A stretch of 64,000 nucleotides of DNA, taken from the NCBI GenBank assembly GCA_903923815.1, contig CAIXZC010000084.1, positions 37,350 through 101,349 of the forward strand, read 5' to 3'. The notes beneath the pieces are model-generated. The model searched no databases and was not told where the DNA came from. It saw only the letters and a program-made list of their open reading frames with translations. Both the position numbers and the translations under genes were made by a program. Below, piece after piece: positions 1 to 64,000 of the stretch. The first letter of the stretch is position 1. Each line of letters opens with the position of its first letter. This DNA is from an uncultured Myxococcales bacterium. Lineage in GTDB: Bacteria; Myxococcota_A; UBA9042; CAIXZC01.

Positions 1-66
1 GGCCACCAGGGCCACCGCCACCACACCCGTCACCAGCGCCGCCAGCAGCGCCTTGTAGGGGTTCAT
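1..66 (-). CDS. First 22 codons of a membrane or secreted protein gene that runs off the left edge
   Basis: ATG at 66..64 (minus) overlaps the folK stop as ATGA (63..66). The translation MNPYKALLAALVTGVVAVALVA is a hydrophobic signal/TM segment. It is absent from the ORF track because the window truncates it. Confidence 0.45.
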   Translation of the reverse strand, partial: MNPYKALLAALVTGVVAVALVA

Positions 67-608
67 CTTCGCCCCCGGGGGTCGGGCAGCAGGCGCACCT
101 GCTCGTCGGCGTCAGGCACCGCCGCCCGCCAGGACTGCCACAGGGACTCCAGGGTCTGGCCCAGCACGGGGTGCACGAAGTCGGGGGCGATCTGCCGCAG
201 GGGGGCCAGCACGAACCCCCGATCCTGAATCCGCGGGTGGGGCAGCGTCAGGAAGGGGGCCCGCATTCGGATCTCGCCGTAGAACAACAGATCCAGGTCC
301 AGCGTCCGAGGTCCCCAGCGCACCAACCGCACCCTGCCGAACTCCTTCTCCAGGGCCAGCAGCCTGGTCATCAACTCCTCCGGCGGGAGGGTCGTCTTGA
401 ACCCCACTGCGGCATTCACGAAGTGGGCCTGGGCCACCGGCCCCACGGGCCTGGTCTCCCACAGCGAGGAGGCCGTCAGGGGCTCCGGCCGCGCCCAGCT
501 CTCCAGCACCTGGATGGCCTTCTTCACCGTCAGGACGGCGTCTCCAAGGTTGCTCCCCAGCCCCACAAACACCTGGGTCAACGGAGTCTCCTGCTGGTCC
601 CCGTTCAT
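63..608 (-). CDS. folK: 2-amino-4-hydroxy-6-hydroxymethyldihydropteridine pyrophosphokinase (HPPK)
   Basis: The 181-aa ORF has HPPK signatures: VGLGSNLGD near the N-terminus, WGPRTLDLDLL, and LPHPRIQDRGFVLAPL. It is collinear with E. coli FolK from memory. The start ATG overlaps the recN stop (ATGA 605..608). Confidence 0.9.
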   Translation of the reverse strand: MNGDQQETPLTQVFVGLGSNLGDAVLTVKKAIQVLESWARPEPLTASSLWETRPVGPVAQAHFVNAAVGFKTTLPPEELMTRLLALEKEFGRVRLVRWGPRTLDLDLLFYGEIRMRAPFLTLPHPRIQDRGFVLAPLRQIAPDFVHPVLGQTLESLWQSWRAAVPDADEQVRLLPDPRGRR

Positions 609-2317
609 GGGTCCATCCTCCTTGTAGTTGCAGCCTCTGTAAGCAGCTCCCGGGCGTGCGCCAGGGCCGTCTTCGACTCCGGGCTCCCGGACAGCATCCG
701 GGCCAGCTCCTTGATGCGTTGGGCCTCATTCAAGGGCGTCACCACCAACCGAGTGGTGTCCTCTTCAGTGGTCTTCTCAATGTTGAAGTGGTGGTCCGCG
801 AAGGCCGCGATCTGGGGCAGGTGGGTGACGCAGATGACCTGGGCATACCGGGACATGGCGGCCAGCTTGCGCCCCACCTCCCGGGCCGTGGCCCCACCGA
901 TGCCGGCGTCGATCTCGTCGAACACATAGACGGGCACGGGATAGGAGTCCCGCAGGGCTGACTTGAGGGCCAGCAGCAGCCTGGACAGCTCGCCCCCCGA
1001 GGCCGCGTCCTTCAGGTCCGCTGGCGGGGCGCCGGGGTTGGCGGCCAACTGGAAGGCCAGCTCATCCGCCCCCTGGGGCCCCAATCCGGCCTCACCCTTC
1101 CAGCGCAGCAGCACCTTGAAGCGGGCCTTGCCCATGGCCAGATCGGCCAGCTCCCTGGTGACCAGGTCCTCCAGGTGACTTGCCGCCCGCAGTCGCTCCT
1201 CATGGAGTTCCTGGGCCGCCTTGAGGGCCAGCGCCCGCTGCTCCCGTTCGTTGGCCGCGGCCGCCTCCAGCAGCTGCTCCAGTTGCCCCAGCTCCTCGCG
1301 CTCCTGCTCCAGCGCCTGCAGCTTGGTGGCCAGCTCCTCCGCCGAGTGGCAGGCGTTGCGCACCATGGCCCGCTCCAGCGCCGCCAACCGCCCCTGCAGC
1401 CGGTCCAACTGGGCTGGATCGGGCTCGCAGTCCCCCAGCAGGGCCTGGAACTCGAAGCTCAGGTCCTTGAGCTCTATGACCGTAGACCCCAGGCGCTCCC
1501 GCAGGGGGGCCAGGGCGGGCAACCAGCGCTCGGCCTGCCCCAGGCGCGCCCCCAGACCCTCCAAGCGTGACACCAGGTCCTTGTCCGAGTCCGTCAACTC
1601 CTCCACCGCCCGCCCCAGGGCCTCGCCTATCTCCACGGCGTGCCCCAGCCCCTTGATGCGCTCCCGCAGGGAGGTCTCCTCACCTGCCTTGGGCGCCAGG
1701 ACCGCCAGCTCCTCCAGGATGGTATCCAGCCACGCGGCCCGCTCCGCCCGGCGCTGCTCCCGCTGGGTCAACTCCGTCAGCGCTCCCCGGGCCTCCACCC
1801 ACGCGCCATGGGTCCGGGCCATGGTCTCCAGGCGGCCCCCCGGCTCTGCCAGCCGCCCGAAGCGATCCAGCATGGCTCCCTGCAGGTCCCGCTCCAGCAG
1901 GCGCACCTGCTCGTGCTGGCTGGCCACGTCCACCAGCCCCCCGGCAAGCTCTCGCAGGGTCTTGAGGGTGGACAGGGAGCCCCCAATCCGCACCTGCTCC
2001 TTCTTCTGGCCGTCCCGCAGATCCATGTAGCGCCGAAAGGCCAGCAGGTGCTCGTCCGGGTCCAGGCCCAGTTGTTCCCTGAGGGCCCCGGCGTTCTCCA
2101 GGGCGTCCAGGTCAAACAACCCCTCCACCTCCGCCTGCGTCTCCCCGGCGCGCACCATGGAGGGGCTGGCCTTGCGGCCGCACAGCAGGGCCACGGTGGC
2201 CAGGATGAGGGACTTGCCCGCGCCGGTCTCGCCGCTCATGACGACGAAGCCCGCCGGCAGGTCCAGCTCCAGGGTGTCGATGATGGCGATATTTCGGGCC
2301 CTGATTCGACTGAGCAT
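605..2317 (-). CDS. recN: DNA repair protein RecN (SMC-like ATPase)
   Basis: The conserved N-terminus MLSRIRARNIAIIDTLELDL...GETGAGKS (Walker A) begins at ATG 2317, preceded by GGAGG (2324..2328, minus). A long coiled-coil middle is followed by the C-terminal FDEIDAGIGG...VICVTHLPQIAA. The 133 upstream codons of track ORF 605..2716 are Arg/Gly/Ala-rich read-through. Confidence 0.93.
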   Translation of the reverse strand: MLSRIRARNIAIIDTLELDLPAGFVVMSGETGAGKSLILATVALLCGRKASPSMVRAGETQAEVEGLFDLDALENAGALREQLGLDPDEHLLAFRRYMDLRDGQKKEQVRIGGSLSTLKTLRELAGGLVDVASQHEQVRLLERDLQGAMLDRFGRLAEPGGRLETMARTHGAWVEARGALTELTQREQRRAERAAWLDTILEELAVLAPKAGEETSLRERIKGLGHAVEIGEALGRAVEELTDSDKDLVSRLEGLGARLGQAERWLPALAPLRERLGSTVIELKDLSFEFQALLGDCEPDPAQLDRLQGRLAALERAMVRNACHSAEELATKLQALEQEREELGQLEQLLEAAAANEREQRALALKAAQELHEERLRAASHLEDLVTRELADLAMGKARFKVLLRWKGEAGLGPQGADELAFQLAANPGAPPADLKDAASGGELSRLLLALKSALRDSYPVPVYVFDEIDAGIGGATAREVGRKLAAMSRYAQVICVTHLPQIAAFADHHFNIEKTTEEDTTRLVVTPLNEAQRIKELARMLSGSPESKTALAHARELLTEAATTRRMDP

Positions 2318-2486
2318 GCCAATCCTCCGACCGCGAAAACTAGCAGGTTCCCGCCCCGGGTGGTACTGCATTTTTCCGCCTCCCCCCGTCCCCTCCACAC
2401 CCCCTGGACCCTTCAGGGCGGCCTTGACAAAGCGGGGGCCGCGTGTTTGCCTACCAACAGTTGAGCCCCGAAGAAAGGCCTGCACC

Positions 2487-3515
2487 ATGACGCCAACAAA
2501 CGCCCTCTCCAAGCTCGTCCTTGTGGCCCTCCTGGGGGTCTTCACCTGCGCCTGCGCCGACAAGGCCCAGGAGCTCCCCGGCCTGGACAGTGGCACGCCC
2601 GCCGCCGTGGCCCCCGAGGTCCAGGCCCCCGTTGCGCCCGCCCTGGAGGGCACCGAGCCCCTGGCCGACCTGGTGGCCACCCCCGCCGGTGACCCAGTCC
2701 TGTTCCGCCCCGCCAAGGAGGGCCAGTGGAAGTATCAGGTGGAGCTGCGCCAGAAGGCCGCCACCCTGTTCCCCGGCCGCAAACCCATGGTGGCGGACAT
2801 CTCCCAGACCTTCGTGCTGACCCTGGCCGTCAAGCCCCTGGAGGACGGCAAGCTGGAGGCCCGTTACGGCATCGAGAACATGAAGATCGTCCCCCTGGGG
2901 CCCGATGGCAAACCTGCGGAGGGCAGCTTCGAGCGCATCCAGCAGTTCTCGGCGGCCCTCCAGGGCGTCAGCGCGGTGCGCAAGCTGGACCCCCAGACCG
3001 GCGCCGTGCTGGACTTTCAGGTGGAGTCCAAGGGGGCCCTTGCCCCCGGCGTCAAGGAGATCTTCTCTCAGCTCCTGCGGGACCTGACCTATTCCTGGCC
3101 CGCCGACCCCAAGAAGCCCGGCGAGACCTGGGACTCGGGCCTGGAGGACAAGCAGGCGCGGGCGGGCGGCGACAGCGTCATCAAGATCAGCGCCACCACC
3201 ACCTTCGTGGGCGCCACCAGTCTGGAGGGCGTGCCCTGCCTGCTGCTGCGCACCCAGGGGACGCTGGACGAAGTGGGCACTCTGAAGCGCCAGGGCATCC
3301 TGGGCAGCACCCGGGGCGCGGGGAACCTGCAGAAGGCTGTGGTCCTGGACCCCGCAGGGGGCCTGATCATCAAGCTGGCGGCCCGCAGCACCATGACCCG
3401 CAACACCATCTTCGCCAAGGCGGGGGACTCCATGGGGCACCAGGAGGACCTGGCCCTGACGCTCAACGCAACACTCCTGGACACGGCAAAGGAGGCGGCC
3501 AATGGCGGAAAGTAG
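2487..3515 (+). CDS. Hypothetical secreted protein or possible lipoprotein (342 aa)
   Basis: ATG 2487 gives MTPTNALSKLVLVALLGVFTCACADK, a signal peptide followed by Cys. The rest is a Lys/Glu/Gly-rich soluble domain with no recognisable family. The upstream part of track ORF 2157..3515 is antisense to the recN 5' end. Confidence 0.6.
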   Translation: MTPTNALSKLVLVALLGVFTCACADKAQELPGLDSGTPAAVAPEVQAPVAPALEGTEPLADLVATPAGDPVLFRPAKEGQWKYQVELRQKAATLFPGRKPMVADISQTFVLTLAVKPLEDGKLEARYGIENMKIVPLGPDGKPAEGSFERIQQFSAALQGVSAVRKLDPQTGAVLDFQVESKGALAPGVKEIFSQLLRDLTYSWPADPKKPGETWDSGLEDKQARAGGDSVIKISATTTFVGATSLEGVPCLLLRTQGTLDEVGTLKRQGILGSTRGAGNLQKAVVLDPAGGLIIKLAARSTMTRNTIFAKAGDSMGHQEDLALTLNATLLDTAKEAANGGK

Positions 3516-3981
3516 GGTCATCAAGCGTTACTCCAACCGCAAGCTCTACGACACCAGCGAAAGCCGCTACGTGACCCTCTCCGTAGTGGCCGAACTGATC
3601 AAGGACGGGGTGGACCTGGTCATCATCGACAACACCACCGGCGAGGACATCACCACCCGGACCCTGGCTCAGGTGCTGCTGGAGGAGGAGCGGACCCACC
3701 GCAATCCTTTGAACCTCATGGCCGTGCGGGACCTCATCAAGTCCTCGGGCGAGCTGCTGCACAACCTGGATCACCTGCGGGCGGACGCGGGGCGCAAGGT
3801 CACGACCTTCCGCACCGAGGCCGAGAAGCGTGTGAACGAACTGAAGGAAGACGCGGAGAAGAAGCTCAGCCACATCCTGGGGGCCACCCGGAGTCCCGAT
3901 CTGGCCCAGCGGGTGGAGGCCCTGGAGGCCCGCCTGGAAGCTCTTGAGGCATTGTTGAGGAAGCCCACGATCAAGCGCTGA
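3502..3981 (+). CDS. PhaR-like DNA-binding protein (polyhydroxyalkanoate synthesis repressor family)
   Basis: The N-terminus VIKRYSNRKLYDTSESRYVTLSVVAELIKDGVDLVIIDNTTGEDITTRTLAQVL matches the PHB/PHA accumulation regulator DNA-binding domain pattern (IKKYPNRRLYDT..S.Y.TL). GGAGG at 3491..3495 lies 6 nt before the ATG. The C-terminal half looks like a coiled coil. Confidence 0.7.
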   Translation: MAESRVIKRYSNRKLYDTSESRYVTLSVVAELIKDGVDLVIIDNTTGEDITTRTLAQVLLEEERTHRNPLNLMAVRDLIKSSGELLHNLDHLRADAGRKVTTFRTEAEKRVNELKEDAEKKLSHILGATRSPDLAQRVEALEARLEALEALLRKPTIKR

Positions 3982-3992
3982 GGGCGCCCCTG

Positions 3993-5573
3993 TCAGACCA
4001 TGTCCAGCACCCGGTAGACCCGCACCAACTCGGCGATTCCCTTGCACTTTATGGGCTCTTTTTCCTTCACCAGGAAGTGCTTCTCCACCAGCCTGAAGGT
4101 GTCCTCGGAGATCAGCACCTCGCCGGCGGAGGCGGCCGAGCACAGGCGGGAGGCGCGGTTCACGTAGCCCCCCACGACGGTGTAGCTGATGGTCTTGGAG
4201 GAGCCCATGAGGCCCGCCACCACGGGGCCCGTGTCGATGCCGATGCCGATGGCCAGCTCTTCGCCGAAGCGCTCTTTGAATTTCTCGTTCAGGGAGGTGA
4301 GGAGCCGCTGCATTCGCACCGCCGCGCCCACCGCCATGACGGGGTCATCTGGGGTGGAGATGGGGGCGCCCCAGAGGGCCATGATGGCGTCGCCCATGAA
4401 CTTGTCCAGGGTGCCGCCGTGCTGGAACACGATCTCCACCATGGACTCGAAGTAGTCGTTCAGCAGCCCTACGATCTCGTCGGGCTTGCGCCGCTCGGAC
4501 ATGGTGGTGAAGCCCCGGATGTCGGAGAACATGATGGTGACGTTCTTGTACTCGCCGCCCTTCTCCAGGACCATCTGGCCGTTCAACACCTTCTCGACCA
4601 GATTGGGGGACAGGAAGCGGGACAGCTTGTGCTTGGTCTCGGCGTCGGCCTCGATGCGGCGCGCCAGGAAGACGTTCTCGATCTGCAAGGCCACCTGCCC
4701 CGCCAGGGACTGCACCACCGCCAGGTCCTGCTCGTTGAAGATGCCCGCGGCGCTCTGGGAGTCCATGTGGAGGATGCCCAGCACCGCCCCTCCGCGGCTT
4801 AGCAGCGGCACCGTCATGGTGCTGCGGATGCCCTGCAGGATGATGCTCTTGGCCTGGTCGAAGCGGTCGTCCACCAGGGCGTCCGAGCTGAGCACCGACC
4901 GGCGGTCCTTGAGCACCTGATTCACGATGGTGCTGCTGACCACCACCTTCTGCTTCTCGTCCCTGGGGTCCTTGGTCTTGACCTTGGTGATCTCCAGCCG
5001 GTTCTCGGCGGGGTTCAGCAGCATGACGATGCCCCGGCCCACCCCGGGGATGAACTGGAAGATCAGCTCGAACGTCTTGTCCAGCATGATCTTCAGGTCC
5101 AACTCCAGGGCCAGCTCCTGATGCAGCAAATAGGCCAGGCGCAGGCGGTCGTAGTCCCGCCGCAGGGCGCCCTCGTCCTTGATCTCGGCGGCGGCCAGGA
5201 AGTTGGTGGCGGACTTGTAGTCCAGCACGGAGCGCACCGCCGAGGTGATGGTCTTGTCGGACAGCTCGACCTCTTCCTCGGTGCGCTGGTCACCCTCGAA
5301 GGTGATCTTGGTGGCGCCTATGCCGATGGAGTCGCCGGTCCGCAGGGTGTGGGGCTCCCGGACCATCTTGCCGTTGACAAAGGTACCGTTGCGGCTGTTC
5401 AGGTCCGTCAGCAGGTACTCGCTGCCCACCTTCTCGATGCGGGCGTGCTCCTTGGACACCAGCCGATCCAGGATCTGCAGGCTCTGCTCCGGGTGGCGGC
5501 CCATGCTGAGGGGCACGTTGAGGGGGACCTCCTGATCGGGGATGCCGGGCGTGGAGATGATCAGCTTTGCCAT
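3993..5573 (-). CDS. FHA - GAF - class III adenylate/guanylate cyclase signalling protein
   Basis: The N-terminal FHA pattern is MGRHPEQSLQILDRLVSKEHARIEK...LTDLNSRNGTFVNG. The central part is GAF-like. The C-terminal cyclase core is VTIMFSDIRGFTTMSE...FMGDAIMALWGAP...GIGIDTGPVVAGLMGS...YTVVGGYVNRASRL. Confidence 0.85.
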   Translation of the reverse strand: MAKLIISTPGIPDQEVPLNVPLSMGRHPEQSLQILDRLVSKEHARIEKVGSEYLLTDLNSRNGTFVNGKMVREPHTLRTGDSIGIGATKITFEGDQRTEEEVELSDKTITSAVRSVLDYKSATNFLAAAEIKDEGALRRDYDRLRLAYLLHQELALELDLKIMLDKTFELIFQFIPGVGRGIVMLLNPAENRLEITKVKTKDPRDEKQKVVVSSTIVNQVLKDRRSVLSSDALVDDRFDQAKSIILQGIRSTMTVPLLSRGGAVLGILHMDSQSAAGIFNEQDLAVVQSLAGQVALQIENVFLARRIEADAETKHKLSRFLSPNLVEKVLNGQMVLEKGGEYKNVTIMFSDIRGFTTMSERRKPDEIVGLLNDYFESMVEIVFQHGGTLDKFMGDAIMALWGAPISTPDDPVMAVGAAVRMQRLLTSLNEKFKERFGEELAIGIGIDTGPVVAGLMGSSKTISYTVVGGYVNRASRLCSAASAGEVLISEDTFRLVEKHFLVKEKEPIKCKGIAELVRVYRVLDMV

Positions 5574-5632
5574 GTGTCACCCACAAAGTTCGGCGGGGTT
5601 CCAGGGCCACCCCGGCGCGTTCAATAACCTGG

Positions 5633-6193
5633 TCAACGGTCCGTCCCGACGGTCGCCTCGCCCAGGCCCAGCTTGGGGTCCAGGTAGCGCTTGCCGCCCT
5701 GCTTGACCACCGCCAGGCTCACCTGGGAGCCATCCTGCTGGACCACCCAGAAGAGGCGGCGATTGGAGTCATCCTTGACGTTCAACTCGGGGGCCGGCCC
5801 GGTCACATAAAAGGGCGCGGACCCGGCCAGGGTGGCCACGGGATCCCAGGAGGGCATGTCGCCCCGGGGCAGCAAACCCTGCGCAAACAGCTTCTCGCCG
5901 TCCAGGCCCAGTGCCTTGGAGGCCGCCATCCAGTCCGCCCGGAACCCCGGTGACAGCAGCGCCCAGGCCTCCTGGCTGCGCCCCTCCCGCCAGTGGGTCT
6001 TGAAGGACTCCAGCAGGGCCTCGCAGGCCCGCGCGGCGCCGTCGTCGTCCCACTCCTTCTGGATGCGGGTCACGGACGAGGCCTCATCCCCCACCACAGG
6101 CTCAATCCGCAGGGTGGGCCCGCAGGCCGTGCCCAGCCACACCCCACCCAGGGTCAGCAGGACCGCCAGGCTATTGCTTCTTGGTTGCTTCAA
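5633..6193 (-). CDS. Hypothetical lipoprotein-like protein (186 aa)
   Basis: A TTG start at 6193 follows GAGGG. The signal peptide KQPRSNSLAVLLTLGGVWLGTAC is followed by a soluble domain of no recognisable family. It overlaps the end of the upstream gene by 23 nt. Confidence 0.55.
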   Translation of the reverse strand: MKQPRSNSLAVLLTLGGVWLGTACGPTLRIEPVVGDEASSVTRIQKEWDDDGAARACEALLESFKTHWREGRSQEAWALLSPGFRADWMAASKALGLDGEKLFAQGLLPRGDMPSWDPVATLAGSAPFYVTGPAPELNVKDDSNRRLFWVVQQDGSQVSLAVVKQGGKRYLDPKLGLGEATVGTDR

Positions 6194-8051
6194 AGGTTCC
6201 CTCGAATGAGTTGGCTTCGCCCGAGCTGACCTCCACCTTGCCCCACCATTGACCGTTGGTCAGGTGATCCACGTAAAGGTCGTCGTTCTCGTCCACCAGG
6301 GTGCACTTGCCCTGGATGCGAAGACGTGAGCTGGTGGCGAGGCCGGCGATCCAGCCCTCCACCGGCGAGATGATCCAGCCCTCCGCGTCATTGCAGAAGT
6401 TCACGATGGTGTCCGAGCCCACCCCGATGCCGTCCAGGATGTCCCCCGCGAAGCTGTTGCCCAGGGCCTCGCAGTTGATCAGCGAGTACAACAGGTCGGT
6501 GAGGCTGTCATAGGGGCTGACCTTGGGCAGGATCAGCTTGTTGAGCACGAACAGGATGAGCTTGCCGTAGTTCAGCTCGATGACGTGGGACTCGATGACC
6601 ATCTGGTCGAAGTTGGCCACGGACCCGGTGAACACCCCCGCCAGCAGGTCCATGGGGAAGTCCGTGTTGTTCAGGTCCTCCAGCGAGAAGTCATGGGCCG
6701 CGCAGGCCACGAAGCCCGGGTCCCCCTCGGGTGGGCAGCCCGTGCGCCAATAAAGCCGCAGCCCCTTCCAGGCCTGGATGCCCTGGATGACCTGGGCGGC
6801 GCCCTTCTCGGTGATGCTCAGCTCCGAGTGCAGCTCCAGGTTGTTGACGATCTGGATCAGATCCTCGCCCACGGTGAAGAAGCCGCTGAGGGGCTCCCAA
6901 TTCAGCAGCAGGTTGCTGACCAGACTGGCCAGCTCGTCCTCGAAGAGGGAGAACACGAAGTTGGTGATCAGGGGGCTGATGATCTGGGACACGCCGGTCT
7001 TGACCAGGTCCACGATGATCTTGCCGGGGTTGGTGAAGACGTTCACCACCAGGGTCACGATCTGCCCCGCCTGCCCCGGGATGGCCCCCGTGAAGTTGAA
7101 CTTGTTGACCGCGTCGTACTTGCCCGAGGACTGCAGGTACAGCAGGTACATGTTGAGGGTTACGTCGGTGTATTCGGACTCGCCGTCGGGCAGCACCCGG
7201 ATGGCGTCCACGCAGCCCGCCGCCGTCAGGTGTCCCGTGGGCCCCTTGGCGGTGGCGAACAGCACGAAGTTCCCGGCCACCGGCAGGTCCTCGAACACGG
7301 GCTTGGAGGCCAGCCCCGCCACGGTCTTCTGCCCCACGATGCCGTTGGTCCAGGGGTTCACAGCGTTGAACTGGGTGCAGGAGAAGAAGCCCTTGAGCAC
7401 GCGCACGTTGATGCCGTTGACGGGCACCGAGCCGTTGTACTGCAGGTTCACCCGCAGGTTGCCCGAGGGCGGGTATTTGACTCGCACCTGGAAGTACACG
7501 GGCTCGGCCCGCTGGCCCGACAGCTCCACCGTGTACAGCACGTCCCCCAGGGTGCCCGCCCGCAACTCCAGATAGGCCACCCCGGCCTTGTCCGACAGGG
7601 CCGTCTCCTGGGCAAAGAGGGCGCAGGCCTCCCCCTGACAGTCGGGCACGGAGGCCAGCACCTTGAAGTGCAGTTCGTAGCCCTCGGCGGGCCCAAAGGT
7701 GCCCCAGTCCAGGATCTTGGCCTTGATGTGGAAGCGGTCCCCGGTGGTTATCTCCAAGGGTTGGTCAATGTCATGCAGGGGGACGATTTCGAAGCGCTCC
7801 TCCAGGGCGGCGCTGTCAGCGGTGTCGGCCCCATCGGCCTGCCCCGCGCCATCGCCGGCGCTGGCCCCGTCGGGGTCCTCCTTCCACCAGTCCGACCCGT
7901 CGGCGCCAGGTCCCCCATCTTCCGGGGTCCCCCCGCCATCCGTGTCGCCGTAGAGGCTGGTGTCCAGGTCATAGCGCACCGTGGTCTCGCCCCCGCAGGA
8001 GGCCAAGGCCAGGAGGGCCAGGGCAAGAATACCCATATAGATCCGGCGCAT
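6171..8051 (-). CDS. Hypothetical lipoprotein (626 aa)
   Basis: ATG 8051 gives MRRIYMGILALALLALASCGG, a classical L-A-S-C lipobox. An acidic Gly/Asp-rich linker precedes a large domain of no recognisable family. The track ORF starts 15 nt further upstream at a TTG. Confidence 0.7.
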   Translation of the reverse strand: MRRIYMGILALALLALASCGGETTVRYDLDTSLYGDTDGGGTPEDGGPGADGSDWWKEDPDGASAGDGAGQADGADTADSAALEERFEIVPLHDIDQPLEITTGDRFHIKAKILDWGTFGPAEGYELHFKVLASVPDCQGEACALFAQETALSDKAGVAYLELRAGTLGDVLYTVELSGQRAEPVYFQVRVKYPPSGNLRVNLQYNGSVPVNGINVRVLKGFFSCTQFNAVNPWTNGIVGQKTVAGLASKPVFEDLPVAGNFVLFATAKGPTGHLTAAGCVDAIRVLPDGESEYTDVTLNMYLLYLQSSGKYDAVNKFNFTGAIPGQAGQIVTLVVNVFTNPGKIIVDLVKTGVSQIISPLITNFVFSLFEDELASLVSNLLLNWEPLSGFFTVGEDLIQIVNNLELHSELSITEKGAAQVIQGIQAWKGLRLYWRTGCPPEGDPGFVACAAHDFSLEDLNNTDFPMDLLAGVFTGSVANFDQMVIESHVIELNYGKLILFVLNKLILPKVSPYDSLTDLLYSLINCEALGNSFAGDILDGIGVGSDTIVNFCNDAEGWIISPVEGWIAGLATSSRLRIQGKCTLVDENDDLYVDHLTNGQWWGKVEVSSGEANSFEGTFEATKKQ

Positions 8052-8209
8052 TGGTGACACCCCCAAGGTCAGACGTGGGCGGGATTATATTGCATCCCCC
8101 GCCCCCTGGCAACGACCCATTGACCGGCCCCCCGGACCCCTCCGTCCGCTGGCCAAGTCCACCGCTCCGGTGATATGTTTCGAACACTGCGCAGTCTTGG
8201 GAGGCAAAA

Positions 8210-9049
8210 ATGGTTCAAGTCCGGCGCGATCCCATCGAGTTTCTGCCCCGGCTGCCCCCCGCCGCCACGGTGCTGCTGCCCAGCCACCAACCCCTGGATC
8301 GACGGCAGTTGCTGGCCCTGGCGCAGGCCCGGCCGGACCTGCTGTTCCTGCGCTGCCTGGACGACGGCGAGGCCCTGCTGACCCTGGGTCCCGCCCTGCG
8401 TGCGGCCGACGTTGAGGGCAGGGGCCGGCTTGCCCTGCGGCCTCGCCATCTGTTGCCGGGGGGGCCGGAGGGGTTCAAGCGCCTGGTGGGCGGCGTCCTG
8501 CGGCCCTCCCTGGTGTTGACGGGCAACACCTGGACTCTCCGGGCCCCCTCCTCGCGCCCCCCCGCCCCCCACAGCGCCCGGCGCACCCTGCGTCCCCTGG
8601 CCTTCCAGGACGAGTGGCTGCTGCGGCGTTTTCTGGGGGCCTTCAGCTTTCAGGAGCTCAAGCTGCGCTCCCTCACGCCGGAGCGCCTGCCCGCCTGGAT
8701 GGACCTGATCCTGGGCTTCTTTCCCAAGGGCCCGCACCACACAGGCGAGGCCCTGGGCATCTTCGCGTCCGGTTCCCAGGGGCCGGCGCTTCTGGGGCTG
8801 GTGGAGTGGATGGAGACGGGCTCCCTGACCGCCGAGACCGCCTATCTGGTTCACCCGGCCTTTCGTGGGCTGGGCCTGGGTGCGGGCCTGGTGCGGGAGG
8901 TCCTGGGACGCCTTGGGGCCCTGGGCTACCAGACCGTGGAGGCGGGCTGCCTGCCGGGGAATGCGCCCATGATGAAGGTGCTGGAGGGTGCGGGCTTCGA
9001 CGCGGTGGGGCGCGCAGACGGCCTCCAGGGCTATCGTCGCTCGCTTTGA
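8210..9049 (+). CDS. GNAT-family N-acetyltransferase domain protein
   Basis: ATG 8210 is preceded by GGGAGG. The C-terminal half carries the acetyl-CoA binding motif A context, AYLVHPAFRGLGLGAGLVREVLGRLGALGYQTVEAGCLPGNAPMMKVLEGAGF. The N-terminal ~120 aa are unassigned. Confidence 0.65.
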   Translation: MVQVRRDPIEFLPRLPPAATVLLPSHQPLDRRQLLALAQARPDLLFLRCLDDGEALLTLGPALRAADVEGRGRLALRPRHLLPGGPEGFKRLVGGVLRPSLVLTGNTWTLRAPSSRPPAPHSARRTLRPLAFQDEWLLRRFLGAFSFQELKLRSLTPERLPAWMDLILGFFPKGPHHTGEALGIFASGSQGPALLGLVEWMETGSLTAETAYLVHPAFRGLGLGAGLVREVLGRLGALGYQTVEAGCLPGNAPMMKVLEGAGFDAVGRADGLQGYRRSL

Positions 9050-9438
9050 CGGGGCGCCTCCTGGCGCTCCAGCTTGACGCCACAATTCTGATAGAAGTTG
9101 CCCGCCAGGTCGGGGCCCATGCAGAACTCGAAGGGCTTGATATCGGGGGGCCAGGTCACCTGGACCACCCGCCGCTCGTTGGCGCTGGTGGTCCCCGAAC
9201 ACACCGGCAGGGACCGGATGGCCTTGGCGCTCTCCGCCTGCTTCAACTGCACCACCACACAGCTCTCCCCCGGATCCCCCCGGTTCTCGAACAGGCAGTA
9301 GCCCTCCAGGATGTGGCAGACCACCTTCATCTGGGGCTTGAACAGCCGCTGCTCCAGGTCACCGCAGGCCCAGACCCCCGCCAGGACCAGCAGCAGGGCC
9401 GGCAGGCGGGGCAGCAAGGCTGTGGGTGAAAGGGTCAT
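9031..9438 (-). CDS. Small secreted or lipoprotein-like Cys-containing protein (135 aa)
   Basis: The N-terminus is MTLSPTALLPRLPALLLVLAGVWACGD, a signal peptide plus Cys, and 6 further Cys occur in the mature part. Its ATG shares one nucleotide with the stop of the giant TPR gene (TGATG, 9436..9440, minus). Confidence 0.6.
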   Translation of the reverse strand: MTLSPTALLPRLPALLLVLAGVWACGDLEQRLFKPQMKVVCHILEGYCLFENRGDPGESCVVVQLKQAESAKAIRSLPVCSGTTSANERRVVQVTWPPDIKPFEFCMGPDLAGNFYQNCGVKLERQEAPRQSERR

Positions 9439-12400
9439 CAGGACTTCTGGATTTGTTCCAGCAGATCAATGGCCTCCTGGTGGTACTTGCGGATGGCCAG
9501 TAGCCTGGACAGGTACTGCTTGGCCTTGCTCTTCTGGCCCGCCGCCAGGGTGGCCCGGGCAAGGGAGAGGTAGACGAAGATCCGCTGCTCCTCGTCGGCC
9601 AGTTCGCCGATGCGGACCACCAGGATCTGCAGGATCTTCAAGGCCTCGTCGCTATCCCCCAGGCCCGTCAGCAGGCGCGCCAGGTTCATCAGCACCGCCA
9701 GATTGGAGGCATCCACCCCTTCGGCCCGGCGCAGGTCCTCCAGGGCCTTGTCCGGGTCCCCCAGGGCTTCGTGGATGGTGGCCATCTCCAGCAGCAGGGC
9801 GGGCACGTCCTTCATCTTGCGCCGGGACACCAGGTGGTCCACCTTCCACTGCAGCAGGCCCAGCACCCGCTTGCGGTCCCCCACGGAACGGTAGTGGGTC
9901 AGCAGCTCCTCCACAATGGCGGGGTTCTCCTCCGCCTTGTGGGCCTCCTCGATCCAGGAGAGGAACTTGTCCGCCCGCCCCAGCCCATCGCGATAGGCCA
10001 CGGCGGTACGGCGGCACAGCTCGGAGCGCCGGGACTGGTCCGTGGTGGTGGCCAACTCCTCCGCCAGCCGGTCTATCAGCTCCTGGTGGCGCCCCGTCTT
10101 CTCCAGGGCATCCAGCAGCAGCTCCCGAAGCGCGGGCGTGTCCGAGGCCTTTGCGCCCCGGCTCTCCAGGATCTCCATGGCCCCCTTGGGGTCATCCATC
10201 TGGTGCAGCTTGATCCTTGCGGCCCCCGCCAGGGCGGCCCCGCGGTTCGCCTGATCCTCCGCCGCCAGGCCCATCCAGGCGTCGAAGGCCTCATCCCAGC
10301 GCCCCTGCTTCTCCAATACCTCCAGGGCCAGCTTCCTGGCATCGAACAGGTCCGCCTTGAGGGCCAAGGTCCGCCCCACCCGGGCCAGCAGCTCGGTGGG
10401 ATCAATGGACGTCCGGGCCAGCAGCCTGGTCCCCATGTGAATGGCCTCGGCCTGGGCCTCCGGGTCCTCCGTGGCCTCCGCCACCTTGTCCCACATCGCG
10501 GCGGCACCCTCGAAGTCCTCTTCGGCCTCCAGCAGCTCCACCAGCTTGAGCTGGTTCCCCAGGTGTCCCGGGTGCAGCTCCAGGGCCCGCTCCAGGATGC
10601 GCCGCCCCAGGGCCCGATCCCCTACCTTGTCCAGGGCGATGGCCAGGGCCTCGTCCAGGCGCTCCAGGGTCTCCTCCAGCTCCGCCTCGGAGGTGCTGGC
10701 CAGCAGCAGCTCCGCCGCCCGCCGCCAGTTGCCCTCCTCCTGCAGCAGGGACACCAGGGCCCGTACGGCGCCGAAGTCCTGCGGGTTGTCCACAATCAGG
10801 TCCTCCAGGATGGCCGAGGCCCGATCCGGGCGCCCCAGCTTCTCCTTGAGGACCCCCGCCAGCCGCAGCCGACGCTGGCGCTGCTCCTCCGGGGTGCCCA
10901 TGGTGGCCAGCCGCTCCAGCAGCTCGGCCAACGCGGGCCAGTCCCCCAGGCTGCCCAGCAGGGCCTCCTGTTCGGTCAACAACTCGCCCCGCTCGGGCTC
11001 CATCTCGGCCAGTCGCTGCAGGGCCGAGCGCAGCCCCTCCCGGTCCCCCGTCTGCCGGGCCAGTCGGGCCAGGGCCTCCAGGGCCTCCAGCCGCCGGTCC
11101 TGATTCGCCGACAGGGCCATCTGCTCCAGGTTCTCTTTCAGCTCGGTCCCACGCTGGGGCTGCCTCTCCAGAATGCCCGCCAGCCGGGCCAGGGCGAAGT
11201 CGTCCTCCGGGTCCGCCGCCAGGATCTGGCGCAGCTTCAGCTCTGCCCGGGCGGGCAGGTTGCACTTGTCTTCGTAGATGAGGGCCAGCCGGCGCAGGCC
11301 CGTCAGGTCCTCCGTGGCCTCCGGCGCACCCAGCCGCTGATCCAGGGCGTGGGCCAGCTCCAGCCACCCGCCCAGGCTCTCCGCCAGGCGCTCCGCATGA
11401 ACCTGAATCTCCTCCAGGGACAGGGACAGGTCGGGGATGGTCGCAAGCAGGGCCGCGAAGACCTCCGGGGCAGCCCCCGGCACCTTGTCCGTCAGGGCCG
11501 CAGCCTCCACCAGATATCTGGCGCGGTCCGTCATGTCCCGGGCCTCTCGGGCCCTGGCCAGCAGGATCTTCAGGTGCTTGTCAGGGGAGCTGGCGCGGTG
11601 CACCGGCTCCAGGATCTCCAGCACGCCGGGGCCATAGACCGGGTCGTCCATGAGGGCATCCAACCGGGCCACCGCGGCCAGGTTCCCCGCGTCCAGACTC
11701 AGCACATCGCGGTAGACCTCAATGGCCCCCGCCTTGTCCTCCAGCTTGTCTTCCTTCAAGAAGCCCAGCTTCAAGAGGGTCGACAGGCGCAGCTCCCGGG
11801 CGGAGGCGCTGGACAGCACGGTCTCATACAGCTCGGCCAACTCGGGGAAGCGGCCGGCCTCCAGCAGCAGCCGCTCCAGGGCGGCGATGTTGTCCGTGTC
11901 CTCGGGGTGCTCGGCGTGGATGCGCAGCCGCTCCTCCACCGCCTCCTCAGGCCGCCCCAGCTTCTTCTCCAGCAGCATGGCCAGCTTGAGGGACAGCTCC
12001 CAGGCCAGCTTGGGCTCCGGGCAGCCCGCGGCGTGCTTGCGCAGCAGGGCCCCGAAGTCCTCCAGCAGGTTACCCGTGAAGGCCACCCGCTCCACCGCCT
12101 CCCAGATGTCCGGCAGGTCCGAACGCTCCTCCAGCACGGCCCCCAACAGGGCCATGGCCGCGGCGGCGTCACCCAGGTGCTCCAGGCGAATCAGGGCCGC
12201 CTCCCGGGCCAACGCAAAGCGCTCCGGGCCGTCCTTGTCGTTCATCAGCACCAGCACGGCGCTCAGGGCGTCCTGCCAGCTCTCCCGCGCCTGGGCCAGG
12301 CCCCTCAGCCGCTGGGCCGCAGCGGCCGCCACGGCGTTCTCCCCCTGGGTCAACTCCAGCAGGAAGCCGTAGGCGTCCTCCGAATCCGGCGCCATCTCCA

Positions 12401-15400
12401 GCAGGGCGTCGATGTCCTCCAGCGCCCGCTGGCCGTCCTCCAGCGAGTGGATCAGGACATAGGCCCGCTCGCGGTGCAGCTCCGCGCGCTCCTCCGGGTC
12501 ACTCGTGAGGGGCACCAGCTTGGAGTTCACGGCGCTCAGCTCTTCATTCATGTCCAGCACCCGGAAGCAGCGCCGCAGCCCGTTGAGGGCGAACACGCTC
12601 TTGGGGTCCAGGACCAGGATCTCATTGAAGTGGTTCAGGGCGTCCTCATGGGCCCCCAGGAACTGCTCCTCCAGCATGGCCAGCCGGGACAGCATGTCCT
12701 TCCGCCGGTCCTTCCCCTTCACCGTGGGCAGGTGGGCCTGGTACAGGTCCCGCAGCCACTCCCACTTCTCCTCGCGCTGGTACAGCGCGCAAAGCTTCTC
12801 GAAGGCGTCCTGCGCCACCGCGGGCCTGGTCAGCAGCTCGTTGTACCAGTCCACCGCCTTGGGCACCTCACCCAGGGACAGATACAGGTCCGCCAGCTCC
12901 ATGCCGATGGCCGTGCGGCCCTGCTCGTCAGCGCTGTCCGCCCGGGTCTCCAGGATGCGCACCAGCCCCTTGTGGTCCCCCTTCAGGCTGTAGAAGTTCT
13001 CCAGCCAGCTCAGGGCCTCGGTGTCCGCCGGGGACAGCCCCAACAGCTCTTCATACAGGGCCGCGGTCTCCTCCTGGGCGTCCTCAAACTTCGCCGAGAT
13101 CCGCGCCGCACGGCCGATGTAGCCGGCCTCCAGCCCGGGGTCCTGGGAGGACACCGCCACCCAGACTTCCTTGAGGCGCTGCTGGTTGCCCAGCTTGGCG
13201 CAGGCCTGCTCCAGCGCCTGCTCCAGCCCACCGTCCCCGGGGGCCAGCGTCAGGGCCGCCGCCAGGTGCTCAAAGGCCTCCTCCGTATCCCCCGCCTTCT
13301 CCCTCAGGATGGCCGCCCGCCGCAGCAGGCCCAGGCGGTCCAGCTCATCCTCGGTGATGCCCAGCAGGGCCTCCACCAGCCCCGCCGTGCGGGCATATTG
13401 GTCCGTGGTCTCCAGGTGCTCCAGCAGGGCCGTGCCGAACCTCCGCCGCAGGTCCCCGTCCTGGCTCTCGTCCAGGAACAGGGTCTCCAGCAGGGTGGGG
13501 GCCTCTTCGTTCTCCGGGTGCTCCCGCAGCACGTCCATCAACTCCTGCCCGCCGTCCTCCACCCGGGCCCGGTCCTCCAGCAACAGGGCCGCCAGCCGCA
13601 GCCTTATGGCCAGGGCCTCGTCCCCGGAGGCGCGCGCCATCCGCCGCCGCAGCAGGTTCTCCAGGTCCTCGCGCTTCTCCAGGCTGGTCAGGGCTTCTTC
13701 CAGGCGATCCTGGATGTCGTCATCCTCCGGCAGCATGTCCGCCAGCCGCCCCAACACCGCCGCCCCTTCGGCCCGGCGCTCAAGGCGCTCCGCCAGCAGC
13801 TCTGCGGCCTCCAGCATGGGTCCCCGGGCATCCTTGGCGGGCAGCAGCTCCGCGCCCTCCAGCAGGGCCGCGGCGTACTCCTCCACCCGGTCCAGCGTCT
13901 TCCAGGCCTCCAGCAGCGAGCCCCGGGCCGCCTCAGCCAGATCCCCGAAGGGTCCGTCCTTCAGCTCGGTCCACAGGGGGAGGGCCTCCTCCCTCGCCTT
14001 CCCCACCCACAGCAGGGAGGCCAGCTCGGCCTTCAGCTCACAGGCCAGGCGCTCGTCCCCAGGCTGCCCCGAGGCCAGCAGGCCCTTCAGGAAGCCCACC
14101 AGATCGTCCAGGCTCCCGGCGGACCTGGCGTGCTTGATGGCCCGCCGCAGATAGGTCCCGTCGTCGGGGTCCAGCAGGGTCTCGATCTTGGCCACTGCGT
14201 AGGCCCCCAGGTCATCCACCGGCGCCGACAGGCGCAACTGGTAGACCTTCTCGAACCACTGCAGCTTGTCCGTCCTGTCGCTGCACAGGGCCGCCGCCCA
14301 CTGGAACAGCAGCACGGTGCGGTCCCGGTCGCCGGCGTACAGCTCCACCAGGGTCTCCACCAGGCGCGGCTCCACCGTCTCCAGCCGATCCCGCTGCTCC
14401 TCCAGCAGGGCCACCACGCCGTCATCCGTGGACCCGTCCTGCAGCCCCTCGTGGACCTCGTCCAGGGCCGCCCCCAGGTCGCCGATTTCGTTCATCAACA
14501 GGTGCACCAGCCGCAGCCGGCCTTCCCGTCGCTCCTCCGGGTCCTGCAGGTGGGCCAGTTCCCGCTTGATCACCGCCGCTGCCCCCGAGGGGTCGTCCTT
14601 GCCAAAGTGCAGGAACTCCAGCGACCGGTAGGCGTCCTTCTGGGTCGGGTCCAGGGCCAGGATGGCCTCCAGGGTGTCCATGGCCTCGTCCGGCAGCTCC
14701 AGCTTTTCGGCCTGCAAGGAGGCCATCTCGAACAGCACAGCGATGCGGCCCTCAGCGGTCTTCTGCAGCTCCAGGGTCTGCTTCTTGAGGTCCACCAGCT
14801 TTTCCCACTCGGAGTTCTGCTCGTACAGGACGCTCAGGCGCTCCCGGGCCCCGCGGTCCGCCGGATCATCATCCAGCATGTCCTTGTAAAGCACCTCGGA
14901 CCGCTCGAAGTCCTCCAGCCGGTCGTGGTACAGCTTGGCCATCTTACGGCGCAGGTTGTTGCGCTCCTCGGCGGTGGCCAGCTCCACCAGGACGTCAATA
15001 TAGATGTCGAACAGTTCGTCCCAGGCGCCCCGCTTCTCGGCGTACTCCAGCAGCGCCTCATGGACCCGCTCCGACCCCGGCTCCAAGCGGAAGGCCCGGC
15101 TGGTGTGGAAGAAGGCACCGTCCGCGTCGTCCAGCTTCCCGTCATACAGCTCCGCCAGGGCCCGGTGCTTGTCCACCACCGAGATGTCCCCGGGGAAGCG
15201 CTCTATCTGGGTCATCAGCACCCAGGCCAGCTTCTTCCATTCCTCCACCGACTCCAGATGGGCGGCCAGCAACTCGCTGGCATGGAAGGATTGGTCGGGG
15301 TGTTCCTCCGTGATTCGGGTCAGCAGCCCCCCGGCCTTGCGGTCCGACGGGTCCAGCCCCACAAGCTCCCCAAGGTGCCCCACGGCCGCCTCGATGCGCC

Positions 15401-18400
15401 CCAGTTCCAGGGCCTCGATGGAGGCCAAAGCCATCAGCAGCCGCTGCCGCTCCGCCTTGGCGGGCTCGTCCTCCAGCAGCCGTTCGTAGACCTCCGCCAG
15501 CTCGGGGAAGCGTCCCACGGCCATCAGCAGGCGCTCCAGTGCCGCCGACAGCTCGGCGCTGCGCTCCAGCAGCCAGGCGGTCTTGTACAGCTCCACGGCG
15601 GCGTCCGGGTTCTCCAGGCGCTCCTCCTGCAACATGGCGGCCTGCACCAGGGTCTCCACCTTCTCGGCCTGATCCCCCAGCCGCTCCGCCTTGAACTTCA
15701 GGAACTCCACCAGCTCGAACCAGTTCTCCTCCCGGCTAAGCAGCTCCTCCAGCAGCCCCATGGCCGCCCGGTCCCGGGGGTTCTCCAGGTCCGCTCCATC
15801 GCCCAGCAGTTTCCGCAGGGTGGCCTCGGCCTCCACGGTTCGTCCCAGCTCCACCTGCAGGTGCCCCAGCAGCGCCAACTGATCGGAGCGCTCCTCCGGG
15901 TCCTCAATCAGTGGCAGATAGCGTTCCAGCAGCGCGCAGCGGTCCTCACTGCGGTTCAACGTCGAGTAGGCCTCCAGCAGGCGCCGGTAGTGGCTGGCCT
16001 CATCCGGGGCCAGCTCCAAAAGCTTCTCCAGGTACCCCGCGGCCTTCTTCTCCTGGCCCTTCTCCATCAGCAACTCGGACAGCAGCTCCAGGGCCTTGGG
16101 GTTCTGACACCCCTCCCCCGAGTCGCAGGTCCCCTGCAGCAGCTTCAGGGCCTGCTCCTGCTGCCCCGCGTCCAGGGCGCAGGTCTGCACCCGCTGGGCC
16201 GCCGCCTCGTCCCCGGGGTTCTGCTTGAGGGCCTGGGCGGCCGCCTCGAAGGCCCCCACCGCATCCCCCAGCCGCTCCTCCCGCAGGTGGGACAGCCGCA
16301 GCCAGAAGCCCGCCGCCTCCGTTCCGTTCTCCTCGGCCTCGGCCCGAATGGCCAGCACCATGGCCAGCCGCTCCCAGTCCTGGGCCTCCGTCAGCAGGGG
16401 CAGCAGCAGCTCCGTGGCCCGGGCCACCACCGCCGCCGGCATGTCCTCTTCCTTGGAGCCCGCCACCAGCGCCGCCAGGGAGTCCCCCACCGTGGCCCGC
16501 TCGAAGCTCTCGTCCTCCAGCAGGCTCTCCAGCAGATCCAAGGCCTCCTGGGGCTTGCCCAGGCGCTGCATCAGCAGCTGCGCCAGGTCGTGTATGCGGT
16601 GACTTCGCTGGGGCCCCTGAAGCCAGGCCAGCCGCTTGCGCAGCAGGTCCGCCAGCTCGTCCCAGCGTTCATTGGCGCTGTAAAGCTCTTCCAGCCTGTC
16701 CGCCGCCTGGGTGTCCTCGTCCACCTCTCCCAGCAGCGCGGCCAGCCACTCCATGGCCTCCTCGTCCCGGCCCCCCAGGGCCAGCACCAGCTCCGCCAGC
16801 TTGCGATGCAGGGCCACCCGCTGGTCCTGCTCGAAGACCAGGGCCTCCTTCTGCCGCAGCAGGGTCAACAGCTCCTCACTGTCCCCCGCCTCCTCCAGCA
16901 CCAGCTCCAGCCGGTCCATCAGGGCCAGGTCGTCCGGGTGGAAGCGCAGCGCCTGCCGCAGGGCCTCCGCCGCCAGGTCCAGGTCCTTCAGCTCGTGCTG
17001 CGCGATGCGGGCCAGCAGCAGCGCCCCGTCCCGCGGGTCCCCCTCGCCCCCCTCGCCGCCCTCAGAGGCCTCCAGGCTGGCACTCAGGAACGTGGAAAAA
17101 TCCAGCAGATGCCCGGACAGCTCCGCCGCCTCGTTGCAGCGCTGCAACAGGTCCCCCCGGAAGGGGCTCAGCTGCAGGGCCTGGGTCAGGATGTGGTACA
17201 GCTCCTCCGCCGTGCCCTCCACCGTGGCCAGGGCCTCCGCCGCCTCCAGGAACAGCTCCAGCCGGTGCTCCGGGTCCTCGGTCCTGGCGGCCTGGGTCAC
17301 CAGCAGCCGTCCCAGGGCCTCGCTGGCCCCCGTGTCCCGATAATGGTTCTTCAGCAGCTCGCCGGCGCCGCAGTCCTCGTCCGTCTTCTCGAATACGTCC
17401 TCCGCCAGGGCCACCGCCGGCGCCAGCCCGGGCTCTTCGCCCAGCAGCCTGGCCAGCAGCTCGCTGGTGCGGAAGGGGTCCTCAAGCTGCCGCCACAGCA
17501 GGGTGGAGGCGCGCAGCATGGTGTACACCCGCTCTTGATGATCCTTGAGCACCGGCAGGCGGGCCTCCAGGGCCTCCACCACGCCGCCAAAGTCCTCCCC
17601 CTCCTCCAGCACCCGCACCAGCCCCTGATGGGCCTCCTCGTCCTGGGGGCTCAGGGCCAGCAGCCGCCGGTAATCCCCCGCAGCCTTCTCCAGGTCCGCC
17701 AGGGCCTCCTCGTGCAACCGCGCCAGGGTCAACAGCTTCTCCCGCAGCAGCGCCGAGGGCAGGGGCAGCTCACACAGCGCCTCCAGTGTCTCCTCAAGCT
17801 GCGCCAGGTCTCCCATGGCCAGGTATAGCCGCTGCATCTCCTCCAGGATCTCCACCGAGTGGGGCAGCCTCAGCCGATACTTCTGCAGCAGCTCCACCGC
17901 CCCCGCCAGGTCCCGCAGGCGCTCCCGCAGCACCGCCGCCGTCCGGGTCACCACCCGGGCCGCCAGGTCCTCGTCGGGCAGGTCCTCCGCCAGCCTGTCC
18001 AGTCGGTCCACCAGTTCAGCCAGCGAGTCCGCCGTCTCCGCCCGCTCCACGGCGGCGTCAAACAGCTGGTCCTTGCCGCTCATCAACTGGGCCTCCAGCA
18101 GGGCCAGGGTCCGCTGATGGGACTCCTCGGACTTGCCCGCCTCCTCCAGCAGCCGCGCCAGGTCCAACGAGGCCCGTTCAGCCTCCTGTCCCCCCGCGTG
18201 GTCAGCCAGCACCGACAGCGCCCGCAGGCGCCGATCCGTATTGGCGGTCTTGAAGCGCTCCAGCAGATTGCGCGCGTCCTCCACGGCGTCCGGCACCTTG
18301 CCCAGCAGCTCGTGCAGGTATCGCTCCGCCCGCTCCTTGTCCTGCATCAGCTCCATGGCCGCGTAGGCCAGCTCCCGCCCGATGCCCCGGGCCAGCTCCC

Positions 18401-20810
18401 CGGAGGACTTCTTCCACTGCTCCTCCAGGAACAGGGCATAGGAGTTCCACTCCCGCCCATTGGCGAACAGCGCCCGCAGGGCCGTCCAGTCCTGCTGCAT
18501 CAGCAGGATCCGCCGCAGGGCATCCCGGGCCTTCCGGGACTGGGCATTGGCGCCCAACAGCTCGTCGAAGATGCGCTTGGCCGCGCCCGGGTCCTCCAGG
18601 CGGTCCAGGTACAGGTCCCCCAGCTCTTCCAGCAAAGGCAGCCGCTCCTCCTTGCGCTTGGCCTCTCTCAGCCGCTCCTCCAAAAGGGCCGCCAGGGAGC
18701 TCCAGTCGCCGGTCTGGGCATACAGCGCCGACAGCCGCGTCCACACGGTGCGGTCCCGGGGGTTCAGCTCCGAAAGACTGCGCAGCCAGGCCACCGCATC
18801 TTCGGGCTTCTTCAGGCGGTCCAGGGCCAGCTTGGCCAGCTCCTCCAGCACCGCCGCCCGGTCCGGCCCCTTCTTGAGGCCCATGGTCTCCTTGAGGGCT
18901 TCGTAAAGCTTCTCGCTGAGGCCCCTGCTGCGGTACAGCCCCGCCAACTCCTCCCAGACCTCCAGGTCCCCGGGGTGCAGGTCCACCAGCTTCTCCAGGA
19001 CCTCCATGGCCTTCTTCTGGTTCTTCAGCTTGTCGCCCCAGATGGTCGCCAGCTCCCGCAGGGTCTCCTTCTCCTTGGTGGGGGACGAGGGGGCCGTAGC
19101 CAGCTTCTCCAGCGCCTCCGCCAGGGCACTCCAACGGCCCAGGCTGCGGAAGCGCTCCACCAGGGTCTCGGCGCAGCGCCGGTCCTCGGGGTCCAGCTCG
19201 GTGATCTTCTTGAGGGTGTTGATCTCCATCTCGGGCACGGGCAGCCGCTGGGGGTCCGCGTAGATCTCGGCGATGCGCCACAGCAGCGCCAGCTTGTCCC
19301 CGCGATCCGGCGCCTGCTCCGCCCGGGAGGCCAACAGGTCCACCAGGGAGTGCCACTTCTTCTGCCCCAGGTACAACGCCTCCAGGGCCCCCGCCGACTC
19401 TTCGTCCTGGGGATCCATGGCCAGCAGCTTCTTGAGGGCGTCCGCCGCCCGCTCGGGCGAGCCAATCTCCTCCGCCACCCGGGCCATCTCGCGCAGCACC
19501 TCCACGCGCTCGCCCTCGTCCTCCTCCACGGCCAGCCGCGACGACAGGGCGCTGTACAGCTTCCTGGGGTCACCGGTCCGGCGGTGGTATTCCTCGTAGA
19601 ACAGCAGGCCCGCCCGGTTCTTCGGGTCAATGGACCGGATGCGTCTGTACAGCTTCTCTGCGCGCTCCAGATCCCCCACGCTGGTCCACGCCAGCTGGGC
19701 CTCCAGTTCCAGGATGCGCTGCTCCTCTTCCCGGCTCTGGGTGGCCTGCCGCGCCTCCCCCAGCAGATCCATCGCTTCGGTCCACAGGCCCGCGGTGCCC
19801 AGCAGGGCCACCTGATCCTGCAGCAGGGTCAGGCTCACGCCGCCGCTGCTCTCCTCGCGCAGCTCCCGCAGGGTCCCCAGGGCCTCCACTTTTGCCCCCG
19901 CCACCAGCAGCACCCGCGCCTTCTCCAGGCGATATTCCAGTCTTTGAGTGGGATCCTTCGCGGCCGCCGCGGCGACCTCAAACACCTGCCCCATGTCCGC
20001 CGCCCGCCCCGCCCGCTCCAGCCCATCCAGCAGGGGCCAGAAGGCCAGGGCCTGGACCTCGGCGTTGCGGTGATGCTTCAGATACACGGCCAGGAGGGCC
20101 TCCAGGGCCGCCCCATCATTGGGGTCCACGGACAGCTTGAGGCGCGCCAGCCTGGCCCCCTCCTCGGGGGTCTTGGCGCCGGCCTTGTCCAGCTCCTCCA
20201 CTTGGGTCCCCAGCATGGTCAACAGCCCCGCCAGGCGCTCCGCCTCCTTCTTGGCCTCAGCCGCCTTGGCCCCCCGCACGCTGGCCGCCGCCAGGCACTG
20301 CTCCCGGGCCGCCGCGGGCTCGCCCATGCTCAGCAGGATCTGTCCCAGCCGCAGGCAGCTCTCGGCCTTCGCCGCGCCCTTCTCCCGGGCCACCACCTGC
20401 CGCAGGATCCGCGCCGCAGGTCGCAGCTCCCCGGCCTCCTCCAGCAGGGCCACCACGTCCTGGGCCACCGCCGCCACGGGGTTGGCCGCCCAGGCCTGCA
20501 CCGCCAGCACCAACGCCTCGGGGCGCCGGTCGGGTTGGGCAAACAGCGCCCTGGCCAGCCGCAGCTTGAGCTCCGCCGCCAGGGGCCCCTGCCCCAACAC
20601 CTCCCCGTGCCGCCGGACTGCCTCCACCACGCGGCGGGACAGCTGCTCCCGGACCTGCGCAGTCTCGGGCGCCTCCAACAGCGTGACGAAATCCCGGTAC
20701 AACTCTTCCCAGTGGTTCCGGCGCGAATGGGACAGCACCAGTTCGTCCAGGAGGGAGTGGTTCTGGGGAGCGGACTTGATCTGGTCGAGCAACTCGCGGC
20801 TTCTGGCCAT
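9438..20810 (-). CDS. Giant tetratricopeptide-like (TPR) helical repeat protein, 3,790 aa
   Basis: One uninterrupted ORF (track 9438..20867). ATG 20810 (MARSRELLDQIKS...) is preferred over the TTG at 20867. The whole length is Leu/Ala/Glu/Arg-rich with ~34-aa periodic W/Y..A...Y/L..L...P..D/E..A...L patterns typical of TPR. No other domain is recognisable. Confidence 0.85.
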   Translation of the reverse strand: MARSRELLDQIKSAPQNHSLLDELVLSHSRRNHWEELYRDFVTLLEAPETAQVREQLSRRVVEAVRRHGEVLGQGPLAAELKLRLARALFAQPDRRPEALVLAVQAWAANPVAAVAQDVVALLEEAGELRPAARILRQVVAREKGAAKAESCLRLGQILLSMGEPAAAREQCLAAASVRGAKAAEAKKEAERLAGLLTMLGTQVEELDKAGAKTPEEGARLARLKLSVDPNDGAALEALLAVYLKHHRNAEVQALAFWPLLDGLERAGRAADMGQVFEVAAAAAKDPTQRLEYRLEKARVLLVAGAKVEALGTLRELREESSGGVSLTLLQDQVALLGTAGLWTEAMDLLGEARQATQSREEEQRILELEAQLAWTSVGDLERAEKLYRRIRSIDPKNRAGLLFYEEYHRRTGDPRKLYSALSSRLAVEEDEGERVEVLREMARVAEEIGSPERAADALKKLLAMDPQDEESAGALEALYLGQKKWHSLVDLLASRAEQAPDRGDKLALLWRIAEIYADPQRLPVPEMEINTLKKITELDPEDRRCAETLVERFRSLGRWSALAEALEKLATAPSSPTKEKETLRELATIWGDKLKNQKKAMEVLEKLVDLHPGDLEVWEELAGLYRSRGLSEKLYEALKETMGLKKGPDRAAVLEELAKLALDRLKKPEDAVAWLRSLSELNPRDRTVWTRLSALYAQTGDWSSLAALLEERLREAKRKEERLPLLEELGDLYLDRLEDPGAAKRIFDELLGANAQSRKARDALRRILLMQQDWTALRALFANGREWNSYALFLEEQWKKSSGELARGIGRELAYAAMELMQDKERAERYLHELLGKVPDAVEDARNLLERFKTANTDRRLRALSVLADHAGGQEAERASLDLARLLEEAGKSEESHQRTLALLEAQLMSGKDQLFDAAVERAETADSLAELVDRLDRLAEDLPDEDLAARVVTRTAAVLRERLRDLAGAVELLQKYRLRLPHSVEILEEMQRLYLAMGDLAQLEETLEALCELPLPSALLREKLLTLARLHEEALADLEKAAGDYRRLLALSPQDEEAHQGLVRVLEEGEDFGGVVEALEARLPVLKDHQERVYTMLRASTLLWRQLEDPFRTSELLARLLGEEPGLAPAVALAEDVFEKTDEDCGAGELLKNHYRDTGASEALGRLLVTQAARTEDPEHRLELFLEAAEALATVEGTAEELYHILTQALQLSPFRGDLLQRCNEAAELSGHLLDFSTFLSASLEASEGGEGGEGDPRDGALLLARIAQHELKDLDLAAEALRQALRFHPDDLALMDRLELVLEEAGDSEELLTLLRQKEALVFEQDQRVALHRKLAELVLALGGRDEEAMEWLAALLGEVDEDTQAADRLEELYSANERWDELADLLRKRLAWLQGPQRSHRIHDLAQLLMQRLGKPQEALDLLESLLEDESFERATVGDSLAALVAGSKEEDMPAAVVARATELLLPLLTEAQDWERLAMVLAIRAEAEENGTEAAGFWLRLSHLREERLGDAVGAFEAAAQALKQNPGDEAAAQRVQTCALDAGQQEQALKLLQGTCDSGEGCQNPKALELLSELLMEKGQEKKAAGYLEKLLELAPDEASHYRRLLEAYSTLNRSEDRCALLERYLPLIEDPEERSDQLALLGHLQVELGRTVEAEATLRKLLGDGADLENPRDRAAMGLLEELLSREENWFELVEFLKFKAERLGDQAEKVETLVQAAMLQEERLENPDAAVELYKTAWLLERSAELSAALERLLMAVGRFPELAEVYERLLEDEPAKAERQRLLMALASIEALELGRIEAAVGHLGELVGLDPSDRKAGGLLTRITEEHPDQSFHASELLAAHLESVEEWKKLAWVLMTQIERFPGDISVVDKHRALAELYDGKLDDADGAFFHTSRAFRLEPGSERVHEALLEYAEKRGAWDELFDIYIDVLVELATAEERNNLRRKMAKLYHDRLEDFERSEVLYKDMLDDDPADRGARERLSVLYEQNSEWEKLVDLKKQTLELQKTAEGRIAVLFEMASLQAEKLELPDEAMDTLEAILALDPTQKDAYRSLEFLHFGKDDPSGAAAVIKRELAHLQDPEERREGRLRLVHLLMNEIGDLGAALDEVHEGLQDGSTDDGVVALLEEQRDRLETVEPRLVETLVELYAGDRDRTVLLFQWAAALCSDRTDKLQWFEKVYQLRLSAPVDDLGAYAVAKIETLLDPDDGTYLRRAIKHARSAGSLDDLVGFLKGLLASGQPGDERLACELKAELASLLWVGKAREEALPLWTELKDGPFGDLAEAARGSLLEAWKTLDRVEEYAAALLEGAELLPAKDARGPMLEAAELLAERLERRAEGAAVLGRLADMLPEDDDIQDRLEEALTSLEKREDLENLLRRRMARASGDEALAIRLRLAALLLEDRARVEDGGQELMDVLREHPENEEAPTLLETLFLDESQDGDLRRRFGTALLEHLETTDQYARTAGLVEALLGITEDELDRLGLLRRAAILREKAGDTEEAFEHLAAALTLAPGDGGLEQALEQACAKLGNQQRLKEVWVAVSSQDPGLEAGYIGRAARISAKFEDAQEETAALYEELLGLSPADTEALSWLENFYSLKGDHKGLVRILETRADSADEQGRTAIGMELADLYLSLGEVPKAVDWYNELLTRPAVAQDAFEKLCALYQREEKWEWLRDLYQAHLPTVKGKDRRKDMLSRLAMLEEQFLGAHEDALNHFNEILVLDPKSVFALNGLRRCFRVLDMNEELSAVNSKLVPLTSDPEERAELHRERAYVLIHSLEDGQRALEDIDALLEMAPDSEDAYGFLLELTQGENAVAAAAAQRLRGLAQARESWQDALSAVLVLMNDKDGPERFALAREAALIRLEHLGDAAAAMALLGAVLEERSDLPDIWEAVERVAFTGNLLEDFGALLRKHAAGCPEPKLAWELSLKLAMLLEKKLGRPEEAVEERLRIHAEHPEDTDNIAALERLLLEAGRFPELAELYETVLSSASARELRLSTLLKLGFLKEDKLEDKAGAIEVYRDVLSLDAGNLAAVARLDALMDDPVYGPGVLEILEPVHRASSPDKHLKILLARAREARDMTDRARYLVEAAALTDKVPGAAPEVFAALLATIPDLSLSLEEIQVHAERLAESLGGWLELAHALDQRLGAPEATEDLTGLRRLALIYEDKCNLPARAELKLRQILAADPEDDFALARLAGILERQPQRGTELKENLEQMALSANQDRRLEALEALARLARQTGDREGLRSALQRLAEMEPERGELLTEQEALLGSLGDWPALAELLERLATMGTPEEQRQRRLRLAGVLKEKLGRPDRASAILEDLIVDNPQDFGAVRALVSLLQEEGNWRRAAELLLASTSEAELEETLERLDEALAIALDKVGDRALGRRILERALELHPGHLGNQLKLVELLEAEEDFEGAAAMWDKVAEATEDPEAQAEAIHMGTRLLARTSIDPTELLARVGRTLALKADLFDARKLALEVLEKQGRWDEAFDAWMGLAAEDQANRGAALAGAARIKLHQMDDPKGAMEILESRGAKASDTPALRELLLDALEKTGRHQELIDRLAEELATTTDQSRRSELCRRTAVAYRDGLGRADKFLSWIEEAHKAEENPAIVEELLTHYRSVGDRKRVLGLLQWKVDHLVSRRKMKDVPALLLEMATIHEALGDPDKALEDLRRAEGVDASNLAVLMNLARLLTGLGDSDEALKILQILVVRIGELADEEQRIFVYLSLARATLAAGQKSKAKQYLSRLLAIRKYHQEAIDLLEQIQKS

Positions 20811-20982
20811 CTTCTTTACCCCGAAGCTAAGTGCCAGCCCTGCATAATTCCCTGACTCGGCACACAAATCAGGTAGTGCTTTGGGAACACAGGACTTTCG
20901 GTTACTCTAGCCCGAACAATATGTAGGGGCAAACGGTTTGTGGGCCCCATTGGCCGTGGATTTCGAACCCCCAGAGGTCTCC

Positions 20983-21630
20983 ATGGAACTGAAGAACTTC
21001 CTCACCGAAAAACGCCTCGAGCGCATCGACGCCGTGCTCGAGAAGAGGACCCGCAACCTCACCCTCCTGTTGGAGGACATCTATGACCCCCACAACGTGG
21101 CGGCCTGCATCCGCTCCGCCGAAGGGCTGGGCCTCCAGGAGGTCCACGTCATCTCCAAGAGCGGCGCCTTCAAGCCCCACCCCAAGGTCGTCCAGGGCGG
21201 CGGCAAGTGGGTGGAGATCAGCGGCTATCGCAGCGCCACCGAGGCGGCCCAGGCCCTCAAGGCCCGGGGCTTTGCCATCTACGCCGGGGCCCTTCGGGAG
21301 GACGCCGTGCCCATCCAGTCCCTGGACTTTGGCGGCAAGGTCGCGGTGGCCTTCGGCAACGAGCACGACGGCCTCAGCCCCGAGCTGCTGGCCCTGGCGG
21401 ACCGGGTCTTCTTCATCCCCATGCGGGGCTTCACCCAAAGCTTCAACATCTCAGTGGCCACGGGCATGGGGCTGTTCCACGCCACCGAAGAGCGGCGTCG
21501 GCTGCTGGGGGCCTCGGGGGACCTGGACCCCGCAGACAAAGAGCGGCTGCGGAGCCTCTGGATCGAGTACTCCATTCCCAAGGTCGAGTTGTTGAAGAAG
21601 GAGCTGGCCTCCCGCCAGCCGGAGGACTAG
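20983..21630 (+). CDS. trmH: tRNA (guanosine-2'-O)-methyltransferase, SpoU/TrmH family
   Basis: From ATG 20983 (AGAGG upstream) the protein is collinear with E. coli TrmH: LEDIYDPHNVAACIRSAEGLGLQEVHVI, GNEHDGLS, IPMRGFTQSFNISVATGMGLF. The 15 upstream codons in the track ORF were discarded. Confidence 0.88.
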   Translation: MELKNFLTEKRLERIDAVLEKRTRNLTLLLEDIYDPHNVAACIRSAEGLGLQEVHVISKSGAFKPHPKVVQGGGKWVEISGYRSATEAAQALKARGFAIYAGALREDAVPIQSLDFGGKVAVAFGNEHDGLSPELLALADRVFFIPMRGFTQSFNISVATGMGLFHATEERRRLLGASGDLDPADKERLRSLWIEYSIPKVELLKKELASRQPED

Positions 21631-21670
21631 CGCAGGTACTGGACGGGGACTAGCGCAGGTACTGGACGCG
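21625..21670. repeat. 23-bp tandem duplication (2 copies) between convergent genes
   Basis: gactagcgcaggtactggacg occurs at 21625..21645 and again at 21648..21668. The trmH stop TAG (21628..21630) lies in copy 1, and the stop of the minus-strand gene (21650..21652) lies in copy 2. Confidence 0.9.
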
Positions 21671-22042
21671 GTGCTCGAAGACCCAGCGCACCTTGGTCAC
21701 CAGCAGGTCCACCTCGGTGTAGCCCGGGACCAGCAGCTCGTTGGACTCCATCACCCAGTCAATGGCATCCCAGTAAATCTTCACGTCCCGCTGGTGCAAC
21801 TTGATGATGGCCTCAATCTCGTCGAAGAGGTCGTCCTCACAGGCCGCCGCGACGCAGCTGTAGGACATCTCTGGCATGTTCTTCTCCAGGTCCTTCTCGA
21901 AGCCCAGGACGTCAATGGCGGCCACGCCGAACTTGAAGGCCAGGAAGACGCCCACCACAAACAAGGGAATGGTCACCAACAGCTTCAGGTTGGCCATGCC
22001 GGCCTGTCCCAGCTTTACGGCAGCAATCTGGCGAGGGTTCAT
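21650..22042 (-). CDS. Hypothetical small membrane protein (130 aa)
   Basis: ATG 22042 is preceded by AAGGAG with a 7-nt spacer. One TM segment is present (LKLLVTIPLFVVGVFLAFKFGVAAI). No family is recognisable. Its last 7 codons lie inside a 23-bp tandem duplication. Confidence 0.55.
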   Translation of the reverse strand: MNPRQIAAVKLGQAGMANLKLLVTIPLFVVGVFLAFKFGVAAIDVLGFEKDLEKNMPEMSYSCVAAACEDDLFDEIEAIIKLHQRDVKIYWDAIDWVMESNELLVPGYTEVDLLVTKVRWVFEHRVQYLR

Positions 22043-22207
22043 GGCGATGCTCCTTTGGCGCAAAGTTCACGCGGACGAATATAGGGGGCCTTGGGGGACT
22101 TGTCCAAACTTCTGATAGCCAAGTTGACATATCGCCTACGGCCATAAATCCGGGTTCTCCCGGAGGGCAAGCTGCGCTATGATGACGGCCCACGACGGGA
22201 GGCTAGC

Positions 22208-23134
22208 TTGGGCTGGGTCATCCTCAAGGCCGGGTATCTGTGCAACAACCGCTGCAGGTTCTGCCACTGCGAGGACCTTCGGGGCGTGCCCAGCCTGCCC
22301 GGTCCCGCCCTGCGCCGCACGCTGCAGGCGGCCCGGGCCCGGGGCTTTCAGGGTGTCTGGCTGTCCGGTGGCGAGCCCGCCCTTCGCAAGGATCTGCTGT
22401 CCCTGGCGCAGCTCTGCCGGGACCTGGGCCTGGGCCTGGGCCTCATCACCAACGGCCGCATGCTGGCCTATCCGGACCTGCTCCAGGGGCTCCTGGCCGC
22501 GGGGCTGGATCGCCTCCACGTCTCGCTCCATGGCCCGGCGCCCATCCACGATGCCCTGGTGCGGGTCCCCGGGGCCTTCGCCCAGACCGCCGCAGCCCTG
22601 GCGCTGCTGGAGGGTAGGGCGGTGGACACCACCATCAACACGGTGGTGTGCAACCTGAACCTCTCCGCCCTGGAGGACCTGGCCCGTTCCCCCGTCCTGG
22701 CCCCCCATCGCTGGAAGCTCAGCGTGGTGGAGCCCCGGGGGGCCGCCGCCTCCGAACCCGCCGCCCTCGTCCCCCACCCGGAGGCCGCCGCCGCCGCCAT
22801 CCAGGCCGCCCTGGACGTGGCCCTTGGGGCCGGTCACCCCCGCGCCCTCCTGGCCTGGGATGGCCTGCCCCTGTGCACCATGTTGGCGGCCGCGGACCTG
22901 TTTCGCCCCCTGCCCGGCTTTGGCATCACCGCCATGGTGGAGGCCGACGAGTGCGACTTCCACCAGGTGGACTACCTGAACGCCTGCCGTCAGCCGGCGT
23001 GCCGGGGCTGTACCATTAATGAATGTCTTGGCTGGTGGCGAGGCGCCTGGGCCCTCCACCCCCAGTTCCAGCCCCGTCCCCAGGGGCAACCCAGGCCAGC
23101 CTCCCCAACCCCAGACGAAAGGGCAGGGCCATGA
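22208..23134 (+). CDS. Radical SAM domain protein
   Basis: A TTG start at 22208 lies 5 nt after GGGAGG. The CxxxCxxC cluster sits at the N-terminus (LCNNRCRFCHC), with GGEP and a TIM-barrel-like core. The Cys-containing C-terminus (CRQPACRGC) may be an auxiliary-cluster region. The subfamily was not determined. Confidence 0.72.
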   Translation: MGWVILKAGYLCNNRCRFCHCEDLRGVPSLPGPALRRTLQAARARGFQGVWLSGGEPALRKDLLSLAQLCRDLGLGLGLITNGRMLAYPDLLQGLLAAGLDRLHVSLHGPAPIHDALVRVPGAFAQTAAALALLEGRAVDTTINTVVCNLNLSALEDLARSPVLAPHRWKLSVVEPRGAAASEPAALVPHPEAAAAAIQAALDVALGAGHPRALLAWDGLPLCTMLAAADLFRPLPGFGITAMVEADECDFHQVDYLNACRQPACRGCTINECLGWWRGAWALHPQFQPRPQGQPRPASPTPDERAGP

Positions 23135-26100
23135 AGGATCTGTTCAGCAGGGCCCCGGACAAACCCCAGGAAAACAAACCCGACGAGCGCCCCTCCCTGT
23201 GCCTCATCGACGGCACGGCCTTCATCTTCCGGGCCTTCCACGCCCTGCCCAAGCTCAGCAACAGCAAGGGCCTGACCACCAACGCCGTGGCGGGCTTCCT
23301 GGCCATGATCCTGAAGCTGCGCCGGGCCAAGGGCTGCTCCCGCTTCGTGGTGGTGCTGGACGCCGGCGCGGAGACCTTCCGCAAGCGCCTCTATCCCCCC
23401 TACAAGGCCAACCGTCCCCCCCTGCCCGAGGAGCTGCGCCAACAACTCCCCCTCATCCAGCCCCTCACCGAGGCCCTGGGCCTCCCCGTGCTGGCCATCC
23501 CCGATGTGGAGGCCGATGACGTCATCGCCACCCTGGCGGGCCGGGCAGACAAGGCGGGCCTGGAGGTCACCATCATCTCCTCGGACAAGGACCTCATGCA
23601 GCTTGTGGGCCCCCGGGTCACCATGTACGACCCCATCGGCGAGCGCCGCTTCGATCCCGCCGCCGTGGAGGAGCGCTTCGGCGTGCCCCCCGCCCAGGTC
23701 GTGGAGGTCCAGGCCCTCAGCGGGGACTCCGTGGACAACGTCCCCGGCGTCAAGGGCATCGGCCCCAAGGGCGCGGCGGACCTCATCCGCCAGTTTGGCA
23801 CCGTGGAGAAGCTCTACGCGTCCCTTCATAAAGTGGACAAACCCCGCACCCGCAAGCTGCTCGAGGACAGCGCCGCGGACGCCCACATCTCCCGCCAACT
23901 GGTGGAGCTCAAGAAGGACGTGGCCCTGCCCCCCCTCTTCGAGCTGGTAGAGCGCCCCCCCGACCAGCAGCGCCTCCTGGAGCTCCTCACCGACCTGGAG
24001 TTCAAGAAGCAGATCAAGGAACTGGGGCTCGAGCAGGCCCAGGCAGCCGCCCAGGTGTCCGTCCAGTCCCCCATGCCCCCCGTGACCCTGGTGGACAGCC
24101 CCCAGGCCCTGGCCCAGCTTGCCCGGGATCTGGAGGCCGCCCCCCGCTTTGCGTTGGACACCGAGACCACCTCCCTCAACCCCATGCAGGCGGGCCTCGT
24201 GGGTCTCTCCTTCAGCACCGCCCAGGATCGCATCTGGTACCTCCCCGTGGGCCACCGCGGTCCCCTGGCGGGCACCCAGCTTCCTCTGGACCAGGTGCGC
24301 GACGTCCTGGGTCCCCTGCTGGGCCGGGCCGACGGCCGCAAGGTGGGCCAGAATCACAAGTTCGACCGCCTCGTCCTGCGGGCCAACCAGGTCCCCATCG
24401 CCGGCCTGGGCTTCGACACCCTGCTGGCCTCCGCCCTGCTGGACCCCCAGCGGGACTCCCACTCCCTGGATGCCCTGGCCCTCAGCCATCTGGGCTGGAA
24501 CACCATCAAATTCCAGGAGGTGACGTCCCGCAGCGGCATGGACCTGGGCTTCGAGGATGTGCCCGTGCTGGAGGCCGCCCGGTACTCCGGCGAGGATGCC
24601 TGGGTCACCCTGCGCCTCTTCGACCACCTCTCCCCCGAGCTGGAGGCCTCCCCCCTGGCCCCCCTCTTCCATGACGTGGAGATCCCCGTCTGCGAGATCC
24701 TGGCCGACATGGAATTTCGTGGCATCACCGTGGACTGTGCCTTCCTCGACGAATTGGCCGTCCGCTTCCGGCAGTCCCTGGCGGACCTGGAGAAGCGCAT
24801 CCACTACCACGCGGGCTTCGCCTTCAACATCAACTCCACCAAACAGCTCGCGGATCTGCTGTTCGCGCGCCTGAATCTGCCCGTGGTGAAGAAGACCAAG
24901 ACCGGGGCTTCCACGGACAGCGTGGTCCTAGAGGAGCTCAAGCACCTCCACCCGGTCCCCGCCCTGGTCCTGGAGTACCGGGGCCTCTCCAAGCTCCTGT
25001 CCACCTATGTGGAGGCCCTGCCCGCCCTGGTGAACCCCCGCACCGGGCGCATCCACACATCCTTCCATCAGGCGGTCACCGCCACGGGCCGCCTGTCCAG
25101 CTCCGACCCCAACCTCCAGAACATCCCCGTCCACACCCCCGAGGGCCGCCTCATCCGCAAGGCCTTCGTGCCGGGCCCGGGCAAGCTCTTCCTGGCCGCC
25201 GACTACTCCCAGGTGGAGCTGCGCGTCATGGCCCACCTCTCCGGCGACCCGGGCCTCCTGGAGGCCTTCCGCAACGGCGAGGACATCCACACCCGCACCG
25301 CCTGCGAGCTCTTCGGCTACAAGCCCGAGCAGGTGGGCAACGCCGAGCGCAGCCTCGCCAAGACCATCAACTTCGGCGTCCTCTACGGCATGACCTCCTT
25401 CCGGTTGGCCCGGGACATGGGCATCAGCCGCAAGCGCGCCCAGGAGTTCATCGACACCTACTTCGAGCGCTTCGCCGGCGTGAGGCGCTACATGGATGAG
25501 ACCCTCAAGATAGCCCGCGAGCAGGGCCAGGTCACCACCCTGCTGGGCCGCCGCCGCCCCATCCCCGAGCTCCACGCCCGGGACGGCTCCGTGCGCGCCC
25601 ACGGCGAACGCATGGCCGTCAACACCCCCGTCCAGGGTTCCGCCGCCGACATCGTCAAGCTGGCCATGATCGCCTGCGCTCGGGACCTGGCCCCCCTGGC
25701 GGGCCAGGCGGACCTCCTCCTGCAGGTCCACGACGAGCTCATCTTCGAGGTGGACGCCCCCCTGGCTCCCCAGCTCTCCGGCCAGATGGTCAAGCTCATG
25801 GAGGGCGCCTACACCCTGGCCACCCCCCTCAAGGTGGACGCCGGCACGGGCCCCAACTGGGCCGACATTGAGAAAATCCGCCGCCCCAGCACCGCCGCCC
25901 CCACTCCCCCCCCCGCCCCCCGCCTCCCCCCCCCCAGGGCATGCTCTTCTAGGTGGGGTCGGTTCCTTCCAACTCCCACGGTGGGGTCGGTTCCTTCCAA
26001 CTCCCATGGTGGGGTCGGTTCCCCCCCTCCCTCCGTCCCCGTCCCCGCGCCGCTGTCCCCTACCGAAAAACCCGCTTTCCCCCCGCGCCCCCCTGCATTA

Positions 26101-26238
26101 GAATGCCTCCCACGCCGGCTCCGCGACGGGCGGCTGCTTGGGAGGCCCAATGGATTTTCTGGATACGCTCAACAAAGGCGGCGCCATTGTCTACATCCTG
26201 CTTGGCGCCTCCGTCATCTCCCTGACTGTCTTCATTGA
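23131..26238 (+). CDS. polA: DNA polymerase I, with an anomalous ~120-codon Pro-rich 3' read-through
   Basis: The 5'-nuclease N-terminus is LIDGTAFIFRAFHALP and the 3'-5' exo motif is ALDTETTSL. Pol motifs A (LLAADYSQVELRVMAH), B (RSLAKTINFGVLYGM) and C (LLLQVHDELIFE) are all present. ATG 23131 overlaps the radical SAM stop (ATGA). The conserved end ...KVDAGTGPNWADIEKI is at ~25885, but the first in-frame stop is at 26236..26238. Confidence 0.93.
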   Translation: MKDLFSRAPDKPQENKPDERPSLCLIDGTAFIFRAFHALPKLSNSKGLTTNAVAGFLAMILKLRRAKGCSRFVVVLDAGAETFRKRLYPPYKANRPPLPEELRQQLPLIQPLTEALGLPVLAIPDVEADDVIATLAGRADKAGLEVTIISSDKDLMQLVGPRVTMYDPIGERRFDPAAVEERFGVPPAQVVEVQALSGDSVDNVPGVKGIGPKGAADLIRQFGTVEKLYASLHKVDKPRTRKLLEDSAADAHISRQLVELKKDVALPPLFELVERPPDQQRLLELLTDLEFKKQIKELGLEQAQAAAQVSVQSPMPPVTLVDSPQALAQLARDLEAAPRFALDTETTSLNPMQAGLVGLSFSTAQDRIWYLPVGHRGPLAGTQLPLDQVRDVLGPLLGRADGRKVGQNHKFDRLVLRANQVPIAGLGFDTLLASALLDPQRDSHSLDALALSHLGWNTIKFQEVTSRSGMDLGFEDVPVLEAARYSGEDAWVTLRLFDHLSPELEASPLAPLFHDVEIPVCEILADMEFRGITVDCAFLDELAVRFRQSLADLEKRIHYHAGFAFNINSTKQLADLLFARLNLPVVKKTKTGASTDSVVLEELKHLHPVPALVLEYRGLSKLLSTYVEALPALVNPRTGRIHTSFHQAVTATGRLSSSDPNLQNIPVHTPEGRLIRKAFVPGPGKLFLAADYSQVELRVMAHLSGDPGLLEAFRNGEDIHTRTACELFGYKPEQVGNAERSLAKTINFGVLYGMTSFRLARDMGISRKRAQEFIDTYFERFAGVRRYMDETLKIAREQGQVTTLLGRRRPIPELHARDGSVRAHGERMAVNTPVQGSAADIVKLAMIACARDLAPLAGQADLLLQVHDELIFEVDAPLAPQLSGQMVKLMEGAYTLATPLKVDAGTGPNWADIEKIRRPSTAAPTPPPAPRLPPPRACSSRWGRFLPTPTVGSVPSNSHGGVGSPPPSVPVPAPLSPTEKPAFPPRPPALECLPRRLRDGRLLGRPNGFSGYAQQRRRHCLHPAWRLRHLPDCLH
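25906..25935 (+). repeat. Three homopolymeric C tracts (9, 6 and 10 C) in the polA tail
   Basis: Counted directly: C9 at 25906..25914, C6 at 25916..25921 and C10 at 25926..25935. Confidence 0.95.
25952..26022 (+). repeat. 28-bp perfect-phase tandem direct repeat, 2.5 copies
   Basis: ggtggggtcggttccttccaactccca[c/t] occurs at 25952..25979 and 25980..26007, with the first 15 nt again at 26008..26022. The unit length is not a multiple of 3. It lies ~130 nt upstream of the exbB start. Confidence 0.95.
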
Positions 26239-26800
26239 GCGCTTCTGGGTCACCAGCCGCCGCATGATCTGCCCCCCGGCCCTTCGTCGCGCTCTCTTCT
26301 CTCTCCTGTCCTCGGGCCGCCTCGATGCCGCCCAAGCCGTGGCCCAAGGCAGCCACACCCCCGCCGCCACGCTGGCCCTCCAGGCCCTTGAACACCGCAC
26401 CCGAGGCCGTGCCCTCCTGCGCGAACGCCTGGAAAGTGAGGGTGCCTCCATCACACATCGTCTTCGTCGGGGTCTGGGGGTCCTCTCCGCCACCGCCACC
26501 GTAGCCCCCCTCCTGGGCCTGCTGGGCACCGTGCTGGGCATGGTCCAGGTCTTCCAGGCCGTCGAAAACTCCACCGAGCCCCGTATCTCCGACCTCGCCG
26601 GCGGCATCTGGGTGGCCCTCCTGACCACCGTCGCTGGCCTCGCCGTGGCCATCCCCTCCTACCTGGCCCACCGTTACCTGGAGTCTCGCCTGGACAGCGC
26701 CTCCGACACCCTTGAGACCTTCAGCGAGGACCTCCTGGACGCGGTCACGGGCCCCCGCCCCTTGGAAGGAACGAGTGGGAATGAACTTCCGAAGGAATAG
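26150..26800 (+). CDS. exbB: MotA/TolQ/ExbB-family proton channel protein
   Basis: ATG 26150 lies 4 nt after GGAGG (26141..26145). There are three TM segments (GGAIVYILLGASVISLTVFIERFW; GVLSATATVAPLLGLLGTVLGMVQVF; GGIWVALLTTVAGLAVAIPSYLAHRYL), which is the typical ExbB/TolQ layout. Confidence 0.85.
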   Translation: MDFLDTLNKGGAIVYILLGASVISLTVFIERFWVTSRRMICPPALRRALFSLLSSGRLDAAQAVAQGSHTPAATLALQALEHRTRGRALLRERLESEGASITHRLRRGLGVLSATATVAPLLGLLGTVLGMVQVFQAVENSTEPRISDLAGGIWVALLTTVAGLAVAIPSYLAHRYLESRLDSASDTLETFSEDLLDAVTGPRPLEGTSGNELPKE

Positions 26801-27224
26801 CCGGGGTCGCCAGGCCCCTTCAATCGATATCACGCCCGTAGTAGATGTGGTATTTATCCTGCTCATTTTCCTGGTCATTTCCACGACCTTCAAGACCCAG
26901 GAGCACGCCTTCGAGATAGACCTCCCCAAGGCCTCCCAGCCGCGCCTCGTGGGCAAGGTGACCAGGCCCACGGTGTTCGTCAACAAAGAGGGCGGCATGC
27001 TTCTGGTCCGGCCCGATCTGGAGGGTGCAGCGACCCTCAGCGGTCCCGATGAACTGACCAACCGGCTCCGCCAACTCAAGGCCCTGGAGCCTTCCGTGGC
27101 GGTCGGCATTCGAGCCGATGCCGGGGTGCCCTATCAGGCCGTTATGGATGCCGTGAACGCCTGCTATTCCGCCGGCATCGAGCGAGTGATCTTTCCCTAT
27201 GCCCGAAAAGAGGACTCCTATTGA
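26781..27224 (+). CDS. exbD: ExbD/TolR-family biopolymer transport protein
   Basis: ATG 26781 gives MNFRRNSRGRQAPSIDITPVVDVVFILLIFLVISTTF, the ExbD N-terminal TM signature, followed by a periplasmic domain with VGIRADAGVPYQAVMDAVNAC. It overlaps exbB by 20 nt. Confidence 0.85.
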   Translation: MNFRRNSRGRQAPSIDITPVVDVVFILLIFLVISTTFKTQEHAFEIDLPKASQPRLVGKVTRPTVFVNKEGGMLLVRPDLEGAATLSGPDELTNRLRQLKALEPSVAVGIRADAGVPYQAVMDAVNACYSAGIERVIFPYARKEDSY

Positions 27225-28618
27225 GTTTACATATGCACCGCAGACATAAGCAGATTGCTTGGCTAGTAACCACCATTTCTACCGTGGGGCTTTTTTTGTG
27301 CCTGGCCTGCGCCCGCGAAGTTGAAGCGCCCGTCAGCACCGGTCCCAGCCAAAGTCACGCCCTCCAGGCCAAGAAGAAGCGTGCCGACGCCCCGAAGGTC
27401 TTGCCCACCATGGCCCTCAGCGCCTGGCCCGATCTGGCCCGCCCCGGCGAGACCGTAACCATCACCTGCAGCGGCATCGATGACGAGCAGGCCCTGTCGC
27501 TAAGGTTCTTTCTGCGCACAGATCCCTGCGGTGGCACGCTGGAGGCCCTCCGCAACCAAGCGCTCTACAAAGCCCCTGAGGGGTGCCGGGGAGGGCGCAT
27601 TGTCGTCGAGGCCGTCAGTGGTGCCGCCAGCGCCCAGGCCTCATTTCACGTCAGTGGGGATGGGTCCGATGTGGGCTCCTTGATGCTGTATCCAAAGGCC
27701 GGCGATATTCCCACCTCCCCGGTCCAGCTCCACTGGGACCGCACCTTCGCCCGCAAGGACTCCCTGACCATGTCCGTGGACGTGCTGCGTCAGGGGCGCC
27801 CCGTCCTTGCCCTGCCAGGCCTTGCGCCGGACGCCGAGCTTCAGCTTGATCTGCCTCCGTCCCCAGAGTTGACCACCATGCGGGTCTGTGCCGGCGGTAC
27901 CTGCCAATCCGCCGAACTCAAAGTCTTCAAGCGCCGCCCCGTCCAACTTTGGGACGCCGGGCTGCTGCTTGATGATTTTGCGGTCGTCGGCAAGAACCGC
28001 CTTGGCGGCGCAGTCGAGCCCCTGGATCCGGAGTCGTTCACCCGCCTTGTCCAGGGCAAGGTGGTCGGCCCCACCAGCATCACCGCCTACTACCTCGCGG
28101 TGGAGTACCACAGGAGCCCCGCCCAGAAGTCCCAGGGTTTCCGCGAGACGCTCTCCAGGGGGAATGGATTTCCGTTGGAGACCACGGGGTTCCGACGCCT
28201 GTCCTTGTGGCTTCGGCCGGGTCCCTTGAACGAAATGCCAGGGCCCATCGTGCTGGAACTCAAGGCCCCCTCGGGCCAGACCTGGCGTCGGAAAATTACG
28301 CACCGGGGCGATTGGTGGCAGGAGCACTCCATCGACCTGGCCCCCTTCAACCAGCGCTACTCAAGGGCTGTGGCCCTTTCCCTGTTCGTTGACGATGAAC
28401 GAACGACCCTCCCGGCGGGCACCTTTTGCGTTGCTTCGGTGCAGTTCATTCCGGCCGGTGCTTCCCTGATTGATCGGGTTGATCCCTCCTTGCTCCCCCC
28501 AACACCGGAAATTGAAGCCACCCCCGATCGGGACACCACTGACAGCGACCAAACCCAGGCCTCAAGCGCCTCTCAGCGTTCTCGATGGGAGGAGGCGGAG
28601 GGTTCCGACGCCCGTTGA
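27221..28618 (+). CDS. Hypothetical secreted or lipoprotein-like protein (465 aa)
   Basis: TTG 27221 lies 6 nt after AAGAGGA and overlaps the exbD stop (TTGA). ATG 27233 is an alternative start. The signal peptide is IAWLVTTISTVGLFLCLACA. No family is recognisable. The C-terminal tail is acidic and Ser/Thr-rich. Confidence 0.6.
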   Translation: MSLHMHRRHKQIAWLVTTISTVGLFLCLACAREVEAPVSTGPSQSHALQAKKKRADAPKVLPTMALSAWPDLARPGETVTITCSGIDDEQALSLRFFLRTDPCGGTLEALRNQALYKAPEGCRGGRIVVEAVSGAASAQASFHVSGDGSDVGSLMLYPKAGDIPTSPVQLHWDRTFARKDSLTMSVDVLRQGRPVLALPGLAPDAELQLDLPPSPELTTMRVCAGGTCQSAELKVFKRRPVQLWDAGLLLDDFAVVGKNRLGGAVEPLDPESFTRLVQGKVVGPTSITAYYLAVEYHRSPAQKSQGFRETLSRGNGFPLETTGFRRLSLWLRPGPLNEMPGPIVLELKAPSGQTWRRKITHRGDWWQEHSIDLAPFNQRYSRAVALSLFVDDERTTLPAGTFCVASVQFIPAGASLIDRVDPSLLPPTPEIEATPDRDTTDSDQTQASSASQRSRWEEAEGSDAR

Positions 28619-28687
28619 ATCGCCAGCCGCTCTTGACTTCCGAAAACATCATTTCCCCGCCATTTCAGGCCGTTCTGAACCTTGCTC

Positions 28688-28716
28688 TTGAAAAATCTGA
28701 AATCTGCCTCTAAAAT
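28688..28716 (+). promoter_or_regulatory. Candidate sigma70-type promoter for the giant gene (TTGAAA - 17 nt - TAAAAT)
   Basis: The -35-like TTGAAA is at 28688..28693, the spacer is exactly 17 nt, and the -10-like TAAAAT is at 28711..28716. It sits inside a 470-bp AT-enriched intergenic island in an otherwise GC-rich window. It would give a ~370-nt 5' leader. Confidence 0.4.
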
Positions 28717-29053
28717 GCGCACCCTAGAGGGCTCGTATACTCGCAGTTCATGGGATGTGCCGAAATTTGTCACCAAGCTGACAAAAGTTGGTCTTCCCCG
28801 CACTGCTGCTGGCTTGGGGCAACAATGGCTGGCACGAGCAAAGAGGGCTCCGGTGGTTGGGGTGCCCGGTTTCCGAGGTTTCCCTTATGGGTGGCACGGT
28901 ATGTGCAACACATCGAACCGGATTTTTGCGAGTTGGGATTTCAATGCCTGAAGCCGATCGTTCCAAAACAGGGTCGAATGAGTTCCCCGACTGTTCGTAT
29001 ACGCGCGCGCGGGGCGCTCTGCAGAATAACGTTTCCGGTCACAATTTGGATTT

Positions 29054-29079
29054 GTGTCCCCCTTCGTCGCAGGGGACAC
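29054..29079 (+). promoter_or_regulatory. 8-bp perfect stem-loop one nucleotide upstream of the giant gene's Shine-Dalgarno sequence
   Basis: GTGTCCCC (29054..29061) pairs with GGGGACAC (29072..29079) around a 10-nt loop. It is followed by g, AGGAGG (29081..29086), 4 nt, then ATG 29091. No U-tract follows, so it is not an intrinsic terminator. Confidence 0.55.
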
Positions 29080-29090
29080 GAGGAGGTCTC

Positions 29091-32000
29091 ATGAGAGTAG
29101 GTCACTCCTGGCTCAAACTCGTCGTTGCACTGGGCATGGTCACCATGTTGGCCTGTACGCAACAACCTGCAGCCGTCACCTCACCTGACACCGGTGTGGA
29201 CGACATCCTGGACACCCTGGATGCCGTGGGCAAGCAGACAGGGTTGGCGGCATCCACCAACCCCACGCTTACCATCACCCAGCCTGTGAGTGACTATCTC
29301 TACTTCCAGTGGGATGCCGTCTCCACGGACATCGCGGTCACCTTCGCTGTGACCAACTGGACCCCGTGGCCCCAGGACGGCAAGCTCGTCCGCTGCTACC
29401 TCGACGGCGAGGAGCATGGGTACATCACGACCGGGGACATCTATACGTTCACCGGCGTACCCCACGGCGAGCATCAGCTCTGCTGCAGCCTGGCCCAGGG
29501 CCCGGACCTGGACTTCTGCGAGGCCACGGACTGCGTCTACGTGCGCGTCCAGCGGCCCTGCACCATGGAAGGGGACCCCATCTGCGATGACGGGAACCCC
29601 TGCTCTCTGGATGGCTGTATCCAGCAGGGTAATACGACGAACTTCGTCTGCCGCTACGGTACCCCCGTTGGCCAGACGGGCTGCTGCCAGTCCCAGAAAG
29701 ACTGCGGCTGCGTGAACGCCTTCGATGGCGCGCGGTGGGAGACGTGCGACGACACGACCTCCTTCTGCGTTATGTGCAAGGACGACGCGGCCTGCGACGA
29801 CGGCGAGTCCTGCACCAACGACTACTGCTCCGAAGGCCTCTGCAAGAACGATTGGATTGTTGACGGCAACGGCGCCAAGTGCTGCCACGCCGGCATCGCC
29901 AACGTGGCGGCCGTCTGCAACGACGGCAAATTCTGCACGGTCGACTCCTGCGACGAGGGAGCCGGTTGGTGCAAGAACGAATCCAACGGCGACCCCATCT
30001 GCTGCGAAGCCGATCCCGATGTCAACTGCGACGACTCCAACGTCTGCACCCTTGACCGTTGTATCGCGCACGTGTGTAGGCACGGGCCCGTGTCCGATCC
30101 CCTCTGCTGCAACAACAGCACCGAGTGCGACGACGGCAACCCCTGCACGGACGACCTGTGCGACCCCGACACCAACCAGTGCCAGTTCATCGAGAACAAC
30201 CTGACCAACTGCTGCAACGTTCACCCCGACTGCAGCTCCGGCGGCAAGTGGGACGACGAAGACGCCTCCACGCTGGACTACTGCCAGAACTTCCAGTGCG
30301 TGCACGTGACCAACCCCACCTACTGCGACGCCACCGGCACCCACCCCTGCCTTGACGACGGCGACGCCTGCACCACCGACGCCTGCGAGTCCAACGTCTG
30401 CAAGCACAACTACATGGCCGGCTGCTGCAACGTCGACAAGGACTGCAACGACAAGAAGTACTGCACCAAGGACACCTGCCTGTGCCTCAACGGCACCAAC
30501 CCCGACGGCTCCTGCAAGTGCCCCCTGGACAACCCTGACTGCAACGCCACGAAGGAGTGCTCCAACGCCCCCATCAATGGCTGCTGCGAGACCAACGACG
30601 AGTGCATCGACGGCAATCCTTGCAACCTCGACGCCTGCATCAACCACGTCTGCCGCTACGGCCCGAACTGGAACCTGACCAACTGCTGCCAGAACGACGC
30701 CAACTGCGACGATGGCAACACCTGCACCGACGCCTACTGCGACCTGGAGACCAAGACCTGCATCACCTCTCTGGTGGAAGGTCAGACCCCCAAGTGCTGC
30801 TTCACCGACTCCCAGTGCGATGACAACGACTTCTTCACGCTGGACGTCTGCAAGGACAAGCGCTGCACCAACCTGCCCGACCCCAGCGTTTGTGACGCCG
30901 CCCACTCCGAGTGCAACGACAACAACCCCTGCACCACGGACAGCTGCGACTTCGTGCTTGGCAAGTGCCGGCACGTGGCCATCGCCAACTGCTGCAAGAA
31001 CATCTACGAGTGCACCGTGCTGCCCCTGACCGACAGCAACACCTGCACCACCGACACCTGCAACCTGACCACCAACCGCTGCGAGTTTGCGGCCATCGCC
31101 AACTGCTGTACCTCCACCGCGAACTGCAACGACAACGACCCCTGCACCGCCGACAGCTGCATGAACAACACCTGCCGCCACGTCGCGCCGCCTTCCTGCT
31201 GCGACGCCGACGCCGACTGCGACGACGGAAATACGTGCACTATTAATAAATGTAAGAAGAACCTGCCCGCGGACCTCACCGGTCAGTGCCAATTGACCGT
31301 GGTCGCGGAGCCCGGTTGCTGCACCACCGCCGCGGGCTGCAACGACTCCAATATCTGCACCGACGACACCTGCGTGAACTACAAGTGCGAGAACGCCGAC
31401 GTCCAGGGCGACTGCTGCCAGGTGGACCCCGACTGCAACGACGACAACATCTGCACCTGCGACAAGTGCATCTTCGGCAAGTGCCGCTTCCTCACCCCCG
31501 ACGTGGCCACCACCGACTGCAACCTGTCCCCCCTGTGCTGCGCCAACGCCGCCGCGTGCCAGGACGACATGAACCCCTGCACGGAAAACCTGTGCGTGGA
31601 CAGCATCTGCACCTACAAGCCCACCGTGCCCTGCAAGGTGGCGCTGCCCTACTACCAGAACTTCAACACCTGCCCCAAGTTCTCCACCCTCGGGTGGCAG
31701 CAGGTGGACCTTGGCGCCGAAGCGATCCACAACTGGATCTGCACGGCTGAAGGCGATCTGGGTATCGACAACCACCTCCGCTTCAACTGGGTCCCCGCGG
31801 TCTTCAATCCCTTCGACAATTTCATCGTCACCCCCGGGCTGCTGGCCCAGAACGCCGGCTTCGTGACGGTCCAGTTTGACCAGCAGTTTGACTACGACGA
31901 GACCTACGGCGTTGATCCGGTCAACCTCGGCGTATACGTCGTCCAGGACATCGGCGCTGTGGACAACATCATCCAGCCCGATGACACCTTCATCCCGATC

Positions 32001-35000
32001 TATCAGGAACTGGATGCCGTGGCCGATCTTGCTGCTGGCCAGAAGCACGTCATCATTCCGCCCACCTACCTGTCCAACAGCCTCTACATCGGCTTCAACA
32101 TCAGCAGCTCCTCCAGCCAGAACCTTGGCTTCTACGACATCGACAACGTCAAGATCTGCAAGGGTCGCCCCCCTGCGTTCGTGAACCCCCCGGCGGCCGT
32201 GGGCACCGCCTGGAACACCGAGAAGTGGTTCAACTTCAAGGTCAAGGACCTGGATGACACCCCGCTGACCTTCACCATCGTCGAAGGCCCCGGTTTTGTC
32301 AGCCTCATGCCCGCTCAGTACTCGTGGTTCAACAAAGAATACACCCTGACCATGGTGGCCGCAGCCACCACCCAGGATCAGGTCGGCGAACACAAGGTCG
32401 TGATCGAAGTCAACGACGGCTGTCTGTCTGCCCGTCAAGAGATCACCATGACCGTGTTGCTCACCTCTGGCTTCGTGGTCTGGAAGCCCACCGTGGTGCC
32501 GGAAGCTGCCGGCGCTGCCCTCTTTGACGCCATCGTCGCCGCCGGCGAGAACGTCCAGTTGGTCGAGGACCTCGACCTGTTCGCCAACCTGGACGGCATC
32601 AGCGGCGTCTTCATCACCTTGGGCGTCTATGGAAACCGTTTCCAGCTCAACTCCCTGCCCGCCTCTACCCTGGCCAAGTTGACCAGTTATTTGGACAAGG
32701 GCGGCAACGTTTACATGGAAGGCGGCGACACCTGGTTCGTGGATACCGCCTCCGCCGTGCACCCGTACTTCCACATTCAGGGAATTCATGACGGCACTGC
32801 CGGCAAGTTCGTTGGCAACATCGTCGGCAAGAACTTCGCGTTTGGTGAAGACTTCGCCGCTGCCAACCTGACCAGCGTCAACAACTTCTTGGATCGCATC
32901 AACCCCGTCGCCTCCAGCGGCGCGGTGCCCCTCCTCAAGCCCGCCTCCTTCAACACCTGGAACTTCATGGTGGGCTACCAGGACTCGACCAAGAATTATC
33001 GTACCGTGGGCTCCTCCATCCCCATCGCCGCGCTGACCGAAGTGGCCACCGGCACCCGCAACTCCCTGGTGGGCAAGATCGTCGAGTTCTTCAAGAACGG
33101 TTGGCCCGCCTGCAGCAACGACAGCCAGTGTGATGACGGCGTCGCCTGCACCCTGGACACCTGCGAGAACAACGAGTGCAAGAACGTCGCCCAGGACGTC
33201 TGCATCTCCTGCGCTGACGACCGGGACTGCCCCGCTGATTACGCCTGCAAGATGTCCAACAAGATCTGCGGTCAGATCCTTGGCGAGCGCTTTGACTCCA
33301 AGGACACCCCCAGGGCCATCGCCTCTGCGACCGCCGGCATCTATACCTCCAAGATCACTGTCCCCGGCGCGCTGAACGTGGACAACGTCAACGTCAAGTT
33401 GTACATCGCCCACACCGCCCGCGGCGACCTCAAGGTCACCCTCAGCCACGGCGGCGTCGCTGTCGTCCTCAAGACCAACAACGTCACCGACCGCGTGACC
33501 AACCTCTACTACACCTACGACTACGGCACGACCACCTACGTCGGTTCCACCTTCAGCATGGACGACTTTGACGGCATGGTGGAGAACGGCGACTGGACCC
33601 TGACCGTGGAAGACATGTACGCCGGCGACGGCGGTAACCTCCTGAAATGGAGCCTCTTCGTCGTGGCTGACGTGCCCACCTGCGGCATCGACGACGACTG
33701 CGACGACGGCGTGGTCTGCACCCTGGACACCTGCAACACCGAGCAGGGCTACTGCCAGTTCGAGGTCGACACCTGCGAGGACACGGACGCGGATCATCCC
33801 AACCTCTGCACCACGGACACCTGCGATGACACGCTGGGTTGCCTGCATGCCCCCAAGGACTGCGACGACAACAGCGTCTGCACCGATGATTCCTGCGACA
33901 CCCTCACGGGCGACTGCATCAACACGCCCGTCAAGAACTGCATTGGTGCCTGCCTCACCCACAAGGATTGCGGCTACGACGACTACTGCGAGCCGGTCTC
34001 CAAGGTCTGCCAGCCCATCCCCGGCACTCCCTATTACTCGCCCAATGCGACCGACGAGGCCATCCCGGACAACAACACCGCCGCGCTGATCTCCAAGATC
34101 ACCATTCCTGGCGGTGGCTACATTGACGACATCAACGTCAAGGTCATGATCAAGCACACCTACAGCGGTGACCTGACCGTGATCCTCAGCAACGGCACCA
34201 AGACCCTTACCCTCCACGACCAGACCGGCGGCAGCCGCGACGACGTCTGGAAGGTCTTCGATCTTGCGGACGCTGCCGATGGTGGAGACCTGTCCGTGTT
34301 CAACGGGCAGCCTCTCGCTGGCGAGTGGACCCTGGAGATGCGCGACTACGCCGCTGGCGACGTGGGCAAGCTGTTCCGGTGGACCATCTTCGTGGGCACC
34401 TCTACCTGCTTCTCCGACGTAAACTGCGACGACAAGAACATGTGCACCACGGACGTCTGCGACACCCAGGTGCAGGGCGGCCAGTGCGTGAACACTCCCG
34501 TGGTTTGCGACGACGGTTCCTGGTGCAACGGCACCGAGATCTGCCGCCCCGACGCGGGTTGCATCGTGGGCGTCGCGCCCATCATCAACGACAAGAACCC
34601 CTGCACTGCGGACGTCTGCGACGAGGCCCAGCAGCAGGTCTTCCACACCCCCATGGACTCCGCCTGTGACGATGGCAACTTCTGCAACGGCGCCGAGACC
34701 TGCCACCTGGTCCAGGGTTGCAAGGCCGGCACTGCCCCCGCCACCGACGACGGCATTCTGTGCACCCTCGACTACTGCGACGAGGCCGGTGATGTCATCC
34801 AGCACGTCCCCAGCAACAACGCCTGCTCGGACGGTCTGTTCTGCAATGGCCCCGAGATTTGCAACCCGAACGATCCCGCCGCTGACGTCGAAGGCTGCGT
34901 TGCCGGCTCGGCCCCCATGCTCGACGACGGCATCGACTGCACCCTGGATGCCTGCGACGAAATCAAGAAGGTCGTGACGCACACCGCGAATCACACCCTC

Positions 35001-38000
35001 TGCTCTGACTCCCAGTTCTGCAACGGCATCGAAATTTGCGACCTGACCCAGGGCTGCATTGCTGGCAACGTGCCGGCGGGTTCTGACGACAACGTCGGCT
35101 GCACCCTCGACGCCTGCGACGAGACCCAGGACAAGTGGACCCACACCCCCCAGGACAGCGTCTGTGATGACGGTCTGTTCTGCACCGGCGCCGAGAAGTG
35201 CCTGGCCAACACCGGTTGCGTGGTCCAGAACGTCCCCGTGGTCGACGACAAGGTCAACTGCACGGTGGATACCTGCGACGAGACCAACGACATCGTGACC
35301 CACCTGCCCGACGTCACCCTCTGTGAAGACGGCAACGCCTGCACCGACAATATCTGCAGCCCCACCGCCGGCTGCACCTTCATGTTCAACACGGTTCCCT
35401 GCGACGACGGCGAGGCCTGCACCAAGAATGACGTGTGCGCCATCGGTCGCTGCACCTCTGGCACCCCCAACACTGACCTGATCACCTGCACGGGCTGCAT
35501 TCAGGACTCGGATTGCCCGGACGACGGCAACGCCTGCAACGGCAAGCTCAAGTGCGATATCGCCAGCGCCACCTGCGTGATGGACCCCGCAAACGCCGTG
35601 GTCCACTGCGACCTGCACGCCAATCCCTGCATGGTCAACGAATGCAACCCCGCCAAGGGCATCTGCGAGGCCAAGGCCAAGTCCGCTGGCACGAACTGCA
35701 ACGACTACGTTGCCTGCACCGCCAACGACCGCTGCAATGGCGCCGGCGTGTGCCTGGGCTCGGACAGCTGCAACGATCAACTCTTCTGCAATGGCTCCGA
35801 GGCCTGCAACAAGCAGAGCGGCGAGTGCGTCAGCAGCGCCGCCCCCAAGATTGACGACAACAATAACTGCACCATCGACTACTGCGATGAGGCCAACAAT
35901 GCCGTGGTGCACGTGGCCTCCCACAGCTACTGCAGCGACGGTCAGTACTGCAACGGCGAAGAGATCTGTGACACCAAGAATGGCTGCCACGCTGGTACGC
36001 CCCTCAGCTTGAACGACGAGTTCGAGTGCACCATCGACACCTGCAACGAGACCGTCGACGCCATCGTCCACACCCCCAACAACGTGGCCTGCTCGGATGG
36101 TCAATTCTGCAACGGCGCCGAGATCTGCAGCACCCTCAATGGCTGCAACTTGGGCGTGGTTCCCACCGAAGATGACGGCATCATCTGCACGGACGAGACC
36201 TGCGACGAGACCAGCGACTCGGTCAAGCACGTCCCGAACCACGAGATCTGCAACGACGGCAACGTCTGCAACGGCATCAACTACTGCTCCGTCATGGAAG
36301 GCTGCCTGGAAGGGCCCCTGCCCGATCCCGATGATGGCATCCCCTGCACCATGGATACCTGCGAGAACGGCGAGATCGTCAACTCCCCCGTTGACTCCGC
36401 CTGCGACGACGGCGTGTTCTGCAACGGTGCGGAACTCTGCTCCTCGACCCTGGGCTGCGTCAGCTCGCCCATCCTGGCCGTTGACGACAGCATCGACTGC
36501 ACCGTCGACTACTGCGATGAGAACGCCGACCAGGTCGTTCACCTCACCAGCGACGTGGTCTGCGATGACGGCGCGTTCTGCAACGGTACCGAGATCTGCG
36601 ACCTGTCCCAGGGCTGCATCAGCAACAACGTCCCGGACTGCGCGGACAACAACCCCTGCTCTGCGGACGTGTGCAACCCCGCCCTCAACAACGGCATCGG
36701 CGCCTGTGACAACAGCGGCCGCGTCCAGTTCTGCGAAGCCACCTGCGGTGGTAATCACAGCTTCGACGCTGGTGACGACGACTGCGGTTACGATGACGCT
36801 TGCGTTGGTGGTCTCAGCGGCCAAGGCAGCGGTAACTGCACCCCCATCTGCGCCTCTGACTCCTGCGGCACGGCCCGCTCCGGCGCGTTGACCACCCGCA
36901 TCCCCGATATGGAATGCCTGACCGCCAATCTGACCGTCGACGCCCCCAACGGCTTCGTGGCTGGTGTGGACGTCAAGGCCGCCCTGGTCCACTCCCGCGT
37001 GGCCGATCTCCAGGTCCGCGTGCAGGATCCGGCGGGCAACTGGGTGACCCTGTGGAACAAGGGCACCGGTGGCTCCAATGCCAACTTCAACAACACCTTT
37101 GTGGCCTCCTACTCGGCCATCCCCGGTTCCATGTGCTCCTTCATCGGCAAGCAGGCCGACGGCGTCTGGAAACTGGAGATCTGCGATCAGTCCGCTGGTA
37201 ACGAAGGCGTGCTGAAGGGCTGGGGCATCTACGTTGACTCCTCTGCCCAGAACCTCAGCTCCGGCGACGTCTGCGCCACCCCCATCAACATCACGTCCGA
37301 GGACGGCGACTACACCTACGTTGGCGAACTCGCCTGCGCCTCCAACAACTACAACGGCGCCTGCGGCGGCGCCGGCGGGCCTGACCGCGTCTATCGGTTC
37401 ACCCTCACCGGCACCACGACCGTGACGGCCAGCACCGACTCTGAGGACCTGTTGGTCTACATCAAGTCCGCTGCCAACTGCGATGGCGCCTCCTCTGCCT
37501 GCGGTCCCACGCTTACCAAGCAGCTCGCTGCCGGTAGCTACGTGCTGGTGGTCGACTCCGCCAGCTCTGCCGCTCCGGACTACAAGCTCAGCGTCTCCTT
37601 CCGCGAACTGCTGGCCTCCGGTCTGCCCTGCACTGACGACACTCAGTGCATCGCTGGTCACTGCGCCAACGGCTTCTGCTGCGCCGCCGGCGACTGCTGC
37701 GCTGCCAACGACGACTGCCCCGCCTCCTACACCGCCACCTCCGAGTGCCTCGACCCCAACAGCTGCCAGGGCGTTCGCACCGAGGGTACCTGCGAAGACA
37801 ACACCTGCGTCGCCAAGGAATTCCCGGATGACTCGGGCTGCAACGCCCGCCTCGCCGTTGCCTGCGGCTGCTTCGCTGACATGCTTTGCACCAACGCCGT
37901 GACCCAGGACGCCCCTGTGTGCCCCGCCACCTGCAATGGGGACAGCGACTGCGACACGGAGACCTGCTTCTGCAACACCTTTAGTATTTGCGCCACCAAG

Positions 38001-41000
38001 GGCAGCAACGGCAACGCCTGCACCGAGGGCCGCCAGTGCCTGTCCGGCCATTGCAACAATGGCATCTGCTGCGACAGCGGCGACTGCTGCCAGGTCGACA
38101 GCGAGTGCCCCCTGTCCTACAACAAGCCCCCCGAGTGCGATTCCCCCGGCTCCTGCCAGGGCCACGTCTGGAACCGTTCCTGCGTGAATTACACCTGCAC
38201 CAGCGGCATCGCTGACGATGACAGCCTGTGCGGCGTGACGACCGTGGCCGACGAGTGCGGTCCCTACCCGGCGGCCATGTGTAGTGGTCTTGTCGAGCAG
38301 GAGCCCCCGGTTTGCGCCAATACCTGCGTCCAGGACACCGACTGCGACGAGTACTCCCGTTGCGACAACGGCATCTGCGCGCCCTTCCAGCCCAATGGCA
38401 GCCCCTGCGCGGCCAACGGCGAGTGCCAGTCCGACCACTGCGAGAACGGCTTCTGCTGCGACGCCGGCGTTTGCTGCGATGTGGCGGCCTCCTGCCCCGC
38501 GGGCTTCACCATGCTGCCCACCTGCCACGATCCGGCGGGTTGCCAGGGTTCGTCCAAGGCTGCGCTGTGCATCGGCTTCACCTGCCTCGAGAGCCCGGCC
38601 AATGACGACACCCCCTGCACCACCGAGATCAAGGCCCGGGACTGCGGTCTGTACGCCCCCGTGTTCTGCACCGGCCAGTTGAACCAGGGCGCCCCCGCGG
38701 CCTGCAAGACCCAGTGCCTGACCAACGCCGACTGCGCGGCCACCGCTTACTGCGACAGCACCACCTCGAAGTGCGTCGTCAAGACCCCCGATGGTGCTCG
38801 CTGCACCGGCGATCAGATGTGCGCCTCTGGCCACTGCTCGAACGGCTTCTGCTGCGCCAGCGGTGATTGCTGCGCCCTCGACGGTGACTGCCCGGCCTCC
38901 TACGCCGCCGAGCCCACCTGCGATGACCCCGCCACCTGCCAGGGCACCAAGAAGCTCAAGCAGTGCTCCAACTTCATCTGCAAGTCCAAGTCCGTGCCCC
39001 ACGACGGTGGCTGTACCGCCGCGATGGTGTCCAAGGACTGCGGCTGCTTCCCGTCCGTCTACTGCAATGGCGCTCAAGAGCAGGCCACTCCCGCATGCAA
39101 GACCTTCTGCGCCGGCGACCCCGAGTGCGACCTGTCCTGCCACTGCGACGGGGCCTGCGTGCCCAACCAGACCCTCGGCATCGCCTGCGACGAGGACGTG
39201 GACTGCGCGTCCGGCTTCTGCGTTGATGGCGTCTGCTGCAACTCTCGTTGCGAAGGCCTGTGCAAGACCTGCAAGGGCGTCGACACCGAGGGTACCTGCA
39301 CCTACGTTGTGAATGAGGGCGACGCCGACAACGAGTGCCCCTCCTGCCAGACCTGCAACGGCTCGGGCGCCTGCGCCAAGGTCGCTGCTGGCAAGGATCC
39401 CGTGAACGACTGCACCGCCCTGTCTCAAAGCACCTGCTTGCTGGACGGCGCCTGCGACGGCAACGGCTCCTGTTCCAAGTGGCCCCTGGGCACCGAGTGC
39501 CAGGCCAAGAAGTGCGTCAACGGCCAGAAGACCAACCCCTCTCTCTGCAACGGCTCGGGCACCTGCCAGGCTGGTCCCACGGTCAGTTGTGGTCTGTACA
39601 ACTGCACCGCTGGCGGTGATGACTGCCTGACCACCTGCTCCTCCGACACCGACTGCGCCTCCGGCAACTGGTGCGACAAGTTCAACCAGTGCGTGCCCAA
39701 GAAGGCCCTCGGCGATGTGTGCTCCTCCGTGCTGGGCTACTCCCCCACGGCCGACGCCAACGCTCAGTGCTCCTCTGGCTTCTGCGCCGACGGCGTTTGC
39801 TGCTCGGACGCCTGCCAGGGCGCCTGCAAGGCCTGCGATACCCTTGGCAACGAGGGCATCTGCATCCTGGCCTCTCCCTCCACCGATCCTCTCCAGGAGT
39901 GCGGCATCTGCGGTCAATGCGACGGCGTGGGCTCCTGCGTGAAGACCCCCGCTGGCGAGGACGACCCCCGCCAGACCTGCGACGCCATCAAGAAGCTGGC
40001 CACCACCTGTTCCTACGACGGCACCTGTAATGGCGACGGCGCCTGCCGCCTGTGGACCTGGGGCACCGTGTGCGTCAACGGCACTGGCTGCACCGCCGCC
40101 GATGGTGGCGCGGGCGACTGGGCCAACGGCGCTTCCATCTGCAACGGCAACGGCCAGTGCATTCCCGCCGGCCAGCTGGCTTGCAGCCCCTATCGCTGCA
40201 ACGGCACGGATGCCTGCTTTGACACCTGCAACACCAACGCCGAGTGCGCCCCCACTGCCATCTGCTACGGCAACAAGTGCATCCAGGCCAAGCCCGATGG
40301 GCAGACCTGCTCCGGCGAGACTGCGGGCTACGAGTGCCAAAGCGGCCTCTGCGTGGACGGCATCTGCTGCGCCACCGCCTGTGACGGCCTCTGCGAGGCC
40401 TGCAACGTGACCGGTAAGCTCGGTATCTGCACGGCCATTCCGGCCAACACCGACCCCGCCAACGAGTGCACCACCGCCTGCAACGCCTGCGATGGCAACC
40501 GTGCCTGCGGCGCCGTGACCCCGGGCACCGACCCCACGGACGACTGCGCGGCATCCCTCCAGACCTCCTGCGGCCTTGACGGCACCTGCGGTGCGGGCGG
40601 CGTCTGCCGTAGCTGGCTTGACGGCACGGTGTGCACGGCCCAGACCTGCAACCCCATCACCAACACCCTGACCCTGGCGTCCACCTGCGACGGCCTGGGC
40701 GTCTGCGACAACAACGGCACCAAGTCCTGCTCGCCCTTCAAGTGCAACAACCTGAAGACCAACTGCGCCACCATCTGCGCCTTCGACACCGACTGCGTCA
40801 TCGGCGCCTACTGCGGTCAGGACCGCCGCTGCCACGCCAAGAAGGCCAATGACGGCAGCACCTGCGCCGAGGACAAGGAGTGCATCTCCGGTATCTGCAC
40901 CGACGGCTTCTGCTGCGACTCCGAATGCGGCCTCACCTGCGAGTCCTGCGCTCTGCCCGGCAAGGTTGGTACCTGCACCCTGGTGGCCGCCCAGGAGGAT

Positions 41001-44000
41001 CCGGACAACGACTGCGCCGAGCCCTGCCAGGCCTGCTCCGGTATCGATCACACCTGTATTCTGGCCGTGGCCGGTAGCGACCCCAACGCCGACTGCACCC
41101 AGTCCGAGCCCGGCACCTGCGGCCTGGACGGCAACTGCGACGGCACGGGTCTGTGCCAGTACTGGGCCAGCACCACCGAGTGCCGTCCCGCGTCCTGCGT
41201 CAATGGCTTGCTGACCCAGGCCTCTACCTGCCCCGGCGAAGGCGCCTCCTGCCCCACCGGTGAGGAAGTCTCCTGCGGCAACTACCGCTGCGATGGCACC
41301 TCCGCCTGCAAGACCGCCTGCGATACCGACGCGGACTGCCTCGGCGGCGCCTACTGCCGCACCGATACCCACGAGTGTGTCGCCAAGCTCTCCATCGGCG
41401 AGGACTGCGGCGAAAACGCCCAGTGCGCCTCCGGGTTCTGCGCCGACGGCGTCTGCTGCGAGACCTCCTGCGACGGCGGCTGCCGTTCCTGCAACCTGCC
41501 CGACTCCGTGGGCGTCTGCACCTTCTTCGGCACGGGCACCGACCCCGACGTGGACTGCGAGTCCTGCCAGGTCTGCAATGGCGCCGGCCTCTGTGTCGCC
41601 GCTGCCAACAACACCGACCCCAAGGACGAGTGCGCTGCCGGCGCCGGCGAGTGCGGCCTGTCCGGCTTCTGCAACGGTGCCTCCACCTGCGGTTACTGGG
41701 GCAATGACCACAACTGTGGCGCGACCTCCTGCGCCGCGGACGTGTTCACGCCCTTTGGCAAGTGCGACGGCGAGGGCAACTGCGCCGCCTCCCAGCCCGA
41801 GCCCTGCGTGGCCTTCAAGTGCAACGACGGCGGCACCTCCTGCCGCACCGTGTGCACCACCAACGACCAGTGCCAGACGGGCTTCTGGTGCAACAGCTTG
41901 GGCAAGTGCGTCTCCAGCATGCCCAACGGTACCCCGTGCAACCCGGCGGTCCCCGCCGAGTGCGACTCCGGCTACTGCGTGAACGGGTTCTGCTGCGACG
42001 GCACCTGCGCCTCCACCTGCAAGACCTGCAACCAGAACTGGTCCACCACGGGCACCATCGCCATCGACGGCAACCTGGCCGACTGGGGCAGCACCAAGAA
42101 GCTTGGCACTGGCTCCAACGCCGTGGGTTACTACATCACCTTTGATGCTGACTACATCTACCTGGCCTGGGACGGCGTGAACCTCTCCGCCGACAAGGTC
42201 TTTGTGGCCTTTGACATCGACGCCCTCAAGGCCGGCGACTCCGGCGTGGGCGGCTCCTCCAACGCCAAGGGCGGCGCCTACTTCACGGGTCTGCGCAAGC
42301 CCGAATACCTGGTTGCCTTCAACAAGACCGTAAGCGGCGGCGTCATCAACCTCTACGCCGAATCCGCCACCACCCCCGGCACCTGGGACTTCGCCCAGAA
42401 CATGTCCGGCTGGTCCAACTTCCCCGGCTACGACTCCACCCACAAGGTGAACGAGCTGCGCATTCCCAAGTCCGCCCTGCCGGGCCTCTCCACCACCTCT
42501 GGTATGGGTGTGTGGATGTGGGTGAACAACGCCGCCGAGACCAACGTCTGGTCCATCTGGCCCAACACCAACACCGCTGGGGCCGCCCCCATTGCCATGG
42601 CCAATGCTCAGTTCTTCATCGCTGGTCAGGGTATGTGTCAGTTCGTGCACAACGACAGCGACCCCGACTTCGAGTGTGGCCTGTGCAAGGTCTGCAACGG
42701 CAGCGGCGCCTGCAAGTTCGTCGCCAATGACGTGGTTGATCCCAAGGGTCAGTGCACCCAGTCGACTCCCGACACCTGCGCCACGAACGGCCGCTGCAAC
42801 GGTTCTGGCATCTGCTCCCTGTGGAGCCCCGAGACCGTCTGCATCCCCATCTCCTGCGTGGACGACAAGACCGTCACCAAGGTCTCCTTCTGCACCGGCG
42901 CCGGTGACTGCACCTCCAACGGCACCGAGGAATGCGCCGACGGCTTCAAGTGCAAGAATGGCGCCTGCCTCGTGATGTGCACCACCAACGACGACTGCCA
43001 GACCGGCCGCTACTGCGACGGCACCGCCTGCCAGCTCTCCAAGGACAACGGCCAGACCTGCTCCACCTCTGCCGAGTGCTCCTCTGGCAACTGCGTGGAC
43101 GGCTACTGCTGCGACAGCGCCTGCAACGGCACCTGCGAAGCCTGCAACGTCAGCGGCAGCGCCGGTACCTGCACGGCTCACGCCGCCAGCACGGACCCCG
43201 ACAACGACTGCATCGCCTGCCTCGTGTGCAATGGCTCGGGCGGGTGTGTCAACGTCCCGGATGGTGACGATCCCGTTGACGATTGCCAGCTTTCCGAAGC
43301 CGGCACCTGTGGCCTGAACGGCGTCTGCAACGGCACGGGCACCTGCTCCTTCTGGCCCGCCACCCAGGTTTGTGCTGCCGCCTCCTGCGGCGTGGCCTCC
43401 GACGGTCTCCACTACGAGGCCAAGGCCCAGCGCTCCTGCAGCGGCGCCGGCGCTTGCGCCGCCGTGACCCCCTCCTCCTGCGGCGCCTACCGCTGCAGCA
43501 AGGTCAACGGTGAGACCCACCTGTGCGGCACCGCCTGCACCGCCGCCACCGACTGCGTGGCCGGCTTCTACTGCGACGCCACCTCCAAGTGCGTGGCCAA
43601 GTCCGCTGTGGGTACCGCCTGCACCACGGGCGATTCCTGCATGAGCGGCTACTGCACCGACGGTTACTGCTGCGACAAGTCCTGCAACGGCCCCTGCGTT
43701 GCCTGCAACCTGGCCGGCAAGAACGGTACCTGCACCGCCCTCGAGAACGGCTTCGATAGCAAGACCGCCCCCGAGTGCCCCATCTGCCAGGTGTGCAACG
43801 GCACCGACGGCTGCCGCGCTGTGGTGGCCGGTCTGGCCGATCCCAAGCAGTACTGCTCCATTGAAGATCCCTGCGGGTTCAGCGGCCTGTGCGATGGCGC
43901 CGGCGGCTGTGGCAAGTACGGTCCCGAAACCTCCTGTGGTACGGGTGCCTCTGCCTGCCGCATCGAGAGCGGTATCCACACCCTGTACCCGAAGGAGCAC

Positions 44001-44375
44001 TGCGACTCCGCGGGTGCTGCGTCTACTCCGAGCCCACCACCTGTGGCGGTTACAAGTGCAACTTCGCGGGCACCAACTGCGAGACCGTGTGCACTGCCGA
44101 CGATGACTGCATCGACGGCTACTTCTGCGCCGGCTCCGAGTGCCAGCTCAAGAAGCCCAATGGCGAGACCTGCTCCTTCGACCAGTTCGACAACCGCGAG
44201 TGCGCCTCCGGCTTCTGCGTTGACGGTTACTGCTGCAACGCCGGCTGCGAAGAGAACTGCAAGGCCTGCAACGTCGAGAACAACCTGGGCACCTGCACCT
44301 TCGCCAATGTTGACACCGACCCCGCCCACGACTGCGGCTTCTGCAAGGTCTGCAATGGTTCGGGTACCTGCGTGA
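29091..44375 (+). CDS. Giant Cys-rich modular lipoprotein, upstream reading-frame segment
   Basis: The ORF track shows one open frame, 28788..44375. ATG 29091 has a strong RBS. The N-terminus MRVGHSWLKLVVALGMVTMLAC is a signal peptide plus a lipobox-like LAC (Cys codon 29154..29156). Genuine coding runs to ~44018. The last ~120 codons to the stop are out-of-frame Ala/Pro/Ser/Thr text after a 1-nt frame break. Confidence 0.9.
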   Translation: MRVGHSWLKLVVALGMVTMLACTQQPAAVTSPDTGVDDILDTLDAVGKQTGLAASTNPTLTITQPVSDYLYFQWDAVSTDIAVTFAVTNWTPWPQDGKLVRCYLDGEEHGYITTGDIYTFTGVPHGEHQLCCSLAQGPDLDFCEATDCVYVRVQRPCTMEGDPICDDGNPCSLDGCIQQGNTTNFVCRYGTPVGQTGCCQSQKDCGCVNAFDGARWETCDDTTSFCVMCKDDAACDDGESCTNDYCSEGLCKNDWIVDGNGAKCCHAGIANVAAVCNDGKFCTVDSCDEGAGWCKNESNGDPICCEADPDVNCDDSNVCTLDRCIAHVCRHGPVSDPLCCNNSTECDDGNPCTDDLCDPDTNQCQFIENNLTNCCNVHPDCSSGGKWDDEDASTLDYCQNFQCVHVTNPTYCDATGTHPCLDDGDACTTDACESNVCKHNYMAGCCNVDKDCNDKKYCTKDTCLCLNGTNPDGSCKCPLDNPDCNATKECSNAPINGCCETNDECIDGNPCNLDACINHVCRYGPNWNLTNCCQNDANCDDGNTCTDAYCDLETKTCITSLVEGQTPKCCFTDSQCDDNDFFTLDVCKDKRCTNLPDPSVCDAAHSECNDNNPCTTDSCDFVLGKCRHVAIANCCKNIYECTVLPLTDSNTCTTDTCNLTTNRCEFAAIANCCTSTANCNDNDPCTADSCMNNTCRHVAPPSCCDADADCDDGNTCTINKCKKNLPADLTGQCQLTVVAEPGCCTTAAGCNDSNICTDDTCVNYKCENADVQGDCCQVDPDCNDDNICTCDKCIFGKCRFLTPDVATTDCNLSPLCCANAAACQDDMNPCTENLCVDSICTYKPTVPCKVALPYYQNFNTCPKFSTLGWQQVDLGAEAIHNWICTAEGDLGIDNHLRFNWVPAVFNPFDNFIVTPGLLAQNAGFVTVQFDQQFDYDETYGVDPVNLGVYVVQDIGAVDNIIQPDDTFIPIYQELDAVADLAAGQKHVIIPPTYLSNSLYIGFNISSSSSQNLGFYDIDNVKICKGRPPAFVNPPAAVGTAWNTEKWFNFKVKDLDDTPLTFTIVEGPGFVSLMPAQYSWFNKEYTLTMVAAATTQDQVGEHKVVIEVNDGCLSARQEITMTVLLTSGFVVWKPTVVPEAAGAALFDAIVAAGENVQLVEDLDLFANLDGISGVFITLGVYGNRFQLNSLPASTLAKLTSYLDKGGNVYMEGGDTWFVDTASAVHPYFHIQGIHDGTAGKFVGNIVGKNFAFGEDFAAANLTSVNNFLDRINPVASSGAVPLLKPASFNTWNFMVGYQDSTKNYRTVGSSIPIAALTEVATGTRNSLVGKIVEFFKNGWPACSNDSQCDDGVACTLDTCENNECKNVAQDVCISCADDRDCPADYACKMSNKICGQILGERFDSKDTPRAIASATAGIYTSKITVPGALNVDNVNVKLYIAHTARGDLKVTLSHGGVAVVLKTNNVTDRVTNLYYTYDYGTTTYVGSTFSMDDFDGMVENGDWTLTVEDMYAGDGGNLLKWSLFVVADVPTCGIDDDCDDGVVCTLDTCNTEQGYCQFEVDTCEDTDADHPNLCTTDTCDDTLGCLHAPKDCDDNSVCTDDSCDTLTGDCINTPVKNCIGACLTHKDCGYDDYCEPVSKVCQPIPGTPYYSPNATDEAIPDNNTAALISKITIPGGGYIDDINVKVMIKHTYSGDLTVILSNGTKTLTLHDQTGGSRDDVWKVFDLADAADGGDLSVFNGQPLAGEWTLEMRDYAAGDVGKLFRWTIFVGTSTCFSDVNCDDKNMCTTDVCDTQVQGGQCVNTPVVCDDGSWCNGTEICRPDAGCIVGVAPIINDKNPCTADVCDEAQQQVFHTPMDSACDDGNFCNGAETCHLVQGCKAGTAPATDDGILCTLDYCDEAGDVIQHVPSNNACSDGLFCNGPEICNPNDPAADVEGCVAGSAPMLDDGIDCTLDACDEIKKVVTHTANHTLCSDSQFCNGIEICDLTQGCIAGNVPAGSDDNVGCTLDACDETQDKWTHTPQDSVCDDGLFCTGAEKCLANTGCVVQNVPVVDDKVNCTVDTCDETNDIVTHLPDVTLCEDGNACTDNICSPTAGCTFMFNTVPCDDGEACTKNDVCAIGRCTSGTPNTDLITCTGCIQDSDCPDDGNACNGKLKCDIASATCVMDPANAVVHCDLHANPCMVNECNPAKGICEAKAKSAGTNCNDYVACTANDRCNGAGVCLGSDSCNDQLFCNGSEACNKQSGECVSSAAPKIDDNNNCTIDYCDEANNAVVHVASHSYCSDGQYCNGEEICDTKNGCHAGTPLSLNDEFECTIDTCNETVDAIVHTPNNVACSDGQFCNGAEICSTLNGCNLGVVPTEDDGIICTDETCDETSDSVKHVPNHEICNDGNVCNGINYCSVMEGCLEGPLPDPDDGIPCTMDTCENGEIVNSPVDSACDDGVFCNGAELCSSTLGCVSSPILAVDDSIDCTVDYCDENADQVVHLTSDVVCDDGAFCNGTEICDLSQGCISNNVPDCADNNPCSADVCNPALNNGIGACDNSGRVQFCEATCGGNHSFDAGDDDCGYDDACVGGLSGQGSGNCTPICASDSCGTARSGALTTRIPDMECLTANLTVDAPNGFVAGVDVKAALVHSRVADLQVRVQDPAGNWVTLWNKGTGGSNANFNNTFVASYSAIPGSMCSFIGKQADGVWKLEICDQSAGNEGVLKGWGIYVDSSAQNLSSGDVCATPINITSEDGDYTYVGELACASNNYNGACGGAGGPDRVYRFTLTGTTTVTASTDSEDLLVYIKSAANCDGASSACGPTLTKQLAAGSYVLVVDSASSAAPDYKLSVSFRELLASGLPCTDDTQCIAGHCANGFCCAAGDCCAANDDCPASYTATSECLDPNSCQGVRTEGTCEDNTCVAKEFPDDSGCNARLAVACGCFADMLCTNAVTQDAPVCPATCNGDSDCDTETCFCNTFSICATKGSNGNACTEGRQCLSGHCNNGICCDSGDCCQVDSECPLSYNKPPECDSPGSCQGHVWNRSCVNYTCTSGIADDDSLCGVTTVADECGPYPAAMCSGLVEQEPPVCANTCVQDTDCDEYSRCDNGICAPFQPNGSPCAANGECQSDHCENGFCCDAGVCCDVAASCPAGFTMLPTCHDPAGCQGSSKAALCIGFTCLESPANDDTPCTTEIKARDCGLYAPVFCTGQLNQGAPAACKTQCLTNADCAATAYCDSTTSKCVVKTPDGARCTGDQMCASGHCSNGFCCASGDCCALDGDCPASYAAEPTCDDPATCQGTKKLKQCSNFICKSKSVPHDGGCTAAMVSKDCGCFPSVYCNGAQEQATPACKTFCAGDPECDLSCHCDGACVPNQTLGIACDEDVDCASGFCVDGVCCNSRCEGLCKTCKGVDTEGTCTYVVNEGDADNECPSCQTCNGSGACAKVAAGKDPVNDCTALSQSTCLLDGACDGNGSCSKWPLGTECQAKKCVNGQKTNPSLCNGSGTCQAGPTVSCGLYNCTAGGDDCLTTCSSDTDCASGNWCDKFNQCVPKKALGDVCSSVLGYSPTADANAQCSSGFCADGVCCSDACQGACKACDTLGNEGICILASPSTDPLQECGICGQCDGVGSCVKTPAGEDDPRQTCDAIKKLATTCSYDGTCNGDGACRLWTWGTVCVNGTGCTAADGGAGDWANGASICNGNGQCIPAGQLACSPYRCNGTDACFDTCNTNAECAPTAICYGNKCIQAKPDGQTCSGETAGYECQSGLCVDGICCATACDGLCEACNVTGKLGICTAIPANTDPANECTTACNACDGNRACGAVTPGTDPTDDCAASLQTSCGLDGTCGAGGVCRSWLDGTVCTAQTCNPITNTLTLASTCDGLGVCDNNGTKSCSPFKCNNLKTNCATICAFDTDCVIGAYCGQDRRCHAKKANDGSTCAEDKECISGICTDGFCCDSECGLTCESCALPGKVGTCTLVAAQEDPDNDCAEPCQACSGIDHTCILAVAGSDPNADCTQSEPGTCGLDGNCDGTGLCQYWASTTECRPASCVNGLLTQASTCPGEGASCPTGEEVSCGNYRCDGTSACKTACDTDADCLGGAYCRTDTHECVAKLSIGEDCGENAQCASGFCADGVCCETSCDGGCRSCNLPDSVGVCTFFGTGTDPDVDCESCQVCNGAGLCVAAANNTDPKDECAAGAGECGLSGFCNGASTCGYWGNDHNCGATSCAADVFTPFGKCDGEGNCAASQPEPCVAFKCNDGGTSCRTVCTTNDQCQTGFWCNSLGKCVSSMPNGTPCNPAVPAECDSGYCVNGFCCDGTCASTCKTCNQNWSTTGTIAIDGNLADWGSTKKLGTGSNAVGYYITFDADYIYLAWDGVNLSADKVFVAFDIDALKAGDSGVGGSSNAKGGAYFTGLRKPEYLVAFNKTVSGGVINLYAESATTPGTWDFAQNMSGWSNFPGYDSTHKVNELRIPKSALPGLSTTSGMGVWMWVNNAAETNVWSIWPNTNTAGAAPIAMANAQFFIAGQGMCQFVHNDSDPDFECGLCKVCNGSGACKFVANDVVDPKGQCTQSTPDTCATNGRCNGSGICSLWSPETVCIPISCVDDKTVTKVSFCTGAGDCTSNGTEECADGFKCKNGACLVMCTTNDDCQTGRYCDGTACQLSKDNGQTCSTSAECSSGNCVDGYCCDSACNGTCEACNVSGSAGTCTAHAASTDPDNDCIACLVCNGSGGCVNVPDGDDPVDDCQLSEAGTCGLNGVCNGTGTCSFWPATQVCAAASCGVASDGLHYEAKAQRSCSGAGACAAVTPSSCGAYRCSKVNGETHLCGTACTAATDCVAGFYCDATSKCVAKSAVGTACTTGDSCMSGYCTDGYCCDKSCNGPCVACNLAGKNGTCTALENGFDSKTAPECPICQVCNGTDGCRAVVAGLADPKQYCSIEDPCGFSGLCDGAGGCGKYGPETSCGTGASACRIESGIHTLYPKEHCDSAGAASTPSPPPVAVTSATSRAPTARPCALPTMTASTATSAPAPSASSRSPMARPAPSTSSTTASAPPASALTVTAATPAAKRTARPATSRTTWAPAPSPMLTPTPPTTAASARSAMVRVPA
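29555..31637 (+). repeat. Cys-rich repeat region 1: CTDC-like (slime-mould-type) repeats
   Basis: About 15-20 imperfect units of the form C.DGN.CT.D.C.....C.H/F......CC, for example CDDGNPCTDDLCDPDTNQCQFIENNLTNCC and CDDGNTCTDAYCDLETKTCITS. From memory the pattern resembles the Pfam Dicty_CTDC repeat. This was not verified. Confidence 0.6.
31641..32163 (+). other. Isolated N-terminal copy of the jelly-roll-like LPY module
   Basis: It reads ALPYYQNFNTCPKFSTLGWQQVDLG...NHLRFNWVP...VTVQFDQQFDY...LYIGFNISSSSSQNLGFYDIDNVKIC. It opens and closes the same way as the C-terminal array units (LPY..F...W ... F.[FI]D[ND]V.[VI]). Confidence 0.45.
33275..33668 (+). other. Proprotein-convertase P-domain-like module 1
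   Basis: It reads ...IYTSKITVPGALNVDNVNVKLYIAHTARGDLKVTLSHGGVAVVLK...FDGMVENGDWTLTVEDMYAGDGGNLLKWSLFV. This matches the P-domain logic I..V.V.L.I.HT..GDL...L.SP.G....L....F.G....G.W.L.V.D....D.G.L..W.L. Confidence 0.65.
34015..34396 (+). other. Proprotein-convertase P-domain-like module 2
   Basis: It reads ...LISKITIPGGGYIDDINVKVMIKHTYSGDLTVILSNGTKTLTLHDQTGG...FNGQPLAGEWTLEMRDYAAGDVGKLFRWTIFV. Confidence 0.65.
34400..36730 (+). repeat. Cys-rich repeat region 2: ~50-aa units containing C.DG.FCNG.E.C
   Basis: Eleven copies were seen: CDDGSWCNGTEIC, CDDGNFCNGAETC, CSDGLFCNGPEIC, CSDSQFCNGIEIC, CDDGLFCTGAEKC, CNDQLFCNGSEAC, CSDGQYCNGEEIC, CSDGQFCNGAEIC, CNDGNVCNGINYC, CDDGVFCNGAELC and CDDGAFCNGTEIC. 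Each is followed by ..GC..G..P...D...CT.D.CDE......H.P. Confidence 0.7.
36888..37236 (+). other. Proprotein-convertase P-domain-like module 3 (more divergent)
   Basis: It reads LTANLTVDAPNGFVAGVDVKAALVHSRVADLQVRVQDPAGNWVTLWNKGTGGS...FIGKQADGVWKLEICDQSAGNEGVLKGWGIYV. Confidence 0.55.
37610..39150 (+). repeat. Four tandem ~130-aa Cys modules with the core C..GHC.NGFCC..GDCC
   Basis: Core motifs start at 37646, 38036, 38424 and 38818, a period of 388-394 nt. They read CIAGHCANGFCCAAGDCC, CLSGHCNNGICCDSGDCC, CQSDHCENGFCCDAGVCC and CASGHCSNGFCCASGDCC. Confidence 0.8.
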
Positions 44376-47300
44376 ACGCCTCGGCGGGCTCCGACTTCCA
44401 CGGCGAATGCGACGCTGACCCCGACATCTGCGGCAAGGACGGCAACTGCAACGGCGTCGGCGCCTGCCGCTACGCCCCCAACACCACCGTCTGCATTCCC
44501 CAGTCCTGCGATGACTACACCTTGCAGCACCAGAGCCTGTGTGACGGCCAGGGTGCCTGCATTGACGCGGGCGCCGAAGTCTGCCCCAACCACTTCTCCT
44601 GCAACACCGAGACGGGCGCCTGCAAGACGGGCTGCACCGTGAAGGAAGACTGCGCGGGCGACTTCTACTGCGAAGGCAACACCTGCATCGTCCAGCGCGC
44701 CAACGGCCAGACCTGCGGTGCCAACGCCGAGTGCGCCTCCGGCTTCTGCGTTGATGGCTACTGCTGCAACGCCGCCTGCGATGGCTCCTGCCAGACCTGC
44801 GGTGTTCACGCGCCCACCCCCGGTACCTGCGCCTACGTGGCGGTCAACGCCGACCCCGAGAACGAGTGCGGCAACTGTGGCGCCTGCAACGCGGCCCACG
44901 CGTGTGTGCTGGTTCCCGCCGGTCAGGACCCCGTCAGCGATTGCACCGCCGACGCCATGTCCACCTGTGGTCTGGACGGCCAGTGCGATGGCGCTGGTGT
45001 CTGCCGCAAGTGGTCTGCCATCACTGTTTGCATGGCCAAGTACTGCTCTCAGGGTGTGCAGCACAATGACAGCCTCTGCAATGGCAACGGCACCTGCCAG
45101 ACCGGCTCCGAGACGGCCTGCGATCCCTACGCCTGCGACGCGGCCGCCGTGGCCTGCCAGACCTCTTGCGACGAAGACGCCGACTGCATCGGTACCCACC
45201 GCTGCGTGGGCGGCGCCTGCGTGGCCAGGGCCTCCCTGGGCAACGCCTGCACCGAGGACACCGACTGCATCTCCGGCCAGTGCGCCGATGGCGTCTGCTG
45301 CGACCTGCCCTGCGAAGGCACCTGCGCCAGCTGCAACGTGGCCGGCCTCGAAGGCATCTGCACCTTCCATACCAAGGACACCGATCCCCAGACCCCGGCC
45401 GAGTGCGGCCTCTGCCAGGCCTGCTCCGGCGTGGGCACCTGCGTCGCCCAGACCAAGGGCAAGGACGCCAAGAATCAATGCGAGCCTTCCGCTGAGGCCT
45501 CCTGTGGCCTGAACGGCTTCTGCAACGGCGCCTCTGCCTGCGATTACTGGGGCCTCACCACCCAGTGCAGCGATCCCGCCTGCACCGGCACCACCCACAA
45601 CCCCGCCGAGTTCTGCAACGGCACGGGCCAGTGCGTGCCCAAGCTCGAGACGGATTGCTGCCCCTACGAGTGCGGCACCAACGGCAACTGCCGGACCACC
45701 TGCGACCAGGATCACCCCTGCTGCAACGGCGTGGCCTGCGAGGGCGGCATCTGCATCGCCGAGAAGACTGACGGCGAAAGCTGCAACGCCGGTGGCGAGT
45801 GCACCTCGGGCTTCTGCGTTGACGGCATCTGCTGCAACGAGGCCTGCGACGGCGAGTGCCGGACCTGCAACCTGAACCCCGCGACTCGCGGTACCTGCTC
45901 GAACCACGTCGATGACACTGACCCCGACTTCGAGTGCGGCTCCTGCCGCGTCTGCAACGGCAACGGCTTCTGCAAGAACGAAAGCGCCGGCGCCGACGTC
46001 AAGGACCTGTGCGTGGCCTCCGACGATCTGCTCGAACCCTGCGGCAACTCCGGTGTTTGCACCGGCACCGGTACCTGCGCCAAGCGCGGCGTGGACACGG
46101 TCTGCCGTCCCGAAAGCTGCGTCAACCACACTTACGCCCAGCCCGCCTTCTGCGACGGCGACGGCGCCTGCGTGATCCCCACCCCCGCCTCTGCGGATTG
46201 CACCGAGACTGTCTGCGACCAGAACAACGCCAACTGCGTTGACCAGAAGTACAACTGCAGCCTCAGCAACAAGTGCCTCACTGCCTGTGTTGGGTCCGGT
46301 GACTGCCAGAGCACCCACTACTGCCTTGGCAATGCCTGCATTCCCAAGAAGGCTGTTGGTACCACCTGCCAGGCCAACTCTGAGTGCTCCAGCAACTTCT
46401 GCGTTGACGGCTACTGCTGCAACCGCGCCTGCGACAGCACCTGCGAAGTGTGTGATGCGGACGGCAGCCACGGCGTGTGCACGCTGGTGGCCGCTGGGCT
46501 GGATCCCAAGGCCGATTGCTCGTTCTGCCAGGCCTGCACCGGTACGTCCAACTCCTGCGCCATGGTGGCGGCCGGCAACGACCCCAAGAACGACTGCGCT
46601 CCCACCGCCGCCTCCACCTGCAGCTTCAGCGGCGAGTGCGATGGCGCCGGTATCTGCCAGTTGTGGCCCTCCGACACCGTCTGCGCTCCCCAGACCTGCG
46701 TTGACGGCTACCTCTACCAGCCCTCCACCTGCGACGGCGTCGGCGGCACCTGCCCCGAGCAGGTCCAGCAGTTCTGCGGTGGCTACGCCTGCGACGGCAC
46801 CGAGTGCTTCACCGAGTGCACCACCAACGACAACTGCTTCGGCGGTTACTGGTGCTCCATCCCCGAAGGCCAGACCGTCGGTTCCTGCATCAACAAGGTC
46901 AACAACGGCTTTGTCTGCGGCAACAACGACCAGTGCCTCTCCGGCAACTGCGTGGACGGTGTGTGCTGCGACGCTCCCTGCGACGGCACCTGCCAGGCCT
47001 GCGACGTGACCGGCCAGATCGGCCACTGCTACCCCGTGCCCAACGACCAGGATCCGGACCTCGAGTGCGGCGAGTGCCACGTCTGCTCCGGCGGCGGCGA
47101 GTGCAAGCCCTCTACCGACGGCACCGACCTCAAGAACCAGTGCGCTTCCTCCGATCCTCTCACCTGCGGCACCGTCGGTTCCTGCAAGGCCGGCGTCTGC
47201 GAGAAGTGGGGCGCCACGACCATCTGCGCCAACCTGGGCTGCAGTGGCTCCCTCATTGATCCGATCAACACCTGCGACGGCAACGGCGTGTGCATCGACG

Positions 47301-50300
47301 CGGGCCCGGCCCAGCCCTGCCCGAACAACCTGAAGTGCGCCAACGCCACCTCCTGCTTGGCCGTCTGCAGCGCGTCTACCGATTGCCAGACTGGCTTCTA
47401 CTGCATGGGCACCGCCTGTGTGGCCAAGAAGAACGACGGCGAGACCTGCACCGCGTCTCAGTTCGGCAACAACGAATGCCTCTCCGGCAACTGCGTGGAC
47501 GGCGTCTGCTGCAACACCCCCTGCAACGGCGAGTGCCAGTCCTGTGGCATCCTGGGTCACGAGGGCGCCTGCTCCAACATCGATGGCGGCATTGACCCCG
47601 ACCTCGAGTGCGACCCCTGCATGGCCTGCTTCGGCAACGCCTCCTGCGAGAACGTCCCGGCGGGCGAAGACGCCCCCACCGGTGACTGCCTCGCCGAGCT
47701 GCCCGCCACCTGCGCCAACAACGGCAAGTGCGACGGCGCTGGCGCCTGCCAGAACTACGTGGCCGGCACCATCTGCGTCGGCCAGACCTGCGACGCCGCC
47801 ACCGGCACCCTGTACTTGGCCGAGACCTGCGACGGCGATGCCACCTGCAGCACCCTCTCCGCGACGGAAAGCTGCTGCCCGTTCAAGTGCTCTGGCGACG
47901 TCTGCGACACCTTCTGTGTGGACGCCTCCGAGTGCTGCGCCGGGGCCTTCTGCTCCCTGGGCTCCTGCGTGTGGAAGCTGGTCGACGGCGACACCTGCAC
48001 CGAGGCTTCCCAGTGCGCCTCCGGCAACTGCGTGGACGGCTTCTGCTGCGAAAGCTCCTGCAACGGTATCTGCGAGAACTGCAGTGCGGTTCCCGGCACC
48101 TGCGCCGCGGACCTTGACAACACCGACCCCTCCAACTCCTGCACCGACGCCTGCAAGGTGTGCGACGGCGCCAAGGCCTGCCGTAACGTGGATGCTGACC
48201 AGGATCCCACCGACGACTGCACGGTCCAGGCCGAGTCCTCCTGCGGCACCACGGGCGTGTGCAGCGGCACCGGCTCCTGCGCTCTCTACGCCAATGGCAC
48301 CTCCTGCTCGCCCGAGGCCTGCGACACCACCGAGTACAACGCCGAGCGCTTCTGCAACGGCACTTGGTCCTGCGTGCCCGGCTTTGTGGATGACTGCTGC
48401 CCCTACTCCTGCAACTCCGTGGCCAAGGCCTGCCGCGCTGCGGGCACCTGCTCTCAGGACTCGCACTGCTGCGCCGCGTTCTACTGCGACGTGGAGTCCG
48501 GCAACTGTGTGGATCGTTCCGCCAACGGCACCCCCTGCCTGGCCGACAACCAGTGCCTGACCAACCAGTGCGTCGACGGCGTCTGCTGCGATACCGGCTG
48601 CGACCGCGAGTGCGAGAACTGCGCTGTGACCGGTCACGTCGGTACCTGCTACCCCTACGACAACAACACCGACCCCGAGAAGGAATGCACCGCCACGTGC
48701 TCCGTCTGCAACGGTACCTCTGCCTGCAAGTTTGTGGAGCCCGGCTCCGATCCCGAGAGCGACTGCGCTGAAGACCTGGTCAATGGCTGCGGCCAGACCG
48801 GCGAATGCGGCGAGAACGGCGCTTGCCAGTTCCAGGCCACGACGATCAACTGCGGCGACGGCCCGTCCTGCGCCGACCACACCTTCCTGCCCCAGGACCA
48901 GTGCACCGGCACCGGCTCCTGCGAGGACAAGGCTGCCGTGGATTGCTGCCCGTTCCTCTGCGACGGCGTCGGTCCCGACAAGTTCTGCCGTACCTCCTGC
49001 GCCAACCACACCGAGTGCTGCACCACTGGTTACTGCAAGGACACTCAGTGCCACAACAAGGAGACCAACGGCACCACCTGCGGCTCCAACGACGAATGCG
49101 CCTCCGGCTTCTGCGTGGACGGCGTCTGCTGCAACACCGCCTGCACCAATGCCTGCGAAAGCTGCACCCAGGACACCTTCGTGGGTACCTGCAAGCCCTT
49201 CGCCTACGGCACCTACGACAAGGACTACTGCGGTCTGTGCAAGTTCTGCGGCGGCTTCAGCAACTGCGTGAACGTGCCCTTCGGTGAGGATCCCCGCGAG
49301 GACTGCATCCAGGACGCGGCGGGCTGCGGCAACAACGGTACCTGCGACGGCACCGGCAAGTGCTCCATCTGGGCCCCCACCCACGTGTGCAACGCCCAGT
49401 CCTGCGACACGGATACCAACATCCAGTACTACACCGACTACTGCTCCGGTGACGGCGTCTGCAACGATGCCGGCTCCAAGTCCTGCTGCCCCTACAAGTG
49501 CACCGGCAATGCCTGCCGCGACACCTGCTACACGGCGGATGACTGCTGTGGCGGCGCCTTCTGCATCAGCGGCGCTTGCACGGTCAAGTTCCCCGACGGC
49601 CACACCTGCTCCAAGTCCACGGACTGCTTCTCGGGCTTCTGCACCGACGGCGTCTGCTGTGAGGCCGCCTGCGACGGGACCTGCGAGTCCTGCAACGTGG
49701 CGGGCTTCGTTGGCTCCTGCGTGGGCCACGGCGACACCACCGACCCCGACAACGAGTGCGGCGCCTGCGCCTACTGCTTCGGCGGCTCGTGCCAGAACAT
49801 CACCGCTGGGGTTGACCCCCTCGACGAGTGCTCCGAAGGTCCCAAGTGCAACGCCTCCGACGGCCTCTGCGACGGTAACGGCGCCTGCACCGCCCTGTGG
49901 CCTGCCGACACCATCTGCCACGAGCAGACCTGCTCCGGCAACAAGGTCTACGCTGCGGACAAGTGCAACGCCTCCGGCGCCTGCATCGACTCCGGCGTGG
50001 CCACCTGCCCGGGCGGCTTCATGTGCGAGGACGACACCAAGTGCCGCACGGCCTGCGATGACGACGCCCACTGCTCCGGCGGTTACTTCTGCAACGCGGC
50101 CAAGATCTGCGAAGTCCAGAAGACTCTTGGCGCCACCTGCGACGCCGCCTCCGGCCTCAGCGAATGCCTGCCCGGCTACTACTGCGTGGACGGCGTCTGC
50201 TGCTCCAATCCCTGCGACGGCTTCTGCATGGAGTGCAACACCAACGGTATTTGCACCTTCGTGGCCAACAACAACGACCCGACCAACGAGTGCCTGAACG

Positions 50301-51720
50301 CCTGCGAGACCTGCAACGGCGTCGGCTCCTGCAAGCTGGTCCAGGCCGGCCTGGATCCCAACAACGACTGCGAAGACACGGCCCCCGAGGGCTGCGGCCA
50401 GGACGGCGCCTGCGGTGGCGACGGCACCTGCACCTTCTGGAACAACGAGACCCCCTGCGGCGACGCTGCTTCCTGCACGGGTGCCACCTTCTTCCCGCAG
50501 GACCTCTGCGACGGCGCGGGCAACTGCGTCGACACCGAGGCTACTGACTGCAACGGCTACAAGTGCTCTTCGGACACCGAGTGCCGTACCGCCTGCTCGG
50601 ACAGCGCCGACTGCGACGACGTCCACTTCTGCGAGTCCTCCGTCTGCGTGCCCAAGCTGGACAACGGGGCGACCTGCTCCTTCGCCGACTACGGCAATGC
50701 CCAGTGCAGCTCGGGCTTCTGCGTGGATGGCGTCTGCTGCGACGTCGCCTGCGACGCGACCTGCGCCGGCTGCGCCCTTGAGGGCAGCGTTGGTACCTGC
50801 GCCAACTACGCCGCCATTGACCCCGACAACGAGTGCCAGGCCTGCTTCGTCTGCAACGGCGCCAACGTGTGCGCTGAAGAAGTGGCCGGGTCCGACCTCA
50901 AGGCCTCCTGCGCTCCCTCCGACCCCAGCACCAATCCCTGTGGCCTCAGCGGCGAGTGCGATGGCGCCGGTTCCTGCGCCCTGCGCACCGGCAACGTTTG
51001 CCAGGCTGCCACCTGCCTTGACGGCATCGCCTACCCCGAGTCCCTGTGCGATGGCGCTGGCAACTGCGTCGAGAACGGCACCCAGTCCGCCTGCGACCCC
51101 TACGTCTGCAGCTCTGGCTCGGAATGCCGCACCGCCTGCTCCGATGACACCCACTGCATCAGTGGCTTCACCTGCATCGCCCAGACCTGTACGGACCTCA
51201 AGGACAACGGCGAGTCCTGTGCCGATGGCTCCGAGTGCTTCACGGGCTTCTGCGTCGACGGCTACTGCTGCGACACCGATTGCGCTGGCAACTGCCAGGC
51301 CTGTGACATCTCCGGTGCCGTGGGTACCTGCTCCTTCTACGTCAATGACGATCCCTTCAACGAGTGCGCCATGTGCCAGGTCTGCAACGGCGCTGGCGAG
51401 TGCGCCAACCAGCTGGACGGCGAAGACATCAAGGGCGACTGCGGTGACTACCCCTGCGAGCAGGAGACCTGCAACGGCACGGGCGCCTGCCACCAGTGGC
51501 CCGAGAACACCGTCTGTGGCGGCACCCAGACCTGCTCCGATGAGACCCTGCACTACGCCTACCTGTGCAACCTCATGAACGAGTGCCTGGACGGCGGCTA
51601 TGCCTCCTGCTGCCCCTACAACTGCTCCGGCGACAACTGTGGCACCACCTGCGGTGGCCTGGACGCCGACAACTGCTGCGACACCGCTCTGTGCAAGGAA
51701 AGCGCCACCTGCGAAAACTG
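39150..51720 (+). repeat. Twenty-two tandem ~180-aa Cys modules with the core C.SG.C.DG.CC...C.G.C..C
   Basis: Core motifs start at 39201, 39765, 40332, 40878, 41421, 41958, 43074, 43635, 44198, 44726, 45264, 45797, 46382, 46931, 47474, 48011, 48551, 49094, 49622, 50162, 50702 and 51233. The period is 528-585 nt, apart from one 1116-nt unit that carries an insertion. Confidence 0.85.
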
Positions 51721-54700
51721 CACCGTCACCGCTCAGGGCCAGTTCTGCCCCACCGGTAGCTGGTGCTGCGCTGGCGACACCTGCGACAACGCCATCTGGA
51801 TCGAGGACGTGCTGGGCACCCAGAACTTCCTGAGCTCCACCTTCGGCGCCTCCGATGCCTTCAACTTTGACGGCTCCGGCAGCGGCGCCCCCGACCGAAT
51901 CTTCCGCATCACCCTGGGCGACACGCCTCGCAAGATGGTTGCCATGGCCAAGGGCTTCGACTCCCTGGTCTACGTGGTGGAAGAGAAGGGCGGCTGCAAC
52001 GACGGCACCAGGCTCAGCTTCAACGACTCGGGCTGTGGCCTCGACGAGGGCGGCGCCTGTGTGGAGGACGTGCTCCTGCGCCCCTACAAGACCTACTCCA
52101 TCATCGTCGACGGCAACTTTGCCACCGGCGCCGACTTCGAACTTGAGGTCACCCTCAGCACCGCCTGCGGCGTGCCCTGCTCGGCCGACGTGACCTGCTG
52201 CCTCGACGTCCTCATGTGCCAGGACGGGGCCCTGTGCCACGGCTGCGTCAGCACCTCTCCTTGCCCGGACGGCGAGTGGTGCTGCGGCGGCGACGACTGC
52301 GACAACCCCATCGTCCTTGATGCCAACGTCGGCACCATGAACTACAACGGCTCCACCTACGGCGCCGTGGATGCCTTCTGGCACGAGATCTACGGCTACG
52401 GCGTCGGCGCTCCCGACCGCGTCTACCGCTTGAACGTCGGCGAGTACCAGATGAACGCCACGGTCAAGTTGGAGGCCAAGAACGGCTTCGACTCCGTGAT
52501 GTACGTCCGCCAGGATCAGGGCGGCGGCTGCGCCACCGGTCCCTTCGTGGCCGAGGACGACAACTGCGCCCACTACAACCTGGGCAACGGCTCCTGCTTC
52601 AAGGACCTGGTCCTCGAGGCCAACACCGGCTACGACCTCATCGTCGACGGCAACGGCGCCGGCGTGAAGGGCGACTTCAAGATGACCGTCTCCCTCGCCC
52701 ACATCTGTGGCGATGGCGTCTGCCAGGACGACGAGAACTGCAACGCCTGCCCCAGCGACTGCGGCGACTGCTGCGGCAACACCGCCTGCGAGCCCGAGTA
52801 CGGCGAGGACTGCCTCGAGTGCCAGAACGACTGCGGCGAGTGCATCCCCGTTTACACGGCCATTCCCTACACCACCGGCTTCGAGAACGCCGAGCTCGAC
52901 GAGTTCTGGCGTAAGCACAGCTCCAACACCTACGGTCGCGTGGAAGTCTCCACCGAGTTCGACCCCCACGGCGATGCGTTCCACCTGATCATGACCACCA
53001 CCGAGAACGGTCAGGACGTCATGAATGACGCCCGTCTCTTCTTGAACCTGGAAGGCCAGAACAACGTCGAGATGTCCTTCTGGTGGAACAAGTTCAACGA
53101 TGACGACAACGAAGAGGACGGCCTCTTCCTGTCCAACGACGGCGGCTCCACCTGGGTGAAGGCCATGTCCCTCACCAGCTCCATCAATTACTGGCAGCAG
53201 ATCACCGTTGACCTGGACCAGTTGGCCACCGACAACGGCCTGTCGCTGAACTCCACCTTCGCCGTGAAGTTCCAGCAGTACGACAACTTCATGCTGCCCG
53301 ACAACGGCTTCGCCTTCGACGACCTTGCAGTGTACCCCGTCGCCAACTTCGCCAAGCTGCCCTACGAGACCAGCTTCGAAGACGGCGTGCTTGATCCCTA
53401 CTGGGCCAGCGAGTCCAACAACACCTACGGCCGCATCCGGGTCATCGAGACCAACGGTCCCCACAGCGGCATCAAGCACCTGACCATGGACACCAACACC
53501 AATGGCAAGTACGCCATCAACGAGTCCACCCTCCACCTGGACCTGGACGGCCAGTGGAACGTGGAACTGCGCGTCTGGTGGAAGGAGTTCAGCGACGAGA
53601 CCCACAACCTGGACGGCATCTACTTCTCCGACAACGGTGGCCAGTCCTACGTGAAGGTCTTTGACCTGGCGAACAACGCCAACCAGTGGCAGGAGATCGT
53701 CCTTGATGTGGACGCCCTCTCCGACCTGTACGGCCTGACCCTGAACGGCACCTTCGTGGTGAAGTTCCAACAGTACGACGACCTGACCATGGTGTCCGAC
53801 GGTATGGCCTTCGACGACGTGTCCGTGAAGGCCGTCGCCGAGTACGCCACCCTGCCGTACTCCACCGGCTTCGAGACCGGCCTGTTCGACAACTCCTGGA
53901 TTCGCACCCAGTCCGGCGGCCGCAGCGCCATCACCTCCGAGAACGGCCCCCACACTGGCAACTTCCACGTCACCATGGACAAGGCTGACTGCGACGGCAC
54001 CGGCCTCGCCGCCAACAAGCTGCACCTCAACCTGTCCGGCCTCTCCGCAGTCCAGATGGGCTTCTGGTGGAAGCAGATCAATGACGACATCGAGGATGAC
54101 GACGGCGTCTTCCTGTCGAACGACGGTGGTAACTCCTTCACCAAGATCCTGAACATCGTTGGCGCTAGCAACGACACCTGGTACTACAAGACCATCGACC
54201 TCGACGAGGCCGCTGCGGCCGTGGGCCTCAGCCTCAACGAGACCACCGTGGTCATGTTCCAGCACTCCGGCACCTGCCCCATCGCCGATGACGGCTGGGC
54301 GGTGGACGACGTCAGCGTCTTCGAAGGCCCCGTTTACACCACCCTGCCCTACGTTCAGGGCTTTGAGACCGGCGAAGTTGATACCTCTTGGAAGTTCACC
54401 GACCAGAACTCCAGCCACAACTTCATCACCGCCAACTACGGCGCACAGGAAGGCTCCTGGGCCCTGTACCAGGACGTCCCCACCTGCGACGGCAACCCCT
54501 CCACCAACGAGGCGCTGCTGCACCTCAACCTGTCCTCCTACGAGAACGTCGATCTGTCGTTCTACTGGGTGCAGTACACCAACGGTGGCGGTGCCTCTGA
54601 CAACGCCCTGTACCTGTCCACTGACTCCGGCAACAGCTACGTCCGCGTGATGGATCTGAACACCGGCGACAACGGCACCTGGAACCAGGTCGAGCTTGAC

Positions 54701-57700
54701 CTGGATAACGTGGCCCGCGCCAACGGCACGACGCTCACCGACGGCGTCGTCCTCAAGTTCTCCCACACCGGCGCCTGCAACTGGGGCAGCGAAGGCTTCG
54801 GTATCGACAACATCTTCGTGGTCAAGGGCCAGAACTACGCGACCCTGCCCTACGAGACCAGCTTCGAAGAAGGCGCCTTCGACACCTACTGGACCACCGA
54901 AGTGTCCGCTGAGGGCCGCATCACCGTCAGCGACGCGAACAACCCCCACGGCGGCTCCTACCACGTGGTCATGGACTCCAAGTCCTCCATCACCTACGAG
55001 ACCGTCTCGATGAACCTCTACCTGGATCTGGAGAACCAGCGCGATGTGGTCCTCAAGTTCTGGTGGAAGGAATTCAACGACGAGTTCAACACCGAGGATG
55101 GCCTCTACATCTCCTCTGACGCTGGCAAGACCTTCGTCAAGGTCATGGATCTCAAGGATGGCGCCAATGGCGTCTGGAAGCAGTACTGGGTCGACCTCGA
55201 CAAGCTGGCCACCCAGAACGGCCTCAACATGGTCCAGAAGTTCGTCGTGAAGTTCCAGCAGAAGGGCAACGGTCCTGCGGTCACCGACGGCATGGGCTTC
55301 GACGATATCTCCGTGGCCGTTCAGCCCTTCGTGGCGCCGCCCTACAGCCAGGACTTTGAGGCCGGCGTGTTCGACGAATACTGGAGCTTCACCTCCAGCA
55401 CCGGCTTCGGCCGCTCCTCCATCACCAACCAGTACGTGCCTCAGGGTGGCGTGCGTCACATGACCTTGGATGTGTCCGGCTGCTCCGCTGCCTACATGTC
55501 CGTGAACGAGGCCGTGGTGTACCTTGACCTGTCCGCGGGTCGCGGCGTCGACCTCTCCTTCTGGTGGAAGGAGTTCAACGACGAGGACCACGCCGAAGAC
55601 GGTGTGTACATCTCCGACGACGGCGGTCTCACCTGGACCAAGGTCCTGGGCCTCACTGGCTCCACCTACAACATCTGGGCTCAGTACACCCTGGATCTGC
55701 TTGATCTGGCCAACCAGAACAACCTGGTCCTCAACAACCGCTTCGCCGTGAAGTTCCAGCAGAAGGACGACTGCTCCATCGCCGGCGGCGACGGTATGGC
55801 CTTCGACACCATCACCGTGTACGAGAAGCAGGCCTACGCCAAGCTGCCCTACGAGACCAGCTTTGAGGAAGGCGTCTACGACTTCTACTGGACCGGCAGC
55901 CCCAGCAACTGCGCTTCCGAGATCAACACCAACGACGCCGTCGACGGCAGCTACCAGGTCAAGCTGGTGTGCCCCGACGACCAGACCGACAACGTGTCCT
56001 ACTCGGACCTGTACCTGGACCTGAACGGCGAGTCCTGGGCCTCCCTCAGCTTCTGGTGGAAGAACCTGGGCAATGCCAGCTTCGATACCGAAGACGGCGT
56101 GTTCATGTCCAATGACGGCGGCGCCAACTTCACCCGCATCATGGGCTTCGACGGCGGCGACGCCGGCACTTGGTACTACCAGGCCATCGACCTGACCATT
56201 GTCTCCTGGCAGTACGGTCTGTGGTTCAACAGCCAGGTGGTGATCCGCTTCCAGTACAAGGGCATCGGCCCCGGCGACCAGGCCGGCTTCGGCCTGGACA
56301 AGCTGGCGGTCACTCGTGGCCCCGACTACGCCACCATCCCCTACACCAACTCCTTCGAGGACGGCTACCTCGACACCGATTGGACCGTCCGGAACGACGA
56401 CGGCGGCCGCGCCCGCATCGTGGTTGACGCTGGCAACACCGGCACCAACTACCTGCTGTTGGACAACGCCACCTGCACTGGTGCCAGCACCATGGCCGAG
56501 GCTGTGGTCCACATCAACGCGTCCAGCATCCTCTCCAACGCCGAGTTCAACTTCTATTGGAAGAACTTCGGTGACGAGGAAGATGCCCAGGATGGCGTGT
56601 ACTTCTCCTCTGACTACGGCAACAGCTGGGTCAAGGTCTACGACTTCCTCGGCGGCGTCCCCGCCGACTGGACCTACGTCTCCCTGGATATGGACGCCCT
56701 GGCCATGGCCTACGGCCTGAGCCTCAACGAAGGGTTCGCCGTCAAGTTCACCCAGGCTGACGACTGCAACGTGGCCGGCGAAGATGGCATCGCCATCGAC
56801 GACATCGAGGTCAAGCAGGTCCAGCCCTACACGACCATCCCCTACACCCAGAACTTCGAGTCCGGCTCCTTCGACCAGTACTGGGCGGACATGAGCACCA
56901 ACTCCGGCCGCATCGCCATCCGCAGCAGCTGGACGCCGCGCAACAGCTACCACCTGACCATGGACAACGGCTCCAACGGTGGGGCCCTCTCCGTCAACCA
57001 GGCCCGTCTGCACGTCAACCTCGAGAACGAGACCGACGTGGTCCTGTCCTTCTACTGGAAGGAGTGGTCCGACGACAACCACGCCAACGTGGACGGTGTG
57101 TTCATCTCCGACGACGGCGGCACCACCTTCGTGCGCCTCGTGGACCTGGCCATCGACGGCACCGCGGACTACTACTACAAGTTCACCATCGACCTGGACG
57201 CCGCCGTTGCGGCTGCCGGTCTCACCATGAGCAACACCTTCGTCATCAAGTTCCAGCAGACCGGCAACTACGCCTACAGCAGCGACGGCTTTGCCTTTGA
57301 CGACATCACCCTGGACCGCCAGACCGCGGCCGAGCTGCCCTACAGCACCGGTTTCGAGTCCACCACCTACGACGCTCCCTGGATGATCTCGACGACCTGG
57401 AACGGCCGCATTGAGAACCGTACTGACGTGACCCCGAAGACCGGTTCTCGGTCGATGTCCTTCGACAACTCCGGGTCCGTGTACGCCCTCAACGAGGCGC
57501 GCCTGCACCTGAACCTGTCCGAGGCCACCAAGGCCACCCTCGAGTTCTGGTGGAGAGAGACCAACGAAGAGCTCCACGTCCAGGACGGCATCTTCCTGTC
57601 CGACAACGGCGGCCGCACCTTCGTGCGCGTCTCCCCGCTGGAGGGCTCTTACAACCAGTGGAACTTCGTCCAGTGGGATCTGGTCACCCTGGCTGCGGCC

Positions 57701-60700
57701 AACGGCCTGACCTTCACGGACCGTTTCGTGGTCAAGTTTGCCCAGTACGGCAACACCTCCTACGCCAACGACGGCTTCCAGTTCGACGACCTGGCCGTCA
57801 AGGCCGGCCCGACCTATACCAAGCTGCCCTACACTCAGACCTTTGAGACGGGCAAGACGGATGCCTACTGGACGAACTTCACGAACAACAAGGCTCGCAT
57901 CCAGGTCACCACGGACAACACCCCCATGGCCGGCTCCTACCACATGGTCATGGACTCCTTCGAGTCCATCGCCGCGGGTAACATCAGCTACGCCGACCTG
58001 CACGTGGACCTCACCGGCGAGTCCGCCGTTGACCTTGACTTCTGGTGGAAGGAAACCAACGACGAGACCGACTCCGACGACGGCGTCTACTTCTCCGCCG
58101 ACGGTGGCCTCACCTTCATCAAGGCCTTCGACCTCAAGGACGGCGCTGCCAGCACCTGGATCCACAAGGTCATGTCCATCTCTGACTTCGTTGCGGCCAA
58201 CGCCCAACTCGAGATGAACGAGACCTTCGTCATCCGGTTCCAGAACAAGAACAACAACACCTTCGGTAACGACGGCATTGCCTTCGACAACGTCATCGTC
58301 ACCCAGGGCGTCGCCTACGCCGTGCCGCCTTACGCTCAGGACTTCAACGGCGCCAGCCTGGACAACTACTGGCGGACCTCCTCCACAGAGAAGGGCCGCA
58401 TCACCCTCAACGCCAACTACGACCGCTCCACCGTGTGGACCGAAACCCTGGTCTACTCGGACAACGGCGACAACGGCTCCGGCTGGTCCAACGCCCGCAT
58501 CAACTGGAACGGCTGCTACTACGGCTCGTCCACGGTCCACGGCTCCTACTGGAACGACGTCCGCGAGGACGCCTACACCGTGAACCTGGCCTCCTACCCG
58601 CACAGCCGCGTCAGGGTCACCCTGACCTACTGGGCCTCCGAGACCTGGGATCAGAGTGAAGGCGACTACGCCTCCTTCGCCCTGGACAGCACCGAACTGT
58701 GGCGCCAGTACCGCGCCAGCTCGGGCAACTGCACGGGCTTTGGCACCGACTACGGCTCAAGTGGCCAGAACTGCGCCTGGAGCAACTGGGTCAACTGCCG
58801 CTACGAGCTGGATGTCACCGGCGACCACACCGCCAGCAACGCCACCATCCGCGTCCGCGGTTGGATGAACGGTGGCTACTCTGACGAGCGCTGGGCCTTT
58901 GACAACGTCCGCGTCTACGCCGTCAACAAGACCGGCGGCGAGGGCAACGCCCTCACCATGGACTCCATGACCTCCGGCACCGCGGGCACCAACGAAGCCC
59001 GCCTGCACCTGAACCTGGCCGGCGCCACCAACAGCGTGTTGAGCGTCTGGTGGAAGGAATTCAACGACCAGGACAACACCGAAGACGGCATCTGGTTCTC
59101 CAACGACGGTGGCGCGACCTTCACCGAGGTCATGCACCTCAACGGTACGCTTTACACCAACAACACCTGGACGAAGATCTCCATTGATCTGCTGCAGGCC
59201 GCCAAGTCCATTGGCAAGACCCTGACGAACAAGGTCGTGATCAAGCTGCAGCAGCGTGACACCGACCTTATCGCCTCCCGCGGCTTCGCCTTCGACGACC
59301 TCAGCATCTCCGAGCAGGCCTACACGGCCATTCCCTACTCCATCGGCTTTGACTCCTCCTCCTTTGACCAGTACTGGTCGTACTGGTCCACCGGTAAGGG
59401 TCGCGTGTGGTTCACCAACAGCTACAGCCCCATGGGCTCGCAGCAGGCCATGATGGATACCTACGCCAGCATGGACTCCACCAACAGCATGGATCTGCAC
59501 GTCAAGCTGGCCGGCGAGACTGCTGCCTACCTGTCCTTCTGGTGGAAGGAATTCAACGACGAGACCCACTCCGAAGACGGCGTGTACTTCTCCAACGACG
59601 GTGGCGCCACCTTCAAGAAGATCTACAACCTCCAGGACGGCAGCAACCAGGTCTGGTACTTCTACCGCCTGAACCTGGTCACCCTGGCCACCGCTCAGGG
59701 GCTGACCTTCACCGACAACTCCATCGTCCGCTTCCAGCAGCGCGGCACCGAGCCCGTGGCCAACGACGGCTTCTCCATCGACGACGTCCGCGTCATGGGC
59801 GCCCCGACCTACGCCACGTTGCCCTACACCACCGGCTTCGAGACCGGCATGGTGGACAACTCCTGGATCACCGAATCCACCGAAACGGGCCGCGTCCTGG
59901 TGACCAACCAGAACACTCCCCACGCGGGCACCTACCACATGACCATGGACCGCGCTGATGCCCCCGGCAGCACCGCTGTCAACCAGGCCAAGCTGCACCT
60001 GAACCTGCAGGACGAGACCAAGGTTCTGCTGTCCTGCTGGTGGACGGAATACAACGACGACACCGATACGAATGACGGCCTCTACATCTCCGACAACGGC
60101 GGTACGACCTTCACCAAGGTTCTGGACCTCAAGGACTGGGACACCACCTGGAAGATCTACACCGTCGACCTCGTGACCGTGGCCGCCGCGGCTGGCAAGA
60201 CCCTGTCTGACAAGTTCGTGGTCAAGTGGCAGGAAGGTGCCAACCACTACATCAGCAACGACGGCTTCGCCCTGGACGACATCTCCGTCCTGCGCGCGCC
60301 CGAGTATGGCACGCTGCCCTACTACACCGGCTTTGAGACCGGCAACTTCGACGGCAAGTGGACGGTGTCCAGCTCCAACCGTGGACGCGTCCAGATCCAG
60401 ACCGCTTCGGCCCCCGTTGCCGGCAGCTACCACCTGACCATGGACTGCCGCGAGGCCGGTTACCCGTCTCTGGCGGAGGCCAGCCTGCACCTCAACTTCG
60501 AAGGCCAGTCCAACATTGAGTTGGCCTTCTGGTGGCGCGAATTCAACGATGAGGTCAACATCCAGGACGGCCTGTGGCTGTCCAACGATGGCGGCGCCAG
60601 CTTCGCCAAGATCAAGAGCTTCACCAACAACTCCAACGTGTGGGAACACGTGGTCATCGACCTCGACGCCCTGGCCACCAAGGCCGGCATCTCCTACACC

Positions 60701-63700
60701 GACACCATGGTCATCAAGTTCCAGTACTACGGTGACCACTACCTCGAGAACGACGGCCTCGCCTTCGACGAAGTCAACGTCAAGGCCGACGTGGACGTCG
60801 ACTACGCCACCGTGTCCTACACCCAGGACTTCAACACGGGCGAACTGGACTCCTACTGGAAGACCTTTGGCACCAATGGTTCTCGCGTCCAGATCACCAC
60901 GGCCAACGGGCCCCAGGAGGGCACGCACCACCTGACCTTCGACAAGGCGACCTACAACGGCACCTACGGCTTCGCCGAGGCCCTGCTGCACCTGAACCTG
61001 AAGAACAAGACCTCCGTGAAGGTCACCTTCTGGATGCGCGAATGGGACGACGGCGACCAGAACTACGACGGCATCTACCTGTCCAATGACGGCGGCGCGA
61101 CGTGGACCCCGAACCGCGTGGTCTCCCTGAACCGCACCAACACCTGGACCAAGTACGCCTTCGACCCCATCGGCCTGGCCACTGCTGCCGGCCTGACCGT
61201 CACCGATCGCATGGTGGTCAAGTTCCAGCAGTACGACATGTACCCCATCACCACCGATGGTATCGCCATCGACGACGTGCGTCTCATTGACCAGCCCCAC
61301 CTGGTCCCGCCCTATACCCAGGGCTTTGAGACCACCTTCCCTGACGAGTACTGGAACACCCAGTCCCTGGATTACGGCCGTGTCTACGTCAAGGGCGACC
61401 CCCACGACGGTAGCTACAGCCTCTGCATGGACTCCACGTCCAACGGCAGCTACGGCACGAACGCCGTCATCCTGTACCTGGACCTGTCCAGCTACGCCAG
61501 CAGTCCCAAGCTGCGGCTGTCCTTCTGGTTCCGCGAGTTTGACAACGACGACACCACGGACGGTCTGTACTTCTCCGACGATGATGGCCAGACCTGGTCT
61601 GCCCGCGTCGACGCCATGAACTCCGGTACCGGCTGGGTCAAGAAGTCCTTCTACCTGAAGACTGCTGCTGCCTCCGCTGGCAAGGCGATGAACAACACCT
61701 TCGCCATCAAGATCCAGCAGTACGACAACTACACCTGGTCCTCTCGCGGCTTCGACATCGACACCGTCGAGCTGGTCGAGGACGCCTACGCCAAGCTGCC
61801 CTACGCCTGGCCCTTCGAGACCATGTCTTGGGACCAGTACTGGGAGCTCTACCAGACCGGCGCCCACCGGACCTACCTGTCCACCGACCGCTGGACCGCC
61901 AATGGCCCCAACGGTTCCCAGTCCGACTCGTCGCCGCGCGTCTACCAGGGCAGCTACTTCCTGGTCATGGACTCCAACGAGCCCAACAACGGCTCCGGCA
62001 ACGACCCCGGCGAAGGCCAGTTGAAGTTGCGCCTTGACCTGTCCACGGAAGAAGGCGCTGTCACGATGAAGTTCGCCTTCAAGCACTACCTGGACAGCTA
62101 CGACGACGCCTACGACGGCATCTGGATCTCTGACAACGCCGGCGCCACCTGGGCCAAGGTCGACTGGTTGAACCGCGACCTGTGGGACAACAACATCCGT
62201 TGGTGGGAGAAGAACCTGGACCTCGCCGCCCTGGCCACGTCCAACGGCCTCAATCCCAAGTCCTCGGCCTTCGTCGTCAAGTTCGGCCACTACTCCGTGA
62301 ACCCCGCCTACGGCGACTCTCTGCCCCAGGGCGGTTCCCACGGCGACGGCTGGCGTGACGGTTACGCCTTCGACGACCTCAAGATCCGTGGCTACGCCGC
62401 CACCTACTCGACGCTGCCCTACGCGACCTCCTTCGAGGCCGGCTACCCGAACGAGTGGAACTACAAGTCCACCGGCGCTGGCCGCATCCGCTTCGACGGC
62501 ACGGGCGGTCCCTACTCCGGCTCCTACAACCTGGTCATGGACGGTAACCCGGACAGCACGGCTTACCTGAACGACGCCCGCGTCCACCTGAACATGTCCG
62601 GCCTCACCGTGGCCAGCGACACCGTCATGGTCGAGTTCTACTGGAAGGAGTTCAACGAGGCTACGGACACCGAAGACGGCGTGTACGTCTCCGTGGACGG
62701 CGGCACGAACTTCACCAAGGCCATCGACCTCAAGGACGGCGCGAACAACACCTGGACGAAGAAGTCCTTCAACCTCAAGGACGTCCTCGTGGCAGCCAGC
62801 CTCGAGTACTCCAACAAGGTGGTCATCAAGTTCCAGCAGAAGGGTGACCGCACCTACGCCAATGGCGGCTTCGCGATTGACAATGTCTTCGTCTACCGCA
62901 AGCCCCTCTACACCACTCAGCCCTACAGCTTCGGCTTTGAGACCGGCAACTACGACGCCTACTGGCGCTACGAGACCACCGGCTTTGGCCGCGCCCGTAT
63001 CGACAGCGGCAACAGCCCCCGTACCGGCAGCTACCAGCTGCTGCTGGACAGCTCCAGCGGTTCGGCCATCTCCTCCGCCATCCTCTACCTGAACCTCGAG
63101 AACGAGACCAGCTCGTTGCTGCGCTTCTGGTGGCGGTCCTGGTCCGATTCGGACTCCTCCAATGACGGTATCTACATCTCCAACGATGACGGTGCCAGCT
63201 GGGTGCGCATCTACTGGTTGCGTCCCAACTACTACGAAGACCAGAACTGGATGCACTTCACCTTGGACCTCAAGGCCCTCGCCGCGGCCCAGGGCAAGAC
63301 GCTCACCAGCACCTTCCTGGTCAAGTTCCAGTGGGAAGACTCGGGCGCCGTCGGCAGCTACGCCTTCGCCTTCGACGATATCGAAGTCAAGGCCGAGATG
63401 CCCTACGCCACGCTGCCCTACTCGATGAACTTCGAGAACTCCGGCAAGACCGACCAGTACTGGTCGCACTACGGCGACAACGAGTCCGGCTACTACGCCC
63501 GCACCAAGTTCTGGAGCGGCAACTGCTACAGCGGTTGGTGCCTCATGTGGGACCGCTACCCGGGCAGTGGCTACGGCAAGAACGAAGCCAGACTGCACCT
63601 GAACCTGGCGGGCGAGACCAGCCCCATCCTGTCCTTCTGGCAGATCCAGTGGAACGAGGACTTTGACACCACCGACGGCCTCTACATGTCCGTTGACGGT

Positions 63701-64000
63701 GGCACCAACTTCTACCGCATCTACTCCATGAACATGCAGGACCAGTCCTGGCGCTTCATCCGCTTGAACCTGGCGGACTCCGCGGCGCTGTACGGCCTGA
63801 CGCTCAGCGACAAGACCGTCCTCAAGTGGGTCCAGTACGACAACGAGAGCTACTCCAGCGACGGCTTCACCATCGACGAGTTGAACGTCACCAAGACGAA
63901 CAACTACGTGGCGCCTTCCTACACCCAGTCCTTCGACAACTCCTACATTGACCAGTACTGGACGGTCGCCTCCACCTACGAAGGCCGTTCCCAGGCCTGG
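44018..64000 (+). CDS. Giant Cys-rich modular protein, downstream reading-frame segment (3' partial, continues beyond the window)
   Basis: This phase is open from 43760 to the window end: no listed plus-strand ORF after 43759 is in this phase. The translation continues the module exactly (CVYSEPTTCGGYKCNFAGTNCETVC...ECASGFCVDGYCC...). All 22 LPY-type module starts between 52862 and 63914 are in this phase. That gives 6,661 codons without a stop. Confidence 0.88.
52862..64000 (+). repeat. At least 22 tandem ~165-aa Cys-poor jelly-roll-like modules, each with an Asp-box-like S.DGG.T[FW] motif (array continues off-window)
   Basis: Module starts ([LIP]PY...FE) are at 52862, 53357, 53852, 54344, 54845, 55337, 55844, 56336, 56837, 57335, 57824, 58325, 59330, 59819, 60314, 60812, 61307, 61796, 62414, 62918, 63413 and 63914. 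The period is mostly 489-507 nt. Confidence 0.85.

Follow-up and report, generated by a model that had tools for sequence, protein, structure and literature searches.

The last part of the 64,000-nt stretch of DNA analyzed here (the window), which comes from an uncultured Myxococcota-like bacterium, is occupied by a long tandem series of diverged protein modules. This raises the question of what these modules are, to which protein they belong, and what they may do. A sequence-only reading had placed there, from position 52862 onwards, at least 22 copies of a cysteine-poor module of about 165 amino acids, each with an Asp-box-like motif. The count was borne out. A profile search located the first copy at exactly 52862, with none upstream, and we recognized 21 complete modules followed by the first 29 aa of a 22nd (63911-63997); this last copy is cut at position 64000, so the array is indeed still running at the window edge, as had been stated. 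With a single module as query, phmmer recovered 21 full copies, one further copy that is split, and the truncated last one. All 21 complete copies were also detected (43-152 bits) with one module of P0002, an unrelated protein of Bacteroidota origin, compared with a maximum of 0.8 bits for 20 residue shuffles of the array region used as a control. The individual features are listed in Table 1.

Table 1. Features of the giant gene and of its terminal module array (window coordinates)
Feature	Position	Strand	Content	Basis
N-terminal part of giant gene	29091..44015	+	Signal peptide, Cys-rich Dicty_CTDC-type repeats, proprotein-convertase P-domains	
Apparent 1-nt deletion (frameshift)	44014..44016	+	Connects ORF A (frame 2) with ORF B (frame 1)	Three-frame translation and DNA
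Cys-rich repeats	44016..51664	+	Repeats of ~200 aa, 15% Cys	Translation
Units between Cys-rich repeats and array	51665..52861	+	Two units of ~190 aa	Translation
Module 1	52862..53356	+	165 aa	phmmer/profile
Module 2	53357..53851	+	165 aa	phmmer/profile
Module 3	53852..54343	+	164 aa, 2 Cys in loops	phmmer/profile
Module 4	54344..54844	+	167 aa, 2 Cys	phmmer/profile
Module 5	54845..55336	+	164 aa, structure modelled, best single-module Pfam MAM match	
Module 6	55337..55843	+	169 aa, 2 Cys, second module of tandem model	Profile
Module 7	55844..56335	+	164 aa, 2 Cys	Profile
Module 8	56336..56836	+	167 aa, 2 Cys	Profile
Module 9	56837..57334	+	166 aa	Profile
Module 10	57335..57823	+	163 aa	Profile
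Module 11	57824..58324	+	167 aa	Profile
Module 12	58325..59329	+	335 aa (1005 nt), split, with nested insert	Profile
Module 12 insert	58433..58906	+	158 aa, 4 Cys, beta3-beta4 loop	
Module 13	59330..59818	+	163 aa	Profile
Module 14	59819..60313	+	165 aa	Profile
Module 15	60314..60811	+	166 aa	Profile
Module 16	60812..61306	+	165 aa	Profile
Module 17	61307..61801	+	165 aa	Profile
Module 18	61802..62413	+	204 aa (612 nt), two loop insertions	Profile
Module 19	62414..62917	+	168 aa	Profile
Module 20	62918..63412	+	165 aa	Profile
Module 21	63413..63910	+	166 aa, 2 Cys	Profile
Module 22	63911..64000	+	First ~29 aa only, cut by window edge	phmmer/profile

Pairwise identity between modules is 22-45% at the amino acid level, and neighbours are not more alike than other pairs. 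The consensus that had been read from the copies agrees with the consensus of our MAFFT alignment, in which the structural core is kept in 21 of 21 modules. The pattern S-x-[DN]-x-G-x-x-[WFY] is present in each of the 21, and its strict form S-x-D-x-G-x-[TS]-[WFY] fits about 15 of them. The reported period of 489-507 nt holds for 19 of the 21 modules (163-169 aa) but not for modules 12 and 18, both of which carry loop insertions. Twelve modules have no cysteine, and six have two, at loop positions. Adjacent modules abut directly, with linkers of 5-8 residues and no EGF domain between them. Tandem Repeats Finder reported neither a period of ~495 nt nor near-identical DNA repeats in the window; as the program is documented to detect copies that are 70% alike or more (approximately), its silence on the period is uninformative, because the copies are too diverged.

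Module 12 is split, with profile positions 2-36 mapping to 58328-58432 and positions 26-161 to 58907-59320. The nested insert that separates the two parts has no match in Pfam or among PDB sequences, and none in the protein database, for which the word-pre-filtered search carries little weight.

The plus-strand frame that encodes the array is open from 43865 through the window end (ORF translation). Within 52862-63997, the GC content of this frame is 0.914 at third codon positions (GC3), compared with 0.52 and 0.42 at positions 1 and 2, respectively. Two long minus-strand ORFs (43667-58756 and 58760-64000) were rejected as shadow ORFs of the plus-strand gene, because the GC3 bias sits in the plus frame. 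The gene starts at 29091, and its product exceeds 11,600 aa inside the window. The part upstream of the apparent frameshift has a GC3 of 0.88 and matches the Pfam families Dicty_CTDC (1.6e-15) and P_proprotein (3e-23). According to the translation, the protein begins with a signal peptide with a possible lipobox (MRVGHSWLKLVVALGMVTMLAC), M-L-A-C, which is non-canonical. The Cys-rich repeat pattern continues across the apparent frameshift at ~44015 (…EHCDSAGA/CVYSEPTTCGGYKCN…). The Cys-rich repeats downstream of it match no Pfam family at E<=1e-3, and the two units that precede the array have no Pfam or PDB sequence match.

The abrupt switch in composition noted earlier is real, the cysteine content being 15.2% upstream and 0.5% in the array. 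The accompanying description of a protein with two chemically different halves is right about this contrast, but both belong to the larger gene that starts far upstream and is interrupted by the apparent frameshift. We conclude that 52862-64000 is the distal and probably the C-terminal part of one giant protein, secreted or at the cell surface, whose C-terminus itself lies beyond the window edge. Extending the array in order to count all copies, as had been suggested, did not succeed: with the last 528 aa as query, no relative was found among genome contigs or metagenome contigs, and matches in the protein database are at most 44% identical.

Misassembly is a well-known risk with long tandem arrays, and the copy number might be an artefact of repeat expansion or of a chimera. 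We consider this very improbable. At the low identity between copies a collapse of the assembly is implausible, and near-identical DNA repeats are absent according to Tandem Repeats Finder. Furthermore, a contig from an independent metagenome assembly (JGI contig L001) corresponds to window positions 55042-60897 (5.9 kb) with 99.68% identity and no gaps, and is colinear with about 12 modules, including module 12 with its insert. The same contig bears on the proposal of a pseudogene in decay, whose array would be a relic without present function. The lesions that suggest decay are the apparent 1-nt frameshift and a GAG->TAG stop at window position 60746 in the strain variant represented by L001. 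However, these two lesions lie in different assemblies, never both in one, and single-base errors are frequent in metagenome assemblies. The reading frame stays open for about 20 kb after the frameshift and for 15 kb before it, and both the high GC3 and the structural core of all 21 modules are intact. The contig and the window differ by 14 synonymous and 5 non-synonymous changes, which indicates purifying selection. The gene may be decaying, or the frameshift and the stop may both be sequence errors; overall, we regard a relic as improbable.

With respect to a significant match to a characterized family, the outcome for the module is marginal. The Pfam MAM family (PF00629) matches a seven-module segment with a summed score of 50.4 bits (E=2.8e-13), the alignment spanning 17-152 of the 158 profile positions. 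The best single module (module 5) reaches 23.7 bits (E=4.7e-5), which is below the gathering score of 26.4, and only three modules out of 20 reach E<=0.1. At the level of profile scores, this supports a remote homology to MAM and not membership. The Reelin_subrepeat-B family (PF21471), with a gathering score of 27, gives summed multi-module scores of 25.7, 23.6, and 28.3 bits. Four of 20 modules matched this profile individually (best E 0.0051), and the alignment (profile positions 61-126) is colinear, starting at the Asp-box and ending in the C-terminal strand. One homologue (P0042) scores 31.8 bits against it, but no single stretch passes. The NCBIfam model choice_anch_J (NF038128) aligns colinearly over positions 5-139 of 162, and three of 32 modules match it at E<=1 (best E 4.7e-4); it scores 12.3 bits on module 5 compared with a curated cut-off of 30, and has no match on multi-module segments. 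The module is not a member of the choice-of-anchor J family.

No model in Pfam or NCBIfam claims the module, and its homologues take their names solely from the other domains that they carry. The family had been called unassigned, which is correct in the sense that it is uncurated, but the module is not peculiar to this locus: relatives were found in 6,747 representative proteins at E<=1e-3, and in 760 at E<=1e-30. Among 64 homologues, a sample of the best 150 matches, 32 carry a T9SS sorting domain, and other domains include C25 or S8 peptidases, an EEP nuclease, and PKD or Ig domains; no glycoside hydrolases were found beside the module among these 64. The module is thus widespread in secreted proteins yet uncurated, and we found no paper describing it in bacteria in the literature searched. 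A word-pre-filtered search of the protein collection with the module alignment found nothing, a negative of little weight, since a near-identical fragment (P0001) is present in that collection.

The earlier guess of a jelly-roll of the MAM or choice-of-anchor J type is well supported by structure prediction, together with profiles that are colinear, though below their per-domain cut-offs. The AlphaFold2 model of module 5 is a jelly-roll, an 11-strand beta-sandwich (pLDDT 92.1, pTM 0.89), with the Asp-box motif (residues 90-97) between strands 86-90 and 98-102. Among solved structures compared with Foldseek, the highest TM-score was obtained for reelin R3 (2ddu; TM 0.70, rmsd 3.2 Å), followed by enteropeptidase chains (8h3s and 8zi4; TM 0.69 and 0.66), LAST-MAM (8a28; TM 0.65), neuropilin-1 MAM (5l73; TM 0.65), and carbohydrate-binding modules (CBMs; TM 0.46-0.62), the best of which was CBM70 (4d0q; TM 0.62). 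The lowest E-values (8e-6 to 5e-5) belong to CBMs, namely the hyaluronan-binding CBM70, CBM22, CBM11, CBM27, CBM4, and CBM16. A two-module model was also built, as had been proposed, from modules 5 and 6 (pLDDT 89.4, pTM 0.83, linker pLDDT ~94); in the MAFFT alignment of two-module units, some rows slipped by one module, with both query modules still covered. A fixed junction between neighbouring modules is confidently predicted by this model. Its top Foldseek matches are reelin two-sub-repeat structures (E=1.7e-12), and tandem CBM22 (CBM22-1-CBM22-2) is also among the top matches. The TM-score to the reelin pairs is only 0.42-0.45, hence the inter-domain geometry would differ from that of reelin.

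The resemblance to BNR repeats that had been seen in the Asp-box motif is genuine (Pfam BNR, E=4e-11 over a multi-module segment) and could be read to mean that the motifs mark beta-propeller blades of sialidase, GH74, or Vps10-like type in a glycosidase-type array. Weak matches to Sortilin-Vps10 and to the NCBIfam F510_1955 glycosylhydrolase model point in the same direction. A search of PDB sequences with two module profiles returned GH74 xyloglucanases and sortilin, but these matches cover Asp-box hairpins alone, and no family member with a solved structure was found. The matches are confined to a hairpin of ~20 residues (profile positions ~83-107), each 165-aa unit has one Asp-box compared with many along each matched GH74 chain, and the module is confidently modelled as a sandwich of 11 strands. 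We rejected the propeller reading, which has next to no probability. A multivalent, CBM-like lectin array, binding with avidity to a polysaccharide (for example, exopolysaccharide, glycans of algae and plants, or the cell wall of prey), is possible though doubtful. It would agree with the Foldseek E-values, with tandem CBM22 among the two-module matches, with weak single-module Pfam matches to CBM_4_9 (one module, E=0.0053), Mann_GBD_bact, and SusE, and with the accessory position of the module in secreted enzymes. However, the enzymes of the sampled homologues are peptidases and a nuclease, not glycoside hydrolases; none of the CBM family profiles in Pfam is significant for the modules; and TM-scores are higher for reelin and MAM, which are protein-interaction domains, than for CBMs. 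The conserved aromatic residues are more probably part of the core than of a sugar platform, because they are located in predicted strands. As far as the predicted fold is concerned, glycan binding would be as compatible with it as protein adhesion or a spacer role.

In comparison with known systems, the module resembles beta-sandwich CBMs such as CBM70, CBM22, CBM11, and CBM4 in its general jelly-roll fold and tandem occurrence, and differs from them in the absence of a significant sequence match and, among the sampled homologues, of a CAZyme association. Choice-of-anchor J is likewise a bacterial secreted domain of jelly-roll type and ~160 aa. MAM domains (meprin, neuropilin, RPTPmu, enteropeptidase) are jelly-rolls of ~160-170 aa that share with the module the block order FE…W, L.F.W, W…V.L, F.V.F, DG.A.DD[IV], and both are extracellular and adhesive in context. 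In MAM, a Ca2+/Na+ site is built from the N-terminal Glu, an Asp in a loop, and an Asp in the last strand. To our knowledge, MAM domains have no Asp-box, whereas the module has one, and we know of no MAM domains in arrays of 20 or more. The four conserved cysteines of MAM, which form two intramolecular disulfides (PMC5104691), are absent from the module. The MAM domain of NRP1 binds Ca2+ via E651, D685, N691, and D796 (PMC5104691); in the module, E8 and D153 are invariant and D44 is nearly invariant, with spacings of 36 and 145 as compared with 34 and 145 in NRP1. Reelin sub-repeats (PF21471; 2ddu, 2e26, 5b4x) are jelly-rolls of similar size with a single surface Asp-box. Asp-boxes of jelly-roll domains lie exposed at the surface, and they support contacts between domains as well as the rod-like shape of reelin, whose long tandem arrays form a rod (PMC2716378), as the bacterial array might. 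Reelin differs in its A-EGF-B triplets, with EGF between sub-repeats, compared with the abutting modules of the array, and it is a metazoan signalling protein to which the bacterial module has only marginal sequence scores. It is a tentative and rather unlikely proposal that the module is truly homologous to the reelin sub-repeat and possibly its prokaryotic source, that the family links MAM, reelin sub-repeats, and choice-of-anchor J into one superfamily, and that no larger deployment of it is known than the array of at least 22 copies. The proposal builds on what the module would have in common with the reelin sub-repeat, namely a jelly-roll, an Asp-box in the equivalent hairpin, a colinear C-terminal half after it, and stacking into rods.

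The reading we favour, and hold to be reasonably probable, is that the array is a semi-rigid, Ca2+-stabilized distal rod or adhesin array of a giant surface protein. Every module would be an 11-strand jelly-roll of the MAM, reelin sub-repeat, or CBM type with one surface Asp-box hairpin. By analogy with MAM and from the residue spacing, a Ca2+ ion held by Glu8, Asp44, and Asp153 would stabilize each module. The short linkers, together with Asp-box-mediated packing like that of reelin, would produce a semi-rigid rod of ~4-5 nm per module and a total length of the order of 100 nm, which would project from the Cys-rich stalk. The variable loops, especially the insertion-tolerant beta3-beta4 loop, could present diverse surfaces for binding to prey, matrix, or substratum. 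Adhesins of the RTX, SprB-type T9SS, and Big/Ig-repeat classes are anchored at one end and consist of tens of diverged, Ca2+-stabilized beta-sandwich repeats. The overall logic is shared, in that a very large secreted protein gains its length from diverged tandem beta-sandwiches. The array differs from them in its unit, a 165-aa jelly-roll as opposed to an Ig-like domain of ~100 aa, and the giant protein in its apparently N-terminal anchor (signal and lipobox) and its extremely Cys-rich proximal half.

Thousands of proteins are annotated only by other domains or as hypothetical, a gap that a curated model of the module would fill. The module may also clarify the kinship between animal and bacterial extracellular domains, as it combines the MAM block order and a putative Ca2+ triad, without the cysteines, with the Asp-box of reelin. 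The array is unusually long, its at least 22 copies being about twice the top count among the best database matches, each of which has at most 12. A protein of such size in a predatory or social lineage would be a good system for studying how very long rigid surface appendages are built, exported, and used. The same order of parts recurs on a smaller scale in one homologue (P0154), in which a lipoprotein signal is followed by Cys-rich repeats, five modules, and a stop five residues further on.

The array of tandem ~165-aa modules is carried by a plus-strand frame with no stop codon between 43865 and the window end (6,712 codons). GC content of the window is 61-71%, and at third codon positions (GC3) it reaches 0.914 in this frame over 52862-63997, with 0.52 and 0.42 at positions 1 and 2; this excess identifies the frame as the coding one. 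The minus strand also shows very long ORFs over the array DNA, which we therefore discarded as shadows. The repeated pattern described in the sequence-only reading is visible in the translation. A single module used as a phmmer query recovered every copy, and the array as detected by a module profile begins exactly at 52862, with no copy upstream. As an independent control, we searched with one module taken from P0002 (WP_346754726.1), an unrelated Bacteroidota protein; it detected all 21 complete copies with 43-152 bits, and each of 20 residue shuffles of the array region scored at most 0.8 bits. The earlier count of at least 22 copies thus stands, with 21 complete modules and a 22nd that is cut at 64000 after ~29 residues. 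The proposed period of 489-507 nt holds for 19 modules (163-169 aa) and fails for modules 12 and 18. An Asp-box-like motif had been claimed for each module; we found S-x-[DN]-x-G-x-x-[WFY] in 21 of 21 and a strict Asp-box in about 15. The reported switch in cysteine content also proved correct (15.2% Cys upstream, 0.5% in the array).

An upstream plus-strand ORF (ORF A) overlaps the array-bearing ORF in another frame. The Cys-rich repeat pattern runs on across ~44014-44016, with …EHCDSAGA on one side and CVYSEPTTCGGYKCN… on the other; an apparent 1-nt deletion at 44014-44016 (DNA GGTGC-TGCGTC), inside a Cys-rich repeat, shifts the frame and produces the two overlapping ORFs. Evidently, both ORFs form one gene that extends from 29091 to beyond 64000, and the continuing pattern would make the array the far end of that gene, whose product exceeds 11,600 aa inside the window. 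Possible explanations of the apparent deletion are faulty assembly, a genuine mutation that inactivates the gene, and a site of recoding. Altogether, the Cys-rich repeats at 29500-44000 and 44016-51664 comprise more than 7,000 aa with 11-15% Cys; those in the N-terminal part have matches to Dicty_CTDC and a weak one to Dickkopf_N. The two units that precede the array have no match in Pfam or PDB sequences. Neighboring genes are chromosomal housekeeping genes (PolA, SpoU methylase, radical-SAM enzyme, FHA-GAF-cyclase), and the PolA shares 84% identity with its counterpart in an 'uncultured Myxococcales bacterium' MAG, which points to a Myxococcota-like host. The window also holds a second giant gene on the minus strand; the plus-strand ORFs over it are shadows.

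Coordinates of the giant gene, its module array and related features (window numbering unless a contig is named)
Feature	Coordinates	Strand	Description
Second giant gene	9438-20867	-	3,809-aa TPR-repeat protein, GC3 0.92
ORF A	28782-44372	+	N-terminal part of the giant gene
Signal peptide			giant protein N-terminus, possible lipobox MRVGHSWLKLVVALGMVTMLAC
Dicty_CTDC-type Cys-rich repeats and proprotein-convertase P-domains			giant protein, after the signal peptide
~200-aa Cys-rich repeats	44016-51664	+	no Pfam family at E<=1e-3
Two ~190-aa units	51665-52861	+	between Cys-rich repeats and array; pattern …GAPDR[IV][FY]R[IL]…Y.[IL]IVDG…
Module array	52862-64000	+	modules 1-22
Module 12		+	335 aa; 158-aa segment (58433-58906) inserted in beta3-beta4 loop
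Module 18		+	204 aa; two loop insertions
P0154 locus	26-2602 of L040		contig L040 = Ga0486090_35363, JGI 3300045650, 67.7% GC

No Pfam or NCBIfam family claims the module at curated thresholds. The Pfam MAM model aligns over 17-152 of its 158 positions, with 23.7 bits for the best single module (cut-off 26.4) and 50.4 bits summed over seven modules (E=2.8e-13). The Reelin_subrepeat-B match begins at the Asp-box and extends as far as the C-terminal strand (24-28 bits summed), and NCBIfam choice-of-anchor J reaches 12.3 bits vs a cut-off of 30. Matches to BNR, Sortilin and the F510_1955 glycosylhydrolase are confined to a ~20-residue hairpin. Searching all PDB sequences with module profiles returned matches solely on Asp-box hairpins of GH74 and sortilin propellers, and no solved structure of a module relative. 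We rejected a propeller or glycosidase assignment, since all these matches cover only the hairpin. The AlphaFold2 model (20-module alignment) is confident (pLDDT 92.1, pTM 0.89) and has 11 strands and one short helix, with the Asp-box as the hairpin that connects strands 86-90 and 98-102. The jelly-roll fold suspected from the sequence was borne out by Foldseek, which matched the predicted module to beta-sandwich jelly-rolls in the PDB. The highest TM-scores were to reelin repeat 3 (2ddu, 0.70) and enteropeptidase chains (8h3s, 0.69; 8zi4, 0.66), followed by LAST-MAM (8a28) and neuropilin-1 MAM (5l73), both 0.65. Taken together, the family searches and structure predictions characterize the module, as modeled, as a Cys-free, Asp-box-bearing jelly-roll whose sequence pattern and shape are intermediate between those of MAM domains and of reelin sub-repeats. 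It resembles the extracellular jelly-roll type of both, but its scores stay below the per-domain threshold for MAM, the four cysteines typical of MAM domains are missing, and the A-EGF-B organization of reelin is absent; choice-of-anchor J membership is ruled out by score. The module probably works in a MAM/reelin-type manner, yet it seems to belong to neither family. True homology with reelin sub-repeats, as their bacterial counterpart or source, seems to us less likely than not.

A full HMMER scan with the module profile over 1.84 billion cluster representatives identified 6,747 proteins at E<=1e-3, 2,395 at E<=1e-10 and 760 at E<=1e-30. The homologues come from Bacteroidota, Planctomycetota and Anaerolineae, and their sources name them by other domains alone ('T9SS type A sorting domain-containing', 'CARDB', 'IPT/TIG', 'endonuclease/exonuclease/phosphatase', 'subtilisin') or as 'hypothetical'. 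In a sample of 64 homologues of at most 1,000 aa, half (32) have a T9SS C-terminal sorting domain, and others have C25 or S8 peptidase, EEP nuclease or PKD domains; only one received a Pfam MAM call and three a call for the reelin sub-repeat. Judging by these partner domains and rare Pfam calls, the module is a so far uncurated accessory domain that occurs widely in secreted or surface proteins. HMMER scores add up over copies, so that many-copy proteins rank first. The best matches contain no more than 12 copies (P0001, a fragment of the giant protein described here) or 11, and the array of at least 22 would be the largest seen among these best matches, metagenomic proteins often being fragments. 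The Asp-box jelly-roll family is thus widespread and uncurated, and is represented here by a record-length array in one of the larger bacterial genes. The value of the finding lies in the definition of a domain family and in an extreme example of array length; giant bacterial surface proteins of tandem beta-sandwich repeats are a familiar kind, and a new mechanism is not implied.

A smaller homologue (P0154, 2,135 aa) is ~30% identical to ORF A over ~800 aa. As in the giant protein, a lipoprotein signal (…FFSAC) is followed by DDGNxCTxDxC Cys-rich repeats and then by modules, here five, before the stop codon, which lies 5 residues past the last module and was confirmed on its contig, L040. This architecture and the confirmed stop suggest that the array is the extreme C-terminal end in this lineage, distal to the anchor. 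Beyond the stop, L040 carries biosynthetic housekeeping genes on the opposite strand.

Modules are 22-45% identical in pairwise comparison (mean 34%), and neighbors are no more alike than other pairs. The array contains no near-identical DNA repeats of the kind prone to mis-assembly, which is why Tandem Repeats Finder is silent on it. An independent 5,856-nt contig (L001, JGI metagenome 3300045651), which encodes P0001, is colinear with 55042-60897 at 99.68% identity without gaps and covers ~12 modules, including the insert-bearing module 12. Given the diverged copies, the lack of near-identical repeats and this contig, we rejected the reading of the array as an assembly artefact. The 19 differences between L001 and the window comprise 14 synonymous and 5 non-synonymous changes, a split that fits purifying selection. 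A non-synonymous change, GAG to TAG at 60746 (L001 position ~5705), interrupts the ORF inside module 15 in that strain or assembly. Together with the apparent frameshift at ~44015, this stop codon would fit a gene undergoing pseudogene decay; however, the signature of purifying selection and the long open frames speak against decay, which we consider improbable.

In our favored reading, which we consider fairly likely, the array forms the distal part of a giant surface protein and acts as a rod or an adhesin array. Where an Asp-box occurs in a jelly-roll domain, it lies exposed on the surface and supports contacts between domains; in reelin it helps to form a rod-like superstructure (PMC2716378). 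The NRP1 MAM domain holds a stabilizing Ca2+ by E651, D685, N691 and D796, residues conserved in meprin and RPTPmu (PMC5104691). In the module, E8 and D153 are invariant and D44 is near-invariant, with spacings of 36 and 145 residues vs 34 and 145 in NRP1; by analogy, these three residues probably hold a structural Ca2+ as in NRP1. The putative ion would stabilize each module, and Asp-box contacts together with 5-8-residue linkers would probably give a semi-rigid rod of ~100 nm, at ~4-5 nm per module. A two-module model, confident over its whole length (pLDDT 89.4, pTM 0.83, linker pLDDT ~94), argues for a fixed rather than freely hinged junction. Its best structural matches were reelin two-sub-repeat structures (E=1.7e-12), with TM-scores of 0.42-0.45, so that the inter-domain angle differs. 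Divergence of the loops, most of all of the beta3-beta4 loop, which tolerates insertions, would probably provide many distinct binding surfaces. For the single module, the best Foldseek matches by E-value were CBM70 (4d0q, TM-score 0.62) and CBM22; the main rival reading, a CBM-like multivalent glycan binder, has in our estimate a modest chance of being correct. 

The insert of module 12, also present in L001, contains 4 Cys and is nested in its loop. It has no match in Pfam, PDB or a word-indexed protein search; the last of these also missed the ~99%-identical P0001, which its collection includes, so that its negatives for this locus are unreliable. The sequence of the insert (…RVRVTLTYW…, …ERWAFDNVRVYAV) hints at another small beta-sandwich. 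Most modules have no cysteine, and modules 3, 4, 6, 7, 8 and 21 have exactly two each (e.g. 53852-54343, 56336-56836). In at least four of these six the two cysteines lie at equivalent places in loops, one following the conserved Asp44 and the other immediately preceding the DG149 motif; the pairs may form an optional disulfide.
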